Part shown: piece after piece, positions 1 to 64,000 of the stretch | Layout: each line of letters begins with the position of its first letter | Position numbering within the stretch: the stretch's first letter is position 1 | Assembly: GCA_963575745.1 (NCBI GenBank) | Contig: CAUYUJ010000220.1 | Coordinates: 1-64,000 of the forward strand | Length of the DNA stretch: 64,000 nucleotides | Source: Prorocentrum cordatum | Lineage: Eukaryota | Direction of reading: 5' to 3' | Program-made: the position numbers and the translations under genes | Notes under the pieces: generated by a model | Database searches by the model: none | What the model was told of the DNA's origin: nothing | The model's input: only the letters and a program-made list of their open reading frames with translations

Positions 1-244
1 CCTCCTCCGCCTCCTCCTCCTCCTCCTCGCCATCATCGTAGTCGCCATCGTCACCATCGTCGCTGCCGCCGTCGCCTTCGCCGCCGCCGTCGCCCCCCCC
101 TGCGGAGCGCCTTTGCCGCGGCCCTTGGGCCCGCGGAGCGGCCCAGGGGCGTCGGGGGGCGGGTACGCCCACGGCGGGGGAGCGCCCCAAGGTGGCGGCA
201 TGCTACCCAGCCTCACGTGGCGACGACGACGACGACAACGACGA

Positions 245-324
<80 letters not shown>

Positions 325-325
325 A
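1..325. repeat. TCC/CGC/CGA low-complexity microsatellites
   Basis: Runs of (TCC)n, (CGA)n and (CGACGC)n; these produce the poly-R and poly-T ORFs in the track. Confidence 0.9.
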
Positions 326-1071
326 ATGTAGCCTTGTATGATCTCGCGAATCCGTTTTTAGAGTGCACCGGCGTCGTTCAGCGTCCGGCAATCGACGCCA
401 GCGACGGCGTGCGGCGACGGCGACGTTGGCAACGGCGACGGCGAAGCGCCCAAAGAGGCGCCGACATGCTTCTCCACGTCTGGTGGGGTTTCCAGAGCAT
501 CCGTTCGATGTGTTCCACACTTTTCGGACGTCTCTGGAAGCGTGGGGTGCAGGGTGAGAAGTACCGAGGTGTTCGAACGGTGTTGTACCTCATCGGGCTT
601 TCGGAGACCTCGGAAGGAGGAGCAGCAGCACGGAAAAGAAAGACGAAGTAAGAATACGAACAGAAAAGAAACAAAACAAACAGCAATCCAACACAGCGGC
701 AGGCTAACACGCTACCCGGCCTCCGACGCAAGCACGCGGAGACCTCGTCGTCGTCGTCGTCCTCCTCCTCCTCCTCCTCCTCCTCCTCCTCCTTCTGGTC
801 CTCGTCTTCGCCCTCCTCGCTCTTCTGCTGCTTCTTAACCAGGTAAGAAGCATACGCCCTTCACGAGGATCTCGTCAATCGCTGCATGCACTTAGCGCGC
901 CAGCTCATGAGGGCGTAGTACAGTGAACACCGGCCGTGGGAACATCAAACAGCAAGTATCCAGGCGAGGGGCAACACCATGTACAATTGCGAGTGAAGCG
1001 GGGCAAATGTGAACACGGAGGGGGACCTGCAAAAGGACGGATTGGGCTGCATATATCTTGCCGGGGTGGCC

Positions 1072-1580
1072 GCCATGCGGGCGCTGCCACTTGGGCCTTC
1101 GGTGGAACTCGCTGTGGGGCCACGAAGCGCGTCAGGGGCGCGCCGAAATGAGGCGGCATTGCCAAACGGGTGCTGCCACTTGGGCCTTCGGTGGAGCTCC
1201 GTATGGGCCCAACGAAGCGTGCGGGGTGTGTGCCGAAATGAGGCGGCGCCGCCATGCGGGCGCTGCCTCTGGGGCCTTTGGTGGAGCTTCCTATGGGGCC
1301 ACGAAGCGTGCGAGGGGTGTGCCGAAATAAGGCCGCATCGTCGAGCGGAGGCTGACACTGGGGCCTTGGGTGGAGCTCCCTCTGGGGCTACGAAGCGTAC
1401 GAGTGGGATGCTGAAGCGAGGCGGCGCCGTCATGCGGGAGCTGCCACTGGGGCCTGCGCTGGAGCTCCGTGTGGGGCTGCGAGGCGTAAGACTGGTGTGC
1501 CGAGGGGTGGGGCCGCCATGCGGGCGCTGCCACTGAGACCTTCGGTGGAGCTCCCTATGGGACCACAAAGCGTGTGAGGA
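1072..1580. repeat. ~90-bp tandem satellite, about 6 diverged copies
   Basis: Unit gccatgcgggcgctgccacttgggccttcggtggagctcc...ggggccacgaagcgtg...gccgaaatgaggcggc recurs at ~1072, 1161, 1251, 1340, 1428 and 1515. A solitary reversed partial copy lies at ~58670-58730. Confidence 0.9.
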
Positions 1581-3059
1581 TTACCCATCGGTCGGAAGAA
1601 GTAGGTAGAAACATGAAGTAGGAAGGCGTTGGAAATAGATTGGGCTTCCGCACGCCTCCTCAAGAGGAAGGAAGAGGGAAAACCACTCGACTCTTGAAGT
1701 GGGAAGGCGCTGAAAGTCGATTCGAATCATCTGGGAATCCAAAAATACCCACTTTCAACGACCGATGGGTATAGGCGTCAGGCTGATGATCATGATGTCG
1801 ACGACGATGGGGGTGGCAAAGGCAGGGGTTGGCTGGGCGAGACGCGCACCGAGAGTGGGTCGAGATCTGCGGGGCCCGCCGGCGGAGCTATCGTGGCATC
1901 GGAGGTCTGGGCTGGCAGTGGCACGGGCTGAGGAAGGGGACGTTTTTGACTATTTTTTTGTCCCCACTCTCCAGGTTTGCTTGGCTTGTTCGTGTTTCGG
2001 CGTCAGGAAAAAGAGGAGCAACCCCACAGAGGGCAAGGACGACGAGAGGCCGCGCGCGGGGGATGTTTTTGAATAACGACACCGCCCAGCCGCTGTACAC
2101 AACTGCAGGCCACAGACGAGCTGGCGCCTGGAGGGATGGCATGAGCCACAACGCCTCTGAGCCTGGGGCGGAGCAGGCGGGTGGAGGTGGAACGCGGACA
2201 GGAAGAAGAGGCGCAGGACGGGAGAGGACACAGCACAGAGGAGTCTGAGCGTCGCGCTCCGTCAATTCTCAACTCTCGCCTACGTCTGCACCCTGCCACG
2301 CTTCCCAACGCTCCAGGGAGCGGAAGGTCACGACGGATACAGAAGAGGACAGGGATTATGAGGAGAACTGCGAAGAGGTGAAGGCAATGAGGAGGAGGAT
2401 GAGAAGCAGGAGCGACAGGACACGGGCGAAGAGGAGAGAGAGAGAGAGAGAGGAGAGAGATGCAGCTGCATGGACGCCAGCGATGCACCTACACTGGTCC
2501 TGGCCATGCCTGCTGGTGCGTACTACACCCTCCAGTTTCTGCTGGGAAGGGACACGCAAACCAATCCACAGCGTCCGACTGACCTGGTCAGGGTCGGGGC
2601 ACAGACGGGAGATGACACGAACAGGTTGTGTCAGGAACGTGGGCCCCTTCGCCGGAGGTCGAAGGCCCCCCGGGTACAGCCGAACAGATCAACATTCAGG
2701 GATGAAGACCCCAAGCAGAGCATATGCCCCCTCAAGCGGCTTGAGGGGGCATATGAGAAGGAAGCTCGCGCGCTTCGCGTGCGTCCGTCGACCGAAACTG
2801 CTAAATCAGGGCAAGCGCGCGGCGACGACCGCATTTGTCTCCACCAACCAATAATTCAAAAAAAGTGCAAGACAAAATTGTCGAGGCCCTGGTTTCGTTT
2901 CCCGGTGGGGGAGGGACCCGACAAGCCAAGCTCATGTGTGCTTGGACCCTCGTGTACTTCTGACGCTTCCCCCAAAGAGCGGGCGGGCCAGTGGCACGTC
3001 GTCGCCGGAGGAGAGGAGGCGGAGGACGAGAGGGGGAGCGGTGGAGGAGAATGCGTGTA

Positions 3060-3227
3060 CAGTCGGGGCGTTGACCTAAATAAGGAACGAGGCCCCTTTT
3101 TTTCCCATCAGTTAAACTTCGATGTCCCACCGAAGACAGAAGGAAAGCCTGAGGCAAGCTGTGGCACACTGAAGGAACGCGGAGCCCCTCCCCAACCAAA
3201 AGGGTTCCTTCTTCAGGGCCCCGACTG
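3060..3227 (+). mobile_element. MITE family A (Tc1/mariner-like; TIR CAGTCGGGGC, TA target duplication)
   Basis: TA|CAGTCGGGGC...GCCCCGACTG|TA; five copies in the window. Confidence 0.9.
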
Positions 3228-3378
3228 TACGCTCGGGGCTGATAGGGGGAGGGCACCCCAGTGGACACGGGACCCTCCCGAGGGCATCCCTGGCGGCAGG
3301 CACGCGGAGGGCGCGACGTCCCCACGCCATTGGCACCAGGGTGTGCCGCCATCGTGCTGCCGGACGGAGCGCCTATCG

Positions 3379-3650
3379 GAGGGACGAAGGGCCTCTTCTG
3401 GGCAAGGCGGGCCTCCGCCACACGCAGGTGCCCAGACCTCGGGCCCTGGGGCACGGCCCCGAAGACCAGAGCCCCTGGTGAGCCCGACGTGGCCCTCACA
3501 TCAGCGGCCTGACTGAGGGACGAAGGGCCTCTTCTGGGCACGGCGGGCCTCCGCCACACGCGGATGTCCAGACCTCGGGCCCTGGGGCACGGCCCCGAAG
3601 ACCAGAGCCCCTGGTGAGCCCGACGTGGCCCTCACATCAGCGGCCTGACT
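3379..3650. repeat. Near-identical ~136-bp tandem duplication
   Basis: gagggacgaagggcctcttctgggca...acatcagcggcctgact occurs twice head to tail. Confidence 0.9.
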
Positions 3651-3901
3651 GTACCGTCTGTACAACTCGGCCACAAGAGACCTTCCGCAAGAAACCCAAC
3701 CCTGAGACCCCAGGACGTCCATTGACTTCTTTGGTGCGGGAACGTCACGCTCTCCACAGCAGCACCACCGAACCCCACGAAACCCAGAGCACCCTAGAGG
3801 CAAGCGGGGTGGTTCCTGGCATGGGTTTTTTCCATTGTACTCTTGATTTAGTAGGGCCACCCTGCTCGCGACCTACTCTTCCTGGGCGCGGCCTATAAGG
3901 G

Positions 3902-4174
3902 CCTCATGGATGGGGTCGGAGTAGATGGGGTCGGAGGATCGCGCCGCATCGCCGGTAAATCGACCATCGGCGATGCATCGGCGATGCATCGGCGATGCAT
4001 CGGCGATGCATCGGCGATGCACTGGCGATGCACTGGCGATGCATCGGCGACGTCGGCGATGCATCGTCGACAGCGACGTGCAGCAAAACGGGCCCCAAAT
4101 CGAGCCGCACCGGCGATGCATCGCCGATGCGGCGCGGTCCTCCGACCCCACCTACTCCGACCCCATCTAGGAGG
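3902..4174. mobile_element. MITE family B (~50-bp TIR, internal GGCGATGCATC repeats)
   Basis: Left end cctcatggatggggtcggagtagatggggtcggaggatcgcgccgcatcg closely matches the reverse complement of the right end; four copies in the window. Confidence 0.85.
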
Positions 4175-4529
4175 AATACAGTCGGGATTGATTGGATAGG
4201 ACACGCGATAGGACGCAAGACCCTTCCGAGGGCCACATTGCCATAGGAATGCAGGAGGCACGGGTCGCGACACACAGGGCACAAGGGTACCCTTGATTGG
4301 CAGGGTCGACCTACTATATAATCGACCTCGGCTGTAGACCTACTCCTCCTGGGCGCGGCCTCCGACCTGCTCCGTGACGGGCCCCATCCGTGACGAGCCC
4401 CTCGCCCTCGAGGCGCCCCTCCAGCCGCCTGCCCGCGCCCTGGAGCGAGGCGAGGGGATCGCCACGGCCGGGATCGGTCCGCCACGTGTCACGCAGACCG
4501 CCATCACCACAAGTAGGAGGGGGAGAGGG

Positions 4530-5110
4530 TCCTCCTCCTCCTCCTCCTCCTCCTCCTCCCTCCTCCTCCTCCTCCTCCTCCTCCTCCTCCTCCTCCTCCC
4601 CCTTTTCTTCCTCATCCTCATCCTCCACCTCCTTCCCCCCTCCAACTTATGATGGTGGTGGTGGAACACAAACCCATCACCAGACCCGGGTGTAGTGGTG
4701 GATCCGGCCTGCGAGCGTCGACTGCTCAAGGTTGCCAGCCGCGCTAGAGCCCTCAGCACTTCACGCCCTTGTGAGCTGGCAATAGCGGGCCCCGGGCCTT
4801 GGCTTTCTCGAGCATGCGCTCCTGGTGCTCCGCGAACTCGAACACGCCCACGCCCACCTGGGTCGAGTGATCAAAGGTCGGATCGAGGTGTGTGCAAGTT
4901 TGGACCTCTATGTGGGTTTGTTGAAGCCTCCTCCTCCTCCTCCTCCTCCTCCTCCTCCCCCTCCTCCTCCTCCTCCTCCTCCTCCCCTCTCCTCCTCCTC
5001 CTCCTCCTCCTCCTCCTCCTCCTCCTCCTCCTCCTCCTCTTCCTCCTCCTCCTCCTCCTCGTCCACCTCCTCCTCCTCCTCCTCCTCCTCCTCTTCCTCC
5101 TCCTCTTTTT
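4530..5110. repeat. (TCC)n microsatellite tracts
   Basis: Two long TCC runs, at ~4530-4625 and ~4927-5105. Confidence 0.9.
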
Positions 5111-5496
5111 CCCTGCTCTTCCTCCCCGTTACCCTCCCCCTCCTCAAGTCAAAGGACTCGGCCAATGAACGTGGTCACGCATGAACGCAAGTCAACGCAA
5201 AACAGGTTCGGCCAAACGTGGTGGCGTGGTCGATACCGGCGCCACAACCTTGGCGCCTGGCACGGAGCCACGAGATCGAGACAACTCTCTGAGCGCACTG
5301 CCACCGTGCACAATCGGACGCCCGTGCACGGGGTCACAACCGGCACCGGACGAACGACTACATGCATTGCACCCGAAGGCAGCGCGCATCATAGTGGGAT
5401 GAGGCGCTGGGGCACCAGGGAGAAGAGTGAAGTCAAGAAGCTTGTGGAGACAGTTGGCTTCGGCCATGAACAAGACAGAAACTGAACGGGACCTCG

Positions 5497-5805
5497 ACAC
5501 ACACACAGACACAGACACAGACACAGACGCGTACACACAGACACAGACACAGACACAGACACAGACACAAACACAGACACAGACACAGACACACACACAC
5601 AGACGCAAACACAGACACAGACACGGACACAGACACAGACACAGGCACGGGCACAGACACAGACACCGACACAGACACAGACGCAGACACGCACACGCGT
5701 ACACACATACACATACACACATACACATACACACACAAACACACACACACACACAAACACACACAAACACACACACACACAAAATCACACACAAACGCAC
5801 AAACA
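5497..5805. repeat. (ACACAG)n/(CA)n microsatellite
   Basis: Direct reading of the sequence. Confidence 0.95.
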
Positions 5806-6866
5806 CGCGTGACTGGGCTTGGCCTGGTGCAGCTGAAAGGCAGGGGCGGAGCGTTTCAAGGTTGTCTCATGCGTGGCGTCGCGGTTGGCCGCGCAAACAC
5901 CAGCGAGGGCAACCCACATGCCCACGCCAGAAACTACAATCAACGCGTCTTATAAAGACGCACGATAGGGCTGCAAGGGCCGCAAGGTGCTGGACACCTT
6001 AGGTATTGAGAAGTCACCAATGTGCTCCCAAATGTCCCTGGAATGTCTGCGGGTAGCCCTCGCGGGACCACGTGGCATAGATGCCTTGCGAAAGTTTTTA
6101 AAATGTATTTGCAACGCTTGCGTTTTGTACGCCAGGTGCGCGCGCACCCCACAACACTCAACCCAAAACGGCGGAGCGTCGCCAGACATTCCGAGCGCTA
6201 GAGCGGCCCCGAACGGCGGCGGAACGACGGCACCCCCATGCTCCGAGAGAAAGTCAGACGAAGAGTGAACCACACCAGACAAGACGATGCGGAGCGAGCT
6301 GGGATACGAATGCACTGCCCTGCGGGCCCCAACATCGTCGACCAGAGCACGCCCCCGAGGAGCCCGCCGCATCGCCACCGCGCACCGCGGGAGCTCGAGG
6401 AGAGGGAGGGGGAGCAAACGAGGGGATTGGAAGAGAGCGGGGGAACGGGGAAGGAGGAATACGGGCGGGATGTGCACGGAACGAGGGAGGGGAGCGGTGG
6501 AAAGGGGGCAAGGGGAGCGGAGAGCGCAGGGACAGACAAGGAGGGGGGGGGGCAGGAAAAGGGGAAGTGACTGGAACTCGCGAGGCCGAAAGGGGGGCAT
6601 CTTCACAGTGGGGGGGGGCCAGCGCAGGATGCGATAAGGCCGTCGGCGCGCCTTCTATCGAGCGCACCCGCAGGCGCACCAAGCTCTATCCAAAACATAT
6701 GTTTATGGGCTTCGCCCTCGCGCGCCTCGGCAGTCCGAGCGGGCTCGCACGTCTCGGCGTACTGTTTTCGTGTCGGCGTCGCCGTTGCCGCCGTTGCCGT
6801 CGTCGCCGCCGCCATCATCGTCGCCGTCGTCGTCGTCGTCGTCCACGCGCCGCGGGCGGCATCCCC

Positions 6867-7172
6867 TCACGCAGCAACCTTCTTCGGCTGCGGCCTGGTC
6901 TTCTGCATCCGCAGACCCGCGCGGTACACTGAGAGCACCGCCGAGTTGAGCCTGGTCGACGACGGGTGGTTGTACTTTGTGAGCTTCGACTGGATCGCAA
7001 TCATGGCCTCCCGCTTGGAGAACCCGTCCTTGTGCAGAGCGTCCGCCTCGAGGATGACCTTCGTGAAGAAACGATCGAGAGCCATCGCCGTGTCCTCCAC
7101 GACTTTCTTCATCAGGTCCTCATCCTCGGGGACCTGACTCGCCCTGGCGTACTCGACGTAGCCGTCCTTGTC
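6867..7172 (-). CDS. Gene A exon 3 (last exon); ~1160-aa hypothetical protein
   Basis: Acceptor ccccag|GAC; reads DKDGYVEYAR...QPKKVAA*; strong GC3 bias; phase 0 with exon 2. Confidence 0.7.
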   Translation of the reverse strand, partial: DKDGYVEYARASQVPEDEDLMKKVVEDTAMALDRFFTKVILEADALHKDGFSKREAMIAIQSKLTKYNHPSSTRLNSAVLSVYRAGLRMQKTRPQPKKVAA

Positions 7173-7712
7173 CTGGGGTACCAGGAGCGCGACATGAGTG
7201 CGATGGCAACGGCGGCGACAAGGCGACGACGACGACGCGGTGACAGCGACGACGACGACGACGACGGCGGCGGCGACGGCGGCGGCGGCGACAACGGCGG
7301 CGACGCGGCGACGACGACGCGAATACGGCGACGAGGACGACAGCGGCGACGGCGGCGGCGACGGCGGCGGCGGCCACGACGACGACGACGCCGCCGCCGA
7401 CGACGACGACGATGACGACGACGGAAACGACCACGACCGACCGCGACGACGACGACGACCACGACCGACCACGGCGACGACGGCCACGACCGACCACGAC
7501 CGACCACGACGACGACCGCGACGACGACGGCCCCGAGAAACCAGCCCAATATGGCGATTGGACTTCTCCCCCGAATGCTCCTCCTCCTCCTCCTTATCCA
7601 CCCTACCGCCCTCCCTACTCGCAGCATTCCATCCCACTCTCCCTCAGCCTTCCTTTCCCCTCCCCAGTTGGTGCGCGATCCGAAGACGAGGATGATCAGG
7701 AAGTGGAGGAGT

Positions 7713-7753
<41 letters not shown>

Positions 7754-8188
7754 TCGTCGTCCTCCTCCTCCTTATCCTCCTCGTCGTCGCAGTCGTCGCC
7801 GCCGCCGTCGTCGTCGTCGTCGTCCTCCTCCTTCGTCGTCGTCGTCGTCGCCGTCGTCGTTATTGCCGTCGTCGTGCCCTCTGGGGTGGAACAAGGACGT
7901 CGTCGCCGTCGCCGTCCTCCTTCGCCATCGCCGCTGCCGTCGCCGTCGCCATCGTCGGTTCCGCCGCCGTCACGCCCCCTGGGGGGCAGCGAGGACGACG
8001 GGGCCAGATGGGGGCGAGGGGCGGCCCCCTCGGCGGCGGACGGTAGCACGACGAGAGGATAGAAGGTATGGCAGCGAGTGGGCGGGGGAGGGCAGAGCTG
8101 GAGAAGGGGGAGGGGCAGGCGGCGGCCAGGAAGAGGGATGGGATGGATACTGCAGGAGGCAGCGGCAACCATTTTTGAAGCGGAGATC

Positions 8189-11164
8189 CTTGATCAGCTG
8201 CTCGACCGCGCGCTCCCACGCGTCTGACTTAAACTTCGTGAAGGCCTCGACCTTGGGGCCCTGAACCTCGACGAGGGCGGACTTGTCCGTGAGCCAATCC
8301 ATGAAGCTGGAAATGTCGCTGTCCTGGGTGACTTTGTCCTGGACGTTGAGGAGGGACGCCGCCAACGTCTCCGCCCTGCCGCCCACGCCGCTGCGCTTCC
8401 ATTTCTGAACCTGCTCGCCGAGCTCCCCGAAGTAAGCGATAACTTTTTTCCAATACGGCGCGGCCTCCCCCTTGGACCAACTAGCCGCCTTGGCCTTCTT
8501 GTTGAAAGCCTGGACGTGGCGGGAACACGTCGCGATGGCAGTAGACACGGTCGCCTTGGACGTCTTGTCAGCCGAGGCCTCCTTGTCAGCGGCGATCTTC
8601 GCGCTGCTCTCGCACTCCCGAACCATCTGCCAAGTCTCGGACGCATCGTCGACCAAGACCTTGTTCTCAGCGGTCACGAGCCCAGCGAGGTGCGTCAGGA
8701 CCTCTGCGATACGGGACCTGTCCTCTTCTGAATCCATGGGCTGATCGCTGCCCATGGCCGCCAGGACGTTGTCGAACGCATCCTTCGCCGCCTCGGGGAC
8801 GAGGCCCCCCGATGCAACAGGTGACGACGCGGCAGTTTCAATTGCCTTCATCTCCTCGCCGAGCTTATTCATGTCGGTAGCCACGGCCCTCAAGGAGATG
8901 ACGTACGAAGCCTCGGTCGTGGCGGAGGCCAGCGTCGATACAGCGGCAGATATGCGCTGGTTCAGCCGTCGGAACTCGTCCCTCATGGGCATCGCTTCCA
9001 CCGCGCCCCGCACGGTCCTCTGGTACGCGCTCAGCAAGTCCGAATCCCGCTGAACATCCTCCGCGGACTTGGAACCGACCTCCACCTTCTGAATCTGCTC
9101 CAGTGCGGCCTCGGCGCTGGCGTTGATCTTACTAGCAAGCACACCCTCGAAACATTCCACTGCAGTGGGGCCCGCTAACTTCGTGTAGTATGGGACCTTG
9201 GGCGTAAGTTCATCGGCCGCATCGCAGAACGCCTTCGATGGCGTGACTTCCAGACAAGTGGCCCTACCGATCTGCTCCGTGATGCCTGGAACGTAATGCT
9301 TAAGAGTCTTCGCGCGCTGTATTCCCAAGTTGAACTTCGATGCCCACGGCTCCGCCTTCGAGAGTGCCTGACCGACAATGCCGAATACGCTCTTTCTGGA
9401 TGTCTGTTGCGACGCAGACAGCACCGCCTCCATATCAGCGAACAGGTCCAGGTCAGTCGCCTCGCTGATGGCGTCCGTGTTGGCCGCCACGGCTTCCACC
9501 ACATCTAAAACCTTGATGACCTCGGCGAGGGCCATGGCCGCGGCGCGGCCCAGGTTTGCGTCTTCCTCAGGAATAGTCAACAGCGTCTTGGAAAGGTCAC
9601 AGAACTTTAAGACGACCTTACTGTAAGCATGGCCCCTCTCGATCCAGACCACCAGCCTGTCCGCGACGACGTAGTTGATGAAGAGGTCAGCCCGTATAGC
9701 ATCCGAGACGTTGCACTTGCCAAGCGTCGGCCGCATAGCATCAAAGCGGACCATGTCAACGCCCGTGCGCCAGGGCAGGTAGAGGGAGGTCCCCTCGGAG
9801 ATCAGGTCCGTGAGGTCAGCCCCTTCGTCGTCCTTCATCTTGGCATCGATCATCTTCGCGTTGCCCTCCAGCTCCCACGACAAGAGGTCGACCTGCGTTT
9901 CGAGCGGCCAACTGACCCCAGCGCCGTCGAGCGTGGACACCACCGTGTCGCGCCGCCCCTTCGATAGCTTCTGCTGGGTGCAGTTCGCTTTCCACAACTC
10001 GTGGGTCATCTTGATGTGATCCTCATGCTTGGCGATGTTGCTGTGCTCTGCCCCTGACACCTTCTTCTTTATGATTGCGAGCTGGTTCAGCTCCCTCTTC
10101 ATCTCGTCGCCGAGCAAGGCGTGGTGCAAGGGGCTCCTCTGGATCCAATGGAGCGACGTCCCGAGCGGCGCCTCCACCTCATGCTGCTGGATTTTCTTCA
10201 CCTTCGGTCGGCTGTGAAACAAAGCCACCTCGTCGACCGCCTCCCGCGCAGGGCTCGGCCGCGGGAGCTGCTCGGCGCCTTTGGCAGGCGTCGTGGCCTC
10301 AGGCGCCGTGCCAGCTGAGCTGGGGGCCGCGTCACCTCTCGTCGCAGCGGCGCCCTCATCCTTCATGTCCTCGAGCATCAACTGGCCGCCAACGGTTACG
10401 CCCTCGCCGCCACCGCTATCGGCGGCCGCCGAACCAGCAGAATCGTTGACGACGCCACCTCCGATCGAGAAGGTCGCCGCCCTCTTCAAGCCACCTGCAT
10501 CGCCCCCCTCTTTTTTCGCCTTCTTCGCGGCCTCATCCCTGATCATTTTGGCAACCCTCGTTCTGAGCTCGTCGAGGGTGGACTGCGAGTAGCTGCACTT
10601 GTCGACGCCCGCCGCCGCGAACATCTTTTTCACGACGTCGTCGAGGATGTCCTCGGGCTGGCCCTTGTACACGTGGGGGATGTCCCTGGCGATCTTCTCG
10701 ACCTGAGACGCCGCGATGTTCTGGCTGAACACCCGCAGTTGGAGGGGTGGCCTGCCCATTGGGGGCACTGGGTAAAGCGCAACCGTCTTCTGGCCGTGCA
10801 GCCTCCTGGGGATGCCGTTGAGCTCGAGCTGCTTCGGCGTCTTGCCAGTCTCCGTCTGCACTTCGGTCCACGAAAGCAAGTCGAACACCTCCTCGATGCG
10901 CCAACCTTTTTCAGAAACCTCAGAAACAGTGAATGGCGGGCCCCGCTGAGCTTCCTCGGTCTGCATGCCTTGGTCAAGACGCATGGCGACATCCTCGCTC
11001 TTCTTCTTCTCCTCGACCACGCTCAGAGACGTGCGAAGTGGAAGGTGGGTCCTCCGCCAGTTCTTGCAATCGTCGCAGATCCAGATCTCGCTCATGTTGT
11101 CGATGCCAGCGATGGGCGCATGGTCCTCGGGGACGCTCAGCTTGTGGAACTCCACTGGTTTATC
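8189..11164 (-). CDS. Gene A exon 2 (992 codons)
   Basis: Complex, stop-free 3-kb part of ORF 7970..11482; acceptor caccag|GAT, donor AAG|GA; flanked by microsatellite-rich introns. Confidence 0.85.
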
Positions 11165-11655
11165 CTGGTGGGTGGGGGAAGGCGGCGAGGAGGCGGATGA
11201 GGGGAGGGCAGGAGCGGGGCGACGGGCGATGAGGACGGCGCACAATGACGACCGATGACGGAGCGCGGCGATGGACGACGGCGCCGCCAGCGACGGACGA
11301 CGAAAGACGACGCGCGACGGACGGCGGCGCCAACGGCGACGGCGACGACGGCGGCGGAGACGACGTAGCCAAAAGACGTCGACGAACGACGACGGACGGC
11401 CGCGATAGATGGGCAACGTCGCCGACAAGGACGACACCGATGACCACGGCGACGGCGACGCCGACGAAATGGGGAGAAGCACGGCAGCGATGACGACGCC
11501 GACGGCTTCGACGACGGAAACGGATGCGACGAGGGCGACTGCGACGACGACGACGACGCTCTCGGCGCGCGACGTCGCCGTCGCCGTTGCGAGCGTTGCC
11601 GTGTGCGACGACGACGTCGACGAATGATGGCGGCGATTGTGAAGCCCCGTGCGTC

Positions 11656-11856
11656 CTTATTGTTCATGTCGCACAAGACGCAGCAAATGAGAACCTGGCG
11701 GGACCTCTCCTTCCTGATGGCCAGGGTCTCCTCGAGCTCGTCCTCGACGATGATCTTGTCTGGTACCTGCGTCTGCTCCTCGGCCTCGTCGCCCGACTTT
11801 GCACCCTTGGCAAGGCGGGCCCTCCTGGGCCGCTTCGGTCTCGGCTCCCGCTCCAT
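11656..11856 (-). CDS. Gene A exon 1 (MEREPRPKRPRR...CCVLCDMNNK)
   Basis: ATG at 11856, basic NLS-like start, donor AAG|GA; joining to exon 2 brings CxxC together with a second CxxC (CDDC). Confidence 0.6.
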
Positions 11857-12880
11857 CGCTGCGCCTGCGGACACAGGGGAACCAGGCCGCGAGGTCGCCC
11901 GTGCTAGCCGCCGAGGCGGCCGACCTCCGTGCATGCGCGCTCGCGCGGGGCCTGGTCGTACACGGCTCTGGACTCGACGGGGCTGACAAGCGCTCGATTG
12001 GCATGAGAGGCGCTCAATTGGCACTGCGATTTCGATTTCGGGGGATGGGCGAGATCGAGCAAGGGGTCGGCATGGGAGATGGGGCACTCAGTAGATGTTA
12101 CATTGAGGGAGGAGAAGGAGGAAGAGAAAGGGGAAGAGGGGGATAACGCGAGAAGGGGGGCCATGGAACTTATGTACGCTACAGGTGACGGAGCCGATCC
12201 CCTTACGGCAGGACTCCAGGCGAGGGGGGGGCGCGCCTCGCTTCCTCGCACCCTGGAGAGGTCGGCGCCAATGACCGCGGCCGACGGCCAATGGTGGCTG
12301 GGGTGTTTCTGGGCACACCTCGCATCATATCAAAAGACCGCAGGCCAACTTAAACCGAAGGTGGTCGGGCCAGCGCAGAGGCGGTGGATACGAGGAGGGG
12401 GAGGAGGGTTGATAATGCTATGGGCTGCTACACTCACGAGCCGAATGCTGGGGCGGCTTGCTCGTTCTTTCCCAAACAGCGCTTGAACTTATATAGGCCT
12501 GATTGCACATAGGCTCGACCTCTTCCCAAACAGCTTCTGCAACTCAGCGCGCGCATTGGCATGGGCTTGCCCTTATCCCGCGGCATTTCCCAACAATGCT
12601 TGCACTCATTCTTGCTTGCTCTCTATCGTGTTTTATCCCCAATCAGTGGTGGTGCATGCCGAGGCGCTGGCCGCCCGAGGCGCTCAAAGACACCCCGTGG
12701 GCCCGCCAGGAGTCCCCCAGCACCACCAACAGACGTCCTTAAGGGGCTTCCAAAAAAGTTCCCACGGCGCATCCGAAGAGGCTCCGAGAGGCATTCAAAA
12801 CACATCTGGCCGTTTTGCTTGCCCTCCTCCTCCTCTGTATGCACCTCCTCCCTGGTCCTGCTCCTCATCATCCTTAACTG

Positions 12881-14965
12881 GAACACGAACAGAAAATCTG
12901 AACCTCCCGCCCCAGGAGCCGCCAGGAAGCCACCAGAGGCACCAGAGGGAGCCGATGAAACCCCAGGAGCCCCCGAGGAGCCCCCCAGTGCGAAGACAAC
13001 AACAAGAGCCCCCCAGACGGCCCCAAAGACGAATCACAACTGTCTCCAAGATGCCCCCGAAAGGCCTCACATCAGACCACGATACCTCAAAAAACATCCA
13101 AGAAGGCTCTAACCGTAATTGTACAATCCAGGCACGGTGGCGGGATGGGCCGAGGGCCACCACCAGATATTGCTCCAGCGATCTAAATGTCGCGCGCCCG
13201 CATGTTGGACAGACAAGAGGGGGGGTACCAGAGTAGGGAATGCTGCGAAATGGAATTGACTAGGCATGCTGCGATCGAGCCCCAGCAAAACAGCTCCGGA
13301 CCGAAGTGGACACCGACGACGCCAGCTCAAATTTAGTTAGTTCAAAAATGCTCATATGCGAAACCCGTGGCGCTAGATATGGAGACTTAAAGGAATTTAA
13401 GGAACTCAAGGTGATTCAGAGGGGCTTAAAGGAATTTGAGGGAACTTACAAGGACATCGGGGAATTGAGGGAACTTATGGGGATTTAAGGGTACTTCAAG
13501 GGACTTAAGCGAACTTAAGAAAACTTATGGGGACCTAAAGGGACTTGAGGGGACTTAAGGGAACTCAAAGGGACTTCGGCGAACTTAAAGGGACTTGGAG
13601 TGATTTAGGGGGACTTCATGGCACTTGAGGGAACTTGCAGGAACTTATGGGAACTTAAGGGAACTCAGGGGGACTTCAGAGGACTCAAGAGAACTCAGGG
13701 GGACCTGAGGTGGCTGAAGGGGACTTATGGGAACTTAAGAGGACTTATTTGGATTTACAGGAATTGGATTGGAGACTTACGAGAACTCCACGACTTAAGG
13801 GCACCGAAGGAGCGACCCGAAAACGGCCCAAGAGGCCCCCAATGGGAGCCCAGAGACGGAACCACGGTAACCCCATGACGGCCCAAGAAGCGCCTGAGAT
13901 CGCCCAGGAGGACTCCGAGACGGGCCCAAGAGGGGCCCAAGCCTAACAGGGGGAGCACGAACAGAAAAAATGATCCTCCCGCCCCAGAACCCCCAGGAAG
14001 CCCCCAGATACCCTAGAGGAAATCGATGATACCCCAGGAACCCCCGCGGAGCCCCCCAGTGCGAAGAAAAAACAAGAAGCCTTTCGGCGGCCCCCAAGAC
14101 GCCTCAGAACTGCCCCCAAGATGCCCCCGAGAGGCCTCACATCAGACCACGATATCCCAAAAAAACATCCGAGGGGCTTTAACCTTTCACTCCAGGCGCG
14201 GTGGCGGGATGGGCCGAGGGCCACCAGGCATTGCTTCAGCGATATAAATGTCGCGCGCCCGCAAGTTGAACAGATTGAGAGGGTGGTACCAGACAAGCGA
14301 ATGCTGCGAAATGGAACTGAGGCACGCTGCGATCGAGCCCAGGCAAAACAGTTCTGGGCCGAAGTGGGCTCCGACGGCGCCAAATCAGTTTTAGTTAATT
14401 CAAAAATGCTCATATGCTAAACCCCTGGCGCTGTAACGGTTTATAAAGGCTCAAGTGAATTTTAAAAAAATTATCGTAACTAAAAGGAACTGAAGCGGAC
14501 TGGAATGAAAACATAAAGACTTCATGTAATTCATGGAACTGCTGGGGACTTAAGGGAACTTCAAGGGCTTGAGAGGAACTCATGGGCAATTTTCGGCGAT
14601 TAAAGGAGCTTTAGGGAAGTTAAAGGAACTTGAAGGGACATCGGGGTGTAAGGGGGACTTACGGAGACTTAAAGGGACTTAAGGGAACTTCAGAAAAATA
14701 TTCTAATTTAAAGGAACTCAAGGGCACTCAGGAGGACTTAAGGGAACTCAATGGGGAACTTATTAAAGGGATTTAAGAGGACTCAAGGAAATTTGAAGGA
14801 ACATATGGGCACTTAAGGGTGTTTAACCAGTGATTTACGCACGCTCTACGGGACTTCAAGGAAATCCAAAGAACTTGAGGGCGCCTAGGGGGGCTTAAAA
14901 GAATTTACGGGAGCTCGCGCAAACTCTTCTGGGGGCTCGGGCGACTTAAGGAAACTTAAGGGGGG
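12881..14965. repeat. Diverged tandem duplication (~1.07-kb period), each copy followed by a ~10-bp GGAACTTAAG-type minisatellite
   Basis: 12881-13374 resembles 13953-14432, both ending ttagtta.ttcaaaaatgctcatatgc.aaaccc.tggcgct; minisatellite arrays at ~13380-13800 and ~14500-14965. Confidence 0.85.
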
Positions 14966-16739
14966 GCTTACGGGGGCCCCACGCCAACCCTGCGATCTTT
15001 CCGCGCACCACCACCAGCCCATTTAGAATGAGTGCTCAAGCGAAGTGCCCTGAGCAGGGAAGAGCAGACCCTGCACTGGTTGGTGGGGCGCCTCAGAATC
15101 TCGGGCACATCTCGGGGACTACGGCAATGATTATGCCGAGAAGGCGCCCGCGGAACCTGCCGCACAGGGGGTCCATGATATTTCCTGTCGGGCGCTTTTC
15201 GGCAGCCCACAGTGCCCCCAAAAGGGCCCCAATGGTGCCTCCGAGTGGGCAGGCCTTGGAAAGCTCCAAGAATGCCTCAGGCGGACTCCAAGAGCGGCGA
15301 GAGGGCTTTACGAGGGAGCCCCGAAACCACAGAATGCAATGCAACCGTTGTGTCAAACAGCGCGCTCGTTCTGATTTTCCTGGGGCAACCTTGCAGCCCT
15401 CTTGTGGGTCTCTTCGGCTTTCATTTTTAACGTGATGAAAATGATCGGGCCACATCCATGACGCATTTGGAATGCCATCAGAGGGATTCACAGCAGGTCC
15501 ATGTAGCCTCCCGAGAAAGCCAAAGATAGCCCCCAGTAGGATCTCCGAAGCCGCGCAGTGTGACACAACCGTCGCCAATGTGCGCGCTTTGTTTGGGCCT
15601 TGTTGGGGCAATCCTTGAGTCCCTGGGAGGCCTCCTGAGCCCCCATGGGCGCTGTTTCGGATGCAATAGAAGCCCTCCCGAACCGTCGCAGAGCCCCAGG
15701 AATGCTATGCGACTTCTCTACGACAGCCCCATGGGGGCGTCGGAGGAAATGGGGGGGGGGGGCCAGGCCAGCTCTATCAATCAAGACCTGCGGACCAAGC
15801 TGGCTGGGCCACCCTCAAACCCCGCGGGGGGCTCCGAAGTGGCCAGCTTCCCCCCGGCAACCCGACAATGGTGGCGGTGGAAATTCCCCCATCTCCCCTC
15901 GACCTCCGCCCGGCCATTTCCTCGCCATTGCCATTGTGGCTCGAATCTCCGAAGTGGGCAGGTCGACCGCGGGTCGCCACAGCCAGTTATTTGAAGCAGC
16001 ACATCGCCGCCATCCTGGCGCCCGTCGCGGGCGATGCTGCCCCGTCGGCGCGGCGGGGGCAGCGGGCATCGGGACGGGAGAATGCGATGGAACCCGATGC
16101 CCTCATGGGGAAAGTCACATTGCGTGCCGTCTCGGGCTACATAAGGTCATTTCGCATCTCGCGGCGGGGTGCCCTGAGCACCGTTGCGTGCCGTCTTGGG
16201 CCGTACCCTCCCCAGGAGTCCGACCTCGACACCGCCCCAGGGAACACATAACCCCTTGATCCATTCGCGCACAGAAACCTGGCGGGAGTGTAGGGTGCCT
16301 GCCAAATGCCGAAGGGCAGTTTGCAAGGTATGGCAAGGTCGTTTGCAAGGTACTGCAAAGACTTCGCACTGACACCCGCAAGGTCAAGCATGTTTTGCAC
16401 GTTCGTTGCAAACGTCGTTGCAAGGTGTTGCACGGGGTCTCTGCAATGCCGTTGCGGAGGCATTTGCAAGGCATTGCAAGGATATGCGCAAAGTCTCGGC
16501 AGGAAGGCTTTGCACGGCATTGCAAGCTGGTCCAGGCTAGCGGGTAAGAAGAGGGACCTATACGCAGTGAGAACAACGAGCTCCAAAACCACTATATGGG
16601 GGCTGGTGGACCTGCTGAGCGCCGCGCCACCCCTCTCCCCCCAGCCCCCCCCCCCCTCCCCCGCCCCTGCACCACCACCCACCCACCCACCCACCACTAT
16701 CACTTCGCCCCCGCACCACCGCCACGCGCGCACATGCGC

Positions 16740-18430
16740 GCCAGCCGAGCCCCCGAAAACGACAAGACGTCTGCGCGGTCGGCCCCATTGGCCCCCGCTG
16801 AGCCCGCACGAACCAAATTTCGCCCACGGAATGATACCGACTGGCCCCCGTCGCGCCCGCGCGGGCCCGAGTTCGGCGCCACGGTGGCCCCCTCGGGAAA
16901 CCAGCCGACGCCGCGTGGGTCAAAAATAATCAGCGCGGCGTCCGCGGCCGCAGAATTCGCAGGGCCAGATTGGGTCCGCGCGATGGGCCGCGGCGGGCCC
17001 CATCGGACCCCGCGTGGACCCAATCCGCGCACATGGGCTCCCACCGAGCCCGTGCAACCAAACGTTAATCAGAGAGAGAGGCCCCCCCTGGGCACCCGCC
17101 GATGCCGCGCGGACCAGGCGTGGCCCGCGCGGCCGAACCCCCATGGCCCACTGGCCCCCCGCCAAGCCCGCGCGGACCAAATTTAACCCGAGCGGTGGAA
17201 CCCCACAAACCCCGACCGAGCCCGCCCGCACGAACCTGACATGGCCCGCACGGCGAGCCCCCACGGGCCGCCGCAGAGACCGCGCGGGCAGCACTTGCGC
17301 CGCGCGGTGAGCCCCTCGCGGGCCCCCGTCGAGCCCGCGCTGATTTAGTGTTGTTCGCACTGCCAGCATAATCTGATCGCAACCAAACGGGTTAGCAAGC
17401 TCGATGCAGCCAGCTTGGGCCAAAACGAAACGCATCTCGGGCGCTCTCGTGGGCCACCCATTTGGCCCGCTCAGGGGCTTTCGATCAATTCCAGGCGAGT
17501 GCCCTGCAATCAGCGGACCACCCAGGACATATGCGTTGGACATGTTTCCGCCACGGTGCCATTCCTGGGCCCTCTCGGCACCGCCCTGTACGACGTATGC
17601 GGCTGTATCTTGGCCTCCCTCGGTTACATGCAGTGCCCGAGCGACTCCTCGACGCGCCTCGATACGGGCCCGTCAAAACATATGTCAGCTTCTCTGCTCT
17701 GCCCTGGAACCCCAAGGCCATCCCGAGCAATCAATATGGGTCCCGCGTGGGGCCTTTCTAAACCGCAGGCAAAGACGAGCCTGCTCTGCCCAGACATGGC
17801 CCGCGCGGTGCACCCACCCCACCCTGCCCTGCCCCACCCCGCCCCACCACCACCAACACGCGCACCACCACCCACCCACTCACCCACATGCGCCACCGCG
17901 GAGCCCGCGCGTGCCAAATTTGGCCCGCGCGGCGGGACCCGCCACGCGGCATCCCGCCGAACCCGCGCGGACCTGATGCGGCCCGCACGCGCGGGTCCAC
18001 ACGCCCCACCCGAGCTGGCGCTGGCCTTCTTTGGCCCGCGCGGCGTTGCCCCATGAGCCCCATCGGAGCCCGCGCGGGCCGCCCCCGCGGCGGGTCACGC
18101 GGGCCCCGACGGGCCCTGGACGAGAACATCGTTTGGCCCGCTTGGTGCCCGCCCGCCCATGAGCAACCGCTGAGCCCGCGCGGACCAAATTCGCACCGCA
18201 AAAATGAATATGCGCGGGCTTTGGCCGAGCCCGCGGAAATTTGATTTAGCCGCGCGGCGGTTCCTGTGAGCATCGGCCAAGCCCGCGCGGGCCAACTTCG
18301 GTCCGTACGGTGGGTCCCATGGGGCGCCGATGAGTCCGCGCGGACCACTCCCTATTCCGCGCGGTGAGCCCCCGCGGGCCCCAGCCGAGCCCGCGCGGGC
18401 CAAATTTGGTCTGCGCGGCTTGCCCCTCCC
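16740..18430. repeat. Degenerate array of GAGCCCGCGCGG..CCAAATTTGGCCCGCGC motifs
   Basis: The motif recurs many times; block ~16620-16760 resembles ~17800-17920. Confidence 0.7.
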
Positions 18431-18732
18431 CACCCCTCCCCCCCCACCCCGCCCCGCGCGCTCCAGCCGACCCCTGCGGGGGCCAAAATTGCCTCGGGCG
18501 GTGGTCCCCCTGGACCCTGGTGTCGCGCAGCGGTCGCGGCCACGTTGGAAACGCGGGCCCGCTCGCGCGCTGACGCAGGGGTCCATCGGGCCCCCGACAG
18601 CGCTCGCCCACAGTGCGGGTGCGATGATATCCGCGGCGGGTTTCCATGCCGCGGCTCACCGACTTGCCCTCGGGCCGATGGGGGAGGGTGGATGGTGGGA
18701 GGTGGGGGCGGGCGGTGGTGGTGGTGGTGTGT

Positions 18733-18766
<34 letters not shown>

Positions 18767-19164
18767 ATGGGGGGGGGGGGGGGGGGGCGGGGGGAAGGGG
18801 GCGAAGAGATTTTGGGTGGAAGGGGGGTGCGCCCCGCGCAGCGCTCAAGGCTGCGCCCCGCTTTAAGCCGCCAAGCGTAATCGGCCCCGAGGCCCGCTAG
18901 GCCGCCATTGTCGCGGTGTGACGGGGCGCAGCAGCGTCCGATGCGCAGCCCTCATCGCTTGAATCGGGGGCCCGACGCAAGCACGCGGGCTGGTTGACGG
19001 CCCGCGGCCGCGGGCCCGCGGCCCCCTCTGCGCCCACGTGCCTCCCATCGCGGCTTATGCGGCAGATGCGCAGCTGGCGCGGGTCGCGCTCGGCGCCAAA
19101 TCAAATCCACAGCTGCCAATGGCCGCGCTTACAGAATATGGCAACGGGGCAGGTGGTCGGGGGG

Positions 19165-19760
19165 TACTTTGCAAAATTCTCGACGCGGCGGGGAGAGGGG
19201 GGGTACTTTGCAAAATTTCGGACGCGGTGGGGGGTACCGGGTACTTTGCAAAATTCCGGACCGCTTCACACGCCTGGAATGCGTTTAAAATGTCTTTAAA
19301 ATGTGTTTAAAATGTTTTTAAAATGTCTTTAGAACGTTTCAAAATGTCTTCAAAATGTGTTTCAAATGTCGCGGCTTCGTTTTCGAACGGGACATGGTGT
19401 CTTGAAAACGCGGTTAATGTGATGTCTGGATGTGTTTCAAGAGCTTGAACGAGTTTACAAACTACAAACCGCTTCGCGAAACTCGCATGTGAGCACGTGT
19501 TGTGAAAGAGTATCAAACAGCTCCATGGCATATTGAAAGAGCACGCCACGGGGCGCGCGGACCCGCTGGTGACATTTCTAGCATTCGCTGGTGCATGTTT
19601 GAAATGTCAACCGAAATCGTCGCGACATTTCAAAATGATTTCAAAATGGCTCGGGGCATTTCAAAACCATTTCAAAATGTTTTCAAAATGTTTTCAAAAT
19701 GTCACGACGCACGGAAGCAATTTCTTCAAATGTCGGTTGCCCTTTTTCAAAATGTCTTGC
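19165..19760. repeat. AT-rich TTT(T)CAAAATG short-period array
   Basis: gggtactttgcaaaatt occurs three times, followed by repeated ttcaaaatgt motifs. Confidence 0.75.
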
Positions 19761-21992
19761 GGCTCGCGAGAAATGTCGTCGGGCGTTCCGCATGATGTCG
19801 GCGGCACCCTCTCTCGGGTGCAAGCTGGTCGTTCCGCTCGCTCGCCGCGTCCGCCCGCCGCGCGCACTCGGCCCTCCACCGCGCGCACTGAGGCCTCCGA
19901 CCACACGCGCGGCACGCTGTCCGCATCTATTTCTGCTCGCGCCCTGCTGCACCCCAAGCAGACTTAACGACAGGCGACGCGCCCCTCGCGCGACAGCGAC
20001 AACCGAGAAAGGAAGCAGGACTGAGAGCGGCCGCAGGCGGCCCGCGCACCAGAGCACGCGCGCTCTCGGGGATGTTATGGGGCATTGTCGCGCTACTGGG
20101 CCAAGCGGCAGCAAAAGGGCAATGGGAACCGAGACTACATCGATAAGATTCGATTGCGCGCGAGAACGCCCCGAGATTGTGCGCGCAATGGCGTCTGGTT
20201 TCGGGCGCTTGGATTAGCGCGTCGGCGTGTCGGCGTTCAGGGTTAAAAGCAAAAGGAGTGCGATGATGTTAAAAATTCAAAAATCATGCTGCCAGTGGCC
20301 AGTGCCTGGGCCATGGCTGAGGCCACGGTTAAAATAACGGTTAAGGGTCAGCGGATGGTGGTGCATAAGATTAAGTGTCTGGGGCAATGTTCCGGGCGCA
20401 AAGTTACGGGCGCGGGGCGGCGCGGAGGGCGCGGTCGCGAATCTTAGGGTTATTTATAGCGCTCGGACATTCGGATAACCACAGCCAGCCCTAAAGGCGT
20501 GACGTTGTTTAGGGCCCTGGGCCTTCAAACTTCCGACGCGTCCATGTCCCCGCCCTCTCCCCATGGACCTCCTGCTAGCGATGCCTTGCATAGCAGCCCC
20601 GCACAGTCCGTGCAAAAAAAACATTGGCATGCAATGCAGAGGCCCATGCAACGATCCCGCAAACACCCCTGCAATGACCTGCAATACCGCTGCAACGGCC
20701 CTGCAAGGACCCCTGCAATACCATGCAAAAACTAATGCGAAGACTTTGCAGTGCCGCGCAAACAACCCTCACCGCCCACGCCAACGGGCCCCGAGAGCCC
20801 CCGAGGGCACAAATGCTGCCCCGAGAATGCAAAAACCAACTGCACCATGTAACACAAAGGTCGTCCCACCCTGCGTGGTTCCGTAGATCCTCTTGGAGCA
20901 TTCTTGGGCCCTCTTGGAATCACCCTGGTGCCCTCTCGGAGCGCCCCCATTGCCATATTGGAGCCCCCATGCGAACCCGTCTGGTGGGACGGGGCAAGAA
21001 GCCCGCGAGAACAAACAAAACAAAACAAAATTTGTCCAGAAGCCCTTCGTGGCAAGCTCCGACGGTGGCGCCCTCCCAGGCACCTCTCGGGGCCTCACAA
21101 TGGGCCCAATATACCTCAAGGCGTGACCCCAGTGCGAGATTTGCATTCCCCTTGTCAATGAAACCCACCTGGGCGTCCTCTCTGGATGGGCGGGCGGGGA
21201 CACGCGAAGCGTTAAGAAAATCATGTGCGACGCATTGGCCTCGGGCCCCAGGATTCGGAAGCGATGGGCACGGCGCCACAAGTCGGGTCGTGCATTGAAG
21301 GCTCGAACTGCGCCATGCGACGATATATTATATATAGTTGTGTGTTCCCGCCCCGCTGCGTTGCCACGTCGATCAGAGGGTGGCGGAAAGGATGATAAGG
21401 ATGGCTAGGACGCGGAGGTGGGAATTGCGGCATTGACGGTGCGCAACCGCCCCACCCTCCATCGCACCCCCACGTGCCCTCCATCCAACCACGCACTTTC
21501 ACGGCCAACTCGATCTCGCCAACCGCTCCTCCCCCTCTCCCGCCCAACCGCCACGGCGGCGCCCTCCCCCAGGGCGGAGCTCGTCCGCGCGGGGAGGTGG
21601 ACAAGCGAAACGCCGAAGTGGAGAAGGATGCAACTATCCTGGGAACCAGCGGGAACTCTCAAGTGCGGCATTGTCGCAAGCCGTGCGGCACCAACTCACG
21701 ACAGCAGCGAACGCGCGATCGCCGCCGAAACGGCGGCGGGCCTACAATGAACTGGGGCCTAACTGCCCAGGGCCGTGCAGCGAGAGACTATGCTCAATCC
21801 CACTGCCGAGTGGCAAAATGCCACCCCCTCCACCCCGCGCCATATCCACTCCTTCCCCTTTGTCATCCTCGTCCGTGCCCAAGTTTATCTTGCCCCCCTT
21901 CCCAGCGTCGTGTCGTCATCCGAACTTCCCTCGCTCATTGCCCCCTCCCCCCCGCGCCCGCGGCTGGCGGGTCCGAGTCGGAATCGGGGCCG

Positions 21993-22667
21993 CTAGGGCG
22001 GGCACACATCTGGCTCGGAATTCTCGTCGCCCTCTTTCGGGCGCTCGCGCCCCAACAGGCGCCTCCCCATAACAGTCAGCTTCAAATCCTTTCGGACGGC
22101 TCTGCGCTGATCGGGCGACGGGGTAAACTTCAAATGTGAATGCTGGCATTTCTCGTCAACGCCGTGGATGCACCATGCAACCGCAGCGGCAGCGCTGCGG
22201 CCCTGCTCAGGGTGACTCAACATGCGGTGGCCCTTAGGCTTCGCAGTTGTGAAAGTTTTCCTGCACTTGCACCCGTGCTTGATTTTATTAGGGCAAGTGA
22301 TCTCAAACTTATTCATGTTCGGATAATGTAAAACCTTCCCGCCGCCAGGGACCATGAAAGTAAGGGTGCCACCAGGGTCGGCCTCGTCGGGCACGCCTGG
22401 AGGCGCCGCTGGCGGAACTGGTTCCAGAGGCGGGGGGGCGGCTGCAGGCGGGGGCTCGCCTGCGGGGTGGCCAGGGGCAGGGGGCGCCTCAGGCTCAGGA
22501 CCGGGCGGTTCATCTCCGCCTGCGTCGACAGCAGCCGCCGCCAACTCATCCGAGCCGTCGTCGCCTCCAAGCGCGAACGGGTCCACGACCTCCCCGTCCG
22601 AGCCCTCGCCCTCGGGCGCTGCCTCCTCGGCGCCAAATGCGCCCGCGCCCTCGCCCAGCACCTCGTC
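21993..22667 (-). CDS. Gene B last exon: acidic/Pro linker plus Cys/His-rich C-terminal domain
   Basis: Acceptor ccgcag|GAC; GKVLHY...FEITC...HGCKC...QGR...AWC...H...ERP...EPDVCPP* is clearly protein-like. Confidence 0.7.
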   Translation of the reverse strand, partial: DEVLGEGAGAFGAEEAAPEGEGSDGEVVDPFALGGDDGSDELAAAAVDAGGDEPPGPEPEAPPAPGHPAGEPPPAAAPPPLEPVPPAAPPGVPDEADPGGTLTFMVPGGGKVLHYPNMNKFEITCPNKIKHGCKCRKTFTTAKPKGHRMLSHPEQGRSAAAAVAWCIHGVDEKCQHSHLKFTPSPDQRRAVRKDLKLTVMGRRLLGRERPKEGDENSEPDVCPP

Positions 22668-23380
22668 CTGCGGAGACGCGCGCGCACGCCCGACAGGCCA
22701 GGGGAGCGGAGGCAGTGGGATCGGGCCCCAGGGCACGCCAGAACGGGACAGCCAGACATTTATCAAGCGGTGAACTGGCATTGTGGAAGAAGAGGGGGGC
22801 GGTGGAATGCGGCGGACACGACATGCACGGCGGTGCGACGACATGCGCGGAGGGGGGAGGGGCGAAGATGACAGACGCGAACTGGAAAAGAGGATGGCGA
22901 GGAGGGGTGGCAAAGGGGATGCGACGATGTTGGGGGGGGGCGGTGCATAATGTTGCAACCTGCGTCTCAACGCAACGAGCGCAGGGGCAGGGTGCACGGA
23001 GAGAAGGGGTAGGGAAGGGGAGGCGAGGACGAGCAAGGATATGAGGAAGAGCACGCATAAACTGAATCACGAGCTCGTCGTCGCGGCGGCCGCCGCCCTC
23101 AGATTCCTCGTCCTCGTCCCCGCCCCCATGCTTGCCCATCACACACACGCGCACGCCCTCATTCACCCTCCGACCACTCTCCTCTTCCCCCTGTGAACCC
23201 CCTGCGCCCGCACGGCGTGAATCGCGCATTGAGTTTACGCCGTGAAATGGCGGATCAGTTTGCGAGAGTGGGGGGAATGAAACCGAAGCACCGCATGACA
23301 CCCCCCACACACACGCGCACACACGTTCCCAGGAACTGGAAATGCCGTGCCATGTTCACACTGTTCGGTTGCCCCTGGTC

Positions 23381-23887
23381 CAGCGCGGCGCCGAAAGCCG
23401 CGGGCCCCATCACGTCGTCGACGGGCTCGCCGTGGCCGTCGGCCCCCTCGGCGCCGTCGGCGAATGCCTCTGGCACAGCCTGGTCCTGGTCGTACTCGGC
23501 ATCGGCACCCGCCTCGACGTCTGCCCCTCCGCCGTCCTCGAGCGGAAGGGGGTCATCAGCGCCGTCTCCTCCGCCGCCTTCAACGCCAGGCTCGGCATGG
23601 CGACCCCGACCACGCCCTCGAGCCGCTCGCCCGCGGCCGCGGCCCCGCCCACGGCCCCTCGCCCCTCCGCCGGGCCCGCCGCCGTGACCGCCGCCGCGGC
23701 GACGCGTCACCAAAGGAAACAATTGCTGCATGCTCATCTCGGGGCGCGCTCGAACGAGCACGAGGTCAGGGCGCATCTGCGCGATCTCCCTCGAGTGCGT
23801 CTGCATCTCGTATACGTCAATGTTGCACACCATGACCCTGGGGACGCGCTGCAACATCTGGTACGCATTCTCCCACGCGCCAGAAGC
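23381..23887 (-). CDS. Gene B exon 3 (ASGAWENAYQML...)
   Basis: Acceptor ccccag|GCT, in frame with exon 2 ending CAG|GC; 3' boundary approximate (23375-23381). Confidence 0.6.
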
Positions 23888-24867
23888 CTGGGGGAGGGCG
23901 ATCGAGCGCGGAATGGCACGGACGGGGTGCATAGCATTGAGCATGGGAACTTGGGCGTACCAAGCCAGGCGCGTGAGTACGCATGTGCTGGCAATACCCG
24001 CGCTAGGCCCGAAGAGCAAATAAGGGGGAGGGCGTTACTAAATCGCAAGTGGCACTGATGTGGCCCCAGGGCGGCACCAAGAAGGGCCCAGGAGGGGGAA
24101 CACGACCCGACAATTCGAACCTCCCGCCCCAAGTCCCCAGAAAGCCACACGAGGCCTCGAGGAGAGACCAGGCCCATAAGGCCACCGAGATCCCACAACC
24201 CCCAAGAGGCCACCGAGCAATCCGAAAAGAAACATCAAAGCGGCCCCAAGAGGCCTCAAACCTGTCTCCAAGAAGCCACAAAGAGGCTTCCCACGGTGTC
24301 GCGATATGCCAACGAACCTCAAGGAGTCCTCTCTAACCCACAGTCCAAGCATGGCGGCGGGAGGTGCCGAAGGCCATTATATAACGTGGTATGTTGGTGT
24401 TTGTTTCGGCGCCTGCCTTTGACATGCCCTATGTCGCGGCGCCCGTGTAATGTTCTACTCGGACAGATCGTGGATTTTATTTCGACGGCTTTCCTGACGG
24501 GAGGTCTGGAGCTCAGGGGGCAAGTTGAGCTGCAACTCGAAAGGCAAAGCTAAGCTGCCGTTGCCCTCTACTACAACGCGCACCTCAAAGAAAACGCAAG
24601 CGAGCGTGGCTCAGCGCCCAAGAGGGCTCGCCAGCATTGCGGCGGGAGCGAAGTCACGTACAGACGGGTCGCGGCCCATAAGCAGTGCAAGTTCAAAAAT
24701 TCCATGGGTCCTCCTCCTCATCCTCAGCCGTATCATACCCCTTGTCCTCCCCACCTCTCACTCTTCATCCCCCTTATCCCACTTGCCATCCTCCTCCTCA
24801 GGGCCCACGGCAGAGGCGTTGCCCGCAAACTCAAAGGCGCGTCGATAACGCGCCCGAGAGAAGCTGC

Positions 24868-25473
24868 CTACTCACTGTCGCTGGACTCCCAGTCCTCATG
24901 CACCTTGAACGTGATTGAGTATTTCTTCTCGCGGTTCCTGAAGCTGTTGGACGCCCGCCCCTGCGGGTGACTAGAGTGGCTCTGGACCATGCTGTAGAAC
25001 GCGTTCGTCGTGATGAGAGGCGGCATCGTCTCCAAGGAGTTGTACTCGAACTTCTGCTCGTAGGTCCTGCGGCGCTTCGGGTTCCTGGCGGTGACGACGG
25101 GCGGCGCAGCTCCTGAGGGGGCCGCGTCTCCATCCGAGGGTGGCTCCGACGGCGCCGCCGCATCGTGGCGACTTGCTGCCGACGGGGGCGGCTCCTGCGG
25201 CGAAGGCGGCGAAGGCGCCGTCGCTGCTGACGCGTCGTCGGCAGACGCCTGCTCAAGGGCGCTGCGGTCGACGGCCTGTGGCGGGATCGAGTCGCCGACG
25301 TAGATGGGTAGCGTGGGCGTACCCGTCCACAAGTCACCGACGCCGAACTCCTGGGGCAGATCGGGCCCCGCGTGCATCCTCTCTGCACGGGCCCTCGCCC
25401 CCCGTTCGTCACCGACGCCTGGGGTCACTGCCTCTGGTGGCACACCAGCGGGCGGCTCGGCCGTGCCAGCCAT
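24868..25473 (-). CDS. Hypothetical ~200-aa ORF or exon nested in a gene B intron
   Basis: Pro/Ala-rich N-terminus, then a complex tail RNPKRRRTYEQKFEYNSLETMPPLITTNAFYSMV...DWESSDSE*; GC3 bias. Confidence 0.5.
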   Translation of the reverse strand: MAGTAEPPAGVPPEAVTPGVGDERGARARAERMHAGPDLPQEFGVGDLWTGTPTLPIYVGDSIPPQAVDRSALEQASADDASAATAPSPPSPQEPPPSAASRHDAAAPSEPPSDGDAAPSGAAPPVVTARNPKRRRTYEQKFEYNSLETMPPLITTNAFYSMVQSHSSHPQGRASNSFRNREKKYSITFKVHEDWESSDSE

Positions 25474-26469
25474 CCGCACAGACGGGGAGGTACGCTAAAT
25501 CGATCGATGGCTAGCTCGAGCGAGAACGGCTACGGAGGAGCCGAGGGGGCGCGGCCAAGCGGGGGGGGGGGGCGGACAAGGGATCATGAGATGGAGGGGG
25601 CGAGTGGCAGAGCAAGCCGCGAGGCCCGCGGAAGGCCAACGGCCTCGTGGAGGCCATCGCACCCATGCCAAACCAGCGAGCACTGCTGCCCCCCCCTCCC
25701 CGCCACGCACACACACGCACGCATCTCGTTGGGTTCCTCGCGCCCCCGATGGCGAGCGGCGCTGGCGACCAGAGCACTTCGGCTACATTGCACGCATGGG
25801 ATCCCAAACAGCAAATCAGACGGCAGACAGACGTCGCGGGGCATGGCAAATGCAACATTACATAGACGCGAGTCTGTCCGAACCTGGTAGTGATAGAGTT
25901 GACGGTGGCTCTGGTGGAGATGATTGCGGTATTGGGCACGGATGGTGGTGGTGGTGACGCCGACGTTGATGGTGATGATGGCGATACTTGCGTTGCTGGC
26001 GATGCCGATGACGGTGATGCCTACGATGGTGATGTTAATGATAACGGTTATAACGGCGATGGTGGTGGCGACGATGATGGTAGCGGTGATGATCGGGGCC
26101 CTCTCCGACCCCCGCGCGAAACCACTGGCCACCCGCCCCCGAGCCCCGCGGGGGCGCCAAGGAAACATCGGGCGGCCCGCCAAGGCGCCGCACGACTGGG
26201 GGGCGAGGGGAAGGGGAAGGGAAACAAATGGGAAAGATATAGAGAGACGGCCTCCTCAACCTCCTCCTTTTCATCCGTGCAGAACCGTTGCCCGCCGCCC
26301 CTCAGGAGCGGGCTGGGCTGCGGCTGCGGTCGCGCAGGCGGCCCAGCGACTGGGGGGGGGGGGGGGCACCCGACCACGCGCGCGCGCGCGCCGCTCGTCG
26401 GCCCAGGGCGCGCGTGGGAACGCGTCCTGGGGCGACGACCAGCGCGGGTGTGCAAGTGGCATGCGCCCC

Positions 26470-27058
26470 CCCGATCCTCGGCCACCTCGGCATTGGCACA
26501 AGCGGGCGCCGCGGCCGCCCGCGACGCGGCGGCGTCGCGCGCCGCCTTGGCGGCCACGAGGACCTCCACGGCGTCTCTCGCCGCCTGCCTGGCGCGGACC
26601 GACTCGGCGAACGCCGAATCGACAGCCGCCTGTAGCATCGCTGCGCCCCACCCCGACTCCCCAAGCATCGACGGCAGTCCGAAGGCATCGATGGCATCGG
26701 CCTGAGCTGCTGCGATACCGCCCGCGGGCCGCGCGGCCTCGGCGACATCGTGGGCGGCCTGGGTCGCCTCGCTGATGCTGGTATCGGCCTTGGCCGACGG
26801 CTCGGCGCTGGCCGATCCTGCCACAGGCCCGCTGGCGTCTTCGGGCGTTGGGTTACCCGAGGCCGCCTCGTCCTGCAGCGGCCGCTCGACGGCGGGCGCC
26901 TTCAACAAATGGGGCGGGGGCGGCCCTGGCGGCGGATGCGGGCCCCGCGGCGCGACCACCGCGGGAGGCGAAGCTGCTGACGCGCGGCGCGTCGGGGCCA
27001 CGACGACTGGAGCACGGCGAAGCGGAGCCCGCGCGACGCGCGGAGGCGGTCGCCACAT
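26470..27058 (-). CDS. Hypothetical Pro/Ala-rich ORF or exon nested in a gene B intron
   Basis: ATG at 27058 (MWRPPP...), helical segment AMLQAAVDSAFAESVRARQAARDAVEVLVAAK; end uncertain. Confidence 0.4.
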
Positions 27059-28004
27059 ATCGGCCGTGCCCCGCACGGGCGCTGCCGCAAACCCGAACCA
27101 AAAAACATGATACGTAGTGATCGGATGGGGGGGAGATGAGAAGAGCAGGATTGGCGCCACCGCACCGCATCTGACGCCTTACCATTTCCATACCTCCCAT
27201 GTGTCCCAGGGCTTCTGCCTACCCTTTATCCAACTTAAACGGGCCATCACAAACAATGCCTGAAACCGTGATCTGCATCCTGGGTGGGCCAGCTACCAGA
27301 CCTCGCGATAACTCAGACCAGGCAGACCCCTATAATACAATACACCTTACATGCCAAATACAATCAAGCGGCCCAGTCGCGGCGCCCAACACGCCCAACC
27401 AACTCAGAATGTGATGTGGCAAGCATCCAGAAGTAGCAAAGCGGATCTCGAAACGCGTGACATACCAAGCTGGCATTGCATCGCATAAACACATGCACCC
27501 GACCCGCCTGATGCACCCAACCCTCTCTTTTCCCTTTAAAAGAAATTGGCTAAGGGCTCAGTGCGCAGGGCTCGAGGTTCCGAGTTTCGAGCTGATGGCT
27601 TAAGGGCCCACCTCGGGGCTCAAGGCATGTTGATCTGGGTCGTGGGCACCAGGCTCAGGGCACATGGCATATCAATGAGAGCTTCGGGCTGAGGCCAAGG
27701 GCTATGGGCAGAGTGCAAGGAGGGGTGGTGTCTTCGGGCCGAGGGGTCCAAGTTGACGGATTGAAGCTCAAGGCAGAGGGCTGACGGCCTCGGGCCCATG
27801 CGCAGGGGCACCCGCTGCAAGCTTGAGGAAAGAAGCTGGGGGCTGAAGGCCATGGACTGGAGGCTTCGGGCTCGGTGCCGAGGGCGCAGGGCCTACGGCC
27901 AGGGGATCGGGGCGTTCTTATCCGCGGCCCACGGCTCCCAGAGAGAAGAGGAGGAGGGGGGCGAGGAGAGGGGAGAGCGAGAGAAGCGTTTTGAATCGGC
28001 CAGC

Positions 28005-28109
28005 CTGGAGAGGCACCTCGCCCGCGCCAGCGTTGGCCAAGTAGAGGCTCTCCTCGTCCGTGACGGGGAACATCTCCTGTAGCATGAGGCCGTGCGGCGA
28101 GAGCTTGAC
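28005..28109 (-). CDS. Gene B exon 2 (VKLSPHGLMLQEMF...GEVPLQ)
   Basis: Acceptor gaag|GTC, donor CAG|GC; 35 codons, phase 0. Confidence 0.55.
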
Positions 28110-29138
28110 CTTCGAAATCCAACTAGCCCTAAACCTGGACAAGGCACCCCGCGAGGCGCTGGAGCGGCCAAGATTGTCCAAGACGGCGCCGAGAAAGCCT
28201 CGAGGAATGCAAGATGGCCTCCCATATGGTTCAAGAGAGCGCAATATCGCTTAAGACGGCTATGCTCCAAGGTCCCCCAATACCCCATCCAAGATGCGTC
28301 CATGAGCCCTCGAAGGCCCCTGAGAATACACCCAATACACCAAAACCTTTCAACGAAGTGCAAAACATGGCTGGTTATGGCATCATCGCCACGGTCTTCT
28401 AACGACCATTTCACGCCTGACAATTGCCCCGAGCTGGCCCGAGAGCGCGGCGATATAAGGGGGCCACGTGAGCCCCAAGACGGCCTCAAGATAGCCCAAG
28501 AGCGCTCCAAGAGTCCCCGCCCACGAGCACCCCAGATTATGAAAATCCCCGAGGGGAGGGGGGAGGTACTTGAAGCCCCCCACATTCTCTGATAAAGCCA
28601 CCCCCATTTAAAACTGCCCCAAGAACGCCCACGGGCCCCCGAGAGCGCCAAACGAGGGCCCCAGGAGGCGCCCAGGCGGCCCCAACAGGCGCCAAAGACT
28701 TGAGGCTCCCAAGGGGCTCACCCACCCAAAGAAGCCGCAAGAGGAAGGCACTCCAGACGCTCGAGGGCGCCCCTGGACCCGCCTAGAGCCCCGGCCCCAG
28801 ACGCCCCCATAAGCCTACTCCACACAGCTTCCAAGATACACCCGAGATGACCCGACAGGCATTCAAGAGGCATGTGGACCCATTGCTTGCCCTTCTCATC
28901 CCCGTCCTGCTCCTCATTATCCTGCTTCTCATCCTCTTTCTCCGCATCCTTCTCCTCCGCGTCGCCCTTTTCATAAATGTCCCCCCCCCGCCCGCGTAAT
29001 CCATCCATCCAACCTCCTCCTTATCCTCCTCCATCCTTCGCACGGCTCGGATGCCCCCGCATTTGCCCCCGCACTCCCCTGATCACCCCCGCTCCCCTGG
29101 CCACCTCAACTCCTCCCGATGGCGGTGATACGCGAAGC

Positions 29139-32100
29139 GCCACGAATCTGAAACCACTTCGGCACGTCGACGCCGAAGTCCACGAGCTGGTCCTCGTCGT
29201 CGCCGCCGTCGAAATCAGGAATCCAAGAAATTCTGATGATGATCTTGCCGCCCACGAACAAAGAACGGTCCTGGGCACTCTGCGGCTTGAACAACTCCTT
29301 GCAAATCACAAACAATCTGTTGCGGGCTCGGCACAGCGCGAGGCCCTCCGCGCCGCAGAGGCACACGCCTGCCTCATAGCACTTGCTCGGGGAGTCGCTG
29401 GGCACGTTGTCGGGCGCCTCGATGCCAGGCAATACTCGGCATAAGTGATTCCACTGTGCGATGGCAGCCGCTCCGAAGGCAGAGGTCTTGCTGCCGCCAA
29501 GCTGCAGCGCCGAACAAGCCCGCGCTGCCAGCGCCGACGCGCCCCCAGCGTCGCGCTCCAGGATGCGGGCGCCGAGGGCGGGCGGTAGCGCGCGAAGCCA
29601 CGATGCGACGGCCTCAACTCTCGGCGCAACAGCGGTCAGCTCCGAGACGTACTCGGCCGTGTGCTCGGAGCTAAACTTCTCGACGGCGTCCCTGTCTGCG
29701 ATATCCTGGGACTTGTCCTGCTGCCGTAGGTGTTGCACCACTGACCTGGCATGGCGCATGGTGTCGTCGAGGCCCCTGCCAGCGGCCGCGGACTCATCCA
29801 ATACCCGATCGATGGCGTCGTGGCGGTCGGCCTGCCCGAACCGAACCAACGCGCATTCCATGACCCGCCGTTCCTGGAACTTCCTCAGCTCCCTTGCAGC
29901 GGGCCCGAACGCTGGCAGTCCTTCGCGCACCCTCTCCTTCGCCTGGTTGCCCTCATGCTCGAACACCTGCCGCTCCTCTGGAGTGAGTGCGCGGTAAGCG
30001 GCGCCCATCGCCCTGAGGTCGTTGTTCTTGGACATGTGCAGGAATGCCCTCCATGCGCCCCCGAACCCTCGATGGTTTCGCTGCTCGGGCGGCCCCGCGG
30101 CCACCTCGCCTGCAGAGGAAGCTGCGCCGCCACTCGCGCGGCTGAGGCCCTCCTTCAGCTGTCCGCTCAAATCGTCCGCGCTCAGATCCGTCATATTCAT
30201 TTTGTGCGTTTGAACTCTCCTGCTGATGACCCGCCGCAAGTACGCATTGTGGCACTCGTTCTGGACGATATTCGTTTGCAGTAAAAGCGCCATTGCAAGT
30301 AATTCCATTGTGTACTCAATACTGCCGACGCGGCACCGAGACCGCAGCTCCCGAGTCCACGGGTCAAGCGAGCATTCTGGATCGCCTGCCATGCTATCGG
30401 CGAGCTCGGGCTGCACTAACAACAAGAAATTCTTGGTGGGGTACCTCTCCGCGGGCTCGATGAGAAGCGACTGCACCGACGCCCCTGCTATCGACAACGA
30501 GATGAAGATCTGCGACCGAAGCGCATTTGTTAAATCATGAGGTGGAAGCAGGGCCCACATCACATGATTTTGCATCATGAAAACAAGCCGTCTCAGCGCC
30601 TCACTCTCGATCACCATACTGGCAACTACTGAGGCCCTAAACTCTCGATTGATGCCGCCAGGGTTTGACTGTGCCGCCCTGGCTGCCTTGGCCCGCTGCT
30701 CGCGCTCCCATCGGAGAGACGTGAGGTGAGTTTGCTTGTTGAGCATTGTTTGCAGAGCGTGCAGAACATTCCGAACTACCACAATGCCGCTGCGGGCGCT
30801 TGGGCCCTCCATGCCGAGAAACGACAGCGAGTTCGAGAGTGCCCTGGCCATTTTTTTGGCTCGCTCCCTCTCGCGGTCAACCTCGCCACGAGCGTCCGCG
30901 GAGTTGGGGTCGCATGGCTCCTCGGCAACGTCTGCAACGGGCCGCAGCACCTGCCAGTTGAACGCAGGGGCAGGGTCTAAGTCGAAAGGGCTCGTGGCTG
31001 GAGCCCGTTTCCGCGCCTGCAGCAGCAGCGTGAGGAGGCACATCGCAGGCTTCATAACTCCACAAACCATCACGGGCAATCCTATGTCGCAGATGGCGCC
31101 CTCGACTCGTGTCCAGCGAGCCCTGTTCAAGACGGAGAAGCATTTCGAACACAAGCCCTGCACGATGCCGTCGGCGAGCTCGTCCTTATATCGCTCAGGA
31201 TGCTGAACCGCCTGATCCAACCAGACGTCCATGCGCGACTCCTGGAGCCAGTCGCCGTTCGGGAGAAGCCGAAGCAGTACGCGGCGCCGAAGAGAGTGCT
31301 GATCACCAGGAATGAAAGCACGCAACACCATCATGTGGTAGAGCACCATCTCCCTCGTTGGTTTCCCAATTCGCAGGCGCAGCATCTTCCGCACAACTAT
31401 GTACAAGCAGTCGCGGAAGTCTACGAACATGCCCGCTGTGTTGAAGAACAAGCCAGTGTGCAACACCCCCCGCACGACCCACTCGAACGGCACGCAAGCC
31501 TCACCGTGAATCGTGAACGTCTTGTGGGCAACGCACTTCCACACCAAGATGCCCCACGCAGCTTGTTCGGCCCTGAGTCTAAGAATCTCCCGCTCCGCTG
31601 CGTCATTGCTGGGGTGGCGATCGGAGTCTGCTGCCCCTGTCCTGGCCTCGAAAAAATTGTCAGACATAGGAGTGGCATCGTTTTCCAACAAAGCTTGCGC
31701 AATACACTGGGCAGAATTCGCCCTGAGCGCTTGGTTCACGGTCGTAGACCCCCCAATCAGAATCGTAAAACGCTCGTCACCGCCTCTCCTGAACGACGCG
31801 ATGTACGCAAAGTGGCTCCGAATGTGGAACAGCTTCGTGACGTTCACCTGACTCTCGTACCCCAAGTGGCCCCTCAAAAACGGCAGGTATACTTGCAAGT
31901 TGCTCGTCGCAGGAACCATCGCATTCGATTGTTGCTGCGAAGGGTGGCGTTTGCGCCTGTCTGTTGTCTTCAAGAGCTGTGGTGTCTCGTCGTAGCTGTT
32001 GTGGTCGATAACTGCTCTAGCGCGAACTCCAGAGTCTGGCGTCCTGGCAAGCTGCACAACGGCTTCTGATAAAACTTGTCGAAAAACCCTGTCGGCGTTC

Positions 32101-32468
32101 CACTGCAAGCTGGCGAACTTATAGTTATTCCTGTCGAAGCCCTTCCTACTCACATCCAACGCTTCAGCTCTAGCATTTTTGCCCAAGTGGGGGGTCAGGT
32201 TGAGGAAAAACTCGCTGGCGTGGTCATCCACGTCGTGCTCGCCGACGCCAGCCGCCACAGCCAGCAAAGCACGGGTTGGTTGCGATAGGGGAGAGCTTGT
32301 GAACATCAGCCGCGGCAGCGTGATATCCTGCGAAACTTGTCTGCTGATCCTTCCAGCTTCGGCCGCCTGGGTGGGCAGCGCGAGCTGGGCGCCCTCATCG
32401 CGCCGACGTCGTTCGGCCCGAGCCTTCGCCCGAGCTACCTGCAACTCTTGAGGCGTTAAGCGGGGCAC
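29139..32468 (-). CDS. Gene B exon 1: DDE/CxxH transposase-like protein with an HMG-box-like segment
   Basis: 1120-codon ORF with ordered motifs SYDETP, DSDRHPSN, WKCVAH, RARWT and NECHNA, then GGAWRAFL...MGAAYRALTPEERQVF (HMG-like) and CYEAGVCLC. Start is GTG; start and donor positions are uncertain. Confidence 0.8.
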
Positions 32469-32515
32469 CGGCCGAAACTATTGCGATCGTTGCGAGACGA
32501 TCCAAAGCGAAAGAA

Positions 32516-32537
32516 TTTGAGCCAACATGGTTACGGA
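32516..32537 (-). other. Relic dinoflagellate spliced leader
   Basis: TCCGTAACCATGTTGGCTCAAA, 19/22 match to DCCGTAGCCATTTTGGCTCAAG, ~47 nt 5' of gene B. Confidence 0.85.
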
Positions 32538-33599
32538 ATCGTGCTTACGAAGGCGTGATAACCTAGGCTTTGTGATAGAAGTGGCCCTTCGCTGGCGTCG
32601 GGTCGCATTCGCCCCCCTTGCAATCCGACGGGGGGGAAAGGAGGAAGGGAACAGGGGAGAGCAGTAGTAAAGGGATAACAATATTTGACGACAGCGCCAT
32701 CTCTCGACGGCCACCCCTGGACCTGACGGCAAAGACCCCCGCCCCTGGCAGAAAACAACGGGCGCTTGCATGAATGGGCAAGGATAGCTGCATCATCGGA
32801 CGAGGACGCGACGCTGCAGCAAAAGATGTCTCCCCTGCGTTACTTCGCGCCACCCGAATGAATTGTCGACGCAACCGATCCTCATCGATCTCCGCATTAT
32901 TATCCTCCTCTGGGGAGTTTGTATCACTTCTCCATCTGCTCCTCCTGCTGCTGGCGGCCCTACTACTCATCATACTATTTCTCCTCCCTCTTGTCCCCCT
33001 ATACTCCTACTTCTCGGCATCCTCGTATTCCTCCTCCTCCTCGTCGACTTTGACCTCCCTCAACCTCGCCTTTATCATTATCCTTGTCCCCTTTCTCCTT
33101 CTCTACAAACGCTACAAAAGTCGAGGGAATCCAAGCCGCCAGGAAAGCAATCTTAAACAGCGCCGAAACACAAAAACCTAAACATTTGAAAAACATCTGT
33201 TAGGCATTCGTTACGTGTGAAGACACGCCAACGCTGCGGGGACATCTGGAGGACATTTGGGGTGGATATGCGCACCCCTCAATGTCTAGCCTGCTCGCCC
33301 CTTGCGGTGCAAGGGCCCTGGAAGGCCATGTCGACACACTTTGAACGGGGCGCGGCCAGTGGAAGCAGCCAAGATGGACCGAATGAGGCAAGGATGCAAG
33401 GGCAGCCTCGGAAGGTGCTCATCCTTGGGGCACACGCAATGACATACACATGGGAACCCTCGGGTCCGCGCGGGTTCCTCGGATCTGCGCTGGGCGCCGC
33501 TGTCAGCGTGGACCGCCGAGCGATTCTGCTTATGTCTTGCTTGCTCTTACTATGCGCATTGACTGTAACAGATCACTCTCTGCAGAGCGAGAAAAGCCG

Positions 33600-36500
33600 G
33601 CAGTAGGCGCAGGGCACGGGTGCGCTCCTGCTGCGACGGCCTCGTCGGCCAGCAGGTGGCCGGCGTGGTCGGCAAGCCGCGTCTCCAAGGGTTTAGGGAA
33701 GGCCAAACGCACCCCCAGGACAGCGCACCACCAGTGAGGTGTCGCAGCGACTACGGTTCCAGCCACGGTGGGCGCCAAAACGCAACAGTTTGGCGCCCCG
33801 AAGTGGGCCATGAACCCTCTCCATGATGCGTCTGCTCTGGGGTACGTTTGCGCTGCCCTGAGGGGTGGACCCTCCTGCTTGGGCACGTGGGTTTTCGTGG
33901 GCTTTGACTTTCCAGATGTTAAGCACCTGGGATCCAAGGCTGTCGAAGTCCTCCAAGAGTCCCTGGAAGATCCTAGAGGAGTGAGCCCAGGCCGACTTGC
34001 GGCGCCCCGTCCCCCCGCTGCAAGACCTTACAGACAACGGCGAAATCTGAACCCGTGGACACGCAAAAGAGCGGGAATGGGTTGCGCGGGGAATTGCGGG
34101 GGAGCGATCCGCGCGCGCTAATCGTGACAGCCATGATGACAGCGCAAACGATATCGGGCAATGGCTCGATGAGCAAACCAACGACGCTGGCGTTGACGCG
34201 GTCCTCTGGCGAGACTGGCGGAGCGGCAATTTAAGCGACGGCCCGCCCGGCAACGACTCGTCCGGGGTCTCGTCCTCGACATCCGCGCCGCCAACGTGCA
34301 CTGGGGGCCCTTCGACGACGCCAAGCCCTCAATGCTTCGCGATATGTTCCATGGCTGGCTGGGCAAAATCAGGAAGCGGCACGGGCCGCGCACGGCGCCC
34401 GACCAAAAGCTGGGCCTCGGAGATATCTCGTCGCCCCGCCAACGCGACTTCTCGGGCAAGGTCGGTCCGGGGCTCAGCGCGCCGCGCACGCGCGTGCACG
34501 AGCTCGCCGCGGACCTCGCACATCAGGCTGGCCGCGCCGGCAGTATGCCCGATCGCGCGCCTGCGAGCCACGCGCCGCTGCCCATCGAGAACGGGCGACC
34601 CCCGCCGGCGGCGTACAAACCAGTGCCGACCTTCCACGGCTTGGTCTACCAGCGTGCAAAAGGCGCGCGCACAGAGCTCAGCAGGATCCACTTGCGGGCC
34701 TGTCTAAGACCGTCAGACTGGAAACTGACGCAACGCTCGGCCCGCGCGCGCGCTGGGGTCACCGCCAAAGCGCCCCCTGGGCCCACCGCTAGGGACTACG
34801 ACCCAGGCCTGCGCCGAGTCTCCCGTGCTCGGCCGGCGGGGGGGCCCCGCGGGCGAGCGTCGGCGCCGCGGGGCCGAAACCGCGGATTCAGCAAGGGCCC
34901 CGGAGGTCGGGGGCGCGGGATAGATTTGGCCACGGCCCTGCAGCATGAGGGCCAGTGCGCGCGACTTCCCCGCCGCGAGGGACTGCCGCGCCATGGGGGC
35001 GATGACGCGGCCGACGGAAAGCCGCTGAGTAGTCGCGCCAGCGCGGACCACGTCGCGGGGTGCAAGCCCCCCTGAGCGATTCGCTGGGTCGCGCGGGCCT
35101 GCGCCCCGCTGCTACGAGAGGCGCAGATCTCGGAACGCTCGGGCCCCTCGCCCCCAGGGGCCGACCGCTCGCGTCGGCGGCCTGGGCCGCTGGCTGGCAG
35201 AAGATCGACGCAGAAATGCCCCGTCGGCGAGCTCGCCGCCACCCTCCCATGCGGCGCTCGGCGCCGGCGAATGCCCGCGCCCCGACGTCCGGGAGACCGG
35301 CTAGAAACGGCATCCCTCTGAATGGATCGGCGCTGCTCGCCCAGCGAATCGGGCAGGGCGCGCGACAACTGGGCGAGCTCGCTCGCGACGCGATTAATTC
35401 GGCCTTCCCTCTGGCGGGCAAGAATATCCATGGCCGCCGCAGCCAGGGGGCAAGGCCGCGGTCGCGGCGCGTCGTCCAGGGGTGGAAAGATGAGAGGGTG
35501 CGCGAGGATGGTGGCGTGGCCGTGCCCGGGGAGGGCAGCCAGGCGCGCGCTCGCAGGGCCGGGCGCTGCTTCGCGCGCGGCAAGGCGCCTCGAAGCCCTG
35601 CGCGGCTGGGCGCGCGATTCCAACTGCCAAGACGGAAACCGCGCGCGCCGCGGCATCTAGCATGCGCTCGCGCCGAATAATCTCCAATACATGGGAAGAT
35701 CCCAAGGGCATCGACGCTGAAATCGATGCTGCGAGAATCGTCTGGCGGAGCAACGAGGCGAGCGATTCGCTGCAGTCCGACTGCTGTCGCGCGGCGCGAT
35801 TGCGCGCCCTGCCCCTGCTGGCGCAGAAAGCACAACGTCTGGAGCGCCCCCCCTCCCTGGCGACGCGGGCCGATCGGCGCGGGCGAGCTTGGGGCCCGAG
35901 CGCCAGGGGCAATTGCAGCAATCGCCCCGAGTACGTCGCGGCGTTTGGAGGAAGGCAATATCAGGGCGGGCCGTCGGCCAGTCGGCGTGGGCATCGCGCG
36001 CGACAGCTGAATTAACGGACGCCCCGGCGCCTGGGCCATCGATTGCACGCAGCGGACGAGGCCTCGGGCTACTGGGTGAACAGCCAGCGCGAGCCTTCAT
36101 CATTGCGAAAACCCCCCGCGCGGCCCCGACGCTGGACCTGGCCCCCGCGTCACCTTGCCCGACAGCCCAGGCCCCCGACATCGCCCCTTCGCCAGGGCCG
36201 GCTATTCTTCCTGAGTCGCTTCTGGGCGGCCCCGAGGCCCGGCGACGGCTCCCGGAGGCCGAAAGTAGCGATGGACATCCGTCAAGTTGTTTCCCTGCCC
36301 AGGGCGGGGCCCAGTCGCGCGTTGCCGCGCGCCCTGCGGCCGGCAACTTCAGCGCGCCCGGGGCGCGGCGGAACCCGCGCGCGCATGCGACAGAAACGCC
36401 TGCAGCGCCCTGCTGTCAGACCTCAGGCAATCCGAGGACGCCATGTTCACAGCCCCGCGCGCTTCAATGTCGGCGCCGGCAGTGCCTTCGAAGTTCGCGC

Positions 36501-37100
36501 GATAGAGCATCCGACGAACAGAGCGCAAACAAGTGGCGTCAATGCGCGCAACTCGCGCATCTTCAACGACCTGACGCACGCATTGAATATCAACTTCGAC
36601 AGGATGAGGCTTCGACGCAGGGAGGAACGCAAGGACAGCTGCAAGCCGCTTTTGCCGAACACTTTCGTTGCTGCCATGGCGCTTGTACTCCGAAACGACG
36701 CGCGGGAACGCATTGCCCCCTGGCACGCGCGTGCCGCGCCCGGCTTCAGTTCGCGACCTCTCATGGAACTTCGTTGCGTGATTGCCGCGGAACTTGGCGA
36801 ATCCCCCCCCCCTCCTCCCCCTCCGCCTCGATCTCCTCTTCCCCCCCCCCCCGGCATCTTCGCGCCCCCCCCCCCCCCCCGCCCCCCCCGCTCAGGTCGG
36901 GCGAAAGGAGGGGGGGGATCTGCCGCTTCCAGCTGATCAAAAAGCCGATGGGCAACGACCGCAGCAATTGCCGTGGCGGCGCAGCCCGGGCCAGACGCGC
37001 GGGCCACGGGCCGCGCTCGGGCGCGCGCGCCTCGACGCGGCTCGGATGCCCTTCGAAGCCGCGAGGCGCATTGAAAGCCCACGGCGCGGGAGACAAATGG
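33600..37100 (+). pseudogene. Possible decayed coding region of unknown origin
   Basis: Microsatellite-poor stretch with protein-like fragments in shifting + frames (e.g. MLRDMFHGWLGKIRKR, RIFNDLTHALNINFDR); no recognisable family. Confidence 0.3.
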
Positions 37101-39829
37101 CAGATCGGGGATGGTCAGAACCCTCTTTAATAAGACACGGCTAAGTGAAAACGACCTCGGGCCTCCACCTGGCGGGCGCTAGCCGGGGGAATGACGGCCG
37201 CGGCGCCCTCTCGAGAGCCGAAAACGGACAGCTCACTTATCGGCGCGCCAGGGCGGGGGTTCTGCCCGCCCCCGAGCAGACTAGCGGCGCCGCGCAGCGG
37301 GCGGCGAAGCCCCGGGTGGAAAATGCGCCGAGGCTTGAGCAATCGGGGCCTTCGCAGCAATCGCGTCGCTGGCCTGCCGCGAGCGCGTCGCCGGGGGCGA
37401 TCTGAATTGCGCCGAGCAGTTGCGATCCAGACAGTGCGGCGAGAGGTCCCCAGGCATCGCCGATTACGATTCACCGCGTTGCTGCACCGACGACGCGCGG
37501 ATAGAAGCGGTCAGGCCGTTGGCGGATCGCCGATGCCAGACGCTCTCCGCGTCGCCTCGCAATCGCTGCGGCCGGGGCGTAAATGCGACCTCCGCGCGCC
37601 CCGCGGGGGCCCGAATGCAAGTGGCGTTCTCGGTATCTTTCGCAGAGTGAACGAGAGGCTTGGCTCGGCGATCGCCCGGGGAGAGCATGGCGGGCGGGCG
37701 AAGCCCGGCGGGCGTGCCGGGCAGAGCGCGCGCGAGTGTCCGCCGACGTGGGGCCCCCCAACGAATACATGAACAATCAAATTTTGCGACGGCGAAGCTG
37801 CGCTTGAGCTCGGGGAAACAGCGCGCCCCCCCTCGAGCGAGGGGCCCCGTGCTCTTCGAGCGCTTCGGGCTGGAGGTTTAAAGCCCGCTGGAGGATGAAG
37901 ACGCGCGCGGCTGCGGTTCGCAGGCGCTGCGCTGAGAGGCCGAGCGCGCCGCGCTGGTTGAACTCGTCGAGCCCGCCGCCCGCCTCGAGGTCGACGCCGG
38001 CTAGCGAAGCGACCGTCCAGCGCGCCCGGGCTCGAGCGGACCGCGGCGCGGACTGCGCTGGGCCACCGCGCGCCGCTTCGCGCGCGGCGAGCCCGCGACC
38101 TTCGAGCATCGCGTGGACGCGACCCCCCCCCAGCCCAAGCAGCCCGGCGCGGTATTCTAGCGGCGCTTCCAATGCGAAGCAGCCATGTCGAGGCGATTGG
38201 AACTCGGCCGCGACGCGCCGATCAGGTCGCGCAGTTCGCCGCGATGCCGGCCTACCTGCCCCCATTAGGCCCCGGTGGGCCTCCGCGGCAGTGGGCTGCT
38301 CCGACTGCGCGAACTCGCCTGGCGACGCGCCAATCACTGACGCCCTGTCCTTCTTGCTGCGCTGCAGCAAATCCACGGGCGCGCGGTGCAAGCGTAAACT
38401 TGAATTGCTCCATTGGGGGATCGGCCGGCGTGGCGTCGTTGAGCGCCGGCGATGACTGGCGCAACGTCGGCACCGCGCTGTCCGACAGATTCCGCCGGCT
38501 CCACGTTGTCATGCTTTTAGCGCCCTGCTGGCTGCGTTTCCGCAGCGCCATTGGCGCGCCGCGGCCGCGGGGGCGGCGCCCGCCGGCGGCCGGGCCGCCG
38601 CGGCGGGGGGCGGCGGCCATGGGGGCCGCGCTGGGGGGCGCGGCGGGCGGCGTCGCCTGTTGAGCCCGCGCTCAAGCGACGTCTCGGCCGCCCGCGTCGG
38701 CAGCCGCCGCGGCGGCGGTTCTGCGGCGAGGTCGTCCTGCGCCAGGGCACGAGCTAGACGATGTTTTTCGTTATCGCTTGGTCTTCGCATGCCTTCGCCC
38801 CATCTTCGCGCGGCCGTTGCTGCGAAGCGAAATCAAAGCGGCAGCGGTCCACGAAATTGCAAAACGCAGATTATCTCGAGCCCTGCCCCGCAGCCTTGCA
38901 GGCGGCCGCCAGGGCTCGCGGGGGGCTCCCTTGACGGGGGCAGCGGCCGCAGGCTTGGGCGGATCAGCGCCAGGTCTGTCGGCGCTCGTCGAAGTCGGCC
39001 CGGGCGGCCCTGGGGCCCTCGGCTAGCCGCGCGCAGCCAGGCGCGCGATAAAGAAACGTATGATTCAAAAAGCGTGGGGCCTGGGTCAGCGCCCCGCGAG
39101 CCTCTCAAAGCAAGCCTGGGCCAACTTCTGCTGTTGACGCTGAAAGGGCCAACGCGATGCAAAGAACTGGGTCAGCTTTCTGGAAGGTTGGTCAAGACAC
39201 CCTGTCCCAACCTTTCGCGACTTCGGGGCCGCGGCCTCCAGCGCGAGCTGCAGCGCGCCCTCCTTCGCGGCAGCGGCCTGCTCCGCCGCCGCCGCGGCCG
39301 AGCAGCCGCGGGGGGCGCGCGGGTACAGCGAGTTGCAGCATCGGCAACCACCAGAAGAGGTTACGACTAGACAAAGTGGAAGAAGAAGGGATGGGAGGGG
39401 GAACAGAGGAATGCACGCATCGCTGTGACTGCGCAAGTCATCTACAGCTGCCGTGTAAAATGGCGCACGGACGACGCCCGTTGCCGCCGGGGCCGGGCCC
39501 GCTGGCGGCGCGCAGACCTGCCCCTCGGAGACCCGCGCGCATAAGAAAGTAAACGCTTGAAAGTGAATCTGCACCGCGGCCAGCAATGCATTGTGCGCTT
39601 TCTTCCGGCTGGGAAGAAGCACCTGAAAATGCGGTATCGCCGAAACTTTCTGCAGCGCGCTCGCGTCGCTCACCCTAGATATACATGCCGAGGCATGCCT
39701 GAAATGCGCCCCAGAATCCCGCGGTGAAAAGCGCCCGAGGGGGGCGCGCTCAGCCTTGATCACCTGTGGGGAATACACAGAATACAAGAGCAAGCTCAAA
39801 CAACGCTGTCGTAATTATTGCCTCTCGTT

Positions 39830-41830
39830 TCAATCGAATTGAAGAGCGCGACCACAATTGATCAAGTTTCTTTGACGTTTTCGCTGCTTCCCCTCACCTT
39901 CTGGGCACTTTGTTGTGGCTTTGCCATCGCGCGTGGCCAAATCCCCCAAGCGCATTGCGTCGCGCACGGTCTTGATGTCGCTTCCATCTGGTCTTGCAAC
40001 TCGCGCGCAGGTCGAAATCTGCATCTGCGCCGCGCTGCCGCAATTCAATTCCAAGCCGCGTGCGCGCCCTTCTTCCACGCTCGTTTTAAGCGTGGCCTGA
40101 ATATTCGCTCGATGTCGAGGTGCTAATAATGCGTCGCGCGCATGGAGAATGCCCTGGGGCACCGCATAGCCAGGTTCGGGGTCGAGGACCGCACCGTGCA
40201 ACGTGATCGTCTCTACTGCGATGAATAAGTACGGTGACAGCGGGCATCCTCGTGAACTCCCGGCGTCCTGGGGCCTCTCCGTGGAGCTTCCGGCGTGGTC
40301 AAGGATAATGGAGAGACGCGCGGAGGATATGGAACGCATCACGTCGACGATGTCACTGGGTAATCCAAGTCGGCGTAAAGCTTTGCACATGGCCTCCGGT
40401 TCAAATCCGTCGAAAGCTTTCGCCCAATCCAACATAAAAAACCACAATCCCACCACTTTTGTTGACGTGCGCGGCATCAATCATGCGCCTCACAAGCATG
40501 AGGGCGTCCGCGGCGCCGCGCCCAGGCCGGAACCCATATTGCGAGTTACGCATGCGTTCTGATCCACCTTAAAGTAACCTTTGGCGCATGAGTGCAGCCA
40601 GAATTGTATATCCCGCCGAAAGCAAAGAAATTTGACGACAATTCTCTGGGAGGGTAGTTTTTCTTGAGTGATAAAACTACTTTCGGTCTGTTCCAACGAG
40701 GGAGGATTCTCCTTCCTAGTCCAGCGTTGTCGGCATACTCGCAATCAAACGCTGGTTGCGCCACTATCACACATCAAAGCTTCCCAAGCATCTGATGATC
40801 TTTAGTTCCGTAACACATTGTAACGCTCATAGATAGTGAGATCGTGTGTGCGGACAGGTAGAACATCACCAATTTGTTGAGTTTGACATTATGGCTGGAA
40901 TTTTGGATGTCGCAATTGCCATTGCCTTGTTTCGAAATAGTCAGCCATGACATTTGCGCGTTCTGCAGTATCTGACCGTGTTCCATTTGGCTTTCTGATA
41001 GCAGCATGTTTGACACTTCTGGGTTTGCGCAAATAACGAATCACGTCCCATGCACCTCCACCAAGATATATTTCCAACCAAGTGTTCTGGTCTTGCTTGC
41101 CACATTTGCGGGTCATCGTGTTTACTGCTCGTTCTGATGTTGAATCACCCGTTTGACGATGCACCCTCCGTTTTTTTTTTTTTTTTTTTTTTTTTTTCAA
41201 GAAGATCAAGAGTACGCTGGCTTGTCCAAGTGCGTTTTGGCGGGGCTGTTTTGCCGGGTAGCGCGCACGCTGCTTGTTGGAAGGCTTGTTCAACATCATC
41301 TGCTGCTTCATCGGGTGTGGAGGTTTCGTATTCAGAGCGGGCGGCGGCACATGCGGGCAGATGATACCGTCCTCCCCAGTTCTGACGTGGCGGGTCGCCA
41401 GATTGAACGGACGAGATCTTAAAATTGATGATAAAACGAATGCCTCGTGCCAACATGTACTCTATTGAGATGGGCATATGCAGATATAAGCGCGAGAACA
41501 CCACCATGCGTCTTCAAGCGCAGTGTCGCAAGACGATCGCCGTTCGCAACGCTGACCGCATTCGCGGAAAAACAATGAAAGCTACACCTGCCCATGATCT
41601 TGTTTCCTTGTTGACTTCCCCTGGCAGGAACACAAAACAACCATCGTGGGTGAAATATTCGGCTCCATTGAAAGGTTTTTCCGGAATGCTGAAAACGTCC
41701 AAATTGCGCTCGCACATCAGATTGTACAAAATTCAACGTAATTCACAAAATAATCATCTCGGAGACCCTGAACGCTCCATGTGCCCAGGCGCTGCAAACT
41801 GTGAGGCTGGCAACCCCGCCTCGGCCGGCC
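39830..41830 (-). mobile_element. Degenerate non-LTR retrotransposon (LINE), APE endonuclease plus reverse transcriptase
   Basis: Frameshifted fragments: LGTWSVQGL, GVAFIV, LISAYAH (APE); WTSQRTLDLL, ANVMADYF; LDWAKAFD and G..RGCPLSPYLF (RT motifs). Confidence 0.85.
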
Positions 41831-42265
41831 CCAAGAAAATGTCGCAAGAGAAGCCGAATACGTAGAAGACGAAGAACAAGAAGAGGAATGAATCTTTGAT
41901 TCATGCTGAGACCGGCCGCGTAGAGGACGTAGGGGTACCGGGTGTCGTGCAGAAGGATGTTGCAGGGAGGGTGAAACGACCACTGGTCGCTGAACGACGG
42001 TAGCTTTGCCCAAATTCGCCGCGACTGTAGCGGCAACTTTGCCCGCGGTGGCGGCAGAGAGGTGCTCAAGTGACTCTCTGGCACGGCAGAATGGCAATCT
42101 TTCAGGCCAGGCTGCGGGGGCCCGGGTCCGGCCGTGTTTCCTTTTGGCCTTTAGATGTGCCTTTGGCCGTGCCTTTCATTGAAGGGGCCCTGGGACACAC
42201 AAATAAATACACACAAATAAAACGATTCCCCATAGCCTTTGGCCGTGCCTTTCATACCCTGGGTG

Positions 42266-42443
42266 CAGTCGGGGCGTGGACCTAAGGAACCCTAAACAGG
42301 GAACGAGGCCCCTCTTTTCCACAAGTGGAACTTCGACTTCCCGTCGAGGGCACGGGGGAAACCTGGGGCAAGCCGTGAAACACTTATAAGGAACACCGAG
42401 CCCCTACCCAACGAAAAGGGCTCCCTCCTCCGCGCCCCGACGG
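42266..42443 (+). mobile_element. MITE family A, diverged copy
   Basis: cagtcggggc...gccccgacgg with the same internal sequence; TA flanks lost. Confidence 0.8.
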
Positions 42444-42559
42444 TCACCCGGCGACGGCCTGCTGCATGGGAAAAACCTCCTTCGCGCACGTCCTCCCGCG
42501 GCGCAGGCGATACAGGCTCGAACACCAGCACCGTCCGTGGCGAGCCGAGCGGCTTTCTC

Positions 42560-42737
42560 TCAACGGGCGAAGAACGATATAAAATAAACTTTTTCGCTGT
42601 CGGGGGCGCCTGCCCCAGGGCGGCTGGAAAGTTTATACCCCTACAGTGCCACCGTAAGGGTATAAACTTTCCAGCCGCCCTGAGGCAGGTGTCCCCGACG
42701 GCGAAAAAAATAGTTCATACCGTTCTTCGCCCGTTAA
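42560..42737. mobile_element. Fold-back (full-length hairpin) element with a 5-bp TTCTC duplication
   Basis: Arms aacgggcgaagaacg...agggcggctggaaagtttataccc and gggtataaactttccagccgccct...cgttcttcgcccgtt; TTCTC at 42555-42559 and 42738-42742. Confidence 0.85.
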
Positions 42738-43261
42738 TTCTCGTCTGCCTGCGCCTTGCGACCGCGGTCGGCCTGCCCGCGCCGTTTGCGGCCCCGCCGT
42801 CGCCTCCGCCCCAGACGCCTGAAGGCTGCCGATGGCTTCGGGGATCTGCTGACCCAGATCGATCGAGACCCGGGCCAGTCGGCCTTATGCAAGATCCAGC
42901 AACATTCTGCAGGATCCTGCGCGCAGACCCGTGTGAGTGCACCCCTGGCCCTGTAGGATCCTGGCTGACCCCCGTTGGAACGGACCCCCGTCTCAAGGCC
43001 CTCGACGGGTCAAGGGTGCTGCCGCACCGGGACAAGGATTGAGGGCGCGGCGCCGCTGCCTGGCACACCCAGCCTTGCTCCTCCAGCGTGGAGGCCGTGC
43101 GCGGCGCAAGACCATCCCATCACGACACAATGAACATCAGGGGATACAATATGAAAGGTATCGCATCGAGTCCTGCCAATGGCGTAGCTGCAGCACGGGA
43201 ACTGTTTGGGCCGGGAACTCCCCACGCCACGGTCCCAAGCCCCTTGAGGAATGCCTCCAGA

Positions 43262-43283
43262 CTTGAGCCAAAGTGGCTGCGAA
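43262..43283 (-). other. Relic dinoflagellate spliced leader
   Basis: TTCGCAGCCACTTTGGCTCAAG, 19/22 match. Confidence 0.8.
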
Positions 43284-44204
43284 CTTCCCCTCCCCCTCCT
43301 CCTGCCGCTCCTTCTCCCCTTCCTCCTCCCACACATACCATCCCCTGGCCGTGTCCTGGGGCGCAGCCTTAACAAAAAGTTCAAGCGGACCCAGCTGTGG
43401 CGACAAGGGTGCCCAACTGTTCAAGAACAACTACCGCTATACTGTAGATTCGCCTCTCCTCCGACCGTATGGGGAGGGTGCGAAGTCCCTGTGTGCGGGA
43501 CGGAGTGGGCAGGGAGAGACACCCAAGGTCTCCCAACCTTCGAGGCCCTGGCACCATACGCGCGCCCGACACTTTCGGGGGAGGCATCATACGCCTCCCC
43601 GGCAACTCTGCGCCAGACGCAACAAAACAAAATCGGGGCCACACCATCATGGATGAAGGATGCATGGGTCTAGTGCGCGGTCGCCAGATCCATGGATCGG
43701 GGAAGGCGCTCCCGAGAAATTGCGCCCGTGCTGCCCGATTTGGCGGCTGCGCCCGCCGATTCTGCATGAAAACGGGGCCCGTCGCCAATACAAGCGACTC
43801 AATCCATGTTTGCGAGTCCTTGAAATAATTGGATGCGTTCCTTGAGTTCGGGGTCTCCTCCTCCTCCACCGGCCCAGACGTCTCCGCGGAGGGCTCCCGA
43901 GGCCGCTGGGGCGCCACCAGACAGAAGCCCCCTGGTTGCCCTCTGAAGCCCTGGTCCCTCCGGAAACGGAACGACGGAGCTAAGCACGTGCAGGAGGCCA
44001 TCCTCGATCCTCGTTTCGGCGTCGCCTCAACCCCTCTCAACGATCAAGATCAAAGGAAGGTAAGGAGAAAAGAAAGGCAGGCTCAGCAGAAGGAAGGCCG
44101 CGCCTGCGCGTGCTTGACCCACCCACCACTCCGCCCCCCCCCGTAACCAGGGGCATCCTAGATCCTCGCCCACTCGCCTCATCCCTCATCTTCCCCCCCG
44201 CTGC

Positions 44205-44405
44205 CCACACATATGAGGCAGGTGCCGATGATCACCTTCGGCTGCAGCCTCTCCTGCAGGAACGCCACCGAGAAGGCCACGACCATGATGGTGTTCAGCT
44301 TCCCGAGGATCTGCATGGAGGCCCCGCCGATCTGCTTGATGACGAACATGCCGAGGAGGTTCAGGGCGCACGCGCTCACGCAGGTGGCCAGCACCAGAAG
44401 CGACG
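44205..44405 (-). CDS. TPT/SLC35E-type transporter exon 7
   Basis: SLLVLATCVSACALNLLGMFVIKQIGGASMQILGKLNTIMVVAFSVAFLQE...GTCLICV, typical C-terminal TM helices of the TPT family; final exon not located. Confidence 0.8.
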
Positions 44406-45099
44406 CTGGAGAGGCGAAGAAGGGAGGGCGCCCCGCCATACGCTTTTTGGCCGAAGGGCTGGGCAAGAGGGAGGGGGAAGGAGGGGGGGGAAGCGAGATA
44501 CGGCAGGTTCGTGCGGCGATGACTTCCACGTTTGTTGCTGATACCGCGTGGATCGTTCACACTTGAACCATCGCGTCTTCCCGATTCCCGATAACGCAGA
44601 TCGTTCGATATCGGCCGGTTCCGGGCCACTGGCGGCGTCAAACCAGGAACGCCCGTGCCGGTGTCGCCACCGCGGCAACGCGGCGCGAACCTACCGGAGG
44701 GGGAGGGGGTTGGGAGTCGATCAGGGGAACGTGCCTGGGTCGTGTGCCAGAAGCCGCGCGGACGTATCATTGGGTCTTTGGCAGTCTCTCAGAGCACGGA
44801 TGGGGGCCTCTTGGGGGTCTCCTCTGGGAGCTTCCCCAGGGCGTCCTGGGGCCTCTTGGGGGCAGAGATCAGTGGGGGAGCGGGAGAAGCAGCGGAGAAT
44901 GGGTAGAGTCAGGGAGCGTTACTGGTCGCCCGCAGCCGAAGGGAGGGTGGGCCGAAGGCGATGCCCTCTCTTGGCCGCGCCACGACGTGGGATCGAGAGC
45001 GCGGACCTCCTAGCTCTTCATGTGGTTGCCATTTTTTGTTCCCTGGGTCAGGAGGGCCTCGAGGGGTACTGGCAGCGCACCTCGCTTTCATCCTCCCTG

Positions 45100-45302
45100 G
45101 ATGTCCCGACATGCAACGCTCTGGCGAACGCGAAGAAGTCCTCGGTTGCCACGGCGTAGATGACCGAGATCACGACGCACGGGAGGCCTTGCAGCGCCCA
45201 GACGTGCATGGGATCCACTGGCATGGCCGCCTGCAGCGGTTGCTTCTCGCTACCCTCGCGGGCGTACGCGGTGGGGTTCAGGAGGTTGTCCTGCAGCACC
45301 AC
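45100..45302 (-). CDS. TPT transporter exon 6
   Basis: ctcag|GTG start; VVLQDNLL...PMHVWALQGLPC...ATE; donor position uncertain. Confidence 0.75.
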
Positions 45303-45447
45303 CTGAGACAGGCTCGCCCCCTCCGAATACTTATCAGAGCATGTCGCCCTCAATGGAGGGATGTATGAACAATGCCTGTTCTCGGGACTGGTAATGTTCC
45401 ACAAATCCTTCTTTGGTGCGACCATGCCTGGGGTGTACTCCTAGAAG

Positions 45448-45593
45448 CCTCCGTGTCGGAATAGATGGGGTTGGAGAATCGTGCCGCATCGTCGGTGTAT
45501 CGGCGCCGTCGTGACGCAGAAACCGCATCAACAATGCATCGGCGATGCGGCTCGATCCTCCGACCCCGTCCACTCCGGCCCTCTTTGGTGAGG
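45448..45593. mobile_element. MITE family B, diverged intronic copy
   Basis: tcggaatagatggggttggagaatcgtgccgcatc...gatgcggctcgatcctccgacccc. Confidence 0.65.
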
Positions 45594-45907
45594 TCGCCGA
45601 ATGTCGCGCACCGCCCTTGGAGCGACGCGCGGTTGATCTTGGTGCCCTCGCCCCGCCCCCCGGAGAAGGGCAGATCTCAAGCCCAGGCCGCGACGCGCGA
45701 TGGGCGATGACTTTCGCGCCAAGCGAGATGGTGTAGCGATCTTACGTGGTGGCTTACGCGGGCTGCCCGCGCGGCACGCCACGTTTGAAGCGAGGGCGCT
45801 TACGCGCGACCTTACGCGGGCAACTTGCGCGCCAATGTCGGCGCAGACGACCCCGTTTTGTGGCGTCGCTCATTTGGGAGGCCAGGAAATTGGACGGGCC
45901 CCGCTGC

Positions 45908-46192
45908 CTTGATGGAGCGAAGCAGGACGGACGCCAGGGAAAAGAGCAGCCCAAAGGCCACCGCGCCGCCCGCATGCCCGTGGCCCAGCTTGCCCCAGGC
46001 AATCACGCCGGCTCCTACGCAGGCCATGCCGACGCCAACCCAAGCGAACTTCGCAACTTTCCTGCCCATGAGGTTAGCAAGAGCTGCGGTGGTCACCGGG
46101 GAGAGCGTTGCCACGATGGAGTTCAGACCAGCGCCGAGATAGATCAGCGCAGTGTTGTTGAAGACAACGGACAGCGGAAGGCTAAGAGCGAT
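45908..46192 (-). CDS. TPT transporter exon 5
   Basis: IALSLPLSVVFNNTALIYLGAGLNSIVATLSPVTTA...SVLLRSIK; donor AAG|GC. Confidence 0.85.
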
Positions 46193-46326
46193 AGTGGGGA
46201 GCAGAAAAAACAAACGCCTACTCTCGAAGCCCTTTCCAAGCTCTTGCCCACCGCATGTCTTCGTCCTCTCCCCTCCCCTCCCACCCTTTCTGCAAGTAGG
46301 TGCTTTTCTGCTCAGCTCCCCCAGCT
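46193..46326. mobile_element. Inverted-repeat-bounded insertion forming TPT intron 4
   Basis: Ends AG(C)TGGGG(G)AGC..AGAAAA..CCTACT are inverted; precise removal gives F-I-L-P|I-A-L. Confidence 0.65.
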
Positions 46327-46422
46327 GGGCAGGATGAAAGTGGTGTAGCGCGATGCCGAGCCCATGGAGGAGGGAAGCGCCTTGTGGGACTCGCCCTTCA
46401 CCAGCCAATACACCACACAGAC
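46327..46422 (-). CDS. TPT transporter exon 4
   Basis: ccgcag|GTC start; VCVVYWLVKGESHKALPSSMGSASRYTTFILP. Confidence 0.8.
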
Positions 46423-46560
46423 CTGCGGAGGACGCCAACAACACCTGCACCCACCTCGGCCGGGCCGATCCCGGGTCCCGGATCGGTGTGGGTGTCTGGC
46501 AGCCCCGTGTGAACTCCACCCCTGCAGGTCTAATCTCTGGAGCGCCAGCTGGGGTTCATA

Positions 46561-46736
46561 CAGTCGGGGCGTTGACCTAAGGAACCCTAGATAAGGAACG
46601 AGGCCCCGTTTTTCCATAAGTTAAACTTCGATTTCCGATCGGAAACATGAGGAAAACCTGAGGCAAGCTGTGAAACACTTAAGGAACGCGGAGCCCCTCC
46701 CCAACGAAAAGGGTTCCTTCTTCAGGGCCCCGACTG
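46561..46736 (+). mobile_element. MITE family A within TPT intron 3
   Basis: TA|CAGTCGGGGC...GCCCCGACTG|TA. Confidence 0.9.
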
Positions 46737-46862
46737 TAACCCGAACGATGTCTGCAACCGAGAAGACCCCCACGGGGGTGTCCGATAAGCCAGCGTCGAG
46801 CGGACCCGCAGGGGCGGGGTTCGCAATCGGCCGCAAGTGTAAAGCTGGCGCCCCGCGGGTAC

Positions 46863-46895
46863 CAGCCAGACGGTCGCGAAGTGCAGGACAGTCAC
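46863..46895 (-). CDS. TPT transporter exon 3 (33-nt micro-exon VTVLHFATVWL)
   Basis: ctaag|GTG...CTG|GT; completes the family motif YPGW-VTVLHF. Confidence 0.8.
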
Positions 46896-47081
46896 CTTAG
46901 CTGCCCCGCAACGCAACACGCAGAACGTAGCGTATTGTTACGGAGCTCAACACGTAGACTTAAAACGTGGGTATGACGCTACACGTTCGACAAAACGTCG
47001 GCCGACACGCTGAGCCAGCACGCAACGTATGGACACGGACGTTTTCAGCACAGTGAGAATGGCGTTTCAAAATATAGAGGG

Positions 47082-47280
47082 CTCCTAGATGGGGTCCGAT
47101 TAGGTGAAGTCGGGGGATCGCGCCGCATCGCCAATGCATCGGCGATGCATCGGCGACGTCGGCGACGTATCGACGACGTCGGCGGGGAGAAAATCGGGCT
47201 CGGCATCGAGCCGCATCGCCGATGCATCGGGGATGCTGCGCGATCCTCCGACCCCATCTACTCCGACCCCGTCTGGGAGG
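47082..47280. mobile_element. MITE family B within TPT intron 2
   Basis: ctcctagatggggtc...gaccccgtctgggagg with the cgatgcatcgg core. Confidence 0.8.
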
Positions 47281-47319
47281 CTGAGAAAACGGGCGTGTCG
47301 CGGCGGCTGAGACAGTCAC

Positions 47320-47446
47320 CCATCCAGGGTAGTTGAAGCTGAACGGCGCACTCGACAGCTCCTTCATCAGCAGCTGCGTGGAGACGAGAGAGCAGATGAG
47401 GCCGACCGTGCAGAAGGTGGCGGTCGGCCCGTGCGGCCGGAGTACG
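47320..47446 (-). CDS. TPT transporter exon 2
   Basis: VLRPHGPTATFCTVGLICSLVSTQLLMKELSSAPFSFNYPGW (K..L...F.YP motif); donor TGG|GT. Confidence 0.8.
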
Positions 47447-47891
47447 ATCGGCGGCGAGCGAGGGGGGGGCAATGAGAAGGAGAAGACCTTCTCGGAAGGC
47501 GGCGGGACTTCTCAAAAGCCTTCGGTGGCAACTCATGGGAGCCTCCCATACCATCTTGTCGGCTCTTGCGAATCGACGCTGGTTGACGCTAAATCGACGC
47601 TGATCGACGCTAATTCGGCGCTAATCGACGCTAACCGACGCTAAATCGGCGCTAGCTCATCGACTCCCGAACGCTACTCGACGCTAAGGACATAATTACG
47701 ACCATACACAAGGCTCCCATGATTTCCTACCGAAGGAGAAGGCCTTCTCAGAAGGCGGCGGGACTTCTCCGAAGACCTCTTGTGTGCGTTTTCGGGAGAA
47801 GCTTAGGAAGCTTCTCAGAAGGCCGGGGGACACTTCCGAGCCTTCTGAGAAGGCCTGCCCCTTTTTACTTCCCCCCGGGCTCGCCGCCGAT
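47447..47891. mobile_element. TIR-bounded insertion forming TPT intron 1
   Basis: Perfect 13-bp TIR ATCGGCGGCGAGC extending imperfectly to ~50 bp; contains an (AATCGACGCT)n array at ~47570-47690. Confidence 0.75.
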
Positions 47892-48049
47892 ATAAAGCAG
47901 ACCGCGCTGAACAGGGAGCCCACGATAACCACGGCGATCAACTTGCCAACGCCCTCGGTGAACTTGCTGGAGGCGGCAACCTGCAGCAGAGAGATCGATA
48001 GCACGTCTTCAACGGAGCTGGGCTCGAGCATGACGGCCGTGTGTGCCAT
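47892..48049 (-). CDS. TPT transporter exon 1
   Basis: ATG at 48049; MAHTAVML...LIAVVIVGSLFSAVCF; SL relic ~70 nt upstream. Confidence 0.65.
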
Positions 48050-48119
48050 TCGCCTGTCTGACCTCGGGGCGCTGTCCAGTGTCGTGGATTATGTATAGCT
48101 TGTCAAGGTGCCCCAAGGG

Positions 48120-48141
48120 CTTTAGCCAAATTGGCAACTGT
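48120..48141 (-). other. Relic dinoflagellate spliced leader
   Basis: ACAGTTGCCAATTTGGCTAAAG, 18/22 match, correctly oriented 5' of the TPT ATG. Confidence 0.7.
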
Positions 48142-51033
48142 GATATGTGCTGATGCAGATGAGAGGGGCCACCAGTGTGAGAATGGAATGGGAGAACACG
48201 GCCATGCGATAGAGAAGGAGGGAGGTTATGAGGAAGATGATGACAGATGATGGCGAGAATGAGGAAGCGGATGAGGCGAACGAAGATGAGGTATCATAAT
48301 AAGACGGATACGTACGAACGGGGTGAGACAACATAATGCATCAATATATCGTGCACGTCATAGTGTTTCGTCTTCCGTGTCCGTCAAACCCAACACTTGT
48401 GGGTGCCTTGCGCACCGCACTATCTGCAACTGCTCTGCCTGGCAGCAGTGATCGTGTACCTTAGACAGGTGTTCGACGTCACGCTGCGTTGGCTCCTTGA
48501 ATAACAAGTTCTTGCGAGGGAGTAAAAGGTATGTTATCAACAGCGTGCAGACTATCACAAAATGCTGCGACCAAACTGAAAAGCCGTAGTATCAACAACA
48601 ATCCCACAAACCCTCTGGGCAAATGTGGTATAACGCTTCTTTCCCCTCCTCGTCCAAGCCTCCTTCCTCCACTATTCGGAGAGGGTTTCATCACTTCCCC
48701 GTGAATGTACACACCCTCCTCCACTCCAACAGCCCCTATTCAAGGCAAGCACCAACGTCCCCTCACCATCCCTGTCAACAAAGATTAAGCAATGCAAATT
48801 TGCATCACCAGCGGGATCATGTTCGGACGCCCCACGAACACGTTTGTCTTTTGACAGAGACCAAGGGGGTATCATATTGCCCCACGTGCGTAGGCCCATC
48901 ATCCCTGTCAAAACCAATGCAAAGCGGCAAAGTCTTGGGCGCCCCGCGATTACGCGCAGTGATATTTGACAGGGATGGTGGGGTTGCACTGGCACGCCGG
49001 CGCACCTCGACGGTGCGGTGCACTTTGCTAGCGTACGCATTGGTTCCTGATGGTTGTCGATGCCGTCCCCTGTTGATGTGTTGGAAGGGCGGCACGGAGT
49101 GAGCGAGATGGCTTGCGGCTTGTGGGTGCCCGCCCCCATCAGGCAGCCTGTTTTGGCCCACGATGACTACACTATGGCCCCGGACGTCCCAAGAGGGCGC
49201 CCAAAACGGCTCAAGATAGCGGGAGATGGTCCAAGATAGCCAATTCTAAATTGAATTTGATAGAAATCCTAGACCCGACCGCGATGTCTGCTAGGCGAGA
49301 GTGCGATTCTTGAACAGACTCTGACGAAGTCCCAGGCAAGAGCGCGACTTGAGCAATTTGCACAGAGGTCTCGAGCAAGAGCGGCTTTCTTGTATAAACT
49401 ATTAGAAAGACTTGGAATTTCGACGCGAATCCAGCGGTGGCGACGAGGCCTCCCAGGATGCCCAAAGGGGAAAACGAGGGAAGGGTAGCAGTATGGGTAC
49501 TTCTTCCTCCTCTGACCACTACTGTTGTACACGGAGACCAGAGGCGCAGGGCGAGCACCAAAACCCCCTCTGACCAAAAGAACATTAGGTGCGAGAGTCG
49601 AGAGGTGCACCTCACACTACAAATAACAGGCATCTGGTAGGGGGTACCGACAGCATATTTCGAGAAGCAAAACAATGCAGAAGCATTAACTTTCAGAAAT
49701 CTACGGGGGAAAGTTTCGAGGGTCAAAAATCAGCACAAACTGAAGAACAGCCTTTCGAGGCACTGCGTGAGCACAGGTCATGTAAAGAAGCAAACAATGA
49801 CATAAGCACACATACTCGGAAGGCCGCTCGGATGTCTTGGATCGGCGCTGGACCCCCCCTCCCTCCCTGGCGCGTGGAGCGCACCAGAAGCGGCGCCAGA
49901 GGCGCCGCCAGGGGGGGCCAGCGCAGATCCAAAAGGTGCGCGCGGACCTCCGAAAGCTCATGTTTAGGCAGTGCTTGCTCCTTGGCTTATTCTGGGAAGG
50001 GGAGCTTGATCACAGTTACAGGGCGACAAGGTCGTCATGATCATATCGGCGCAGCAAGCGTTCTGGGACTTCCAGAGCATCTAGCGGCGCAGCCAGTGCG
50101 GAACATGAGGACATGTTGGAAATCCTGGGTCTTTCGAACCCTTTCCATACGGAAATCAATTATGTTTCCGACGCCCTTATTGACGGACTGGGGCACCAGT
50201 AATAATGAAAATGATTGTTTCTCCGAGAAGGAACGAGACGAGGAGAAGCAGGAGGAGGACGAGGACTAGTGTCAACCCGAGACTCACCAACGATGTTGGA
50301 CAAGAGAAAAGAAAGGTGGAGGAGGAAGGGGGATGCAGGGGGAGGAGGAGGAGGAGAAGAAGGAGGAGGAGGAGGAGGAAGAAGAGGAGGAGCGGGCGGG
50401 GGAGGAGGGACAAGGTTTTCTCCCCGCCAAGAGAAACAGGGAGGGGAAGCTAAAGACAACCTGATGGCAAGCACCTACCATCTGGAGGTTCGCGCAGACT
50501 TCTTGGGTCGGTCTCTTGGGTCGGCGCCCCCCCGAGTCTGTGGTGCCGGACGCACTGCGGGCGGCAGAGCGGCGTTGCGTATTGGGATGGGGGGGAGGGG
50601 GCAGGAGGGACGAGGGGGAGGGGGGGGAGGGAGAGTAGGGGAGGGATGGGGAAGGGGGAGGGAAATGGGGAAGAGGGAAAGGGGGGGGGGAGGAAGGGGG
50701 AGCGTTACATGATGGGGAGGGGGGAGGGAGGGGGGGACGATGGGCGGCAGAACGGGCTTTATGGTCCAGAGGGTTACAGCAACACCCTCGTTTTGAGCAG
50801 GGACCGACCGTCCCGCCATTGCTATAGGCACACCACGACGTGTGCTTAGAACCCCGACAAGTTTTGAGAGCAACGACAACGTTCTGAGAACAAGAACCGA
50901 TGCATGAAACAAAACAGTCTCGGCCAGAACTGTTCGAACCATATTTCTTGCAGGCCACAAGATGTTCTCTCCAGTGGGCCTCTGGGCGAGCCGGACGCTT
51001 CGCCGCTGCTTGATCCTTGCCCCTCGAGAAGTA

Positions 51034-51209
51034 CAGTCGGGGCCCTGAAGAATGAACCCTTTTGGTTGGGGAGGGGCTCCGCGTTCCTTGACAGTTTCGC
51101 AGCTTGCCTTGGGTTTTCCCTAGGCTTTCGATGTGAAATCGAAGTCTAACTTATGGAGAATAGGGGCCTCGTTCCTTATTCAGGGTTCCTTAGGTCAACG
51201 CCCCGACTG
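51034..51209 (-). mobile_element. MITE family A, reverse orientation
   Basis: TA-flanked with the same TIR. Confidence 0.9.
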
Positions 51210-51431
51210 TATGAACCCCAGCTGGCGCTCCAGAGATTAGACCTGCAGGGGTGGAGTTCACACGGGGCTGCCAGACACCCACACCGATCCGGGACCCGGG
51301 ATCGGCCCGGCCGAGGTGGGTGCAGATGTTGTTGGCGTCCTCCGCAGGTCTGTGTGGTGTATTGGCTGGTGAAGGGCGAGTCCCACAAGGCGCTTCCCTC
51401 CTCCATGGGCTCGGCATCGCGCTACACCACT
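51210..51431 (+). repeat. Inverted near-identical copy of 46339-46560 (part of TPT intron 3 plus most of exon 4)
   Basis: ORF translations are identical apart from about one substitution (ANNT vs ANNI). Confidence 0.9.
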
Positions 51432-51624
51432 GTCAACGCCCCGACTGTATAGGCGAGCCAGACGCTTCGCCGCTGCTTGATCCCTGCCCCTCGAGAAGTA
51501 TGCCTCTACCAGTTGGAGCTCCGCGCGGGCCTCTTCATGGGGTCGGCGACTGGCTCCCGCGGCGTGCCCCCCCCCCCCCTCGGGGTCTCTCGGCGCCTTC
51601 CCCCGGGGGTGGGGGGGGGGCTGG

Positions 51625-51960
51625 CCTCTCCCTCCTCCTCCTCCTCCTCCTACTCCTCCTCCTCCTCCTCCTCCTCCTCCTCCTCTCCTCCTCCTCCTCT
51701 GCCTCCTCCTCCTCCTCCCCATTCCTCCCTCCTCCTCTCCTCCTCCTCCTCCTCCTCTCCTCCTCCTCCTCCTCCTCCTCCTCCTCCCCATTCCTCCTCC
51801 CCCCTCCCCATTCCTCCTCCCTCCTCCCCATCCTCCTCCTCCTCCTCCTCTCTTCCTCCTCTCCTCCTCCTCCCTCCTGCTCCTCCTCCTTCTCCTCCTC
51901 CTCCTCCTCCTCTTCCTCCTCCTCCTCCTCCCTCCTGCTCCTCCTCCTTCTCCTCTCCCG
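51625..51960. repeat. (TCC)n low-complexity tract
   Basis: Direct reading; a further tract lies at ~52715-52925. Confidence 0.9.
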
Positions 51961-52821
51961 AGACCCCTCGCCGACAGCCCCAGGCCGGCCCCCGCTACGA
52001 CGAAGCCAGGACGAGGATAACATGGGGTGGGGATGAATCGAGAATCTCTGCTCGATGCCCAGGGGGCTGGCTTCTCATCCCGAGGCGCCTCGCTGACGGC
52101 TCCTTTGCAATCCAAATGTTTTCGGTGTTTGAGAATGGTGTTCCCGATGCAGCGTGGGCCTCATTTTCGGAGCGGCGCGTGGCTCCCGTCGCTCAGCATG
52201 GCGCTCTCGCTCCAGCGAGGGCCGCTTTCCTGGATCCGAGTCTTGGTCATTGTGATCCCCCCGTCGTTTCTCCTCCTCCTGCTCCGCCGTCCCCTGGTCC
52301 AGTTCCTCCCGCCCCTTCCACTCAAGTTCCTGCTGCTGTTCGTCTCGCCACAGCCAGTGCCACTATTCTGAAGACGAATGTTTCCTCATCGTTACCCTCC
52401 CCATTTCCCTCCTCCGCCTTCCCCTGGCCCTCCTTTCCCTCGCGATCCTTCCGTTGTAGTTCCTGCTGCTACTGCTGTTCGTCCTCATCCTTTCCTTCCG
52501 CTCATCCCCCCCTCGCCCCTCGCCCCTCGCCCCCCCCCCTTGCCCCCCCCCGTCCTCACGCCCCCTCCCCCGGAGCCACTGCGGCGGCGGCTCGTGCGGG
52601 GCGCCAGGCCGCGAGCCCGCCCACTCGAAGGGGGGCTGCCCGGGCGGCGGCGGCGGCCCTGGCGCACGCTGGCGCGCGCGCGCTGGTGTCCCCCCCCCAT
52701 CACGGGCTGCCGATGCCTCCTCCTTCCTCCTCCTCCTGCTCATCCTCATGCTCCTCCTCCTGCTGCTCCTCCTCCTCCTCCTCCTCCACCTGTGTCCTCG
52801 TCCTCGTCCTAGTCCTCCTCC

Positions 52822-52853
<32 letters not shown>

Positions 52854-53139
52854 CTTCTCTTCCTCCTCCTTCTCCTTCTCCTCCTCCTCCTCCTCCTCCT
52901 CCTCCTCCTACTCCTCCTCCCTCTTTTCTGACGTTGGCCAGACATGAAGCTGAGCCTGTTTTCTATGGCAAACCAATCCCCAACTTAAGCGAAGCAGCGA
53001 ACGAATTGACCCGCAGACGGGTGCGGAAACGTCAGCGCAACGAGAACAAATCCGCCGACCCTGTCGGCGTGTGTGAGGGGCTTTTCCGTTCGAGCCGTCA
53101 TCTCCGTCATTCTTTGTACTCGTCGTCTCTGTCCTTCCC

Positions 53140-54290
53140 TTTCCCTGGGAGACCTCTTCCCCTGGGCTCCAGCCAAGCCGACCTTGAGCAACCTCGTAAT
53201 TGAGTCGAAGGGAAGCCCCTTCCCTTTGATCCCTCCCCCGCCGGGAGGGGGGGGGGGGTAGCGACCCCCCCCCCGGGTCAGATACGACGCCCCCCCCTGG
53301 GACTCCTCTTCCCCTGGGCTCCAGCCAAGCCGACCTTGAGCAACCTCGTAATTGAGTCGAAGGGAAGCCCCTTCCCTTTGATCCCTCCCCCGCCGGGAGG
53401 GGGGGGGGGTATCGACCCCCCCCCCGGGTCAGATACGACGCCCCCCCCCCGTACCGACCTTGAGCAACGTCGTAATTCAGTCGAAGGGAAGCCCCTTCCC
53501 TTTGATCCCTCCCCCGCCGGGAGGGGGGGGGGGTATCGACCCCCCCCCCGGGTCAGATACGACGCCCCCCCCCGTACCGACCTTGAGCAACGTCGTAATT
53601 CAGTCGAAGGGAAGCCCCTTCCCTTTCCCTTCCCCGCCGGGGGGGGGGGGGGTATCGACCCCCCCCCCGGGTCAGATACGACGCCCCCCCCCCGTACCGA
53701 CCTTGAGCAACGTCGTAATTCAGTCGAAGGGAAGCCCCTTCCCTTTGATCCCTTCCCCGCCGGGAGGGGGGGGGGGGTATCGACCCCCCCCCCGGGTCAG
53801 ATACGACGCCCCCCCCCCGTACCGACCTTGAGCAACGTCGTAATTGAGTCGAAGGGAAGCCCCTTCCCTTTGATCCCTTCCCCGCCGGGAGGGGGGGGGG
53901 GTATCGACCCCCCCCGGGGATACGACGGCCCCCCCCCGACCTTGAGCAACGTCGTAATTCAGTCGAAGGGAAGCCCCTTCCCTTTGATCCCCCCCCCGCC
54001 GGGAGGGGGGGGAGGGGTAGCGACCCCCCCCCCGGGTCAGATACGACGCCCCCCCCTGGGACTCCTCTTCCCCTGGGCTCCAGCCAAGCCGACCTTGAGC
54101 AACCTCGTAATTGAGTCGAAGGGAAGCCCCTTCCCTTTCATTCCTCCCCCGCCGGGAGGGGGGGGGGGTAGCGGGGGGGGTAGCGACCCCCCCCCGAGTC
54201 AGATACGACGCCCCCCCCCCGTACCGACCTTGAGCAACGTCGTCATTGAGTCGAAGGGAAGCCCCTTCCCTTTCCCTTCCCCGACGGGGG
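53140..54290. repeat. ~120-bp tandem satellite, about 9 copies
   Basis: Unit ccgaccttgagcaacgtcgtaattcagtcgaagggaagccccttccctttgatccc...gggggtatcgacccccc...gggtcagatacgacgcccc. Confidence 0.95.
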
Positions 54291-57200
54291 GGGGAGAGGA
54301 GGTCCCGGGGGGGGTCCCGGGGGAGTCCCGGGGAAGTCCCGGGTCAGATACGACACCTCCCTCCCCCACCTTCTCGTCCTTCTCCCCGTTCCCCCAAACC
54401 ATCCCACAGCCCGTGCCTCTTGCTGCGCATTGCGAACAGGGTCGGCGGCACCGGCCGTCAGGCCTTCGCAATAAATAATGGTTGCCCACAAGGGCGAGGG
54501 TAACCCAGTCCGTGGCGAAACCATATAACCTTAGCTACCGTACGGTAAACCAAAAGAATGTAGTTGAGGATGATGCATTCACATTGGGCGGCGCCATGAC
54601 GAGATCGTGGACGCTGCCGCTGGAGTCCTCCCCCCTCCACCCACTCATCAGAGCCCACTGCCCGTCCCCTCTCTGCCGAGCTGGCTAGCAAGGTCGCGTA
54701 AAAGATGGCAGACAGGCGACGTCATATGCAAGTGCCAGGTACTTTGAAACCAGAGGTGGTGGGACAAAAACGCAGTGTTAAGTAAACCAGAGGTACGTAG
54801 GCGGCGGGGAAGAACGGCAGTGAGGAGTCCTGCTGAATGGCGTGGCCGCGCTCTGTTGTACAAGGGTGTGGTAGTTGCTGGGCGCCCTCCCATCCGACCT
54901 CCACGTCATGATACCTCCAAGCAACTCACTACCCGTCCAGCTTTCAAGCCGTGATTGCTATTACATTGCGTAAGAGATAGCAAACGGGCGACGGCAGCAA
55001 TTGAGGGTGCGTGCGGATGTCTGAGATGGTCAAGAAAACGCCATGTGAGTTAATGCTGCAGTACGGCAAGTTGTGGGGCCGCACCTTGATGTCCAGGGGG
55101 GCCTGAAAGATGGCGGCCGAGGCTACGCTGACATGAACTGTGGAAGCGCATGCAAGTTGTAGAAAGGTCTGCAGCAGCGTATGTATTACACTGTAACTGA
55201 CAGGCTGGCCAGGTCGGTACTGCCTGAACTAGTAAGAGCAGCATTTGAAATGTCCCTCTGGCCTTGTCAGGCCTCCCGCTAGCCAGCTGTCGGCCCGCTA
55301 TTCGGCTCCTCGGTGGAGGGATACACCTTCACCGTATGACAACCAGTGGGGATGAGGGAGGTAGAGGTTGGGATGAGGTGCTTTAGTGCGAGCGTGCTGT
55401 ATGTGCTGACGTGGCTGAACGCACTGAGAGTACTGGTAAGCTGGCCAGGCGGTACTGGCTGGCCTTGGCGGTGTGAGTTCAACTTGATCGGATGTGTAAT
55501 GCATGCGGGGGCCGCGGTAAAGACGGCTGCTAACGGTCTGGGCGGTGGGGGCCTGACATGCAACAATGCACTGAATGCTGAGCCCATCGTGATATAGGCT
55601 TGCATGTGCTGGCATGGCTGAGTAGCACAATGGATACCAGTAGGCTGGTCAGGCGGTACAGGCTGGCCTTGCCAGTGCCGGTAACATGGAACATAATAAC
55701 ATAATAGATGGAGTATACGTGCGAGTACTGCGAAAACAGATGCTGCATATCCAAGCCAGAAGGGAGGTGAAAGGACAGCTCACGAGGCTGATGGTGGAGG
55801 GATGCCTAGAGGGGTGCGTGCAGAGGCCTGCACAGTCATTGCTAGCTGACCTGCTGGTAAGGCCGTAAAGAGGAAAGAAACACGTGGCAGTTCTGGGGCT
55901 GCTACCCGTATTTTCCTCCAGCCCTCCCTCCATCCCTCCCTCACTTTTCCTGCGCCTCCTCCTCCTCCTCCTCCTGCTGCTGCTCCCTCCCTCCCTCACT
56001 GAGTACCTCCTCCGTCCCTCCTCCGTGCCTCCCCTCCGCCCCCTTTTCGGCTTTTGCCCTGTTTGTCCTCCCCTTCGGGGGCTGCTGGCACTGGCCGTGG
56101 CCCGAGGTGCCCCCAGCCTGGAGCGCCATCCCGACGCCGCCCCTCTGGGCCTCTGGGGAGGTGCACTGCGGTCCCGCGGAGCTTCTTGGAGATCCTGGGG
56201 CACCTTGCAGTCAACCCGCGTGGCAAGGACGGGCAACCTTCCCAAGGGAACCCTTGCATCCTTGCCCCTTCGGCCCGTCCTCAGCGACGCTCGCTGGCCA
56301 GCCTCGTTCGAAAAACGTTCGCATGGGCCTCCCAGGCCCTTGCACCCTTACCGCGCATCCTTATGATACGGGTTGACTGTGGTCCAGGGGCACCTCTGGC
56401 ACTGCACGGCCCTCCCCTGCCAGGTGCCCCCCCGACTGATGGGTTGGCGGCCACGGCGTCGAACTGCGGTCGGAGCGCGTGATGGGGATGCGCGGCGAGG
56501 ATGCGAGTCCCCCTTGAGCGCCCGAGTGAGGCTTGTCTGGCTCGAGTCTAAAGATGAGTCTGCGAGGCAAGCGTGCAGGGGCCCACATGACCAATGGAAT
56601 GCTACTCATCCGCCACCGTGCCCTTCGGCACGGAGTGGGCGTGCCCTTAGGTCCTTTGCCTAATCCTCTGAGCCTCAACCTCGCTCTTGGGGGCTGTCAA
56701 CGGGCCCAGACCCCGATTTGCCAGATCTGCTTGGGCCTGCCTCGTGCCCCCCGGGCCATGGCCTGGCTCTCCACGTGACTCCTGCTCGGAGCCAGAAGGG
56801 CCCCCAGAAGGGCCACGAGGGCCGCCGCAAAAGGCCTACCAGACGGCCCAAGAGGGCCCCTCGCCCCAAGACGATCTATATGCCCAAACACACGCAAGAG
56901 TGACCCTGGGTAAGAGTGACCTTTGGTGCGCGGCTTTTGGGGGGCCGCTGTGGACCAAACACAAGGAGCGCAAGACGCTACTACCGCACCGTGTTCGGCG
57001 ACCGGGGACCCCGGTGGGCTTGCACAAGTCACGCCGGCGAAGGGTCACTCTTACGTGAAGCCGAGGAATGATAGATGCTCATATTTGCCATGCGCGTTGA
57101 CTGTATTACGTGCAGTCGCACGGTGGGCCGGCGTGTGCTTGTCGTCGGATTGCGAGAGACCGTCCGCGCTGCCGAGGCCCAGCGCAGGGCGGGAGGAGGC

Positions 57201-58341
57201 CGGGGCTCCTACCTTGAAGAGCCCAGGGGCACACAAACAAATGGACACAAGTCACAGGATTCTCGATTGTTCGTTATCATGTTTCATGTGTCGTCCCCTC
57301 CACTTTCCATGTTTGCTATACGTTCATGGCAATCGACGTGGGTGTGCATATATATATATATATATATACTATGCACTTATATACACACGCATTGATTCTC
57401 TGACCGTCGCCGTACTAATCCAGGGGAACCAAGAGGCTTGCAGGGTGCTTATCGGAAGCAGTTTTGACCCCTCTTGGGGGCTGCTTTGGCATCTCTTGGG
57501 GCCTTTTTTGGGCCTCTTGGGGAGCTGGGGCCTGTTAGGGACCTCTGCGGAGGTCCTTGGTGCCACTCGGGGGCCGTTCTGGGGTCCGCTTGGGCCGTCT
57601 TGGGCGCATCTTGGGCCGCCTTGGGGCCCTCTTGGGCCGTAGCCGGAGCCTCTTGAGTGCCTCTTGGGCCGTCTTGGGGCGATCTGGGGGGCGTCTTGGA
57701 CCGTCTTGGAGCGTCGGGAGGGCGAGAAGTTGGCGATGTTGGCCTCTTGTGGCTCCCTTGGGGGGCTTCTGGGGGCATCCTGTGGCGAACAGGGGGCCTC
57801 CTCCGCCTCCTTCACCTCCTCCTCCTTCCGCCCCCTGGGCGCTCCAGGGTGGCACGAAGCGGGCCCCACAGGGGCCCTAAACGAGCCCCCTATAGGGCCC
57901 CGAAGGGGCACGAAAGGTGCACCTTTCTCCCCACCCCCCCCCCAGCTTCGGGGGGGCGTGAGACCCGGGTACAGGGGACTCGGAAATCCCCGACGAGGTC
58001 GTCAAAAAAATGACGAGGCCGAGCCTGCGTTTTGACGAGGCCTCCCGCTGCAGACATCCCAGGAAACTCCTGCTCGTCAACATCCGAATCGCGGTCGTCA
58101 ACAAAAAGATGGCGAACCCGAGTCCTGGCAAACCCGGGTCTTACGCTCCCCCGACAGCTATCGCCCCCCAAGTAGCGAACGCCCGCGCGTAGCGGGGGGG
58201 GGGGGGGGGGGCAGGGCGCCCGGCGGCTGCGAGGCCGCGGCGGGCGCGGAGGCGCCGGGCGCGGCGCCGCCAGAGGAGCCGCCGTGCCTGCGCGGGGCCG
58301 CGGCGGGGCGCGGCCCCCGGCGGCGTCCCAGAAGCGGACTA

Positions 58342-58517
58342 CCGTCGGGGCGCTGACCTAAGGAGCCTTACATAAGGAACGAGGCCCCTTTTTTCCACAA
58401 GTGAACCTTCGATTTCCGGTCGAAAACATGAGGAGAGCCCGAGGCAAGCTGTGAAACACTTCAGGAACGCGGAGCCCCTCCCCAACGAAAAGGGTTCCTT
58501 CTTCAGGGCCCCGACTG
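58342..58517 (+). mobile_element. MITE family A
   Basis: TA|CCGTCGGGGC...GCCCCGACTG|TA. Confidence 0.85.
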
Positions 58518-60292
58518 TACGATGGCGACAACGACAACGACGACGGCGACGACGACGGCGACGACGGCGACGGCGGCGACGACGGCGGCGGCGCCAACGG
58601 CAACAACGCGACGGCGACGACGCCGAGGCCCATGCATAGTGTCTTCACCATGGAGACGGCGACCCCGCTGTGCGCCATTTCGGCACGCCATTTACACGCT
58701 TCGTGGCCCCATAAGGAGATCCACCGAAGGCGATGCCCACAACGGCGATTTTCACAACAGCGATAGCGCCCGTGACCTGTCCGCCTCCCGCCTTCCCCCT
58801 CAAGCACTCCAAGGCGGCGCCAGCGCGAATCGTGACGTGACTGGCCCTCCCGCCCTAACCGTCCCCTCCTGGTCACGCTCGTTATCGGCAGGGGATGCAC
58901 AAAAACCGGCCAGGCAAAAACAATCCTCGCCCCCCGCTCAATTCTCGAGGAAGGAAGGGCAGCGGATCAAATTGAAAAATCGGCCCCGGTGATGGAGCCT
59001 TGCCCTCTTAGGGTCCACGACTTGAGAAAACAAAATGAGCGACGTCGAATCTCTGGGGAGAGGGGGACGAGGCGAGAACGAGGAGGATTGTAGTGTAGCG
59101 CGGATCCTCGTAAGGTAGGCATATCCCTGTATGTGTCAAGTGGGGCGTTTGAGCTCACTCATCCTATTACGTCAGTCTTGGTGAAGATCGGGAAGTCCCC
59201 ACTTGCATTGAATGATTACAACGTGCCGTGTGACGCATTCGAAGACTGATGGTTCGTATGCGCCAACCATTTGTCTCATGGCAGCCACCTCTGCCAGTTC
59301 AGACTTAGTACAGGCTGGTGACAACTTGTGTAAGTCACCTGCGCAAAAAAAGAAACGAACAAGCATACGCATTGTTGTTCGCAGCGCTGGCGGACGCGAA
59401 CGCGACTGCAGAGCCAATCATGCATTCAATTTTTTGCGTCGGCGGCTGGGCAGTGTAACTGCGCTGGCGGAGGGCCAACTAAACGGGGGTACCGTTGTAG
59501 CGAATTGTGCCACCGTGTAGGAGGGGAGGGAAAAGCAAAGGAAGCGGCCGAAAGGGGGCGGAAGGAGCGAGCCGCTCAGGGGGACGGGTTACGCAAACAT
59601 GCATACACACGAGGAGGAGCAGCAGCTGCAGATGGGGAAGGGGGCTATGGCCGTCTCGCCTGTGCTTGCCGCGCCGGTGGTGTCGCGACCGGCTGCGCCG
59701 CCGCTGGTCGCCAGAGGCGCTCGCCATGGCCGAGGCCTCGGCGGCGCCGTCGTCGCCGTGGCTGTCACCGCCGTCGACGACGTAAGCGTTCTGGATGATT
59801 TTGGTCGTTTGTGACATGCTCATGGCAGCGGCTCGGGCGGATCGGGATGGCCTGGGTGGGCCCCGAGAGGAGTCCGAGGACCGGCGTGGAGCGGATTCAA
59901 GCGGGGGCATTGGTGCCTCGTCGTGGTCGCAGCGTGCTCGGTGTTCGAGGCGCGATCGATGTAGGATCGAGGCTTTGGGCCCTTTTTCGGGTAGCGGATC
60001 GACTACAGAAGTGATGTACCCAAGATTTGATTTGTTCATCGAACCCATGAAAAAATACAGCACTGTTTCTGTAGACCCGACGAGAAAACTAATTCTGGGG
60101 TAAGTCAATTCTGTAGTCTGTCGTCGATCCCCTCCTACTCTACTTTTGGGCTGCTTTCTGAGCTGGAAGGGCTTCTGGAGGGTGGCGGCGACGTCGTGGG
60201 CCGCTGTGGCCAGCATTGTCCTCGCTGTTGTCGGGCGCGTCGATCGTCGCCGCTGTCGCTGTCATCACGAAAAAGAAATCTTAGATTAGAGG

Positions 60293-60494
60293 CCTCCCAG
60301 ATGGGGTCAGACTAGATGGGGTCGAAGGATCGCGCCGCATCGCCAATGCATCGCCGATGCATCGGCGATGCATCGGCGATGCATCGGCGACGTCGGCCTG
60401 GGGAACCACGGTCTGCACTTCGAGCCGCATCGTCGATGCATTGGCGATGCGGCGCGATCCTCCGATCCCATCTACTGGGACCGCACCTAGGAGG
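60293..60494. mobile_element. MITE family B
   Basis: cctcccagatggggtc...ccgcacctaggagg with the cgatgcatcgg core. Confidence 0.8.
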
Positions 60495-61095
60495 CCTCGA
60501 TAGATACGCCCGGACTTTCTCTCGTTTTGGCCCCTGGAGGCCCCCTGGGCCACAAAAGAAACGGACCGAGGTGAAAAACAGGTCCCTTGGACGCTGGGAT
60601 GGGGTCGAGTGGTCTGGAGTCTGGGGGCCCCTGTACGGAAGTGTCGTGACGTCGGATGTCCTGGGCTGTGCGAGATGCCCAGCTCGCACATCGCAAACGG
60701 GGTCACTGACATCACCACCCACACTCCAGATGCCCAATTCGACGCGCAGGCGTTACTCTCATACTTTCCCTTGATCCAGCGCCAGCACTGCTTCGTGCCC
60801 TGGGCCCCCGTGCCTCCCGCCACCTTCCTCCGCGGCCTGGGGAAACCACCGATACCGCCACTCCCCCGATCTCTCCCGGGGTGCGTTCTGACCAGGATTT
60901 CGAGCCGAATCCAGCGGCAACAAAGGGGAACACAGGCGAAGGGTAGCGGTATGGGTACCTTTTCCTCGTCTGATGTTCATCCTGAAGTGTTCCCAAGCCG
61001 ATCAATTTGGGCTGGCTTTTTGCGAAACAGACAACTGCCTCGCCAAAGCCGCCTATCGCGCGGCCGCCAGGCCCCAATGGTCCGGGTGGTCCCTG

Positions 61096-61176
61096 GGAGG
61101 AGGAGGAGGAGGAGGAGGAGGAGGAGGAGGAGGAGGAGGAGGAGGAGGAGGAGGAGGAGGAGGAGGAGGAGGAGGA

Positions 61177-61207
<31 letters not shown>

Positions 61208-61320
61208 GAGGAGGAGGAGGAGGGGGGGGGGGAGGAGGAGGAGGAGGAGGACGAGGAGGAGGAGGAGGAGGAGGAGGAGGGGGAGGAGGAGGAGGAGGAG
61301 GAGGAGAAGGAGGAGGAGGC
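61096..61320. repeat. (GGA)n microsatellite
   Basis: Direct reading. Confidence 0.95.
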
Positions 61321-62545
61321 GGCCCGCCCGGCAAACCGCGGCCGCCAGGCCCCAAGGATCCCAGAGAGACCGATGACGGCACAACGAACGAGCAGCCCCA
61401 CCAGGGAGGCATCACGGCCTCACGCCGCCCGGGCGCCACGACGTCACGCCGCCCACGGATGTCCAGAACAGACATCTACAGCACACGCGAAGGCTGTGCA
61501 TCAAGGGCATGCGTTGGAAGCGCGCATGTATACACTAATTCCTGTACGCGCAACACAACCACTCAACCATGCCACACGCTAAGGACATGCACCAGTAACG
61601 GGCACCGATAACGTTCATCAGTCGCATACGCCAGGAACAAGTTGCAATACCATGCGTTGATACAAAATACGTACATCAACATCTCGCACCAGCAAAAAAC
61701 ACTGGACACAATAAGCCCCAACAGACATCAAGAGCAAACAACATGACCTGCATCACCCGCGGACAGCAACAACCGAGACCAACACCATACGCCCACACCA
61801 GACCTTCCTAGTATGCACCGGACGCATACATCAAGGCCTGAAACCATGAGCAACAGTAAAGAACAAGCACGTAAGCCCCAAACCACACACAGACATGAAC
61901 ACCACAAATCAATTACACGGGTCAAGAGAAGACACCAACATGATACACCGACTACAGTCATCATTCACACGCCAAGAACGGGCATTAGGAATATAGATCA
62001 ACTGCAGCCCCCAATAGTATACACCAGTACCTGATATACGGTACAAGCAGGCACCCAGAACGGACATCAACCATACACACTGAAGCATGCAACGATGTCA
62101 GACACCAGGAACAGTGATGGAGAGCGGACGCGAAGAACAGAAATCAAGGCAAGCAATCCAGAACAGGAATCAATACTAGACATCAAATATAGACACTAAG
62201 AACACACATGGACATTACTAAGACTCATGTATTGGCGCAGATCGCTCCAAACAGAACGGCTGCTGCGGCCCCAGAAGAAAAAAAAAACAGCAGGCACGAT
62301 TTTGCAAGGACATCGGGTCTGAGGACGCCAAGATACTACTCCCACGTTAATATTCCTCAGCCAGTGTTTACACTGGAGGGGTCCTAGCGGACAAAAAAAA
62401 AAAATGGCGAACGTAGCGGGCGGATTCTGGTGGGCGACTATCGGTGGGCGGCTTTCGGTGGGAAGCGCCACATCAGCAGATTGGCGAAAGTAGCCAGTCG
62501 ATTTCGGTGGGCGGCTCTCGGTGGGCGGCTGTCGGTAGGCGCCCC

Positions 62546-62577
<32 letters not shown>

Positions 62578-63756
62578 GTTGCTGATGCTTATGTTTGTTC
62601 TGGGCCTTTGTGGGGACGCGTTGTGGCCCTCTTGAGTCGTCGTCGAGGGTACCTCCAGAAGCCCGCCTGCGTCATCGTGGGCCCCTCGTGCGCCGTCCTG
62701 GGGCAATACTGGAACCCCCCTAGGCCTTCTTGAGCCAACGGATGCCCGAAAGGGCGAGCATGTCACAGCCCTTCCGACATGCAAGGGCAATCATTGAGTC
62801 AACCTGTTGGGGCCCTCTTGCGAAACTTCGGCGAGGCCTGGCGCTTGCAAGCCTTGCGGAACATCTGATTGGAGTGTTGTCCCGGTGTAATCGTAATTGC
62901 ATTTTTCTTCCGCCCTGCTTTCGTCCTGGGCAATCATCCTCATCCGACTGCGATGATCCGAACGCCCAGCTATTCTACCCGCACAACTCCTACCTATTAC
63001 ACGTACTTGTTATGATCTGCGTGCACTCTGATAAGGTGGGGCAATAACGTGTACCGCCACGGTGCATGCACAGGATCGGTAACACATATAGTGGTTGTGT
63101 GTTTCGCTTGTCATGGAAGAACAGGTCCTCGAACATACCAACAACAAGTATGATACATTGTCGTTGTGGAAATCGCACTGGCAGTCGTACAGGTATGATA
63201 GGGCGGAGGAGAAGCATTGGTATCGATACAAGTCCACGTATAGACGTACATACCATGCATGCTCGCACGTAGAAGCAGAAACAGTACTGACAGCACTGCA
63301 TGGTGCAGCGGACGAGAATCTAACGTAGGAGTGTGAATCAGGCATGGCGGCACTTGTGATGGTGGCAGTTGACAGCCAATTGTATACGTTGAAATGTTGG
63401 GAAGAAGAGCGCATTCAATTGCACTAACGCTTGCACACGCATTCGATATGCCAGTCGGCATCCGCCGCCGCTCCAGCGGCACTGTTGGCTGTCTGGTAGG
63501 GCGTCTGCAGTTTTCCAGCCCCCCGCCTCGGAGAACGCGCGACCTCCGAAAATCGCGCCCCTTCCCCCTCCAAGCGACTTCCGGGCGACCTTGCGAAAGC
63601 ACAAGGCTGCCCCAAAACGACAGAAAGACGTCGCACATCCAAAGATGGTCAGACCAGCTCCCGAAGGCTCGAAGATCGCCCCAGCATGCCCCGTGAGGCC
63701 CAAAGGAGTTGCAAGGAGATGCCCATCGGAAACATACACATATACCTATATAGCTA

Positions 63757-63796
<40 letters not shown>

Positions 63797-63808
63797 TATA
63801 GATATAGA
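63757..63808. repeat. (TA)n microsatellite
   Basis: Direct reading; another lies at ~57347-57370. Confidence 0.95.
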
Positions 63809-64000
63809 TGTACGCGCGCTTCGCGCGCACTTCGGTTCTAGCCGGCTCCGAAGACGGTATTAGCAGGCACGGGTCCGAGTCTGTGGCGTTCCCCCAAAGA
63901 CCCGCAGAATCTATCACCCGAACCCCAACACCCTAGACGGAACAATTGAACCCGAACGCCCGAATACCCGCACACCGTCACCCGAACCCCAACTCCTAAA

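What the first reader, a model, noticed from the sequence alone, without database searches (positions are those of the whole stretch)
21993..32537. ~1540-aa DDE/CxxH transposase-like protein fused to an HMG-box-like segment and Cys/His domains, in an SL-marked copy
Seen: motif order D(ETP) ... D(RHPSN) ... CxxH ... RW ... E(CHNA). Known: this layout occurs in RNase-H transposases with a helical insertion (hAT, Mutator, IS256, IS66 types). Also seen: an HMG-like helix pattern, CxxxxxCxC and a C-terminal Cys/His domain. I do not recognise this architecture as a named superfamily. The SL relic, the 3.3-kb unbroken first exon and the lack of visible TIRs suggest a retroposed or domesticated copy. 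It could represent an uncharacterised transposase family able to mobilise local MITEs or introners (speculative).
Basis: partly seen in the sequence, partly recalled or inferred. Interest (0 to 1): 0.75.

Follow-up and report, generated by a model that had tools for sequence, protein, structure and literature searches.

The report
Divergent hAT-like dinoflagellate transposase gene
A long gene in a dinoflagellate genome encodes a very distant relative of the hAT "cut-and-paste" transposases that carries its own HMG DNA-bending box and belongs to a large protein family with no name; this copy looks like an ageing retro-copy, not a complete mobile element.

Summary
A 1123-codon open frame lies on the minus strand (29106-32477). 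A degenerate dinoflagellate spliced-leader relic (32516-32537) sits just upstream. The protein has 1602 cluster representatives among its relatives. The motifs D163, D286, C315xxH318, R454-W455 and E741 are kept in every aligned relative or nearly so. No Pfam model and no PDB sequence matches. An AlphaFold model of residues 90-800 (pLDDT 88) matches the Hermes hAT transposase far better than any other solved structure (Z 15.0, 378 residues aligned; next best Z 8.9). A model of a homolog's tail shows a true HMG-box fold. It also shows a CxxxxxCxC domain and a C-terminal Cys/His module, neither with a recognisable fold.

Family homology continues in two further minus-strand frames (about 23390-23949 and 21996-22650). 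This gives three coding segments, not four, and about 1450-1550 residues. No RNA data were available to test the splice sites.

This copy has no terminal inverted repeats or target duplications. Its ancestral start codon reads GTG. It departs from the family at several invariant positions.

Best reading: a member of an undescribed, hAT-like transposase family, copied by mRNA retroposition and possibly decaying. Novelty: new variant of a known kind.

The parts
32516..32537 (-). Degenerate dinoflagellate spliced-leader relic (TCCGTAACCATGTTGGCTCAAA). A mutation creates an ATG that opens a 16-codon frame. That frame is closed by the TAG at 32478-32480, directly before the main frame.
   Evidence: 3 mismatches to the 21-nt core and 0 matches in 100 shuffles. 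Sequence read.
32466..32468 (-). GTG codon (V4 of the open frame) at the position where the closest N-terminal homolog, P0014, has its Met1. This is the presumed ancestral start codon, lost in this copy. It lies 47 nt downstream of the SL relic.
   Evidence: P0014 MPRLPPDQLQ aligns with window VPRLTPQELQ. Sequence read.
32307..32309 (-). First in-frame ATG of the long frame (M57). Starting here would give a protein lacking about 53 N-terminal residues, including the basic RRRR stretch.
29141..32468 (-). Coding segment 1. The frame is open over 29109-32477. It covers the N-terminal helical region, the DDE core with its insertion domain, the HMG-like box, a helical linker and the first part of the CxC domain.
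   Evidence: The full family HMM matches at E 1.1e-289. The 3' boundary is inferred.
30198..32030 (-). RNase-H-like DDE catalytic domain with an all-alpha insertion of about 415 residues (aa 150-760). Key codons: D163 31989-31991, D286 31620-31622, C315..H318 31524-31535, R454-W455 31113-31118, E741 30255-30257.
   Evidence: AlphaFold model, pLDDT 88.2, pTM 0.86. Hermes transposase Z 15.0, rmsd 4.0, 378 residues aligned. Conservation counts.
29880..30080 (-). HMG-box-like three-helix segment (aa 800-866, RNHRGFGGAWRAFL...GLPAFGPAAR).
   Evidence: Pfam HMG_box E 0.19, below the cut-off. The equivalent 62 residues of homolog P0090 model as an HMG box: HMGB1 box 9cg9_K Z 6.3, rmsd 2.4, 56 residues aligned, and ranks 1-13 of 48,161 chains are HMG boxes. 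Mapped to the window.
29355..29381 (-). CxxxxxCxC motif (C1033, C1039, C1041) at the start of an alpha+beta domain that continues into segment 2.
   Evidence: Invariant in 40 of 40 sequences. Modelled at pLDDT above 90 in the homolog. No clear structural match: Z at most 3.8.
23950..29140 (-). Inferred intron 1 (5191 nt; GC at its 5' end, AG at its 3' end). It holds several stretches that are high-copy in shotgun runs and a 376-codon frame (26048-27178) with no family homology.
   Evidence: The join gives WFQIR-V-PMLNAMHPV, which keeps the family spacing W..I....L....P. Depths. No HMM match for 26048-27178. Not tested with RNA.
23390..23949 (-). Coding segment 2 (frame open over 23258-24034; the 3' end is approximate). 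It holds the rest of the alpha+beta domain and the start of the Gly/Arg-rich and acidic low-complexity linker.
   Evidence: Tail HMM positions 140-303, E 7.4e-10.
22650..23389 (-). Inferred intron 2, or a double frameshift. Its boundaries cannot be placed because they fall in the non-conserved linker.
   Evidence: Segment 2's frame closes at 23256-23258, and segment 3's frame opens only at 23066.
21996..22649 (-). Coding segment 3: an acidic/Pro-rich linker, then the family's C-terminal Cys/His module (about 21996-22385, GGGKVLHYPNMNKFEITCPNKIKHGCKC...ERPKEGDENSEPDVCPP). The stop codon is at 21993-21995.
   Evidence: Tail HMM E 2.6e-23. The C-terminus has the same form as in P0083, P0090 and P0133. 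The window keeps 20 of 26 conserved columns.

Best explanation
The gene encodes a member of a large, unnamed, apparently dinoflagellate protein family. Its core is a DDE transposase of the hAT (Hermes) structural type.

Architecture: an RNase-H-like fold carries D163 on strand 1 and D286 after strand 4. C315xxH318 follows strand 5. An all-alpha insertion domain of about 415 residues contains the R454-W455 motif. E741 lies on the helix that closes the active site. Downstream come an HMG box, a helical linker, a CxxxxxCxC alpha+beta domain, a low-complexity linker and a C-terminal Cys/His module.

Inferred mechanism, by analogy with Hermes (from recalled knowledge of that enzyme, not shown here):
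- The three acidic residues hold two metal ions.
- The enzyme nicks at a transposon end, forms a hairpin on the flanking DNA with the conserved Trp stacking on a flipped base, and joins the freed 3'-OH ends to a target.
- The built-in HMG box would bend DNA for synapsis. HMGB1 does this as a separate cofactor for RAG1/2.

This copy is not inside a recognisable cut-and-paste element. It carries a spliced-leader relic 47 nt upstream of the ancestral start position. I therefore infer that it was made by reverse transcription of a trans-spliced mRNA and was later interrupted by two introns or insertions. The start codon reads GTG, and several family-invariant residues are changed. The copy is probably under relaxed constraint, although its catalytic residues are intact.
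For: Family:
- 1602 representatives at E<=1e-3, 804 at <=1e-10 and 210 at <=1e-30.
- The catalytic and flanking motifs are kept in essentially all aligned rows of the 150 best hits. In the 40-sequence alignment D286, C315, H318 and E741 are invariant.

Fold:
- The model of aa 90-800 has pLDDT 88.2 and pTM 0.86, with the order b1-b2-b3-a1-b4-a2-b5, then helices, then the E helix.
- Foldseek ranks 1-10 are all Hermes chains, probability 0.99-1.00.
- VIA-align gives Hermes Z 12.5-15.0 with 367-378 residues aligned over model 4-691. The next rows are retroviral integrase cores at Z 7.6-8.9, ISCth4 at 8.8 and the P element at 7.7.
- In the viral library, rank 3 is a Pandoravirus hAT-dimerisation-domain protein, probability 0.90.
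- The nearest named clusters by language-model features are hAT families (DUF659, Dimer_Tnp_hAT, ZBED1_RNase-like) at 0.80-0.82. This is a lead only.

HMG box.

Gene continuation and C-terminal module.

Retro-copy:
- SL relic.
- Met1 of P0014 aligns with GTG at 32466-32468, 47 nt after the relic.
- No TIR with a TSD of 5 bp or more within 7 kb on either side; only G/C runs among the 25 longest inverted repeats.

Relaxed constraint:
- 5 of 44 conserved core columns are changed, against a family median of 4.7% and a 90th percentile of 14%.
- 20 of 26 conserved C-terminal columns are kept, the lowest share among the 18 sequences compared. The R of 'TR' and the P of 'GRPLG', both 17/17 in the family, are lost.

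Other copies: short shotgun contigs about 85% identical to parts of segment 1 point to further copies.
Against: - No sequence method links the family to hAT. No Pfam match above any curated cut-off was found for the window protein or for the 43 different members scanned. A family profile finds no transposase among PDB sequences at E<=10. Foldseek's best E is 3.3e-3, above its 1e-3 line.
- I could not read the model coordinates, so the spatial clustering of D163, D286 and E741 is inferred from topology and alignment offsets and was not measured.
- The HMG and tail folds were modelled on homolog P0090, not on the window's protein. The window's pieces are 18-31% identical to it.
- A retro-copy of a mature mRNA should lack introns and may keep a poly(A) remnant. 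This gene is interrupted twice, and no A-run lies within 1.1 kb of the stop.
- A 1123-codon frame without a stop argues against long neutral decay.
- No transposon ends were found for any family member, so mobility of the family is inferred only from its fold, size and diversity.
- The dinoflagellate origin of the relatives is not shown: the 20 clusters looked up carry no organism or informative name.
Confidence: 0.6

Rival explanations
1. Domesticated host gene. The family is a hAT-derived nuclease or DNA-binding protein that dinoflagellates use for a cellular task such as chromosome maintenance, recombination or programmed rearrangement. It has multiplied like many other dinoflagellate gene families, and this locus is an ordinary, expressed, intron-containing member.
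For: - No TIRs or TSDs around this copy.
- The gene has introns and sits among other long minus-strand frames.
- Family-wide extra domains (HMG box, CxC domain, C-terminal Cys/His module) are kept in distant members, which suggests selection on more than the catalytic core.
- Many relatives are uninterrupted 1200-1600-residue proteins on 4-10 kb contigs.
Against: - 1602 clusters at 50% identity, with pairwise identities of 20-35%, is more diversity than expected of one or a few host genes.
- Diverged copies seem to coexist in one shotgun data set.
- This copy has lost its ancestral ATG and several invariant residues.
- Nothing ties the family to a host function.
Confidence: 0.2
2. Intact autonomous transposon. 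This locus is a live cut-and-paste element whose ends lie further out or are too short or degenerate for my search. The SL-like sequence is part of its 5' region.
For: - The catalytic residues D163, D286, C315, H318, W455 and E741 are all present.
- The frame is 1123 codons long and unbroken.
- hAT TIRs can be as short as 10-20 bp and imperfect (recalled). My search needed 12 nt with at most 1 mismatch and an exact 8-nt seed.
Against: - No TIR plus TSD was found within 7 kb on each side, and no second copy lies in the window to define ends.
- The start codon is replaced by GTG.
- Invariant residues of the C-terminal module are lost.
- The coding sequence is interrupted by 5.2 kb containing high-copy repeats.
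Confidence: 0.08
3. Dead pseudogene fragments. The three homologous segments are remnants that are never joined. The 5.2 kb between segments 1 and 2 is a later insertion and not an intron, and no protein is made.
For: - ATG has become GTG at the ancestral start.
- The conserved WxHI...SP..PTF stretch is degenerate across the junction: WFQI and NAMHPV.
- GRPLG has become GRSAA.
- The interval holds high-copy repeats.
- The splice sites are inferred, with a non-GT 5' end.
- No RNA evidence exists. That says nothing either way.
Against: - 1123 codons without a stop, in a region where chance frames reach about 300-490 codons.
- Segments 2 and 3 are also open across their homologous parts.
- The inferred join restores the family spacing exactly and in frame.
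- GC and GA 5' splice sites are usual in dinoflagellates (recalled).
Confidence: 0.12

Closest known systems
hAT superfamily transposases (Hermes, the solved example; also Ac, hobo, Tol2, recalled)
   Same: - RNase-H-like DDE core split by a large all-alpha insertion domain.
- CxxH soon after the second Asp, an R-W motif inside the insertion, and the catalytic Glu on a C-terminal helix.
- Hermes is by far the best structural match (Z 15.0, 378 residues aligned over model 4-691 and chain 115-609).
- By eye, the second-Asp block (S/C)TDxxxxN resembles hAT's TDNxxN. The hAT motif is recalled.
   Different: - No detectable sequence similarity. No Pfam match of any family reached a curated cut-off for the window protein or the 43 different members scanned; no hAT family was among the listed sub-threshold matches. 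There is no PDB sequence hit with a family profile.
- No BED finger was found.
- The insertion is about 415 residues; Hermes has about 290 (recalled).
- The protein is about twice as long and adds an HMG box, a CxC alpha+beta domain and a C-terminal Cys/His module.
- TIRs and 8-bp TSDs were not seen.
RAG1/Transib and Sleeping Beauty, which use HMGB1 as a separate cofactor (recalled)
   Same: A DDE recombinase that needs DNA bending. Here an HMG-box fold is present.
   Different: Here the HMG box is part of the transposase chain. RAG1 is a poor structural match to the core (Foldseek probability 0.13-0.16).
Mutator/MULE and the IS256 family (ISCth4), and the P element (THAP9)
   Same: DDE transposases with a C/DxxH motif and an insertion between the second Asp and the Glu. 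The first-Asp block 'DET' recalls the P element's 'DEM' (recalled).
   Different: Much weaker structural matches: ISCth4 Z 8.8 with 260 aligned, P element Z 7.7 with rmsd 8.0. No Pfam match to MULE, Transposase_mut or Tnp_P_element was listed.
Dinoflagellate retrogenes with relict spliced leaders (Slamovits and Keeling 2008, recalled and not read here)
   Same: A degenerate 22-nt SL copy lies directly upstream of the coding region, separated by a short (47-nt) former 5' UTR.
   Different: There is one relic, not a tandem series. The gene is interrupted twice, and no poly(A) remnant is visible.

Membership tests
hAT superfamily of DDE transposases | RNase-H-like catalytic fold with Asp on strand 1, Asp after strand 4 and Glu on a later helix, interrupted by a large all-alpha insertion domain. 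| tested here: met
   Model with pLDDT 88.2. D74, D197 and E652 in model numbering lie on E62-83, at the end of E189-196 and in H649-664. Hermes Z 15.0 with 378 residues aligned. The spatial clustering of the three residues was not measured.
hAT superfamily of DDE transposases | CxxH after the second Asp and an R-W motif in the insertion domain (motifs recalled from the hAT literature). | tested here: met
   C315 136/136, H318 136/137 and W455 141/143 aligned rows; R or K at 454 in 142/143.
hAT superfamily of DDE transposases | Significant sequence match to hAT family models (Dimer_Tnp_hAT PF05699, hAT-like RNase-H, DUF659, ZBED-type). | tested here: not met
   No Pfam match of any family reached a curated cut-off for the window protein or for the 43 different members scanned: 32 at E<=0.01 and 35 at E<=0.5, with 24 in both scans. 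No hAT family appeared among the sub-threshold matches. The family profile finds no transposase in PDB sequences at E<=10. Language-model neighbours are hAT clusters at only 0.80-0.82.
hAT superfamily of DDE transposases | N-terminal BED-type zinc finger (common, not universal). | tested here: not met
   No Pfam zf-BED match. The N-terminal consensus has no Cys/His pattern. One member has a sub-threshold AT-hook match (E 0.018).
hAT superfamily of DDE transposases | Element ends: short TIRs flanked by 8-bp target-site duplications. | tested here: inconclusive
   None was found within 7 kb on either side of this copy. This copy may be a retro-copy, and no other genomic copy could be fetched.
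HMG-box domain | L-shaped three-helix fold of about 65-75 residues. | tested here: met
   Homolog model residues 1-62 have pLDDT 94-97 over most blocks. Ranks 1-13 of 48,161 chains are HMG boxes, Z 5.3-6.3, with 56-62 residues aligned. The fold was modelled on P0090 and mapped to window aa 800-866.
HMG-box domain | Match to Pfam HMG_box above the gathering score. | tested here: not met
   P0001 E 0.19, 12.6 bits against a cut-off of 25.4, covering profile positions 33-68 only. 0 of 35 members at E<=0.5. One member has a sub-threshold match to the YABBY C-terminal domain (E 0.0076).
Dinoflagellate SL-relic retrogene | Relict spliced leader directly upstream of the coding region. | tested here: met
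   Relic at 32516-32537 with 3 mismatches and 0 chance matches in 100 shuffles. It lies 47 nt before the homolog-defined start position.
Dinoflagellate SL-relic retrogene | Intronless coding region and a poly(A) remnant, as expected of a fresh copy of a mature mRNA. | tested here: not met
   There are two interruptions of about 5.2 kb and about 0.7 kb. No A-run lies within 1.1 kb after the stop. Later intron gain or insertion would reconcile this and was not tested.

The most novel reading that the evidence does not exclude
The family is a previously undescribed, superfamily-level branch of hAT-like DDE transposases, specific to dinoflagellates or their relatives. It has fused an HMG box and two new Cys-rich modules to the catalytic core. 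It is still active and widely transcribed. It spreads both by cut-and-paste and by reverse transcription of its own trans-spliced mRNA. It could then be the unknown autonomous partner of some of the non-autonomous TIR elements and introners that fill dinoflagellate genomes.
Probability: 0.25. Interest if true: 0.75.

Novelty: new variant of a known kind. Interest (0 to 1): 0.55.

Why it matters
Dinoflagellate genomes are huge, rich in repeats and still gaining introns from mobile elements, yet few of the enzymes that move their DNA have been identified. Here is a very large family (1602 clusters at 50% identity) that no Pfam model recognises. All 20 clusters I looked up are unnamed or called 'hypothetical protein', and none has an NCBI or UniRef source.

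A confident structure model shows that the family is a Hermes-type transposase with conserved catalytic residues. This gives a candidate enzyme for cut-and-paste mobility in these genomes. It gives a profile with which to annotate thousands of 'dark' marine proteins. It also gives a natural example of an HMG box built into a transposase, whereas other DDE recombinases recruit HMGB1 separately.

The locus itself illustrates how a transposase gene can be multiplied by the dinoflagellate habit of re-inserting trans-spliced mRNAs.

Tried and rejected
- RNA evidence: no RNA holder listed, so the exon model, splice sites and expression are untested.
- Whole genome: none is held for this window.
With the single proteins P0001 and P0009 it found no confirmed locus in metagenome contigs (26 and 64 pattern matches, none confirmed). 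No TIR or TSD comparison across copies was therefore possible.
- Word-indexed protein searches gave almost nothing: 1, 2 and 1 hits.
- A fourth exon in the 376-codon frame 26048-27178 is rejected. It has no match to the tail or full family HMMs and no Pfam match. Frames of 300-490 codons are common in this GC-rich DNA, including one antisense to segment 1.
- Mini-exon at 28721-29020 (WVH): HMM E about 1, rejected.
- TIRs at the gene flanks: only homopolymer G/C runs; 3 candidates with 3-4 bp TSDs and none with 5 bp or more.
- Introner-like TIRs at the ends of inferred intron 1: local score 12, reached by 1469 of 2000 shuffles.
- Dispersed repeats shared between the gene region and the rest of the window: 8 short matches of 61-127 nt at 72-80% identity.
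- Second copy in the window: none.
- Fold of the CxC alpha+beta domain and of the C-terminal module: Foldseek found nothing at E<=1e-3. VIA gave Z at most 3.8 for model 261-428 and at most 2.7 for 514-596. The wide search list was filled by the HMG box.
- First Atlas search with the whole protein: unnamed clusters at 0.84 and 0.77 only.
- Literature: five full-text searches and a passage search in PMC12130899 found no description of this family. Repbase could not be consulted, so an existing Repbase entry is not excluded.
- Earlier notes of this scan: nothing by place or by sequence.
- Shotgun contigs are short (mostly 150-450 nt) and cannot show splicing. Their joints fall within repeats and were not used.


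Full report
**What is in the sequence.** The window is GC-rich (0.51-0.71 in 2-kb windows). On the minus strand a frame of 1123 codons runs without a stop from 32477 to 29109, with the stop at 29106-29108. Thirty-nine bases upstream lies TCCGTAACCATGTTGGCTCAAA (32516-32537). A second site at 43262-43282 matches equally well. None of 100 dinucleotide-preserving shuffles of the window gave any match. I therefore take the organism to be a dinoflagellate; this is an inference.

**A large family without a name.**
- Pfam gives nothing above its cut-offs for the long frame. DUF6699 reaches E 0.017 and HMG_box E 0.19. The frames 21996-23066 and 26051-27178 have no match.
- No PDB sequence matches at E<=1.
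- An exhaustive HMMER search of 1.84 billion cluster representatives found 1602 proteins at E<=1e-3, 804 at <=1e-10 and 210 at <=1e-30. The best is 34% identical over residues 87-1111. Many hits are 1200-1750 residues long.
- Two overlapping Pfam scans, of 32 members at E<=0.01 and 35 members at E<=0.5, covered 43 different members. They gave only scattered sub-threshold matches and no transposase family.
- In the 20 clusters I looked up, every member is unnamed or called 'hypothetical protein'. All come from JGI, ENA or Logan assemblies, on contigs of 1.5-12 kb.
- In a 40-sequence alignment, D286, C315, H318, P680, C702, E741, W1009, C1033, C1039 and C1041 are invariant. D163, E164, T165, W455, R748 and R749 are at 90% or more.
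- I aligned the 150 best hits to the family HMM and counted only rows with a residue at the position. D163 is kept in 126/126, D286 in 135/135, C315 in 136/136, H318 in 136/137, W455 in 141/143 and E741 in 146/146.

**The fold.** AlphaFold2, run on residues 90-800 with an 80-row alignment, gave mean pLDDT 88.2 and pTM 0.86.
- The order of elements is three long strands, a helix, a strand ending at the second Asp, a helix, and a fifth strand followed at once by CxxH. About 415 residues of helices follow, and then the helix that carries E741.
- Foldseek against the PDB put ten Hermes transposase chains in ranks 1-10 (E 3.3e-3 to 3.2e-2, probability 0.99-1.00). The P element, Mos1 and RAG1 came further down. 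No hit passed E 1e-3.
- VIA-align on Foldseek's top chains gave Hermes Z 15.0 (rmsd 4.0, 378 of 476 residues aligned, model 4-691 against chain 115-609), and Z 12.5-14.6 for five other Hermes entries. The next rows were retroviral integrase cores (Z 7.6-8.9, about 130 residues aligned), the IS256-family transposase ISCth4 (Z 8.8) and the P element transposase (Z 7.7, rmsd 8.0).
- The integrase alignments start at model 66-68 against HIV-1 integrase 56-57, which would put D163 opposite integrase D64. That is my inference from the offsets; residue pairs were not printed.
- In the viral structure library the only meaningful row is a Pandoravirus protein with a hAT dimerisation domain (rank 3, probability 0.90, E 0.10).
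- A language-model feature search restricted to named clusters returned hAT-type clusters (DUF659, Dimer_Tnp_hAT, ZBED1_RNase-like, hAT-like RNase-H) at 0.80-0.82. These scores count only as leads.
- A family profile finds no transposase among PDB sequences at E<=10.

Taken together, the core is a Hermes-type DDE transposase by fold and motif logic, but it lies beyond the reach of sequence methods.

**The rest of the protein.** The homologs continue past the end of the window's long frame. I built an HMM from the tails of 17 full-length relatives. It matches three minus-strand frames of the window:
- 29109-32477 (HMM positions 8-112, E 2.8e-12);
- 23258-24034 (positions 140-303, E 7.4e-10);
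- 21996-23066 (positions 257-480, E 2.6e-23).

The full family HMM gives the same three frames and no other. The last frame ends ...ERPKEGDENSEPDVCPP, just as P0083, P0090 and P0133 end ...E(E/A)(P/N)E(Q/L/D)(C/A)(P/L)P. The stop at 21993-21995 is therefore the true end of the gene.

A join of ...ATT CGT G (exon end at 29141) to TT CCC ATG... (exon start at 23949) reads WFQIRVPMLNAMHPV. This reproduces the family spacing W-x-H-I-x4-L-S-P-x2-P. The removed 5191 nt begin with GC and end with AG. This junction is inferred.

A second interruption of roughly 0.7 kb must lie between about 23390 and 22650, because segment 2's frame closes at 23256-23258 and segment 3's frame opens only at 23066. It falls in a non-conserved low-complexity linker and cannot be placed. 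The product would be about 1450-1550 residues.

The 376-codon frame at 26048-27178 has no family or Pfam match. Frames of 300-490 codons are common here, including one antisense to segment 1. I therefore count three coding segments, not four. No RNA run was listed, so none of this is tested by transcripts.

**HMG box and Cys/His modules.** Joined sequence may not be typed, so I modelled the last 652 residues of the uninterrupted homolog P0090 with a 64-row alignment that included the window's three pieces. Mean pLDDT was 79.6, and the folded domains were mostly above 90.
- A search of 48,161 representative PDB chains put HMG boxes in ranks 1-13. The top hit is an HMGB1 box on a nucleosome (Z 6.3, rmsd 2.4, 56 of 62 residues aligned); SOX2, capicua, LEF1, SOX11, UBF and SOX9 follow at Z 5.3-6.2. 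All cover model residues 1-62. These residues map to window residues 800-866 (29880-30080).
- The CxxxxxCxC domain (model 216-430, alpha+beta) and the C-terminal module (model 528-634: four strands, then helices, with a C..H.C pattern, a GRPLG.L.AWL motif and an ER....E..EP tail) gave no convincing match. Foldseek's best E was 0.07, and VIA Z was at most 3.8. These parts were barely tested, because the HMG box filled the wide list.

**Is this copy a transposon?** I found no sign of element ends.
- The 25 longest inverted repeats in 17-38 kb are G-runs against C-runs.
- A scripted search looked for inverted termini of 12 nt or more with adjacent direct repeats, within 7 kb on either side. It gave three candidates with 3-4 bp repeats and none with 5 bp or more.
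- There is no second copy in the window.
- No genome is held, and the scans of metagenome contigs returned nothing.

The 5' end instead looks like a copied mRNA. The closest N-terminal relative, P0014 (35% identity), begins MPRLPPDQLQ opposite the window's VPRLTPQELQ. The ancestral start is therefore the GTG at 32466-32468, 47 nt after the SL relic. That layout of SL, short 5' UTR and start codon is what a reverse-transcribed trans-spliced mRNA would leave behind. Such retrogenes are known in dinoflagellates (recalled; the paper was not read here).

Two points count against a simple retro-copy: the two interruptions, and the lack of any poly(A) remnant within 1.1 kb of the stop. Later intron gain or insertions would reconcile them. 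The ends of the large interval show no inverted repeat above chance.

**State of the copy.**
- The catalytic residues are all present.
- The ancestral ATG reads GTG, and the first in-frame ATG is at codon 57.
- 5 of 44 strongly conserved core columns are changed (R281G, H472C, R547L, P574A, H744N). That is 11%, against a family median of 4.7% and a 90th percentile of 14%.
- In the C-terminal module the window keeps 20 of 26 conserved columns, the lowest share among the 18 sequences compared. It loses an Arg and a Pro that are 17/17 in the family.
- The WxHI and SP motifs at the first junction are degenerate.
- Against decay, a 1123-codon open frame is far longer than the chance frames seen here.

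I read this as a fairly young or weakly constrained copy and cannot decide whether it makes protein.

**Shotgun DNA runs.** Contigs from four coded DNA runs were laid on 21500-33000.
- One run holds short contigs identical to the window, both in the gene and in the large interval, at depth 2-4.
- It also holds contigs about 85% identical to parts of segment 1 (for example 15 differences between 30177 and 30265). This points to further diverged copies.
- Parts of the inferred intron are very high-copy: summed word depth is about 2000 at 28412-28795 and 171 at 23804-24187, against 0-7 over segment 1.
- These stretches carry degenerate CCCAAGAG-like units.
- Contigs cannot show splicing.

**Verdict.** Its central reading, an uncharacterised RNase-H-fold transposase family seen here as a retroposed or non-autonomous copy, is largely borne out. 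Three corrections apply:
- the fold is specifically hAT/Hermes-like;
- the gene has three homologous segments, not four;
- nothing yet links it to MITEs or introners.

Five full-text searches and one passage search found no description of this family. Repbase could not be checked. I rate it a new variant of a known kind, with moderate interest.

Noticed in passing
window 43262-43282 (-): A second spliced-leader relic (TCGCAGCCACTTTGGCTCAAG, 3 mismatches to the core), preceded by a purine-rich stretch. It may mark another retro-copied gene downstream on the minus strand.
   Followed up: partly
window 7970-11656 (-): Another very long open frame (1228 codons) on the same strand, with no Pfam match at E<=0.001. 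It is not related to the transposase family: there is no tblastn or HMM hit.
   Followed up: partly
window 28412-28795, 23804-24187, 25724-26107, 27644-28027 and 28796-29179: Stretches inside the inferred 5.2-kb intron are very high-copy in coded shotgun runs X1 and X2 (summed word depth up to about 2000, against 0-7 over the coding segment). The sequence read at 28380-28800 carries degenerate CCCAAGAG / GGCCCAAGA units. A similar motif on the minus strand appears again near 20900-20925.
   Followed up: partly
window 30981-32069 (+): A 362-codon stop-free frame runs antisense to the transposase coding segment. Fourteen frames of 300 codons or more occur in the 64 kb. Long open frames alone are weak evidence for genes in this GC-rich DNA.
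   Followed up: no
window 18728-18808 and 36803-36894: A long G-run (about 70 nt, interrupted by AAT) and, 18 kb away, C-rich runs. These account for all the top 'inverted repeats' around the gene.
   Followed up: no
proteins P0014 and P0007 (clusters): The window protein's closest relatives for its N-terminal part (P0014, 457 aa) and its middle and C-terminal part (P0007, 653 aa) have cluster members on contigs of the same five lengths (6495, 5016, 7576, 6323 and 11135). The closest relative is probably one gene called as two ORFs, split by an intron or a frameshift after the LPxGxW motif.
   Followed up: partly
window 32478-32528 (-): A mutation in the SL relic (ATTTTG to ATGTTG) creates an ATG that opens a 16-codon frame (MLAQILSLWIVSQRSQ). 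It is in frame with the main frame and separated from it only by a TAG.
   Followed up: no

Follow-up and report, generated by a model that had tools for sequence, protein, structure and literature searches.

A gene for a putative membrane transporter on the minus strand of the window (the whole 64,000-nt stretch of Prorocentrum cordatum DNA analysed here) contains seven introns of two kinds. Four of them (I2a, I2b, I4 and I6) carry the GT/GC..AG termini that are normal for dinoflagellates; I1, I3 and I5 are without G[TCA]..AG ends. With a probability of roughly 0.6 we read the locus as an expressed transporter gene with a spliced-leader (SL) relic, in which the canonical introns I2a and I6 are introner-like and I1 and I3 are non-canonical hairpin introns of the Amoebophrya type. 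The newer point would be that a free-living dinoflagellate has non-canonical introns like those of Amoebophrya, if the RNA stems from this locus; it is known here from one gene.

Gene structure, transcripts and protein

The gene consists of the following parts, for which the 3' end near 4545 was placed solely from the length of an RNA contig:

48139 to about 4545, minus strand: gene span, 8 exons and 7 introns, expressed (RNA contigs)
47891..48139, minus strand: exon 1, with the 5' UTR at 48050-48139 and the ATG at 48049-48047; seen in 4/4 RNA runs with 0 other letters
47320..47442, minus strand: exon 2 (RNA contigs and spliced model)
46863..46895, minus strand: exon 3, a micro-exon of 33 nt with the peptide VTVLHFATVWL (RNA joints)
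46326..46422, minus strand: exon 4 (RNA contigs)
45908..46191, minus strand: exon 5 (RNA contigs)
45100..45302, minus strand: exon 6 (RNA contigs)
44209..44401, minus strand: exon 7 (RNA contigs)
4545..4857, minus strand: exon 8, with the stop codon at 4755-4753 ending the coding sequence (match of RNA to the window)

The RNA data are contigs from four runs of four studies, two of which (X3 and X11) are recorded as poly(A) RNA-Seq. In each run a single contig carried every exon piece together with the same six joints, with 0 letters deviating from the window. The seventh joint, that of I6, was obtained from a loose contig end at 44203 (X1, X12), whose 30 letters correspond exactly to 4822-4851. 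The structure that had been proposed in an earlier sequence-only reading is thereby corrected at two points. What had been taken as a single intron 2 is resolved by RNA joints into two GT..AG introns on either side of the micro-exon. The gene also does not end at 44205 as assumed, since the 39,351-nt intron I6 follows, after which the last exon begins at 4857.

Translation of the spliced model provides a protein of 398 aa that is identical to the transcript-derived protein P0075. For this protein Pfam reports EamA with 36.1 bits (cut-off 28.2) and TPT with 30.3 bits (cut-off 30), such that the predicted gene product is an EamA/TPT-type membrane transporter (DMT superfamily) of a GC-rich dinoflagellate. 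Homologues have LHF.. at the same place as the micro-exon peptide. The public gene model for the locus (label Prorocentrum cordatum) is wrong: it comprises 244 aa, and 154/398 residues are missing from it.

The spliced-leader relic

Retrogenes with SL relics were reportedly described in dinoflagellates by Slamovits and Keeling in 2008. In the SL-relic model the acceptor is the SL's own internal AG. A relic of this kind ahead of the ATG had been noticed in the sequence-only reading, and it held up with respect to the match itself, the expectation from shuffles and the relic letters carried by RNA contigs:

48120..48141, minus strand: SL relic in the 5' UTR, 18/22 letters identical to the 22-nt dinoflagellate SL consensus (PMC5585692)

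Without the degenerate first base the match amounts to 17/21, and 70 nt lie between the end of the relic and the ATG. In the whole window 4 SL matches at ≤4 mismatches were found, all on the minus strand, while 200 dinucleotide shuffles gave a mean of 0.01 and at least one match in 2/200 cases. A DinoSL-like stretch upstream of the reading frame is thus present above chance. The three other relics are located inside I6, and two of these other matches stand about 40 nt ahead of long ORFs. As far as 48139, RNA contigs show the relic's own mutated letters and deviate at 0 positions; beyond this point 2-9 unmatched letters follow. The mature mRNA starts inside a genome-encoded, mutated SL copy, and the cAG at 48140-48138 is likely the present trans-splice acceptor. 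This acceptor lies at relic positions 3-4 and not at the SL's own internal AG; a C-to-A change may have created it within the relic.

That the 22-mer is a chance match or a functional motif in a gene that was never retroposed appears highly improbable. Relic and SL agree over at most 7 consecutive nt, which is below the 9-mer rule of Song et al. 2017 (PMC5585692, in the available part of its text), and the same authors suggest there that the TTT(T/G) part may be a promoter element, so that selection could keep it. Against this stand the 17/21 match, the four hits on the gene strand compared to a whole-window expectation of 0.01, the two further matches shortly before long ORFs and the placement of the relic right where the RNA contigs begin. 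The relic is genome-encoded and forms the extreme 5' end of the mRNA, which is the recognised sign that a 5' end derives from an mRNA. We infer that an SL-capped mRNA was once reverse-copied into DNA and gave rise to at least the 5' end of this gene.

As for the SL-relic retrogenes of Song et al. (PMC5585692, available text), the degenerate DinoSL sits less than 100 nt before the start codon and makes up the first part of the 5' UTR. Unlike in those genes, there is only one relic here, which follows the SL over no more than 7 nt in a row. The available text reports SL relics on ~23% of Symbiodinium genes, with intron numbers as in other genes, and puts forward retroposition ahead of splicing, i.e. 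of unspliced RNA. It further defines a retrogene by the existence of a parental gene of which the retrocopy retains <40% of the introns. Genes that combine an SL relic with a normal number of introns are known to be common, so an SL relic and introns in one gene are not special, and the retrogene reading alone is ordinary for dinoflagellates.

Canonical introns and introns without GY..AG ends

The canonical introns and the miniature inverted-repeat elements (MITEs) nested in them are the following:

46896..47319, minus strand: intron I2a, 424 nt, GT..AG, phase 0 (RNA joint)
46423..46862, minus strand: intron I2b, 440 nt, GT..AG, phase 0 (RNA joint)
45303..45907, minus strand: intron I4, 605 nt, GC..AG, phase 0 (RNA joint)
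4858..44208, minus strand: intron I6, 39,351 nt, GT..AG, phase 0 (loose end and exact match in the last exon)
47075..47281, unstranded: MITE B, palindromic with a long terminal inverted repeat (TIR), nested in I2a; other copies at 60287-60495, 3894-4174 and 45455-45581
46559..46738, unstranded: MITE A, 180 nt with TA-CAGTCGGGGC ends, nested in I2b (repeat comparison within the window)

I2a is flanked by a 10-nt direct repeat, GGTGACTGTC, that resembles a target-site duplication (TSD); the repeat gives the GT and the element end gives the AG. I6 has a 6-nt direct repeat, GTGGGC, and contains same-strand ORFs. A TSD or element end that supplies canonical G[TCA]..AG ends, as in introners, was found for these two introns and not for I1, I3 and I5. 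At both places an element would have inserted with duplication of its target site, and the GT-initial duplication would have been recruited as splice site in an introner-like manner. According to the available text of Roy et al. (10.1101/2020.10.14.339549), this corresponds to the introners of Polarella glacialis and Symbiodiniaceae: I2a shares with them the GT-initial end repeats of 9-10 nt and the AG from the element, and it fits their GHN6-type classes in which the TSD is the 5' splice site. The 6-nt GT-initial repeat of I6 is likewise similar. In that text introners always have G[TCA]..AG ends, unlike I1, I3 and I5 here. Within the 64-kb window, neither I2a nor I6 has a further copy that forms an intron.

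MITE A has the termini TA-CAGTC...GACTG-TA in 5 copies; other copies lie at about 51032-51211 (within a match at 51032-51350), 58340-58519, 3058-3229 and 42266-42450. The MITE-B-like copy at 45455-45581 is situated within I4. Because the MITEs in I2a, I2b and I4 are internal and not at the intron ends, they did not create these introns. They are later passengers, i.e. secondary insertions in pre-existing introns.

The remaining three introns and the TIR arms of I1 are:

47443..47890, minus strand: intron I1, 448 nt, phase 0, non-canonical; joint 47442>47891 in 4/4 runs
47871..47891, minus strand: 5' TIR arm of I1, 21 nt, 19/21 complementary to the 3' arm
47447..47467, minus strand: 3' TIR arm of I1, 21 nt, pairing with the 5' arm
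46192..46325, minus strand: intron I3, 134 nt, phase 1, non-canonical (GC..TA or AG..CT); joint in 4/4 runs
44402..45099, minus strand: intron I5, 698 nt, phase 2, non-canonical (CA..TC, CC..GT or TC..CG); joint in 4/4 runs

We enumerated all registers that the junctions of I1, I3 and I5 permit, and none of them provides G[TCA]..AG. For I1, the registers within the 2-nt TA slide give TC..TA, AT..GT or TA..CG. The ends of these three introns are the most unusual point of the locus and were missed in the sequence-only reading. The lengths of I1, I3 and I5 leave 1, 2 and 2 upon division by 3 and thus break the frame. Poly(A) RNA is without all three, exactly, such that the reading frame kept by close relatives is restored. 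The junction residues CFILRPHG, FILPIALSLP and GTSLLVLATC are conserved in relatives at 84-91% identity.

I1 is composed of a TIR-bounded element plus 3 nt and is removed together with one TA. Its TIR score was reached by 0/500 shuffles and 2/500 random pairs at the same distance, and the RNA duplex has z = -5.9. Many RNA contigs that are 90-95% alike accumulate on I1, in agreement with a multi-copy element. Such look-alike contigs from other loci end with unlike flanks, in X3 with six of them at position 47448 (agreement 0.49) and further ones at 47450, while others skip 47469-47731. I1 contains an internal expansion of 263 nt with 21-nt tandem repeats, by which it differs from the other family members. 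MITEs of the Stowaway or Tc1-mariner type duplicate a TA target. Like them, both MITE A and the element of I1 are TA-flanked, short, non-coding and multi-copy and possess TIRs. I1 thus appears to be a Stowaway-like MITE with 21-nt TIRs, a TA duplication and further copies in the transcriptome.

The terminal hairpin of I3 is imperfect with an exact core of 10 nt (3/500 shuffles, 13/500 random pairs; RNA duplex z -1.1). That of I5 is not significant, its TIR score being reached in 138/500 shuffles (RNA duplex z -1.5). I1 is flanked by a direct repeat of 2 nt (TA), I3 by one of 1 nt (A) and I5 by one of 2 nt (TC). Among the canonical introns, the TIR of I2a is borderline (19/500 shuffles, 45/500 random pairs), and for I2b, I4 and I6, as for I5, 500 shuffles and 500 random pairs gave no terminal inverted repeat above chance. 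The earlier description of introns 1-4 as bounded by inverted repeats of unrelated transposons is therefore retained for I1 and weakly for I3, and not for the others. The elements are also only partly unrelated, as one palindromic MITE family is common to I2a and I4. I1 has look-alikes with other flanks among the RNA contigs; in the window and among the RNA contigs there was no second copy of I3, of I5 or, apart from the nested MITE, of I2a.

In the RNA fold of I1, the TIR stem would draw the two exon ends together. The cuts would be located at the stem base on the 5' side and 3-4 nt past the stem on the 3' side; I3 would have the same geometry with a weaker stem. The non-canonical group would in this way behave like the 'introner elements' of Amoebophrya, i.e. 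as transposon hairpins in coding sequence that are taken out of the RNA independently of GY..AG.

Origin of the introns and comparison with Amoebophrya

The exact absence of I1, I3 and I5 from RNA might also arise if the RNA came from an identical, insertion-free paralog or strain variant. The window copy would then be a transposon-hit pseudogene and the three inserts plain DNA insertions that are never spliced. I1 is indeed a typical MITE with TA duplication, and removal of the element with one TA looks like an empty site. RNA contigs are moreover blind to which locus was transcribed, and duplication is frequent among dinoflagellate genes. The assembly also has gaps in its coverage of the genome, with 4.15 Gb assembled (PMC10666404, available text) compared to ~4.75 Gb in the preprint abstract. 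We nevertheless consider this explanation unlikely. It needs three frame-breaking insertions within ~1.2 kb of exons of a dead copy that has acquired zero base substitutions (4/4 runs). The insertions do not look young, since the I1 TIR has 2 mismatches, the I3 TIR is degenerate and I5 has none, and the 1-nt and 2-nt repeats of I3 and I5 are unlike usual target duplications. Exons with 0 differences to the RNA next to decayed TIRs in I1 and I3 fit selection on this copy. In the same contigs the locus's canonical introns are likewise absent, and the sequence continues into its exon 39 kb away. Among proteins of 182-2000 aa at E 1e-10 or better we saw no insertion-free paralog; the sole genome-derived (NCBI) protein of this set is the faulty 244-aa model of this very locus, and the full-length form is represented exclusively by transcript-derived entries.

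Regarding the history of the expressed gene, a retrogene that was later re-intronised is plausible. At least two introns show insertion signatures: I1 with its multi-copy TIR element and one TA, and I2a with the 10-nt repeat that supplies the GT. The full scenario of the sequence-only reading, in which a wholly intronless cDNA integrated and every present intron derives from a later, independent transposon insertion, goes further and seems doubtful to us, though possible. It is in agreement with the SL relic at the mRNA 5' end, with insertion footprints on I1, I2a, I6 and perhaps I3, and with the very high introner-driven intron gain in dinoflagellates described in the available text of Roy et al. 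(10.1101/2020.10.14.339549). An intronless metagenome homologue (L001) is furthermore without an intron at all six positions I1-I5, but it is only 40% identical and may itself be a product of intron loss. For I2b, I4 and I5, however, the terminal repeats are at chance and the direct repeats at consensus level only, and the multi-copy MITEs of I2b and I4 are internal passengers. A cDNA could also have converted the 5' end of the gene alone. Finally, SL-relic genes as intron-rich as others, and the proposed retroposition of unspliced RNA (PMC5585692, available text), speak against an intronless start.

Farhat et al. 2021 (PMC7789003) describe non-canonical introns and 'introner elements' in Amoebophrya sp. 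A25 and A120; in the available text of their paper the removal machinery is still unknown and a loss of U1 snRNA is reported. As far as this text goes, our locus agrees in several respects: there are no fixed dinucleotide ends, a TIR hairpin would join the exon ends, the boundaries are overlapped by short direct repeats, the elements resemble MITEs and may be repeated, and gene predictors of the standard kind miss them. Provided that the RNA is from this locus, I1, I3 and I5 are likewise RNA-supported without GT-AG, GC-AG or GA-AG. Inverted repeats of 8-20 nt within ~30 nt of the intron ends, as described there (PMC7789003), are present within a few nt for I1, weakly developed for I3 and absent from I5, which here has no hairpin. 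The direct repeats also differ, being 1-2 nt long here and 3-5 nt in Amoebophrya (PMC7789003, available text). Unlike the syndinean parasite, the host here is a free-living, plastid-bearing dinoflagellate with a multi-gigabase genome, and only one such gene is known here. In the available text of the genome paper (PMC10666404), only GT, GC and GA donors were allowed, and 'introner elements' with inverted repeats amount to 2.4% of the annotated introns. The odds are about even that free-living core dinoflagellates, e.g. Prorocentrum, share with Amoebophrya a GY..AG-independent removal of transposon-derived inserts that is at least partly guided by the terminal hairpins.

The locus offers a compact test bed, as it combines odd introns with a hairpin, with a weak hairpin and with no hairpin with canonical introns that do or do not carry insertion footprints. 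If I1, I3 and I5 are truly spliced here, a signal-independent removal of transposon hairpins would not be peculiar to the parasitic Amoebophrya but would occur also in a bloom-forming, free-living dinoflagellate. This would bear on which machinery cuts such introns. Annotation that forces G[TCA]..AG would leave these introns unseen, and many public gene models would be wrong like the 244-aa one. It would also bear on intron birth, as an element inserting into an exon would do no harm from the outset: coding exons would tolerate new MITEs, which could act as introns immediately.

Transcripts and exon structure

The window has a GC content of 51-71% (2-kb bins), and a six-frame reading gave weak EamA/TPT matches on ORF pieces of its minus strand. 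Used as query in an exhaustive HMMER search, the largest ORF piece returned homologs of dinoflagellate type (330-450 aa) as well as P0007, a public 244-aa model with 97% identity, recorded as 'unnamed protein product [Prorocentrum cordatum]' on a contig of 116,735 nt. In a later search we found P0075, a transcript-derived protein of 398 aa that passes the Pfam cut-offs for both EamA and TPT. A sequence search of P0075 against the PDB gave no matches, and Rfam gave no families on 43000-48600.

The 19 listed RNA runs contain about one quarter of the words sampled from 44100-48300, a fraction that corresponds to the exon share. RNA contigs from four studies (X1, X3, X11 and X12, with X3 and X11 recorded as poly(A) RNA-Seq) were compared with the window. 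In each of these four runs one contig carried all exon pieces (47891-48139, 47311-47442, a 26-nt piece, 46326-46420, 45907-46191, 45100-45301 and 44203-44401) without a single differing letter. The contigs run past 44203, and in X1 and X12 the loose end of 30 letters is an exact match to 4822-4851, a stretch directly behind a CAG acceptor. The gene therefore has eight exons and a last intron of 39,351 nt. The joined exons translate into 398 aa identical to P0075.

RNA mapping, which the sequence-only reading had proposed as a check, gave the junctions: six identical joints were found in all four runs, and the last joint follows from the loose end. The transporter gene described by that reading stands and lies on the minus strand; its 'intron 2' turned out to be two introns (I2a and I2b) separated by a micro-exon, and the last exon lies 39 kb further on. 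RNA-contig depth inside I3 and I5 was zero, which we did not count as evidence. We regard the gene, its expression and its spliced-leader (SL) relic as solid. Long (GGA)n microsatellites at 4540-4640 and 4925-5100 lie on both sides of the last exon and 3' UTR.

Intron ends and the source of the RNA

For each intron all junction registers were enumerated, and terminal inverted repeats (TIRs) were scored against 500 shuffles and 500 random pairs at the same distance.

Introns of the transporter gene (all minus strand): coordinates; length; ends; direct repeat; shuffles and random pairs that reached the TIR score
I1: 47443-47890; 448 nt; TC..TA, AT..GT or TA..CG; TA (2 nt); 0/500 and 2/500
I2a: 46896-47319; 424 nt; GT..AG; GGTGACTGTC (10 nt); 19/500 and 45/500
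I2b: 46423-46862; 440 nt; GT..AG; GGT (3 nt); 83/500 and 64/500
I3: 46192-46325; 134 nt; GC..TA or AG..CT; A (1 nt); 3/500 and 13/500
I4: 45303-45907; 605 nt; GC..AG; AGG (3 nt); 342/500 and 322/500
I5: 44402-45099; 698 nt; CA..TC, CC..GT or TC..CG; TC (2 nt); 138/500 and 128/500
I6: 4858-44208; 39,351 nt; GT..AG; GTGGGC (6 nt); 219/500 (shuffle comparison only)

The direct repeat of I2a is an introner-type target duplication, and that of I6 is probably one as well. For I1, I3 and I5 no register offered G[TCA]..AG ends. Since the lengths of these three introns are not multiples of three, retention of any one of them breaks the frame, and the residues spanning their junctions are conserved in relatives of 84-91% identity. 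Canonical readings were also considered: an alternative for I5 found by eye (GT donor GAG/GTGCGC with acceptor AAAAAG/) and I3 as a GA..AG intron, the pair used by the public model, are both contradicted by the RNA contigs. Nor are the ends compatible with U12-type AT..AC splicing, since I1 offers AT..GT only.

The RNA might have come from an insertion-free twin of the gene, I1, I3 and I5 not being spliced at this locus. We consider this rather improbable and favour splicing from the locus itself, because the exons are identical to the RNA whereas the inserts appear aged, and because a full-length genome-derived model is absent from the protein collection searched. A third point in favour is the precedent of Amoebophrya: it has introns without fixed ends, some of which carry 8-20-nt inverted and 3-5-nt direct repeats and are termed introner elements (Farhat 2021, PMC7789003). 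The introners of Polarella and Symbiodinium are described as always using G[TCA]..AG ends, which are recruited from 3-8-nt duplications (Roy et al., 10.1101/2020.10.14.339549). In the literature searched, with subscription journals and bioRxiv supplements outside the search, we found no report of introns with other ends in Prorocentrum; Gozashti 2025 does not mention the genus. The P. cordatum genome paper gives a mean intron length of 4.7 kb, a genome GC content of 59.7% and a share of 2.4% of annotated introns for repeat-bearing (introner-element-type) introns (PMC10666404).

Mobile elements in the introns

Inverted repeats of different sequence had been proposed to bound each of introns 1-4. 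This holds for I1 and weakly for I3; in I2b and I4 the repeats are of a kind that shuffles often reach. The RNA duplex z-score was -5.9 for I1 and -1.5 or weaker for every other intron. The TIR unit of I1 (47447-47891) is removed together with 3 further nt, i.e. as the element plus one TA. In our reading of I1 and I3 (n=2) the base of the terminal stem marks the 5' cut, and cutting at the 3' end takes place 3-4 nt past the stem.

I1 is a MITE-derived insert. It is covered by many RNA contigs of 90-95% likeness that break off at 47448/47450 with dissimilar flanks (6 contigs in X3), which marks it as a family member. Several of them skip 47469-47731, so that typical family members lack this internal 263-nt part and I1 is an expanded copy. 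The part contains 21-nt tandem repeats (GCGTCGAT-type units) at 47568-47690, located between the arms of a 26-nt inner inverted repeat (47519-47544 and 47711-47736).

Comparing the introns with the window by BLASTN, together with alignments, revealed two MITE families. MITE A (180 nt, ends TA-CAGTCGGGGC) has five copies in the window, one of them in I2b; MITE B, a palindrome with long TIRs, has four copies, one in I2a and a shorter one in I4. Both sit inside introns distant from the splice sites and are therefore passengers. Within the window BLASTN found no second copy of I3, of I5 or of I2a outside its nested MITE B.

About 4.7 kb upstream, an inverted duplicate at 51032-51446 (plus strand) mirrors 46340-46738. 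It comprises exon 4 (from 46340) and the 3' part of I2b including MITE A, and differs at 1 position in the exon and intron part and at ~20/180 in the MITE part. The duplicate begins right behind a second MITE-A end, between repeated flanks, which suggests MITE-mediated repair or capture.

The last intron contains further features.

Features within the 39-kb last intron
7970-11656, minus: 1228-aa ORF (P0074), same strand as the gene
25473, minus: ATG-started ORF; SL relic at 25515-25535, ~40 nt upstream
29106-32477, minus: 1123-aa ORF; SL relic at 32516-32536, ~40 nt upstream
40-42 kb: low-GC (51%) stretch; reverse-transcriptase-like peptide (GFRPGR...) seen by eye at 40401-40568, minus; poly(A)/poly(T) run at ~41.2 kb
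43262-43282, minus: third additional SL relic

A search with P0074 returned only a 62% paralogous NCBI model of the same species (P0081) and no transcript-derived protein. P0080, which represents the first exon of a nested gene at 25473, had no match among longer proteins, P0073 had none above 0.84 in the protein atlas, and Pfam found no families on nine long ORFs of the window. The ORFs and relics may represent retrogenes nested in the intron, or material carried by a large mobile element. The low-GC stretch is probably a LINE fragment.

Spliced-leader relic, intron history and the public model

At 48141-48120 (minus strand) 18 of 22 letters match the DinoSL consensus printed in PMC5585692, and the end of this relic lies 70 nt upstream of the ATG at 48049. 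Matches with at most 4 mismatches to the 21-nt SL core occur four times in the window, at 48120, 43262, 32516 and 25515 and each time on the minus strand, against a mean of 0.01 in 200 dinucleotide shuffles, only two of which had any match. The relic noted from sequence alone is thereby borne out. The contigs extend to 48139, inside the relic and with its own mutated letters, followed by 2-9 unmatched letters, which fits putative trans-splicing at cAG 48140-48138.

The gene may plausibly have been retroposed as a whole and then have acquired all seven of its introns; as a class, such a history is already known. SL relics are reported on ~23% of Symbiodinium genes, with intron numbers comparable to those of other genes (Song 2017, PMC5585692). 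A metagenome scan with a 5-sequence alignment recovered one locus, L001 (contig GC 46%), with a 40% identical homolog. It aligns without interruption over residues 29-355, so that none of the six intron positions of I1-I5 is occupied in it, which is compatible with gain in the present gene or loss in L001.

The public model P0007 leaves out a portion of exon 1, all of exons 2-3 and also exons 7-8, and splices I3 incorrectly. It has forced GT..AG and GA..AG introns in place of the non-canonical junctions and runs on into I5. According to the genome paper (PMC10666404), GC and GA were the only donors for which its aligners had been adapted. P0007 is an example of a gene mis-modelled by a pipeline that admits only G[TCA]..AG introns.

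Follow-up and report, generated by a model that had tools for sequence, protein, structure and literature searches.

The window, i.e., the whole stretch of 64,000 nucleotides from Prorocentrum cordatum that was analysed, contains on its minus strand a transporter gene of the DMT/EamA (TPT-like) type with eight exons, and this gene is the host of the 134-nt segment described here. It belongs to the EamA-domain genes, with a match to PF00892 in exon 7 (E 5.9e-7, 30.3 bits) above the cut-off of 28.2 bits and a second one in exon 5 (E 2.9e-5, 24.8 bits) under it, and the transcript-derived protein P0001 (398 aa) has PF00892 and PF03151 as precomputed domains. With tblastn, P0001 was found over its whole length in the window, in eight blocks of 100% identity. 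Furthermore, the exon adjoining the 134-nt segment is 100% identical to a P. cordatum protein of NCBI as well as to a transcript-derived MMETSP protein. For the intron ends, all donor/acceptor pairs whose joined translation gives P0001 were enumerated, and the contigs of four public sequencing runs, originating from four studies, were aligned to positions 36001-56000. The resulting features are listed in Table 1. Introns 2, 3, 5, and 7 have GT/GC-AG ends, and the other three of the seven introns lack both consensus dinucleotides, their ends differing among all three. The very long intron 7 is supported by an RNA contig whose loose end at 44203 continues into exon 8, by the metagenome contig L001, which aligns to 4857-4734, and by the public gene model P0071, which spans the intron. 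A search of Rfam over 44000-48200 gave no match at E up to 1.

Table 1. Exons, introns and inverted-repeat arms of the transporter gene, in the order of transcription; positions are those of the window.
Feature	Position	Strand	Support or remark
Exon 1, coding part	47891..48049	-	start codon 48049; tblastn and RNA contigs
Intron 1, 448 nt, non-canonical	47443..47890	-	joint 47442>47891 in 4/4 runs
Exon 2	47442-47320	-	P0001 and RNA contigs
Intron 2, 424 nt, GT..AG|G, 10-nt identical boundary repeat	46896..47319	-	protein solution and RNA contigs
Exon 3	46895-46863	-	P0001 and RNA contigs
Intron 3, 440 nt, GT..AG|G	46423..46862	-	protein solution and RNA contigs
Exon 4 (VCVVYWLVKGESHKALPSSMGSASRYTTFILP)	46327..46422	-	tblastn 100% to P0001; contig pieces with 0 mismatches
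Intron 4, 134 nt, non-canonical	46193..46326 (AG..CT) or 46192-46325 (GC..TA)	-	joint 46191>46326 in 4/4 runs
5' inverted-repeat arm of intron 4 (GGGGAGCTGAGCAGAAAAGCACCTACT)	46295..46321	-	begins 5 nt inside intron 4
3' inverted-repeat arm of intron 4	46196..46222	-	stops 3 nt short of the end of intron 4
Exon 5 (IALSLPLSVVFNN...LLRSIK), EamA domain	45908..46192	-	Pfam, tblastn, RNA contigs
Intron 5, 605 nt, GC..AG|G, usual dinoflagellate type	45303..45907	-	protein solution and RNA contigs
Exon 6	45302-45100	-	P0001 and RNA contigs
Intron 6, 698 nt, non-canonical	44402..45099	-	joint 44401>45100 in 4/4 runs
Exon 7	44401-44209	-	P0001 and RNA contigs
Intron 7, 39,351 nt, GT..AG|G, 6-nt boundary repeat	4858..44208	-	protein solutions
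Exon 8 (last)	4857-4756	-	P0001

The GC content of the window is ~0.51-0.71 in 2-kb windows. Among 18 long ORFs of the window none has a Pfam match, and nothing but the transporter exons and a pair of long single ORFs passes a screen for GC3 and composition. Both of these ORFs lie in intron 7 on the same strand, at 7973-11656 (1228 aa) and 29109-32477 (1123 aa), respectively, and both have a coding-like GC3 and no Pfam match; the 1228-aa ORF has a P. cordatum paralogue of 773 aa with 62% identity, and no transcript-derived relative of it was found. Between 50200 and 54500 low-complexity, GC-rich tandem repeats give rise to long spurious ORFs on both strands, which encode poly-Gly/Pro/Ser/Leu/Arg as well as recurring PLPFDPSPAGRGGG-like units. 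Members of a family of palindromic, MITE-like repeats, in which motifs of the CATCGGCGATGC type abound, are present at 45455-45581, 47073-47281, 3894-4174, and 60287-60502, so that copies lie within introns 5 and 2 and others elsewhere in the window. Intron 3 harbors a 180-bp repeat (46559-46738) with copies at 58340-58519 (92%), 3058-3229 (86%), and 42266-42450 (82%), at whose borders, 46559 and 46738, RNA contigs from other loci break off with loose ends. Moreover, 51032-51435 is an inverted copy (94%) of exon 4 together with the neighbouring stretch of intron 3 (46335-46738); its similarity breaks off 9 nt before the insertion point of intron 4, and position 51460 is covered by RNA contigs in all four runs with one extra G there. 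At position 45173 the contigs of the runs X6 and X16 have T instead of C, those of X2 and X9 do not, which could be due to a strain difference or to RNA editing. Other joints, e.g., 38719>52638, 39300>52637, and 47468>47732, were discounted, as their sides are 20-28 nt long and GC-rich or repeated.

Read on the minus strand from 46326 to 46193, the 134-nt segment starts with AGCTGGGGGAGC and ends with GCTCCCCACT. When the frame of exon 4 is continued into it, the translation is ...FILPSWGS followed by TGA, whereas without the segment CTG CCC is joined to ATC GCT and the conserved FILP|IALS is restored; across this junction P0001 reads FILPIALSLPLS. In each of the four runs one contig skips exactly 134 nt, with 1 nt of play, and this leaves the two registers given in Table 1 and no other. 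One contig per run carries all aligned exons (1250-1660 nt, with 0-1 mismatches), and the same contigs also show the three canonical joints of 605, 440, and 424 nt. A sequence-only reading of this DNA had proposed an insert at 46193..46326 with AG..CT ends (GC..TA when slid by 1 nt), whose exact removal joins CTG CCC to ATC GCT and without whose removal exon 4 runs into TGA. Coordinates, sequence and RNA joints agree with this position and these ends, the predicted joining is found in four of four RNA runs and in the transcript-derived proteins, the frame translation reaches the TGA, and the check that it had suggested, i.e., spliced RNA across the junction aligned without requiring canonical sites, yielded the 134-nt joint in every run.

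The four runs are judged to be transcript data and not genomic DNA, because words of the introns are missing from them and approximately the share of the exons alone is present: all 24 runs listed for the locus contain at most 0.25 of the sampled words of 44100-48100, 20 of them with words at 0.06-0.25. For run X9 polyA RNA is on record, and the other three carry no recorded library type. The proteins agree with the contigs. In an alignment of 15 proteins over the junction 14 are collinear, with P137 invariant, and the single exception is P0002, the public model of this very locus. The same unbroken junction sequence is also found in L001 (1361 nt, intron-less, ~90% identical), the only relative found among metagenome contigs, which as such is uninformative on genomic structure. 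The segment is exactly absent from mature RNA, its ends are outside the consensus, it carries an inverted repeat at the DNA level, and its absence restores the conserved protein, all of which was shown here. Intron 4 differs from the standard dinoflagellate spliceosomal intron, which has GT/GC/GA..AG ends and usually AG|G; in the GC..TA register the donor is acceptable, and the acceptor is TA. It has, however, what defines the non-canonical introns of the Amoebophrya type, namely a junction supported by RNA together with non-canonical ends.

Introns 1 and 6 are two further non-canonical cases. For intron 1, contigs of all four runs skip 448 nt with 2 nt of play, which allows the registers TC..TA, AT..GT or TA..CG. 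It has terminal inverted repeats of ~54 nt and a 2-nt TA direct repeat, and as good a repeat occurs in only 0.15% (ungapped) or 0.005% (gapped) of 20,000 random stretches, so that intron 1 is clearly a fold-back element. Intron 6 is skipped in all four runs as well (698 nt, again with 2 nt of play), with CA..TC, CC..GT or TC..CG as registers. Its terminal repeat is not significant, being equalled by 33% (ungapped) and 11.5% (gapped) of 20,000 random stretches. CA..AG ends for intron 6 would fit at the protein level, but are ruled out by the nucleotide joint 44401/45100 with its 2 nt of play. The 5' end of intron 6 (CAGGGAGGATGAAAG) may resemble the end of a hAT-type transposon, but with its insignificant terminal repeat this reading was set aside. 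At their boundaries intron 4 has a direct repeat of A (1 nt), intron 1 one of TA and intron 6 one of TC (2 nt each), and G[TCA]..AG is absent from all registers of introns 4, 1, and 6 (two, three, and three, respectively). Within intron 1 there is also a 38-nt direct repeat (47476-47513 and 47732-47769, 95%), and short RNA contigs of three runs join both copies with a few foreign letters between them; these contigs probably derive from related elements that are transcribed elsewhere.

The two arms of the intron-4 repeat are 27 nt long and 74% complementary, they include a perfect 7-nt GGGGAGC/GCTCCCC, and in a shifted register a perfect pair of 10 nt is found. Among 20,000 random 134-nt stretches of the window 0.4% have an equally good ungapped, end-anchored repeat, and when the 35-nt ends are aligned locally with gaps, 1.35% of 20,000 random 300-nt stretches are as good. 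The inverted repeat that the sequence-only reading had seen at the ends of the insert therefore exceeds chance as DNA, although modestly (p 0.004-0.014). Inverted repeats of 8-20 nt, as they are demanded of introner elements, are present in introns 4 and 1 and lacking in intron 6. Compared with the hallmarks of a MITE, intron 4 has the terminal repeat, no clear duplication and no second copy in the window; neither the whole element of 134 nt nor its repeat arm was found again within the 64 kb.

We consider the 134-nt segment to be a real intron of a working P. cordatum transporter gene, non-canonical in the manner of Amoebophrya and derived from a transposon, with a probability of about 0.7. 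A small non-autonomous DNA transposon of the MITE-like kind would have inserted into the coding sequence, and the terminal repeat of intron 4 would be its relic. The insert may have persisted because the cell can remove the element from the transcript, presumably by a splicing activity that tolerates arbitrary dinucleotides and that could be the spliceosome or a separate pathway. In accordance with this proposal we infer that the excision takes place at the RNA level and from precisely this locus, by an activity tolerant of arbitrary boundary dinucleotides.

The repeat could also act in the RNA itself. As proposed for euglenids and Amoebophrya, it would then fold, join the ends of the intron and set the cut sites, and the arms are indeed well placed, since a stem would set in 5 nt after the 5' end and 3 nt before the 3' end, a geometry that resembles the +4-6/-8-6 pairing of euglenids in the portion of the review that we consulted (PMC11282704). 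In particular, the 7-bp GGGGAGC/GCUCCCC helix, 5 nt and 3 nt away from the ends of intron 4, could bring these together, although it is not favoured by folding. For intron 4 the partition function puts the expected number of pairs between its 15 nt at the start and its 15 nt at the end at 0.00, and forcing the terminal stem yields -41.9 kcal/mol against a free MFE of -59.6 kcal/mol, i.e., a cost of ~18 kcal/mol; without this constraint the pyrimidine run at the 3' end is paired with an internal purine-rich block instead. The fold of the whole insert is modest (z = -1.67; 14 of 200 shuffled sequences fold equally well), and the energy of the end duplex lies at the 7.7th percentile of 2,000 draws. 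For intron 1 strong pairing of the ends is predicted (9.99 pairs), so that a hairpin joining the exon boundaries is predicted there and not in intron 4, and intron 6 has 0.01 expected pairs. The canonical introns 2, 3, and 5 reach 0.78, 9.70, and 5.99 pairs, respectively. Strong pairing of the ends is thus seen in one of three non-canonical and in two of three canonical introns, and since it fails to separate the two classes, we read the repeat of intron 4 as a relic of a transposon and not as a determinant of the splice sites. Splicing defined by a hairpin is for these reasons unlikely. The structure-defined splicing that the sequence-only reading had put forward accordingly holds in its first half, the non-canonical excision being found in all four runs, and is not supported in its second, and the RNA folding which it had named as a check gives the modest fold without the terminal hairpin. 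Endonuclease-type cut sites are characterized by 3-nt bulges flanking a 4-bp helix or by CNG|NNGN loops. On inspection of the MFE structure neither a bulge-helix-bulge motif nor IRE1-type twin loops were found at the junctions of intron 4; a local stem contains the 5' site, an internal loop of 4 nt the 3' site, and no helix is formed between the exons.

A different explanation leaves splicing aside. The gene analysed here might be a recently disabled or non-expressed copy whose exons carry three insertions, in which case the transcripts would come from an insert-free allele, paralogue or retrogene; a dead gene copy was also among the explanations offered by the sequence-only reading. Genes of dinoflagellates frequently occur in several copies, intron 4 and intron 1 do look like small transposons with inverted-repeat ends, and the runs that contain words of the locus are transcript data; the contigs show no unspliced RNA over the boundaries of intron 4 either, though contigs cannot show its absence. 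However, the exons differ from the transcripts by 0-1 mismatches over ~1.2 kb in all four runs, so that three very recent insertions would be needed, all of them in the ~1.2 kb of coding sequence of a locus of ~43 kb. Intron 6, moreover, is without a transposon hallmark. The public proteome also speaks for a single locus: apart from P0002 (244 aa) and P0071 (111 aa), no P. cordatum protein was found at NCBI for this transporter, and each of the two occurs on a single contig, the same one of 116,735 bp, which corresponds to one annotated locus with no intact model elsewhere. A further point is provided by P0072 (399 aa, from metatranscriptome sources), which equals P0001 with one extra Ala at the junction of intron 6. 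A second, likewise non-canonical excision of 695 nt (44407-44409 / 45101) encodes P0072 exactly, and its extra codon GCG is identical with the final 3 nt of the 698-nt intron found here. As far as the sequence can tell, this fits a wobbling choice of the junction on a precursor that contains the intron; alternatively, the extra Ala may represent a 3-nt allelic difference or the excision footprint of a transposon. Altogether, transcripts from an insert-free copy appear rather improbable, and excision at the RNA level is favoured, because the exons equal the transcripts, only one locus is annotated, the public models fail at exactly the three non-canonical sites, and a variant like P0072 exists.

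It is very improbable that the joints are artefacts, be it that the inserts are errors of the genome assembly or that the deletions arose by template switching of reverse transcriptase or during transcript assembly. Reverse transcriptase can jump segments flanked by a hairpin, and the contigs are the product of automated assembly. However, three identical joints recur across four independent studies, the microhomology at the joints is merely 1-2 nt, and intron 6 has no hairpin; a conserved protein is restored, the ~90% identical relative shares the junction sequence, and assembly errors do not usually take the form of 134-698 bp of inserted unique sequence.

Even less probable is a programmed elimination of the inserts from the DNA of active copies, comparable to the TA-bounded internal eliminated sequences of ciliates. 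Alveolates include both dinoflagellates and ciliates, and intron 1 is bounded by TA with one copy of TA kept, but introns 4 and 6 lack such bounds, and no distinction of germline and soma is known for dinoflagellates.

Equally remote is conventional splicing at internal GA..AG sites as the main route, i.e., 46318..46218 or 46318..46182, which both preserve the frame and the second of which was chosen by the public annotation for P0002, as neither is among the joints listed for the four runs, all of which have the 134-nt joint, and as LPIA is present in all transcript-derived relatives. The first of these, an intron of 101 nt with GA..AG|G ends that adds SWGRLFFLLPT, had been offered by the sequence-only reading and is not supported, with 14 of 15 proteins showing no insertion at this point; the second, 137 nt long, belongs to the public model. 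A rare GA..AG isoform may escape notice, since contigs drop rare variants.

The public annotation has mis-modelled the transporter gene at all three non-canonical sites and divided it into two models. P0002 omits exons 2-3 after intron 1, has an invented GA..AG intron at intron 4, which results in FILPSWGLPLS with SWG instead of IALS, and then runs into intron 6 up to a stop, whereas the start of P0071 lies inside intron 6. Consequently, the database holds two truncated and partly wrong proteins where one transporter of 398 aa is expected. According to the sections of the genome report that we consulted, the gene-prediction pipeline of P. cordatum accepts only GT/GC/GA-AG sites (Dougan et al., 2023; PMC10666404). 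In the same sections, a reviewer comment states that AGG acceptors are unusually few in this annotation, with 79.7% (Dougan et al., 2023; PMC10666404), and this low share might be linked to non-canonical introns that are not annotated.

The scope of the analysis is one gene, as the window has no other spliced gene with transcript support. Since three such introns lie in one small gene, thousands of them may exist. We therefore suggest, tentatively and with somewhat more doubt than confidence, that P. cordatum, besides its ordinary GT/GC/GA-AG splicing, has a sizeable class of introns with arbitrary boundaries, possibly removed by a separate pathway and maybe numbering in the thousands. If this is true, current annotation cannot see the class, and of the 85,849 gene models that are published many would be broken or split. 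It would also mean that removal at arbitrary boundaries coexists with normal splicing in one and the same transcript, that the ability to remove such inserts is older or more widespread in dinoflagellates, and that transposon insertions into coding sequence are tolerable in the very large genomes of these organisms. The host of the three introns is a bloom-forming core dinoflagellate that causes red tides.

The ordinary introns of dinoflagellates have an identical repeated boundary that contains AGG, as described in the consulted part of the study by Mendez et al. (2015; PMC5032977). Introns 2, 3, 5, and 7 fit this description, as they have an AG|G context and 3-10 nt repeated, whereas introns 1, 4, and 6 repeat only 1-2 nt and have no AGG at either site. 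Introner elements of core dinoflagellates (Polarella, Symbiodiniaceae) resemble the present case in that they, too, are introns of dinoflagellate genes that look like transposons and have inverted-repeat ends. In the available part of the preprint, however, all of them are G[T/C/A]..AG, with splice sites that come from the target-site duplication or from the element ends (Roy et al., 10.1101/2020.10.14.339549), and in contrast to the duplication of 3-8 nt that supplies their sites, intron 4 has a duplication of at most 1 nt and no canonical sites. For P. cordatum itself the consulted portion of the genome report gives introner elements as enriched, with 2.4% of the annotated introns, and these were sought within annotated introns with a pipeline modified for GC/GA donors (Dougan et al., 2023; PMC10666404). 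In a non-exhaustive search of the literature we found no report of introns other than G[TCA]..AG in Prorocentrum or other core dinoflagellates.

The nonconventional introns of euglenids, a lineage unrelated to dinoflagellates, share with the introns described here the non-canonical junctions, the potential for pairing just inside the ends, short junctional repeats, a presumed descent from MITEs and the presence of conventional introns beside them, as far as the consulted part of that report goes (PMC11282704). They are characterized there by pairing of +4-6 (CAG) with -8-6 (CTG) and by a pyrimidine|purine consensus at the junction (PMC11282704), which intron 4 does not have. Unlike in euglenids, CAG/CTG is absent from these positions, +4-6 being TGG or GGG, and the helix of intron 4 starts from +6/-4. 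Euglenid nonconventional introns leave the transcript as full-length circular RNA, later than the conventional ones do.

The closest parallel is found within the dinoflagellates. In Amoebophrya A25 and A120 more than 60% of the introns are non-canonical without any dinucleotide signature, and 11-30% of the non-canonical ones have inverted repeats of 8-20 nt and direct repeats of 3-5 nt (Farhat et al., 2021; PMC7789003). Going by the consulted sections of that paper, introns without a boundary signature have so far been documented in dinoflagellates only for these two strains, where they were connected with the parasitic way of life and with the apparent lack of a U1 snRNA (Farhat et al., 2021; PMC7789003). 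The direct repeats of 1-2 nt at the boundaries of the P. cordatum introns are shorter than those of 3-5 nt in the Amoebophrya introners as given in these sections, and unlike the latter the 134-nt intron is without a predicted RNA hairpin. The Amoebophrya introners also make up repeated families dispersed through the genome; of the 134-nt element the window has one copy. Moreover, Amoebophrya is a syndinian parasite, whereas P. cordatum is a free-living, photosynthetic core dinoflagellate of the Prorocentrales. Nevertheless, as far as the same sections describe them, both have in common a dinoflagellate host, a removal that is supported by RNA and goes without conserved boundary dinucleotides, a subset of introns with inverted repeats at the ends that are MITE-like and without transposase, canonical introns alongside, and the failure of standard gene predictors (PMC7789003). 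It is therefore probable that intron 4 belongs to the non-canonical introns of the Amoebophrya type, here found in a new lineage.

Follow-up and report, generated by a model that had tools for sequence, protein, structure and literature searches.

Is a transposon-like element that interrupts a coding sequence removed from the transcripts of its host gene and, if so, at which boundaries? This question is raised by a locus of the dinoflagellate Prorocentrum cordatum, in which an EamA/TPT-type transporter gene on the minus strand is interrupted at codon 53/54 by a 445-bp element with terminal inverted repeats (TIRs). The original prediction, made from the letters of the DNA, held that this element is an intron with non-canonical AT...AT ends, taken out either as a blunt 445-bp piece or, alternatively, through an in-frame GC donor and AG acceptor offered by the TIRs. 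We analysed the locus in a window of 64 kb (the whole stretch of DNA under study, to which all coordinates refer). The G+C content of the window is about 0.6, and that of the P. cordatum genome is given as 59.7% in the available text of PMC10666404.

Repeat searches of the window confirmed the element and its perfect 13-bp TIR at the predicted position, with arms at 47447-47459 (plus strand) and 47879-47891 (minus strand). Its parts are as follows.

47447-47891, minus strand: TIR-bounded element of 445 bp, inserted in coding sequence
47447-47467, plus strand (3' arm in the sense RNA): left TIR arm, of which the first 13 nt are perfect
47871-47891, plus strand (5' arm in the sense RNA): right TIR arm, the other member of the inverted-repeat pair
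47476-47523 and 47732-47779: direct duplication of 48 nt, flanking the internal segment 47469-47731
47519-47544 and 47711-47736: inner palindrome of 26 nt, inside the internal segment
47568-47687: tandem array of 10-11-nt units, inside the internal segment
47469-47731: internal segment missing from related transcriptome copies, which have about 6 nt instead

Within the 64-kb window the 13-mer ATCGGCGGCGAGC has exactly two occurrences, one at each end of the element and in inverted orientation to each other. When one mismatch is allowed, 0.34 matches are expected from shuffled sequences, and two or more were found in 4 of 100 shuffles. Pairing of the arms reaches 21 nt at 90% complementarity, and a looser extension takes it to about 54 nt, at 78%. 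The 445-bp span can also be described as a core of 443 nt (47448-47890) running from TCGGCGGCGAGC to GCTCGCCGCCGA, i.e. TCGG...CCGA, plus one base at each end. The interior is composite, consisting of a direct duplication, a nested palindrome and a tandem array; overall the element is small, built of repeats and ridden with stops in the frame entering from exon 1. No second copy of it was found in the 64-kb window, and a search of the whole window against Rfam gave no matches.

Relatives of the element were seen in RNA contigs, and the transcriptome contig tables are the source of all other family copies described here. In three of the four RNA runs analysed below, further contigs match 47448-47468 and then 47732 onwards; they represent shorter relatives without the inner palindrome and with the 48-nt duplication reduced to a single copy. 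Run X6 has three contigs whose match to the element starts at 47448 and runs inwards, and which are unlike the sequence outside it. Since other contigs match from this position inwards while their flanks differ, the comparison supports the view that the element belongs to a mobile, MITE-like repeated family; of the criteria for a MITE, TIRs are present and multiple copies are seen in RNA contigs only. The description as a 443-nt core fits the X6 contigs, because their match starts at 47448. As for the target site, the perfect direct repeat at the borders of the intron described below is 2 nt (TA), and three of five positions are the same in the 5-nt sequences flanking the 443-nt core, so that the target duplication could be either a decayed 5-bp repeat or a 2-bp TA. 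We also scanned metagenomes for two 12-nt arm motifs lying 150-180 nt apart and obtained at least 120 loci. Among the 120 that were listed and compared by BLAST, none resembled the element beyond the motifs themselves, and we rejected them as family members, regarding the matches listed as chance occurrences in GC-rich DNA.

Evidence for transcription and removal comes from assembled RNA contigs, rather than reads, and concerns one gene. A run screen with the stretch 44000-48300 returned 24 runs, of which 20 contained part of it. In no run did the share of sampled words from this stretch exceed 0.25, which is the share expected if exons only are present, and no run contained half or more of them. 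Contigs of four runs, from four different studies, were aligned to 39000-50200; two of these runs are recorded as polyA RNA-Seq, whereas the type of the other two is presumed. Every run yielded one contig (1250-1497 nt, with depths of 12 to 814 across the four runs) that aligned to the minus strand in seven exon pieces with no mismatches and skipped six segments, namely intron 1 and five other introns. The exons and introns that concern us are listed here.

47891-48139, minus strand: exon 1, from contigs, with last codons ...TGC TTT ATA
47443-47890 (+0 to +2 nt), minus strand: intron 1, 448 nt, from contigs of 4/4 runs, non-canonical, border repeat 2 nt
47320-47442, minus strand: exon 2, from contigs, beginning CTC CGG CCG (L-R-P)
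46896-47319, minus strand: intron 2, 424 nt, GT-AG, perfect border repeat of 10 nt
46863-46895, minus strand: exon 3, a micro-exon of 33 nt, from contigs
46423-46862, minus strand: intron 3, 440 nt, GT-AG, border repeat 3 nt
46192-46325, minus strand: intron 4, 134 nt, GC..TA or AG..CT, border repeat 1 nt
45303-45907, minus strand: intron 5, 605 nt, GC-AG, border repeat 3 nt
44402-45099, minus strand: intron 6, 698 nt, CA..TC, CC..GT or TC..CG, repeat 2 nt
4858-44208, minus strand: intron 7, 39,351 nt, GT-AG, border repeat 6 nt
4857-4756, minus strand: last exon, encoding the last 32 residues, followed by the TGA stop at 4755-4753

The joining of exon 1 to exon 2, on which the original prediction had beforehand been made to stand or fall, was found in the single contig of each of the four runs. 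The joint runs directly from 47442 to 47891 in all of them, skipping 448 nt, and no competing joint at this site is among those listed. The rows listed leave out 526 pieces and 88 loose ends, and neither uncovered stretches nor the lack of unspliced contigs in these rows enter our argument. Its placement has a freedom of 2 nt, so that the removed piece is 47443-47890, 47444-47891 or 47445-47892, with sense ends TC..TA, AT..GT or TA..CG, respectively; in none of these three placements do the ends read GT-AG, GC-AG, GA-AG or AT-AC. The piece missing from the mRNA comprises the 445-bp element and 3 nt on its sense-3' side or, equivalently, the 443-nt core and 5 nt on that side. With respect to the arms, the 5' cut is no more than 1 nt away from the outer end of the 13-bp arm, and the 3' cut falls beyond the opposite arm by 2-4 nt. 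With the coding sequence starting at 48049, the junction falls after codon 53 and reads, in the sense direction, ...TGC TTT ATA from exon 1 and CTC CGG CCG from exon 2, giving F-I-L. Intron 1 is a real, transcript-supported, transposon-like non-canonical intron. It is absent from the mRNA in four studies, and canonical introns are spliced in the same transcript.

The protein restored by this junction is a known one. The exons joined as in the contigs encode residues 1-366 of the 398 of P0001, exactly; P0001 is a 398-aa open reading frame (ORF) from transcriptome sources, 100% identical, which was recovered in a search with the exon-encoded protein that gave six hits. In Pfam, P0001 matches EamA with 36.1 bits (cut-off 28.2) and TPT with 30.3 bits (cut-off 30), and by these scores above the gathering thresholds the host gene is assigned to the EamA/TPT (drug/metabolite transporter) family. 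The conserved reading frame is recovered across the junction, where P0001 and four close homologs (P0003, P0004, P0005 and P0008) all have CFILRPHG, and a distant homolog, P0006, is uninterrupted at this point too.

These sequences also decide on the two forms of removal first proposed. Blunt loss of 47447-47891 would indeed read ...CFIVLRPHG, as had been calculated, and the GC-AG alternative, which would exonise 14 element-derived codons, is likewise in frame, its sites being present in the sequence. Neither joint, however, is among those listed for the four runs, in which the observed loss is 448 nt; the predicted V is missing from the mRNA, from P0001 and from the four close homologs, and the 14 extra codons are missing from P0001 and these homologs alike. 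We therefore consider either form hardly credible, allowing for rare isoforms that contigs may miss. The claim of a non-canonical AT...AT intron held as regards the non-canonical nature of the ends but failed as regards the boundaries, which enclose 448 nt and not a blunt 445. In the same way, the proposal that the locus illustrates the passage from transposon to intron is borne out in that a TIR element, apparently derived from a transposon, acts as an intron, although through neither of the outcomes foreseen.

Could the joint have arisen during reverse transcription, the mRNA keeping the element and the enzyme jumping across its hairpin at the short TA repeat? False non-canonical introns are known to arise by template switching at structured regions, the element is predicted to form a very stable hairpin, and a 2-nt repeat is present at the junction. 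Against this, the joined form appears in all four runs, at depths from 12 to 814, with no competing joint listed, so that the jump would have to be nearly complete and to occur always at the same 2-nt repeat. Moreover, the product restores a junction conserved in five of five close sequences, whereas a retained element would put a stop in frame: translation continuing from exon 1 would end within the element, as in the ORF 48088-47699. Finally, intron 6 has no hairpin and is skipped just as cleanly. An artefact of this kind is, in our judgement, highly improbable.

A difference at the DNA level deserves somewhat more weight, while still being unlikely. In that case the mRNA would come from an element-free paralog or strain variant, the copy in the window being silent or broken. 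Dinoflagellate genes are often present in multiple copies, and an empty site would mimic the precise, in-frame loss of the element together with one copy of its target site; the 2-nt TA repeat at the borders of intron 1 would fit a TA target duplication. On the other hand, exons and contigs agree without a mismatch across about 1.2 kb in each of the four studies, and the window copy would have had to receive three separate insertions without any exon substitution. Two of these do not look like fresh cut-and-paste insertions, since intron 4 has a border repeat of 1 nt and intron 6 lacks inverted ends; at intron 1 itself, a TA duplication would leave the ends of the element asymmetric by 3 nt. 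Nor does the public record point to a second gene copy: the only NCBI model in the cluster of P0001 is a fragment from the same contig rather than a full-length one, and of the six hits of the exon search the NCBI-labelled source gave P0002 only. The same phenomenon has, besides, been documented at the RNA level in Amoebophrya, according to the available text of PMC7789003.

We thus favour removal at the RNA level, and consider it most likely, with a probability of roughly 0.8, that the element is taken out as a helix-ended non-canonical intron of transposon origin. We infer the action on RNA, the guidance by a helix and the acting enzymes. A non-autonomous, MITE-like DNA element would have inserted in codon 53/54 of an EamA/TPT-family gene, would be transcribed with it, and would then be taken out of the pre-mRNA as a 448-nt intron whose borders follow no known dinucleotide rule. 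Its terminal inverted repeats would form a long helix that brings the exon ends together, with cutting and joining at or beside the base of this helix, by a machinery that has no requirement for GT or AG. This machinery may be a relaxed spliceosome, which has been argued for Amoebophrya and Fritillaria and which we favour, or else an endonuclease-ligase route of the kind suspected for euglenids.

Predicted folding is consistent with such a helix. The sense RNA of 47433-47900 folds at -219.6 kcal/mol (z = -7.25; none of 100 shuffles as stable), and in the predicted structure the termini of the element pair with each other. We then computed the end-to-end duplex of all seven introns of the gene against 300 shuffles each. 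That of intron 1 has -46.3 kcal/mol, with z = -4.2 and no shuffle as stable (0/300). The duplexes of the other two non-canonical introns gave z = -3.6 (1/300 as stable) for intron 4 and z = -0.5 (86/300) for intron 6, and those of the canonical introns z = -1.1 (39/300) for intron 2, z = -3.3 (2/300) for intron 3, z = -1.1 (47/300) for intron 5 and z = +0.6 (217/300) for intron 7.

In total, three of the seven introns of the gene (1, 4 and 6) are non-canonical and the other four are GT-AG or GC-AG. Intron 4 has an imperfect terminal helix of about 28 nt, formed by its first and last 30 nt or so, and is cut 4 nt outside it on both sides; folded as a whole it is unexceptional (z = -1.78, 8/200), as is intron 6 (z = +1.02, 16/20), in which we found neither a terminal inverted repeat nor pairing of the ends. 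Terminal helices are therefore present in two of the three non-canonical introns and are not exclusive to this class, since canonical intron 3 also shows pairing of its ends, a point that speaks against a helix specific to non-canonical removal. Helix guidance is further weakened by the different positions of the cuts relative to the helix in introns 1 and 4. A common cut-to-helix geometry for these two introns was rejected, their spacers adding up to 3 nt and 8 nt, respectively. Because intron 6 has no terminal helix, the helix cannot be the whole rule of removal; whatever removes these introns does not always need one.

Three more specific explanations of the borders of intron 1 were considered and rejected. 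A bulge-helix-bulge motif of the tRNA type does not apply, as the cuts fall at paired positions of the predicted fold and not in 3-nt bulges. A-to-I editing of the helix into GU...AG does not either, an AG 3' end being impossible in every placement. Introns of the U12 type have AT-AC or GT-AG termini and conserved 5' splice-site and branch-site motifs. The only placement of intron 1 that starts with AT ends in GT, which excludes U12-type AT-AC, and the ATATC-like string on its 5' side does not line up with the joint seen in the contigs.

The canonical introns of the gene carry repeats of their own. The borders of intron 2 show a perfect 10-nt direct repeat, GGTGACTGTC in the sense direction; its GT lies in the upstream copy of the repeat and its AG spans the end of the element and the downstream copy, an arrangement resembling that of a classical introner bounded by a target-site duplication. 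Separately, we noted a family of palindromic repeats of about 207 bp, found in introns 2 and 5 and elsewhere in the window.

47075-47281: copy of the ~207-bp palindromic repeat; 67-nt arms at 84% in the copy 47082-47279
60287-60495: copy of the ~207-bp palindromic repeat
3894-4174: copy of the ~207-bp palindromic repeat
45455-45581: copy of the ~207-bp palindromic repeat

A dispersed repeat of about 180 bp is found at 46559-46738, 58340-58519, 3058-3229, 42266-42450 and 51032-51211; its copies are 82-94% identical, and it is abundant in RNA contigs with unlike flanks on both sides. A stray exon fragment lies some 4.6 kb from the gene, at 51032-51435: it is a 404-bp duplicate (94%), in inverted orientation, that covers most of exon 4 and the part of intron 3 next to it. 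Downstream of the gene, at 51631-51955, 52716-52920 and 53330-54056, there are long CCT microsatellites of 108 and 68 units and a tandem repeat of 124 bp that has 6 copies with 93% matches.

Intron 7, of more than 39 kb, contains two long open frames, 7973-11656 (1228 aa) and 29109-32477 (1123 aa), neither with a Pfam match, and a reverse-transcriptase fragment at 39833-40480. We found no second transcript-supported gene in the window: Pfam searches with 38 ORFs matched only an RVT_1 fragment and the EamA exon of the transporter, and a protein search with the 1228-aa ORF returned one paralog at 62% identity, labelled P. cordatum, and no transcript-derived protein.

The public annotation of this gene can be read against the contigs. 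The NCBI-labelled models consist of two fragments, P0002 (244 aa, with the label 'unnamed protein product [Prorocentrum cordatum]') and P0007 (111 aa), on one contig of 116,735 bp; a single 398-aa transporter gene has thus been split into two public models (44182-48049), the first of them mis-spliced. P0002 departs from exon 1 through a cryptic GT and resumes at the acceptor of intron 3, so that the element and exons 2 and 3 are missing from it. A GA...AG pair is forced at intron 4, adding S-W-G and dropping I-A-L-S, and the model then runs into intron 6 as far as a stop. P0007 begins inside intron 6 and has the 39-kb GT-AG intron correct. The public models therefore fail at all three non-canonical introns and succeed at the GT/GC-AG ones. 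According to the available text of PMC10666404, the tools of the P. cordatum pipeline were modified to allow only GT, GC and GA donors; introns of the kind described here could therefore not be annotated.

Among known systems, the closest match to intron 1 is provided by the non-canonical introner elements of Amoebophrya (Syndiniales). More than 60% of the introns of Amoebophrya are non-canonical, as given in the available text of Farhat et al. 2021 (PMC7789003), which describes an RNA-seq-supported subset with inverted repeats of 8-20 nt, direct repeats of 3-5 nt and cuts that vary with respect to the hairpin, and reports that Amoebophrya lacks U1. Intron 1 shares with these introns the support from RNA, the lack of fixed border dinucleotides, inverted repeats of the 8-20-nt class able to pair the exon borders (13 bp perfect here), a short direct repeat at the borders and cuts variable relative to the hairpin. 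In both cases the elements are MITE-like, without transposase, and repeated (apparently so here, going by the copies in RNA contigs), canonical introns coexist with them, and both hosts are dinoflagellates in the broad sense. There are differences, however: P. cordatum is a core dinoflagellate that lives freely and photosynthesises and has a multi-gigabase genome, the perfect repeat at the borders of intron 1 is weaker, with 2 nt instead of 3-5 nt, and its element is long (445 bp) and composite.

The nonconventional introns of euglenids, as described in the available text of PMC12501133 and PMC11282704, resemble intron 1 in having borders other than GT/AG and ends whose pairing joins the exons, as well as repeats like target-site duplications, a suspected MITE origin and conventional introns in the same gene. 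Their signature in Euglena, 5'-N3CDG ... CH'GN5-6 followed by an exon that starts with a purine (PMC12501133, same text), is, on the other hand, absent from intron 1 in all three placements. Taking CGG and CCG as the triplets, the spacers are 1+6, 2+5 or 3+4 and the next exon starts with C, A or T, respectively, so that each placement deviates from the signature, in the form given there, by at least 1 nt on one side. The helix also differs, with 13 perfect base pairs in intron 1 against 3, and the lineage is unrelated.

Canonical introners, the subject reportedly of the studies by Huff in 2016 and Roy in 2023, are likewise non-autonomous TIR transposons turned into introns, and in them too the piece removed is as long as the element and a few bases beside it, which would be expected if one copy of the target site goes with it. 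They are reported from Micromonas, Aureococcus and Polarella, and the available text of PMC10666404 counts as 'introner elements' 2.4% of the annotated introns of P. cordatum. Those introners provide or recruit GT/GC/GA-AG sites and depend on the ordinary spliceosome, whereas intron 1 has no GT/GC/GA-AG pair within its 2-nt ambiguity. In Fritillaria borealis, the available text of PMC11282704 describes MITE-derived non-canonical introns with preferred border patterns and an adapted U2 spliceosome. The tolerance of MITE insertions in coding sequence through the removal of non-GT/AG introns is common to both cases; in contrast to ours, that host is an animal, and three introns are too few for a border pattern to be derived here.

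Among dinoflagellates, the available parts of PMC11453091 and PMC11282704 mention borders other than G[T/C/A]-AG for Amoebophrya only. In the literature searched, which extended neither to Roy et al. 2023 nor to the supplementary tables of PMC10666404, we found no report of such introns for Prorocentrum or core dinoflagellates.

The locus offers a transcript-backed case of a transposon-like element acting as an intron without GT-AG ends, side by side with canonical introns, and thereby places non-canonical introns in the style of Amoebophrya in a bloom-forming (red-tide) core dinoflagellate. The choice between one relaxed spliceosome and a second machinery becomes testable in an alga that can be cultured. 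For the gene sets of these genomes, pipelines restricted to certain splice sites may be systematically damaging. We suggest tentatively, and at slightly less than even odds, that free-living core dinoflagellates, and not just the parasitic Amoebophrya, may have a second route of intron removal, independent of GT-AG and often guided by a helix, which would perhaps be common in Prorocentrum cordatum, where three of the seven introns of this gene are of the kind. If so, this pathway would predate the split between Syndiniales and core dinoflagellates; it would be invisible to current pipelines, part of the published gene set consisting of split or mis-spliced models; and it would mean that MITE-like elements can land in coding sequence without killing genes.
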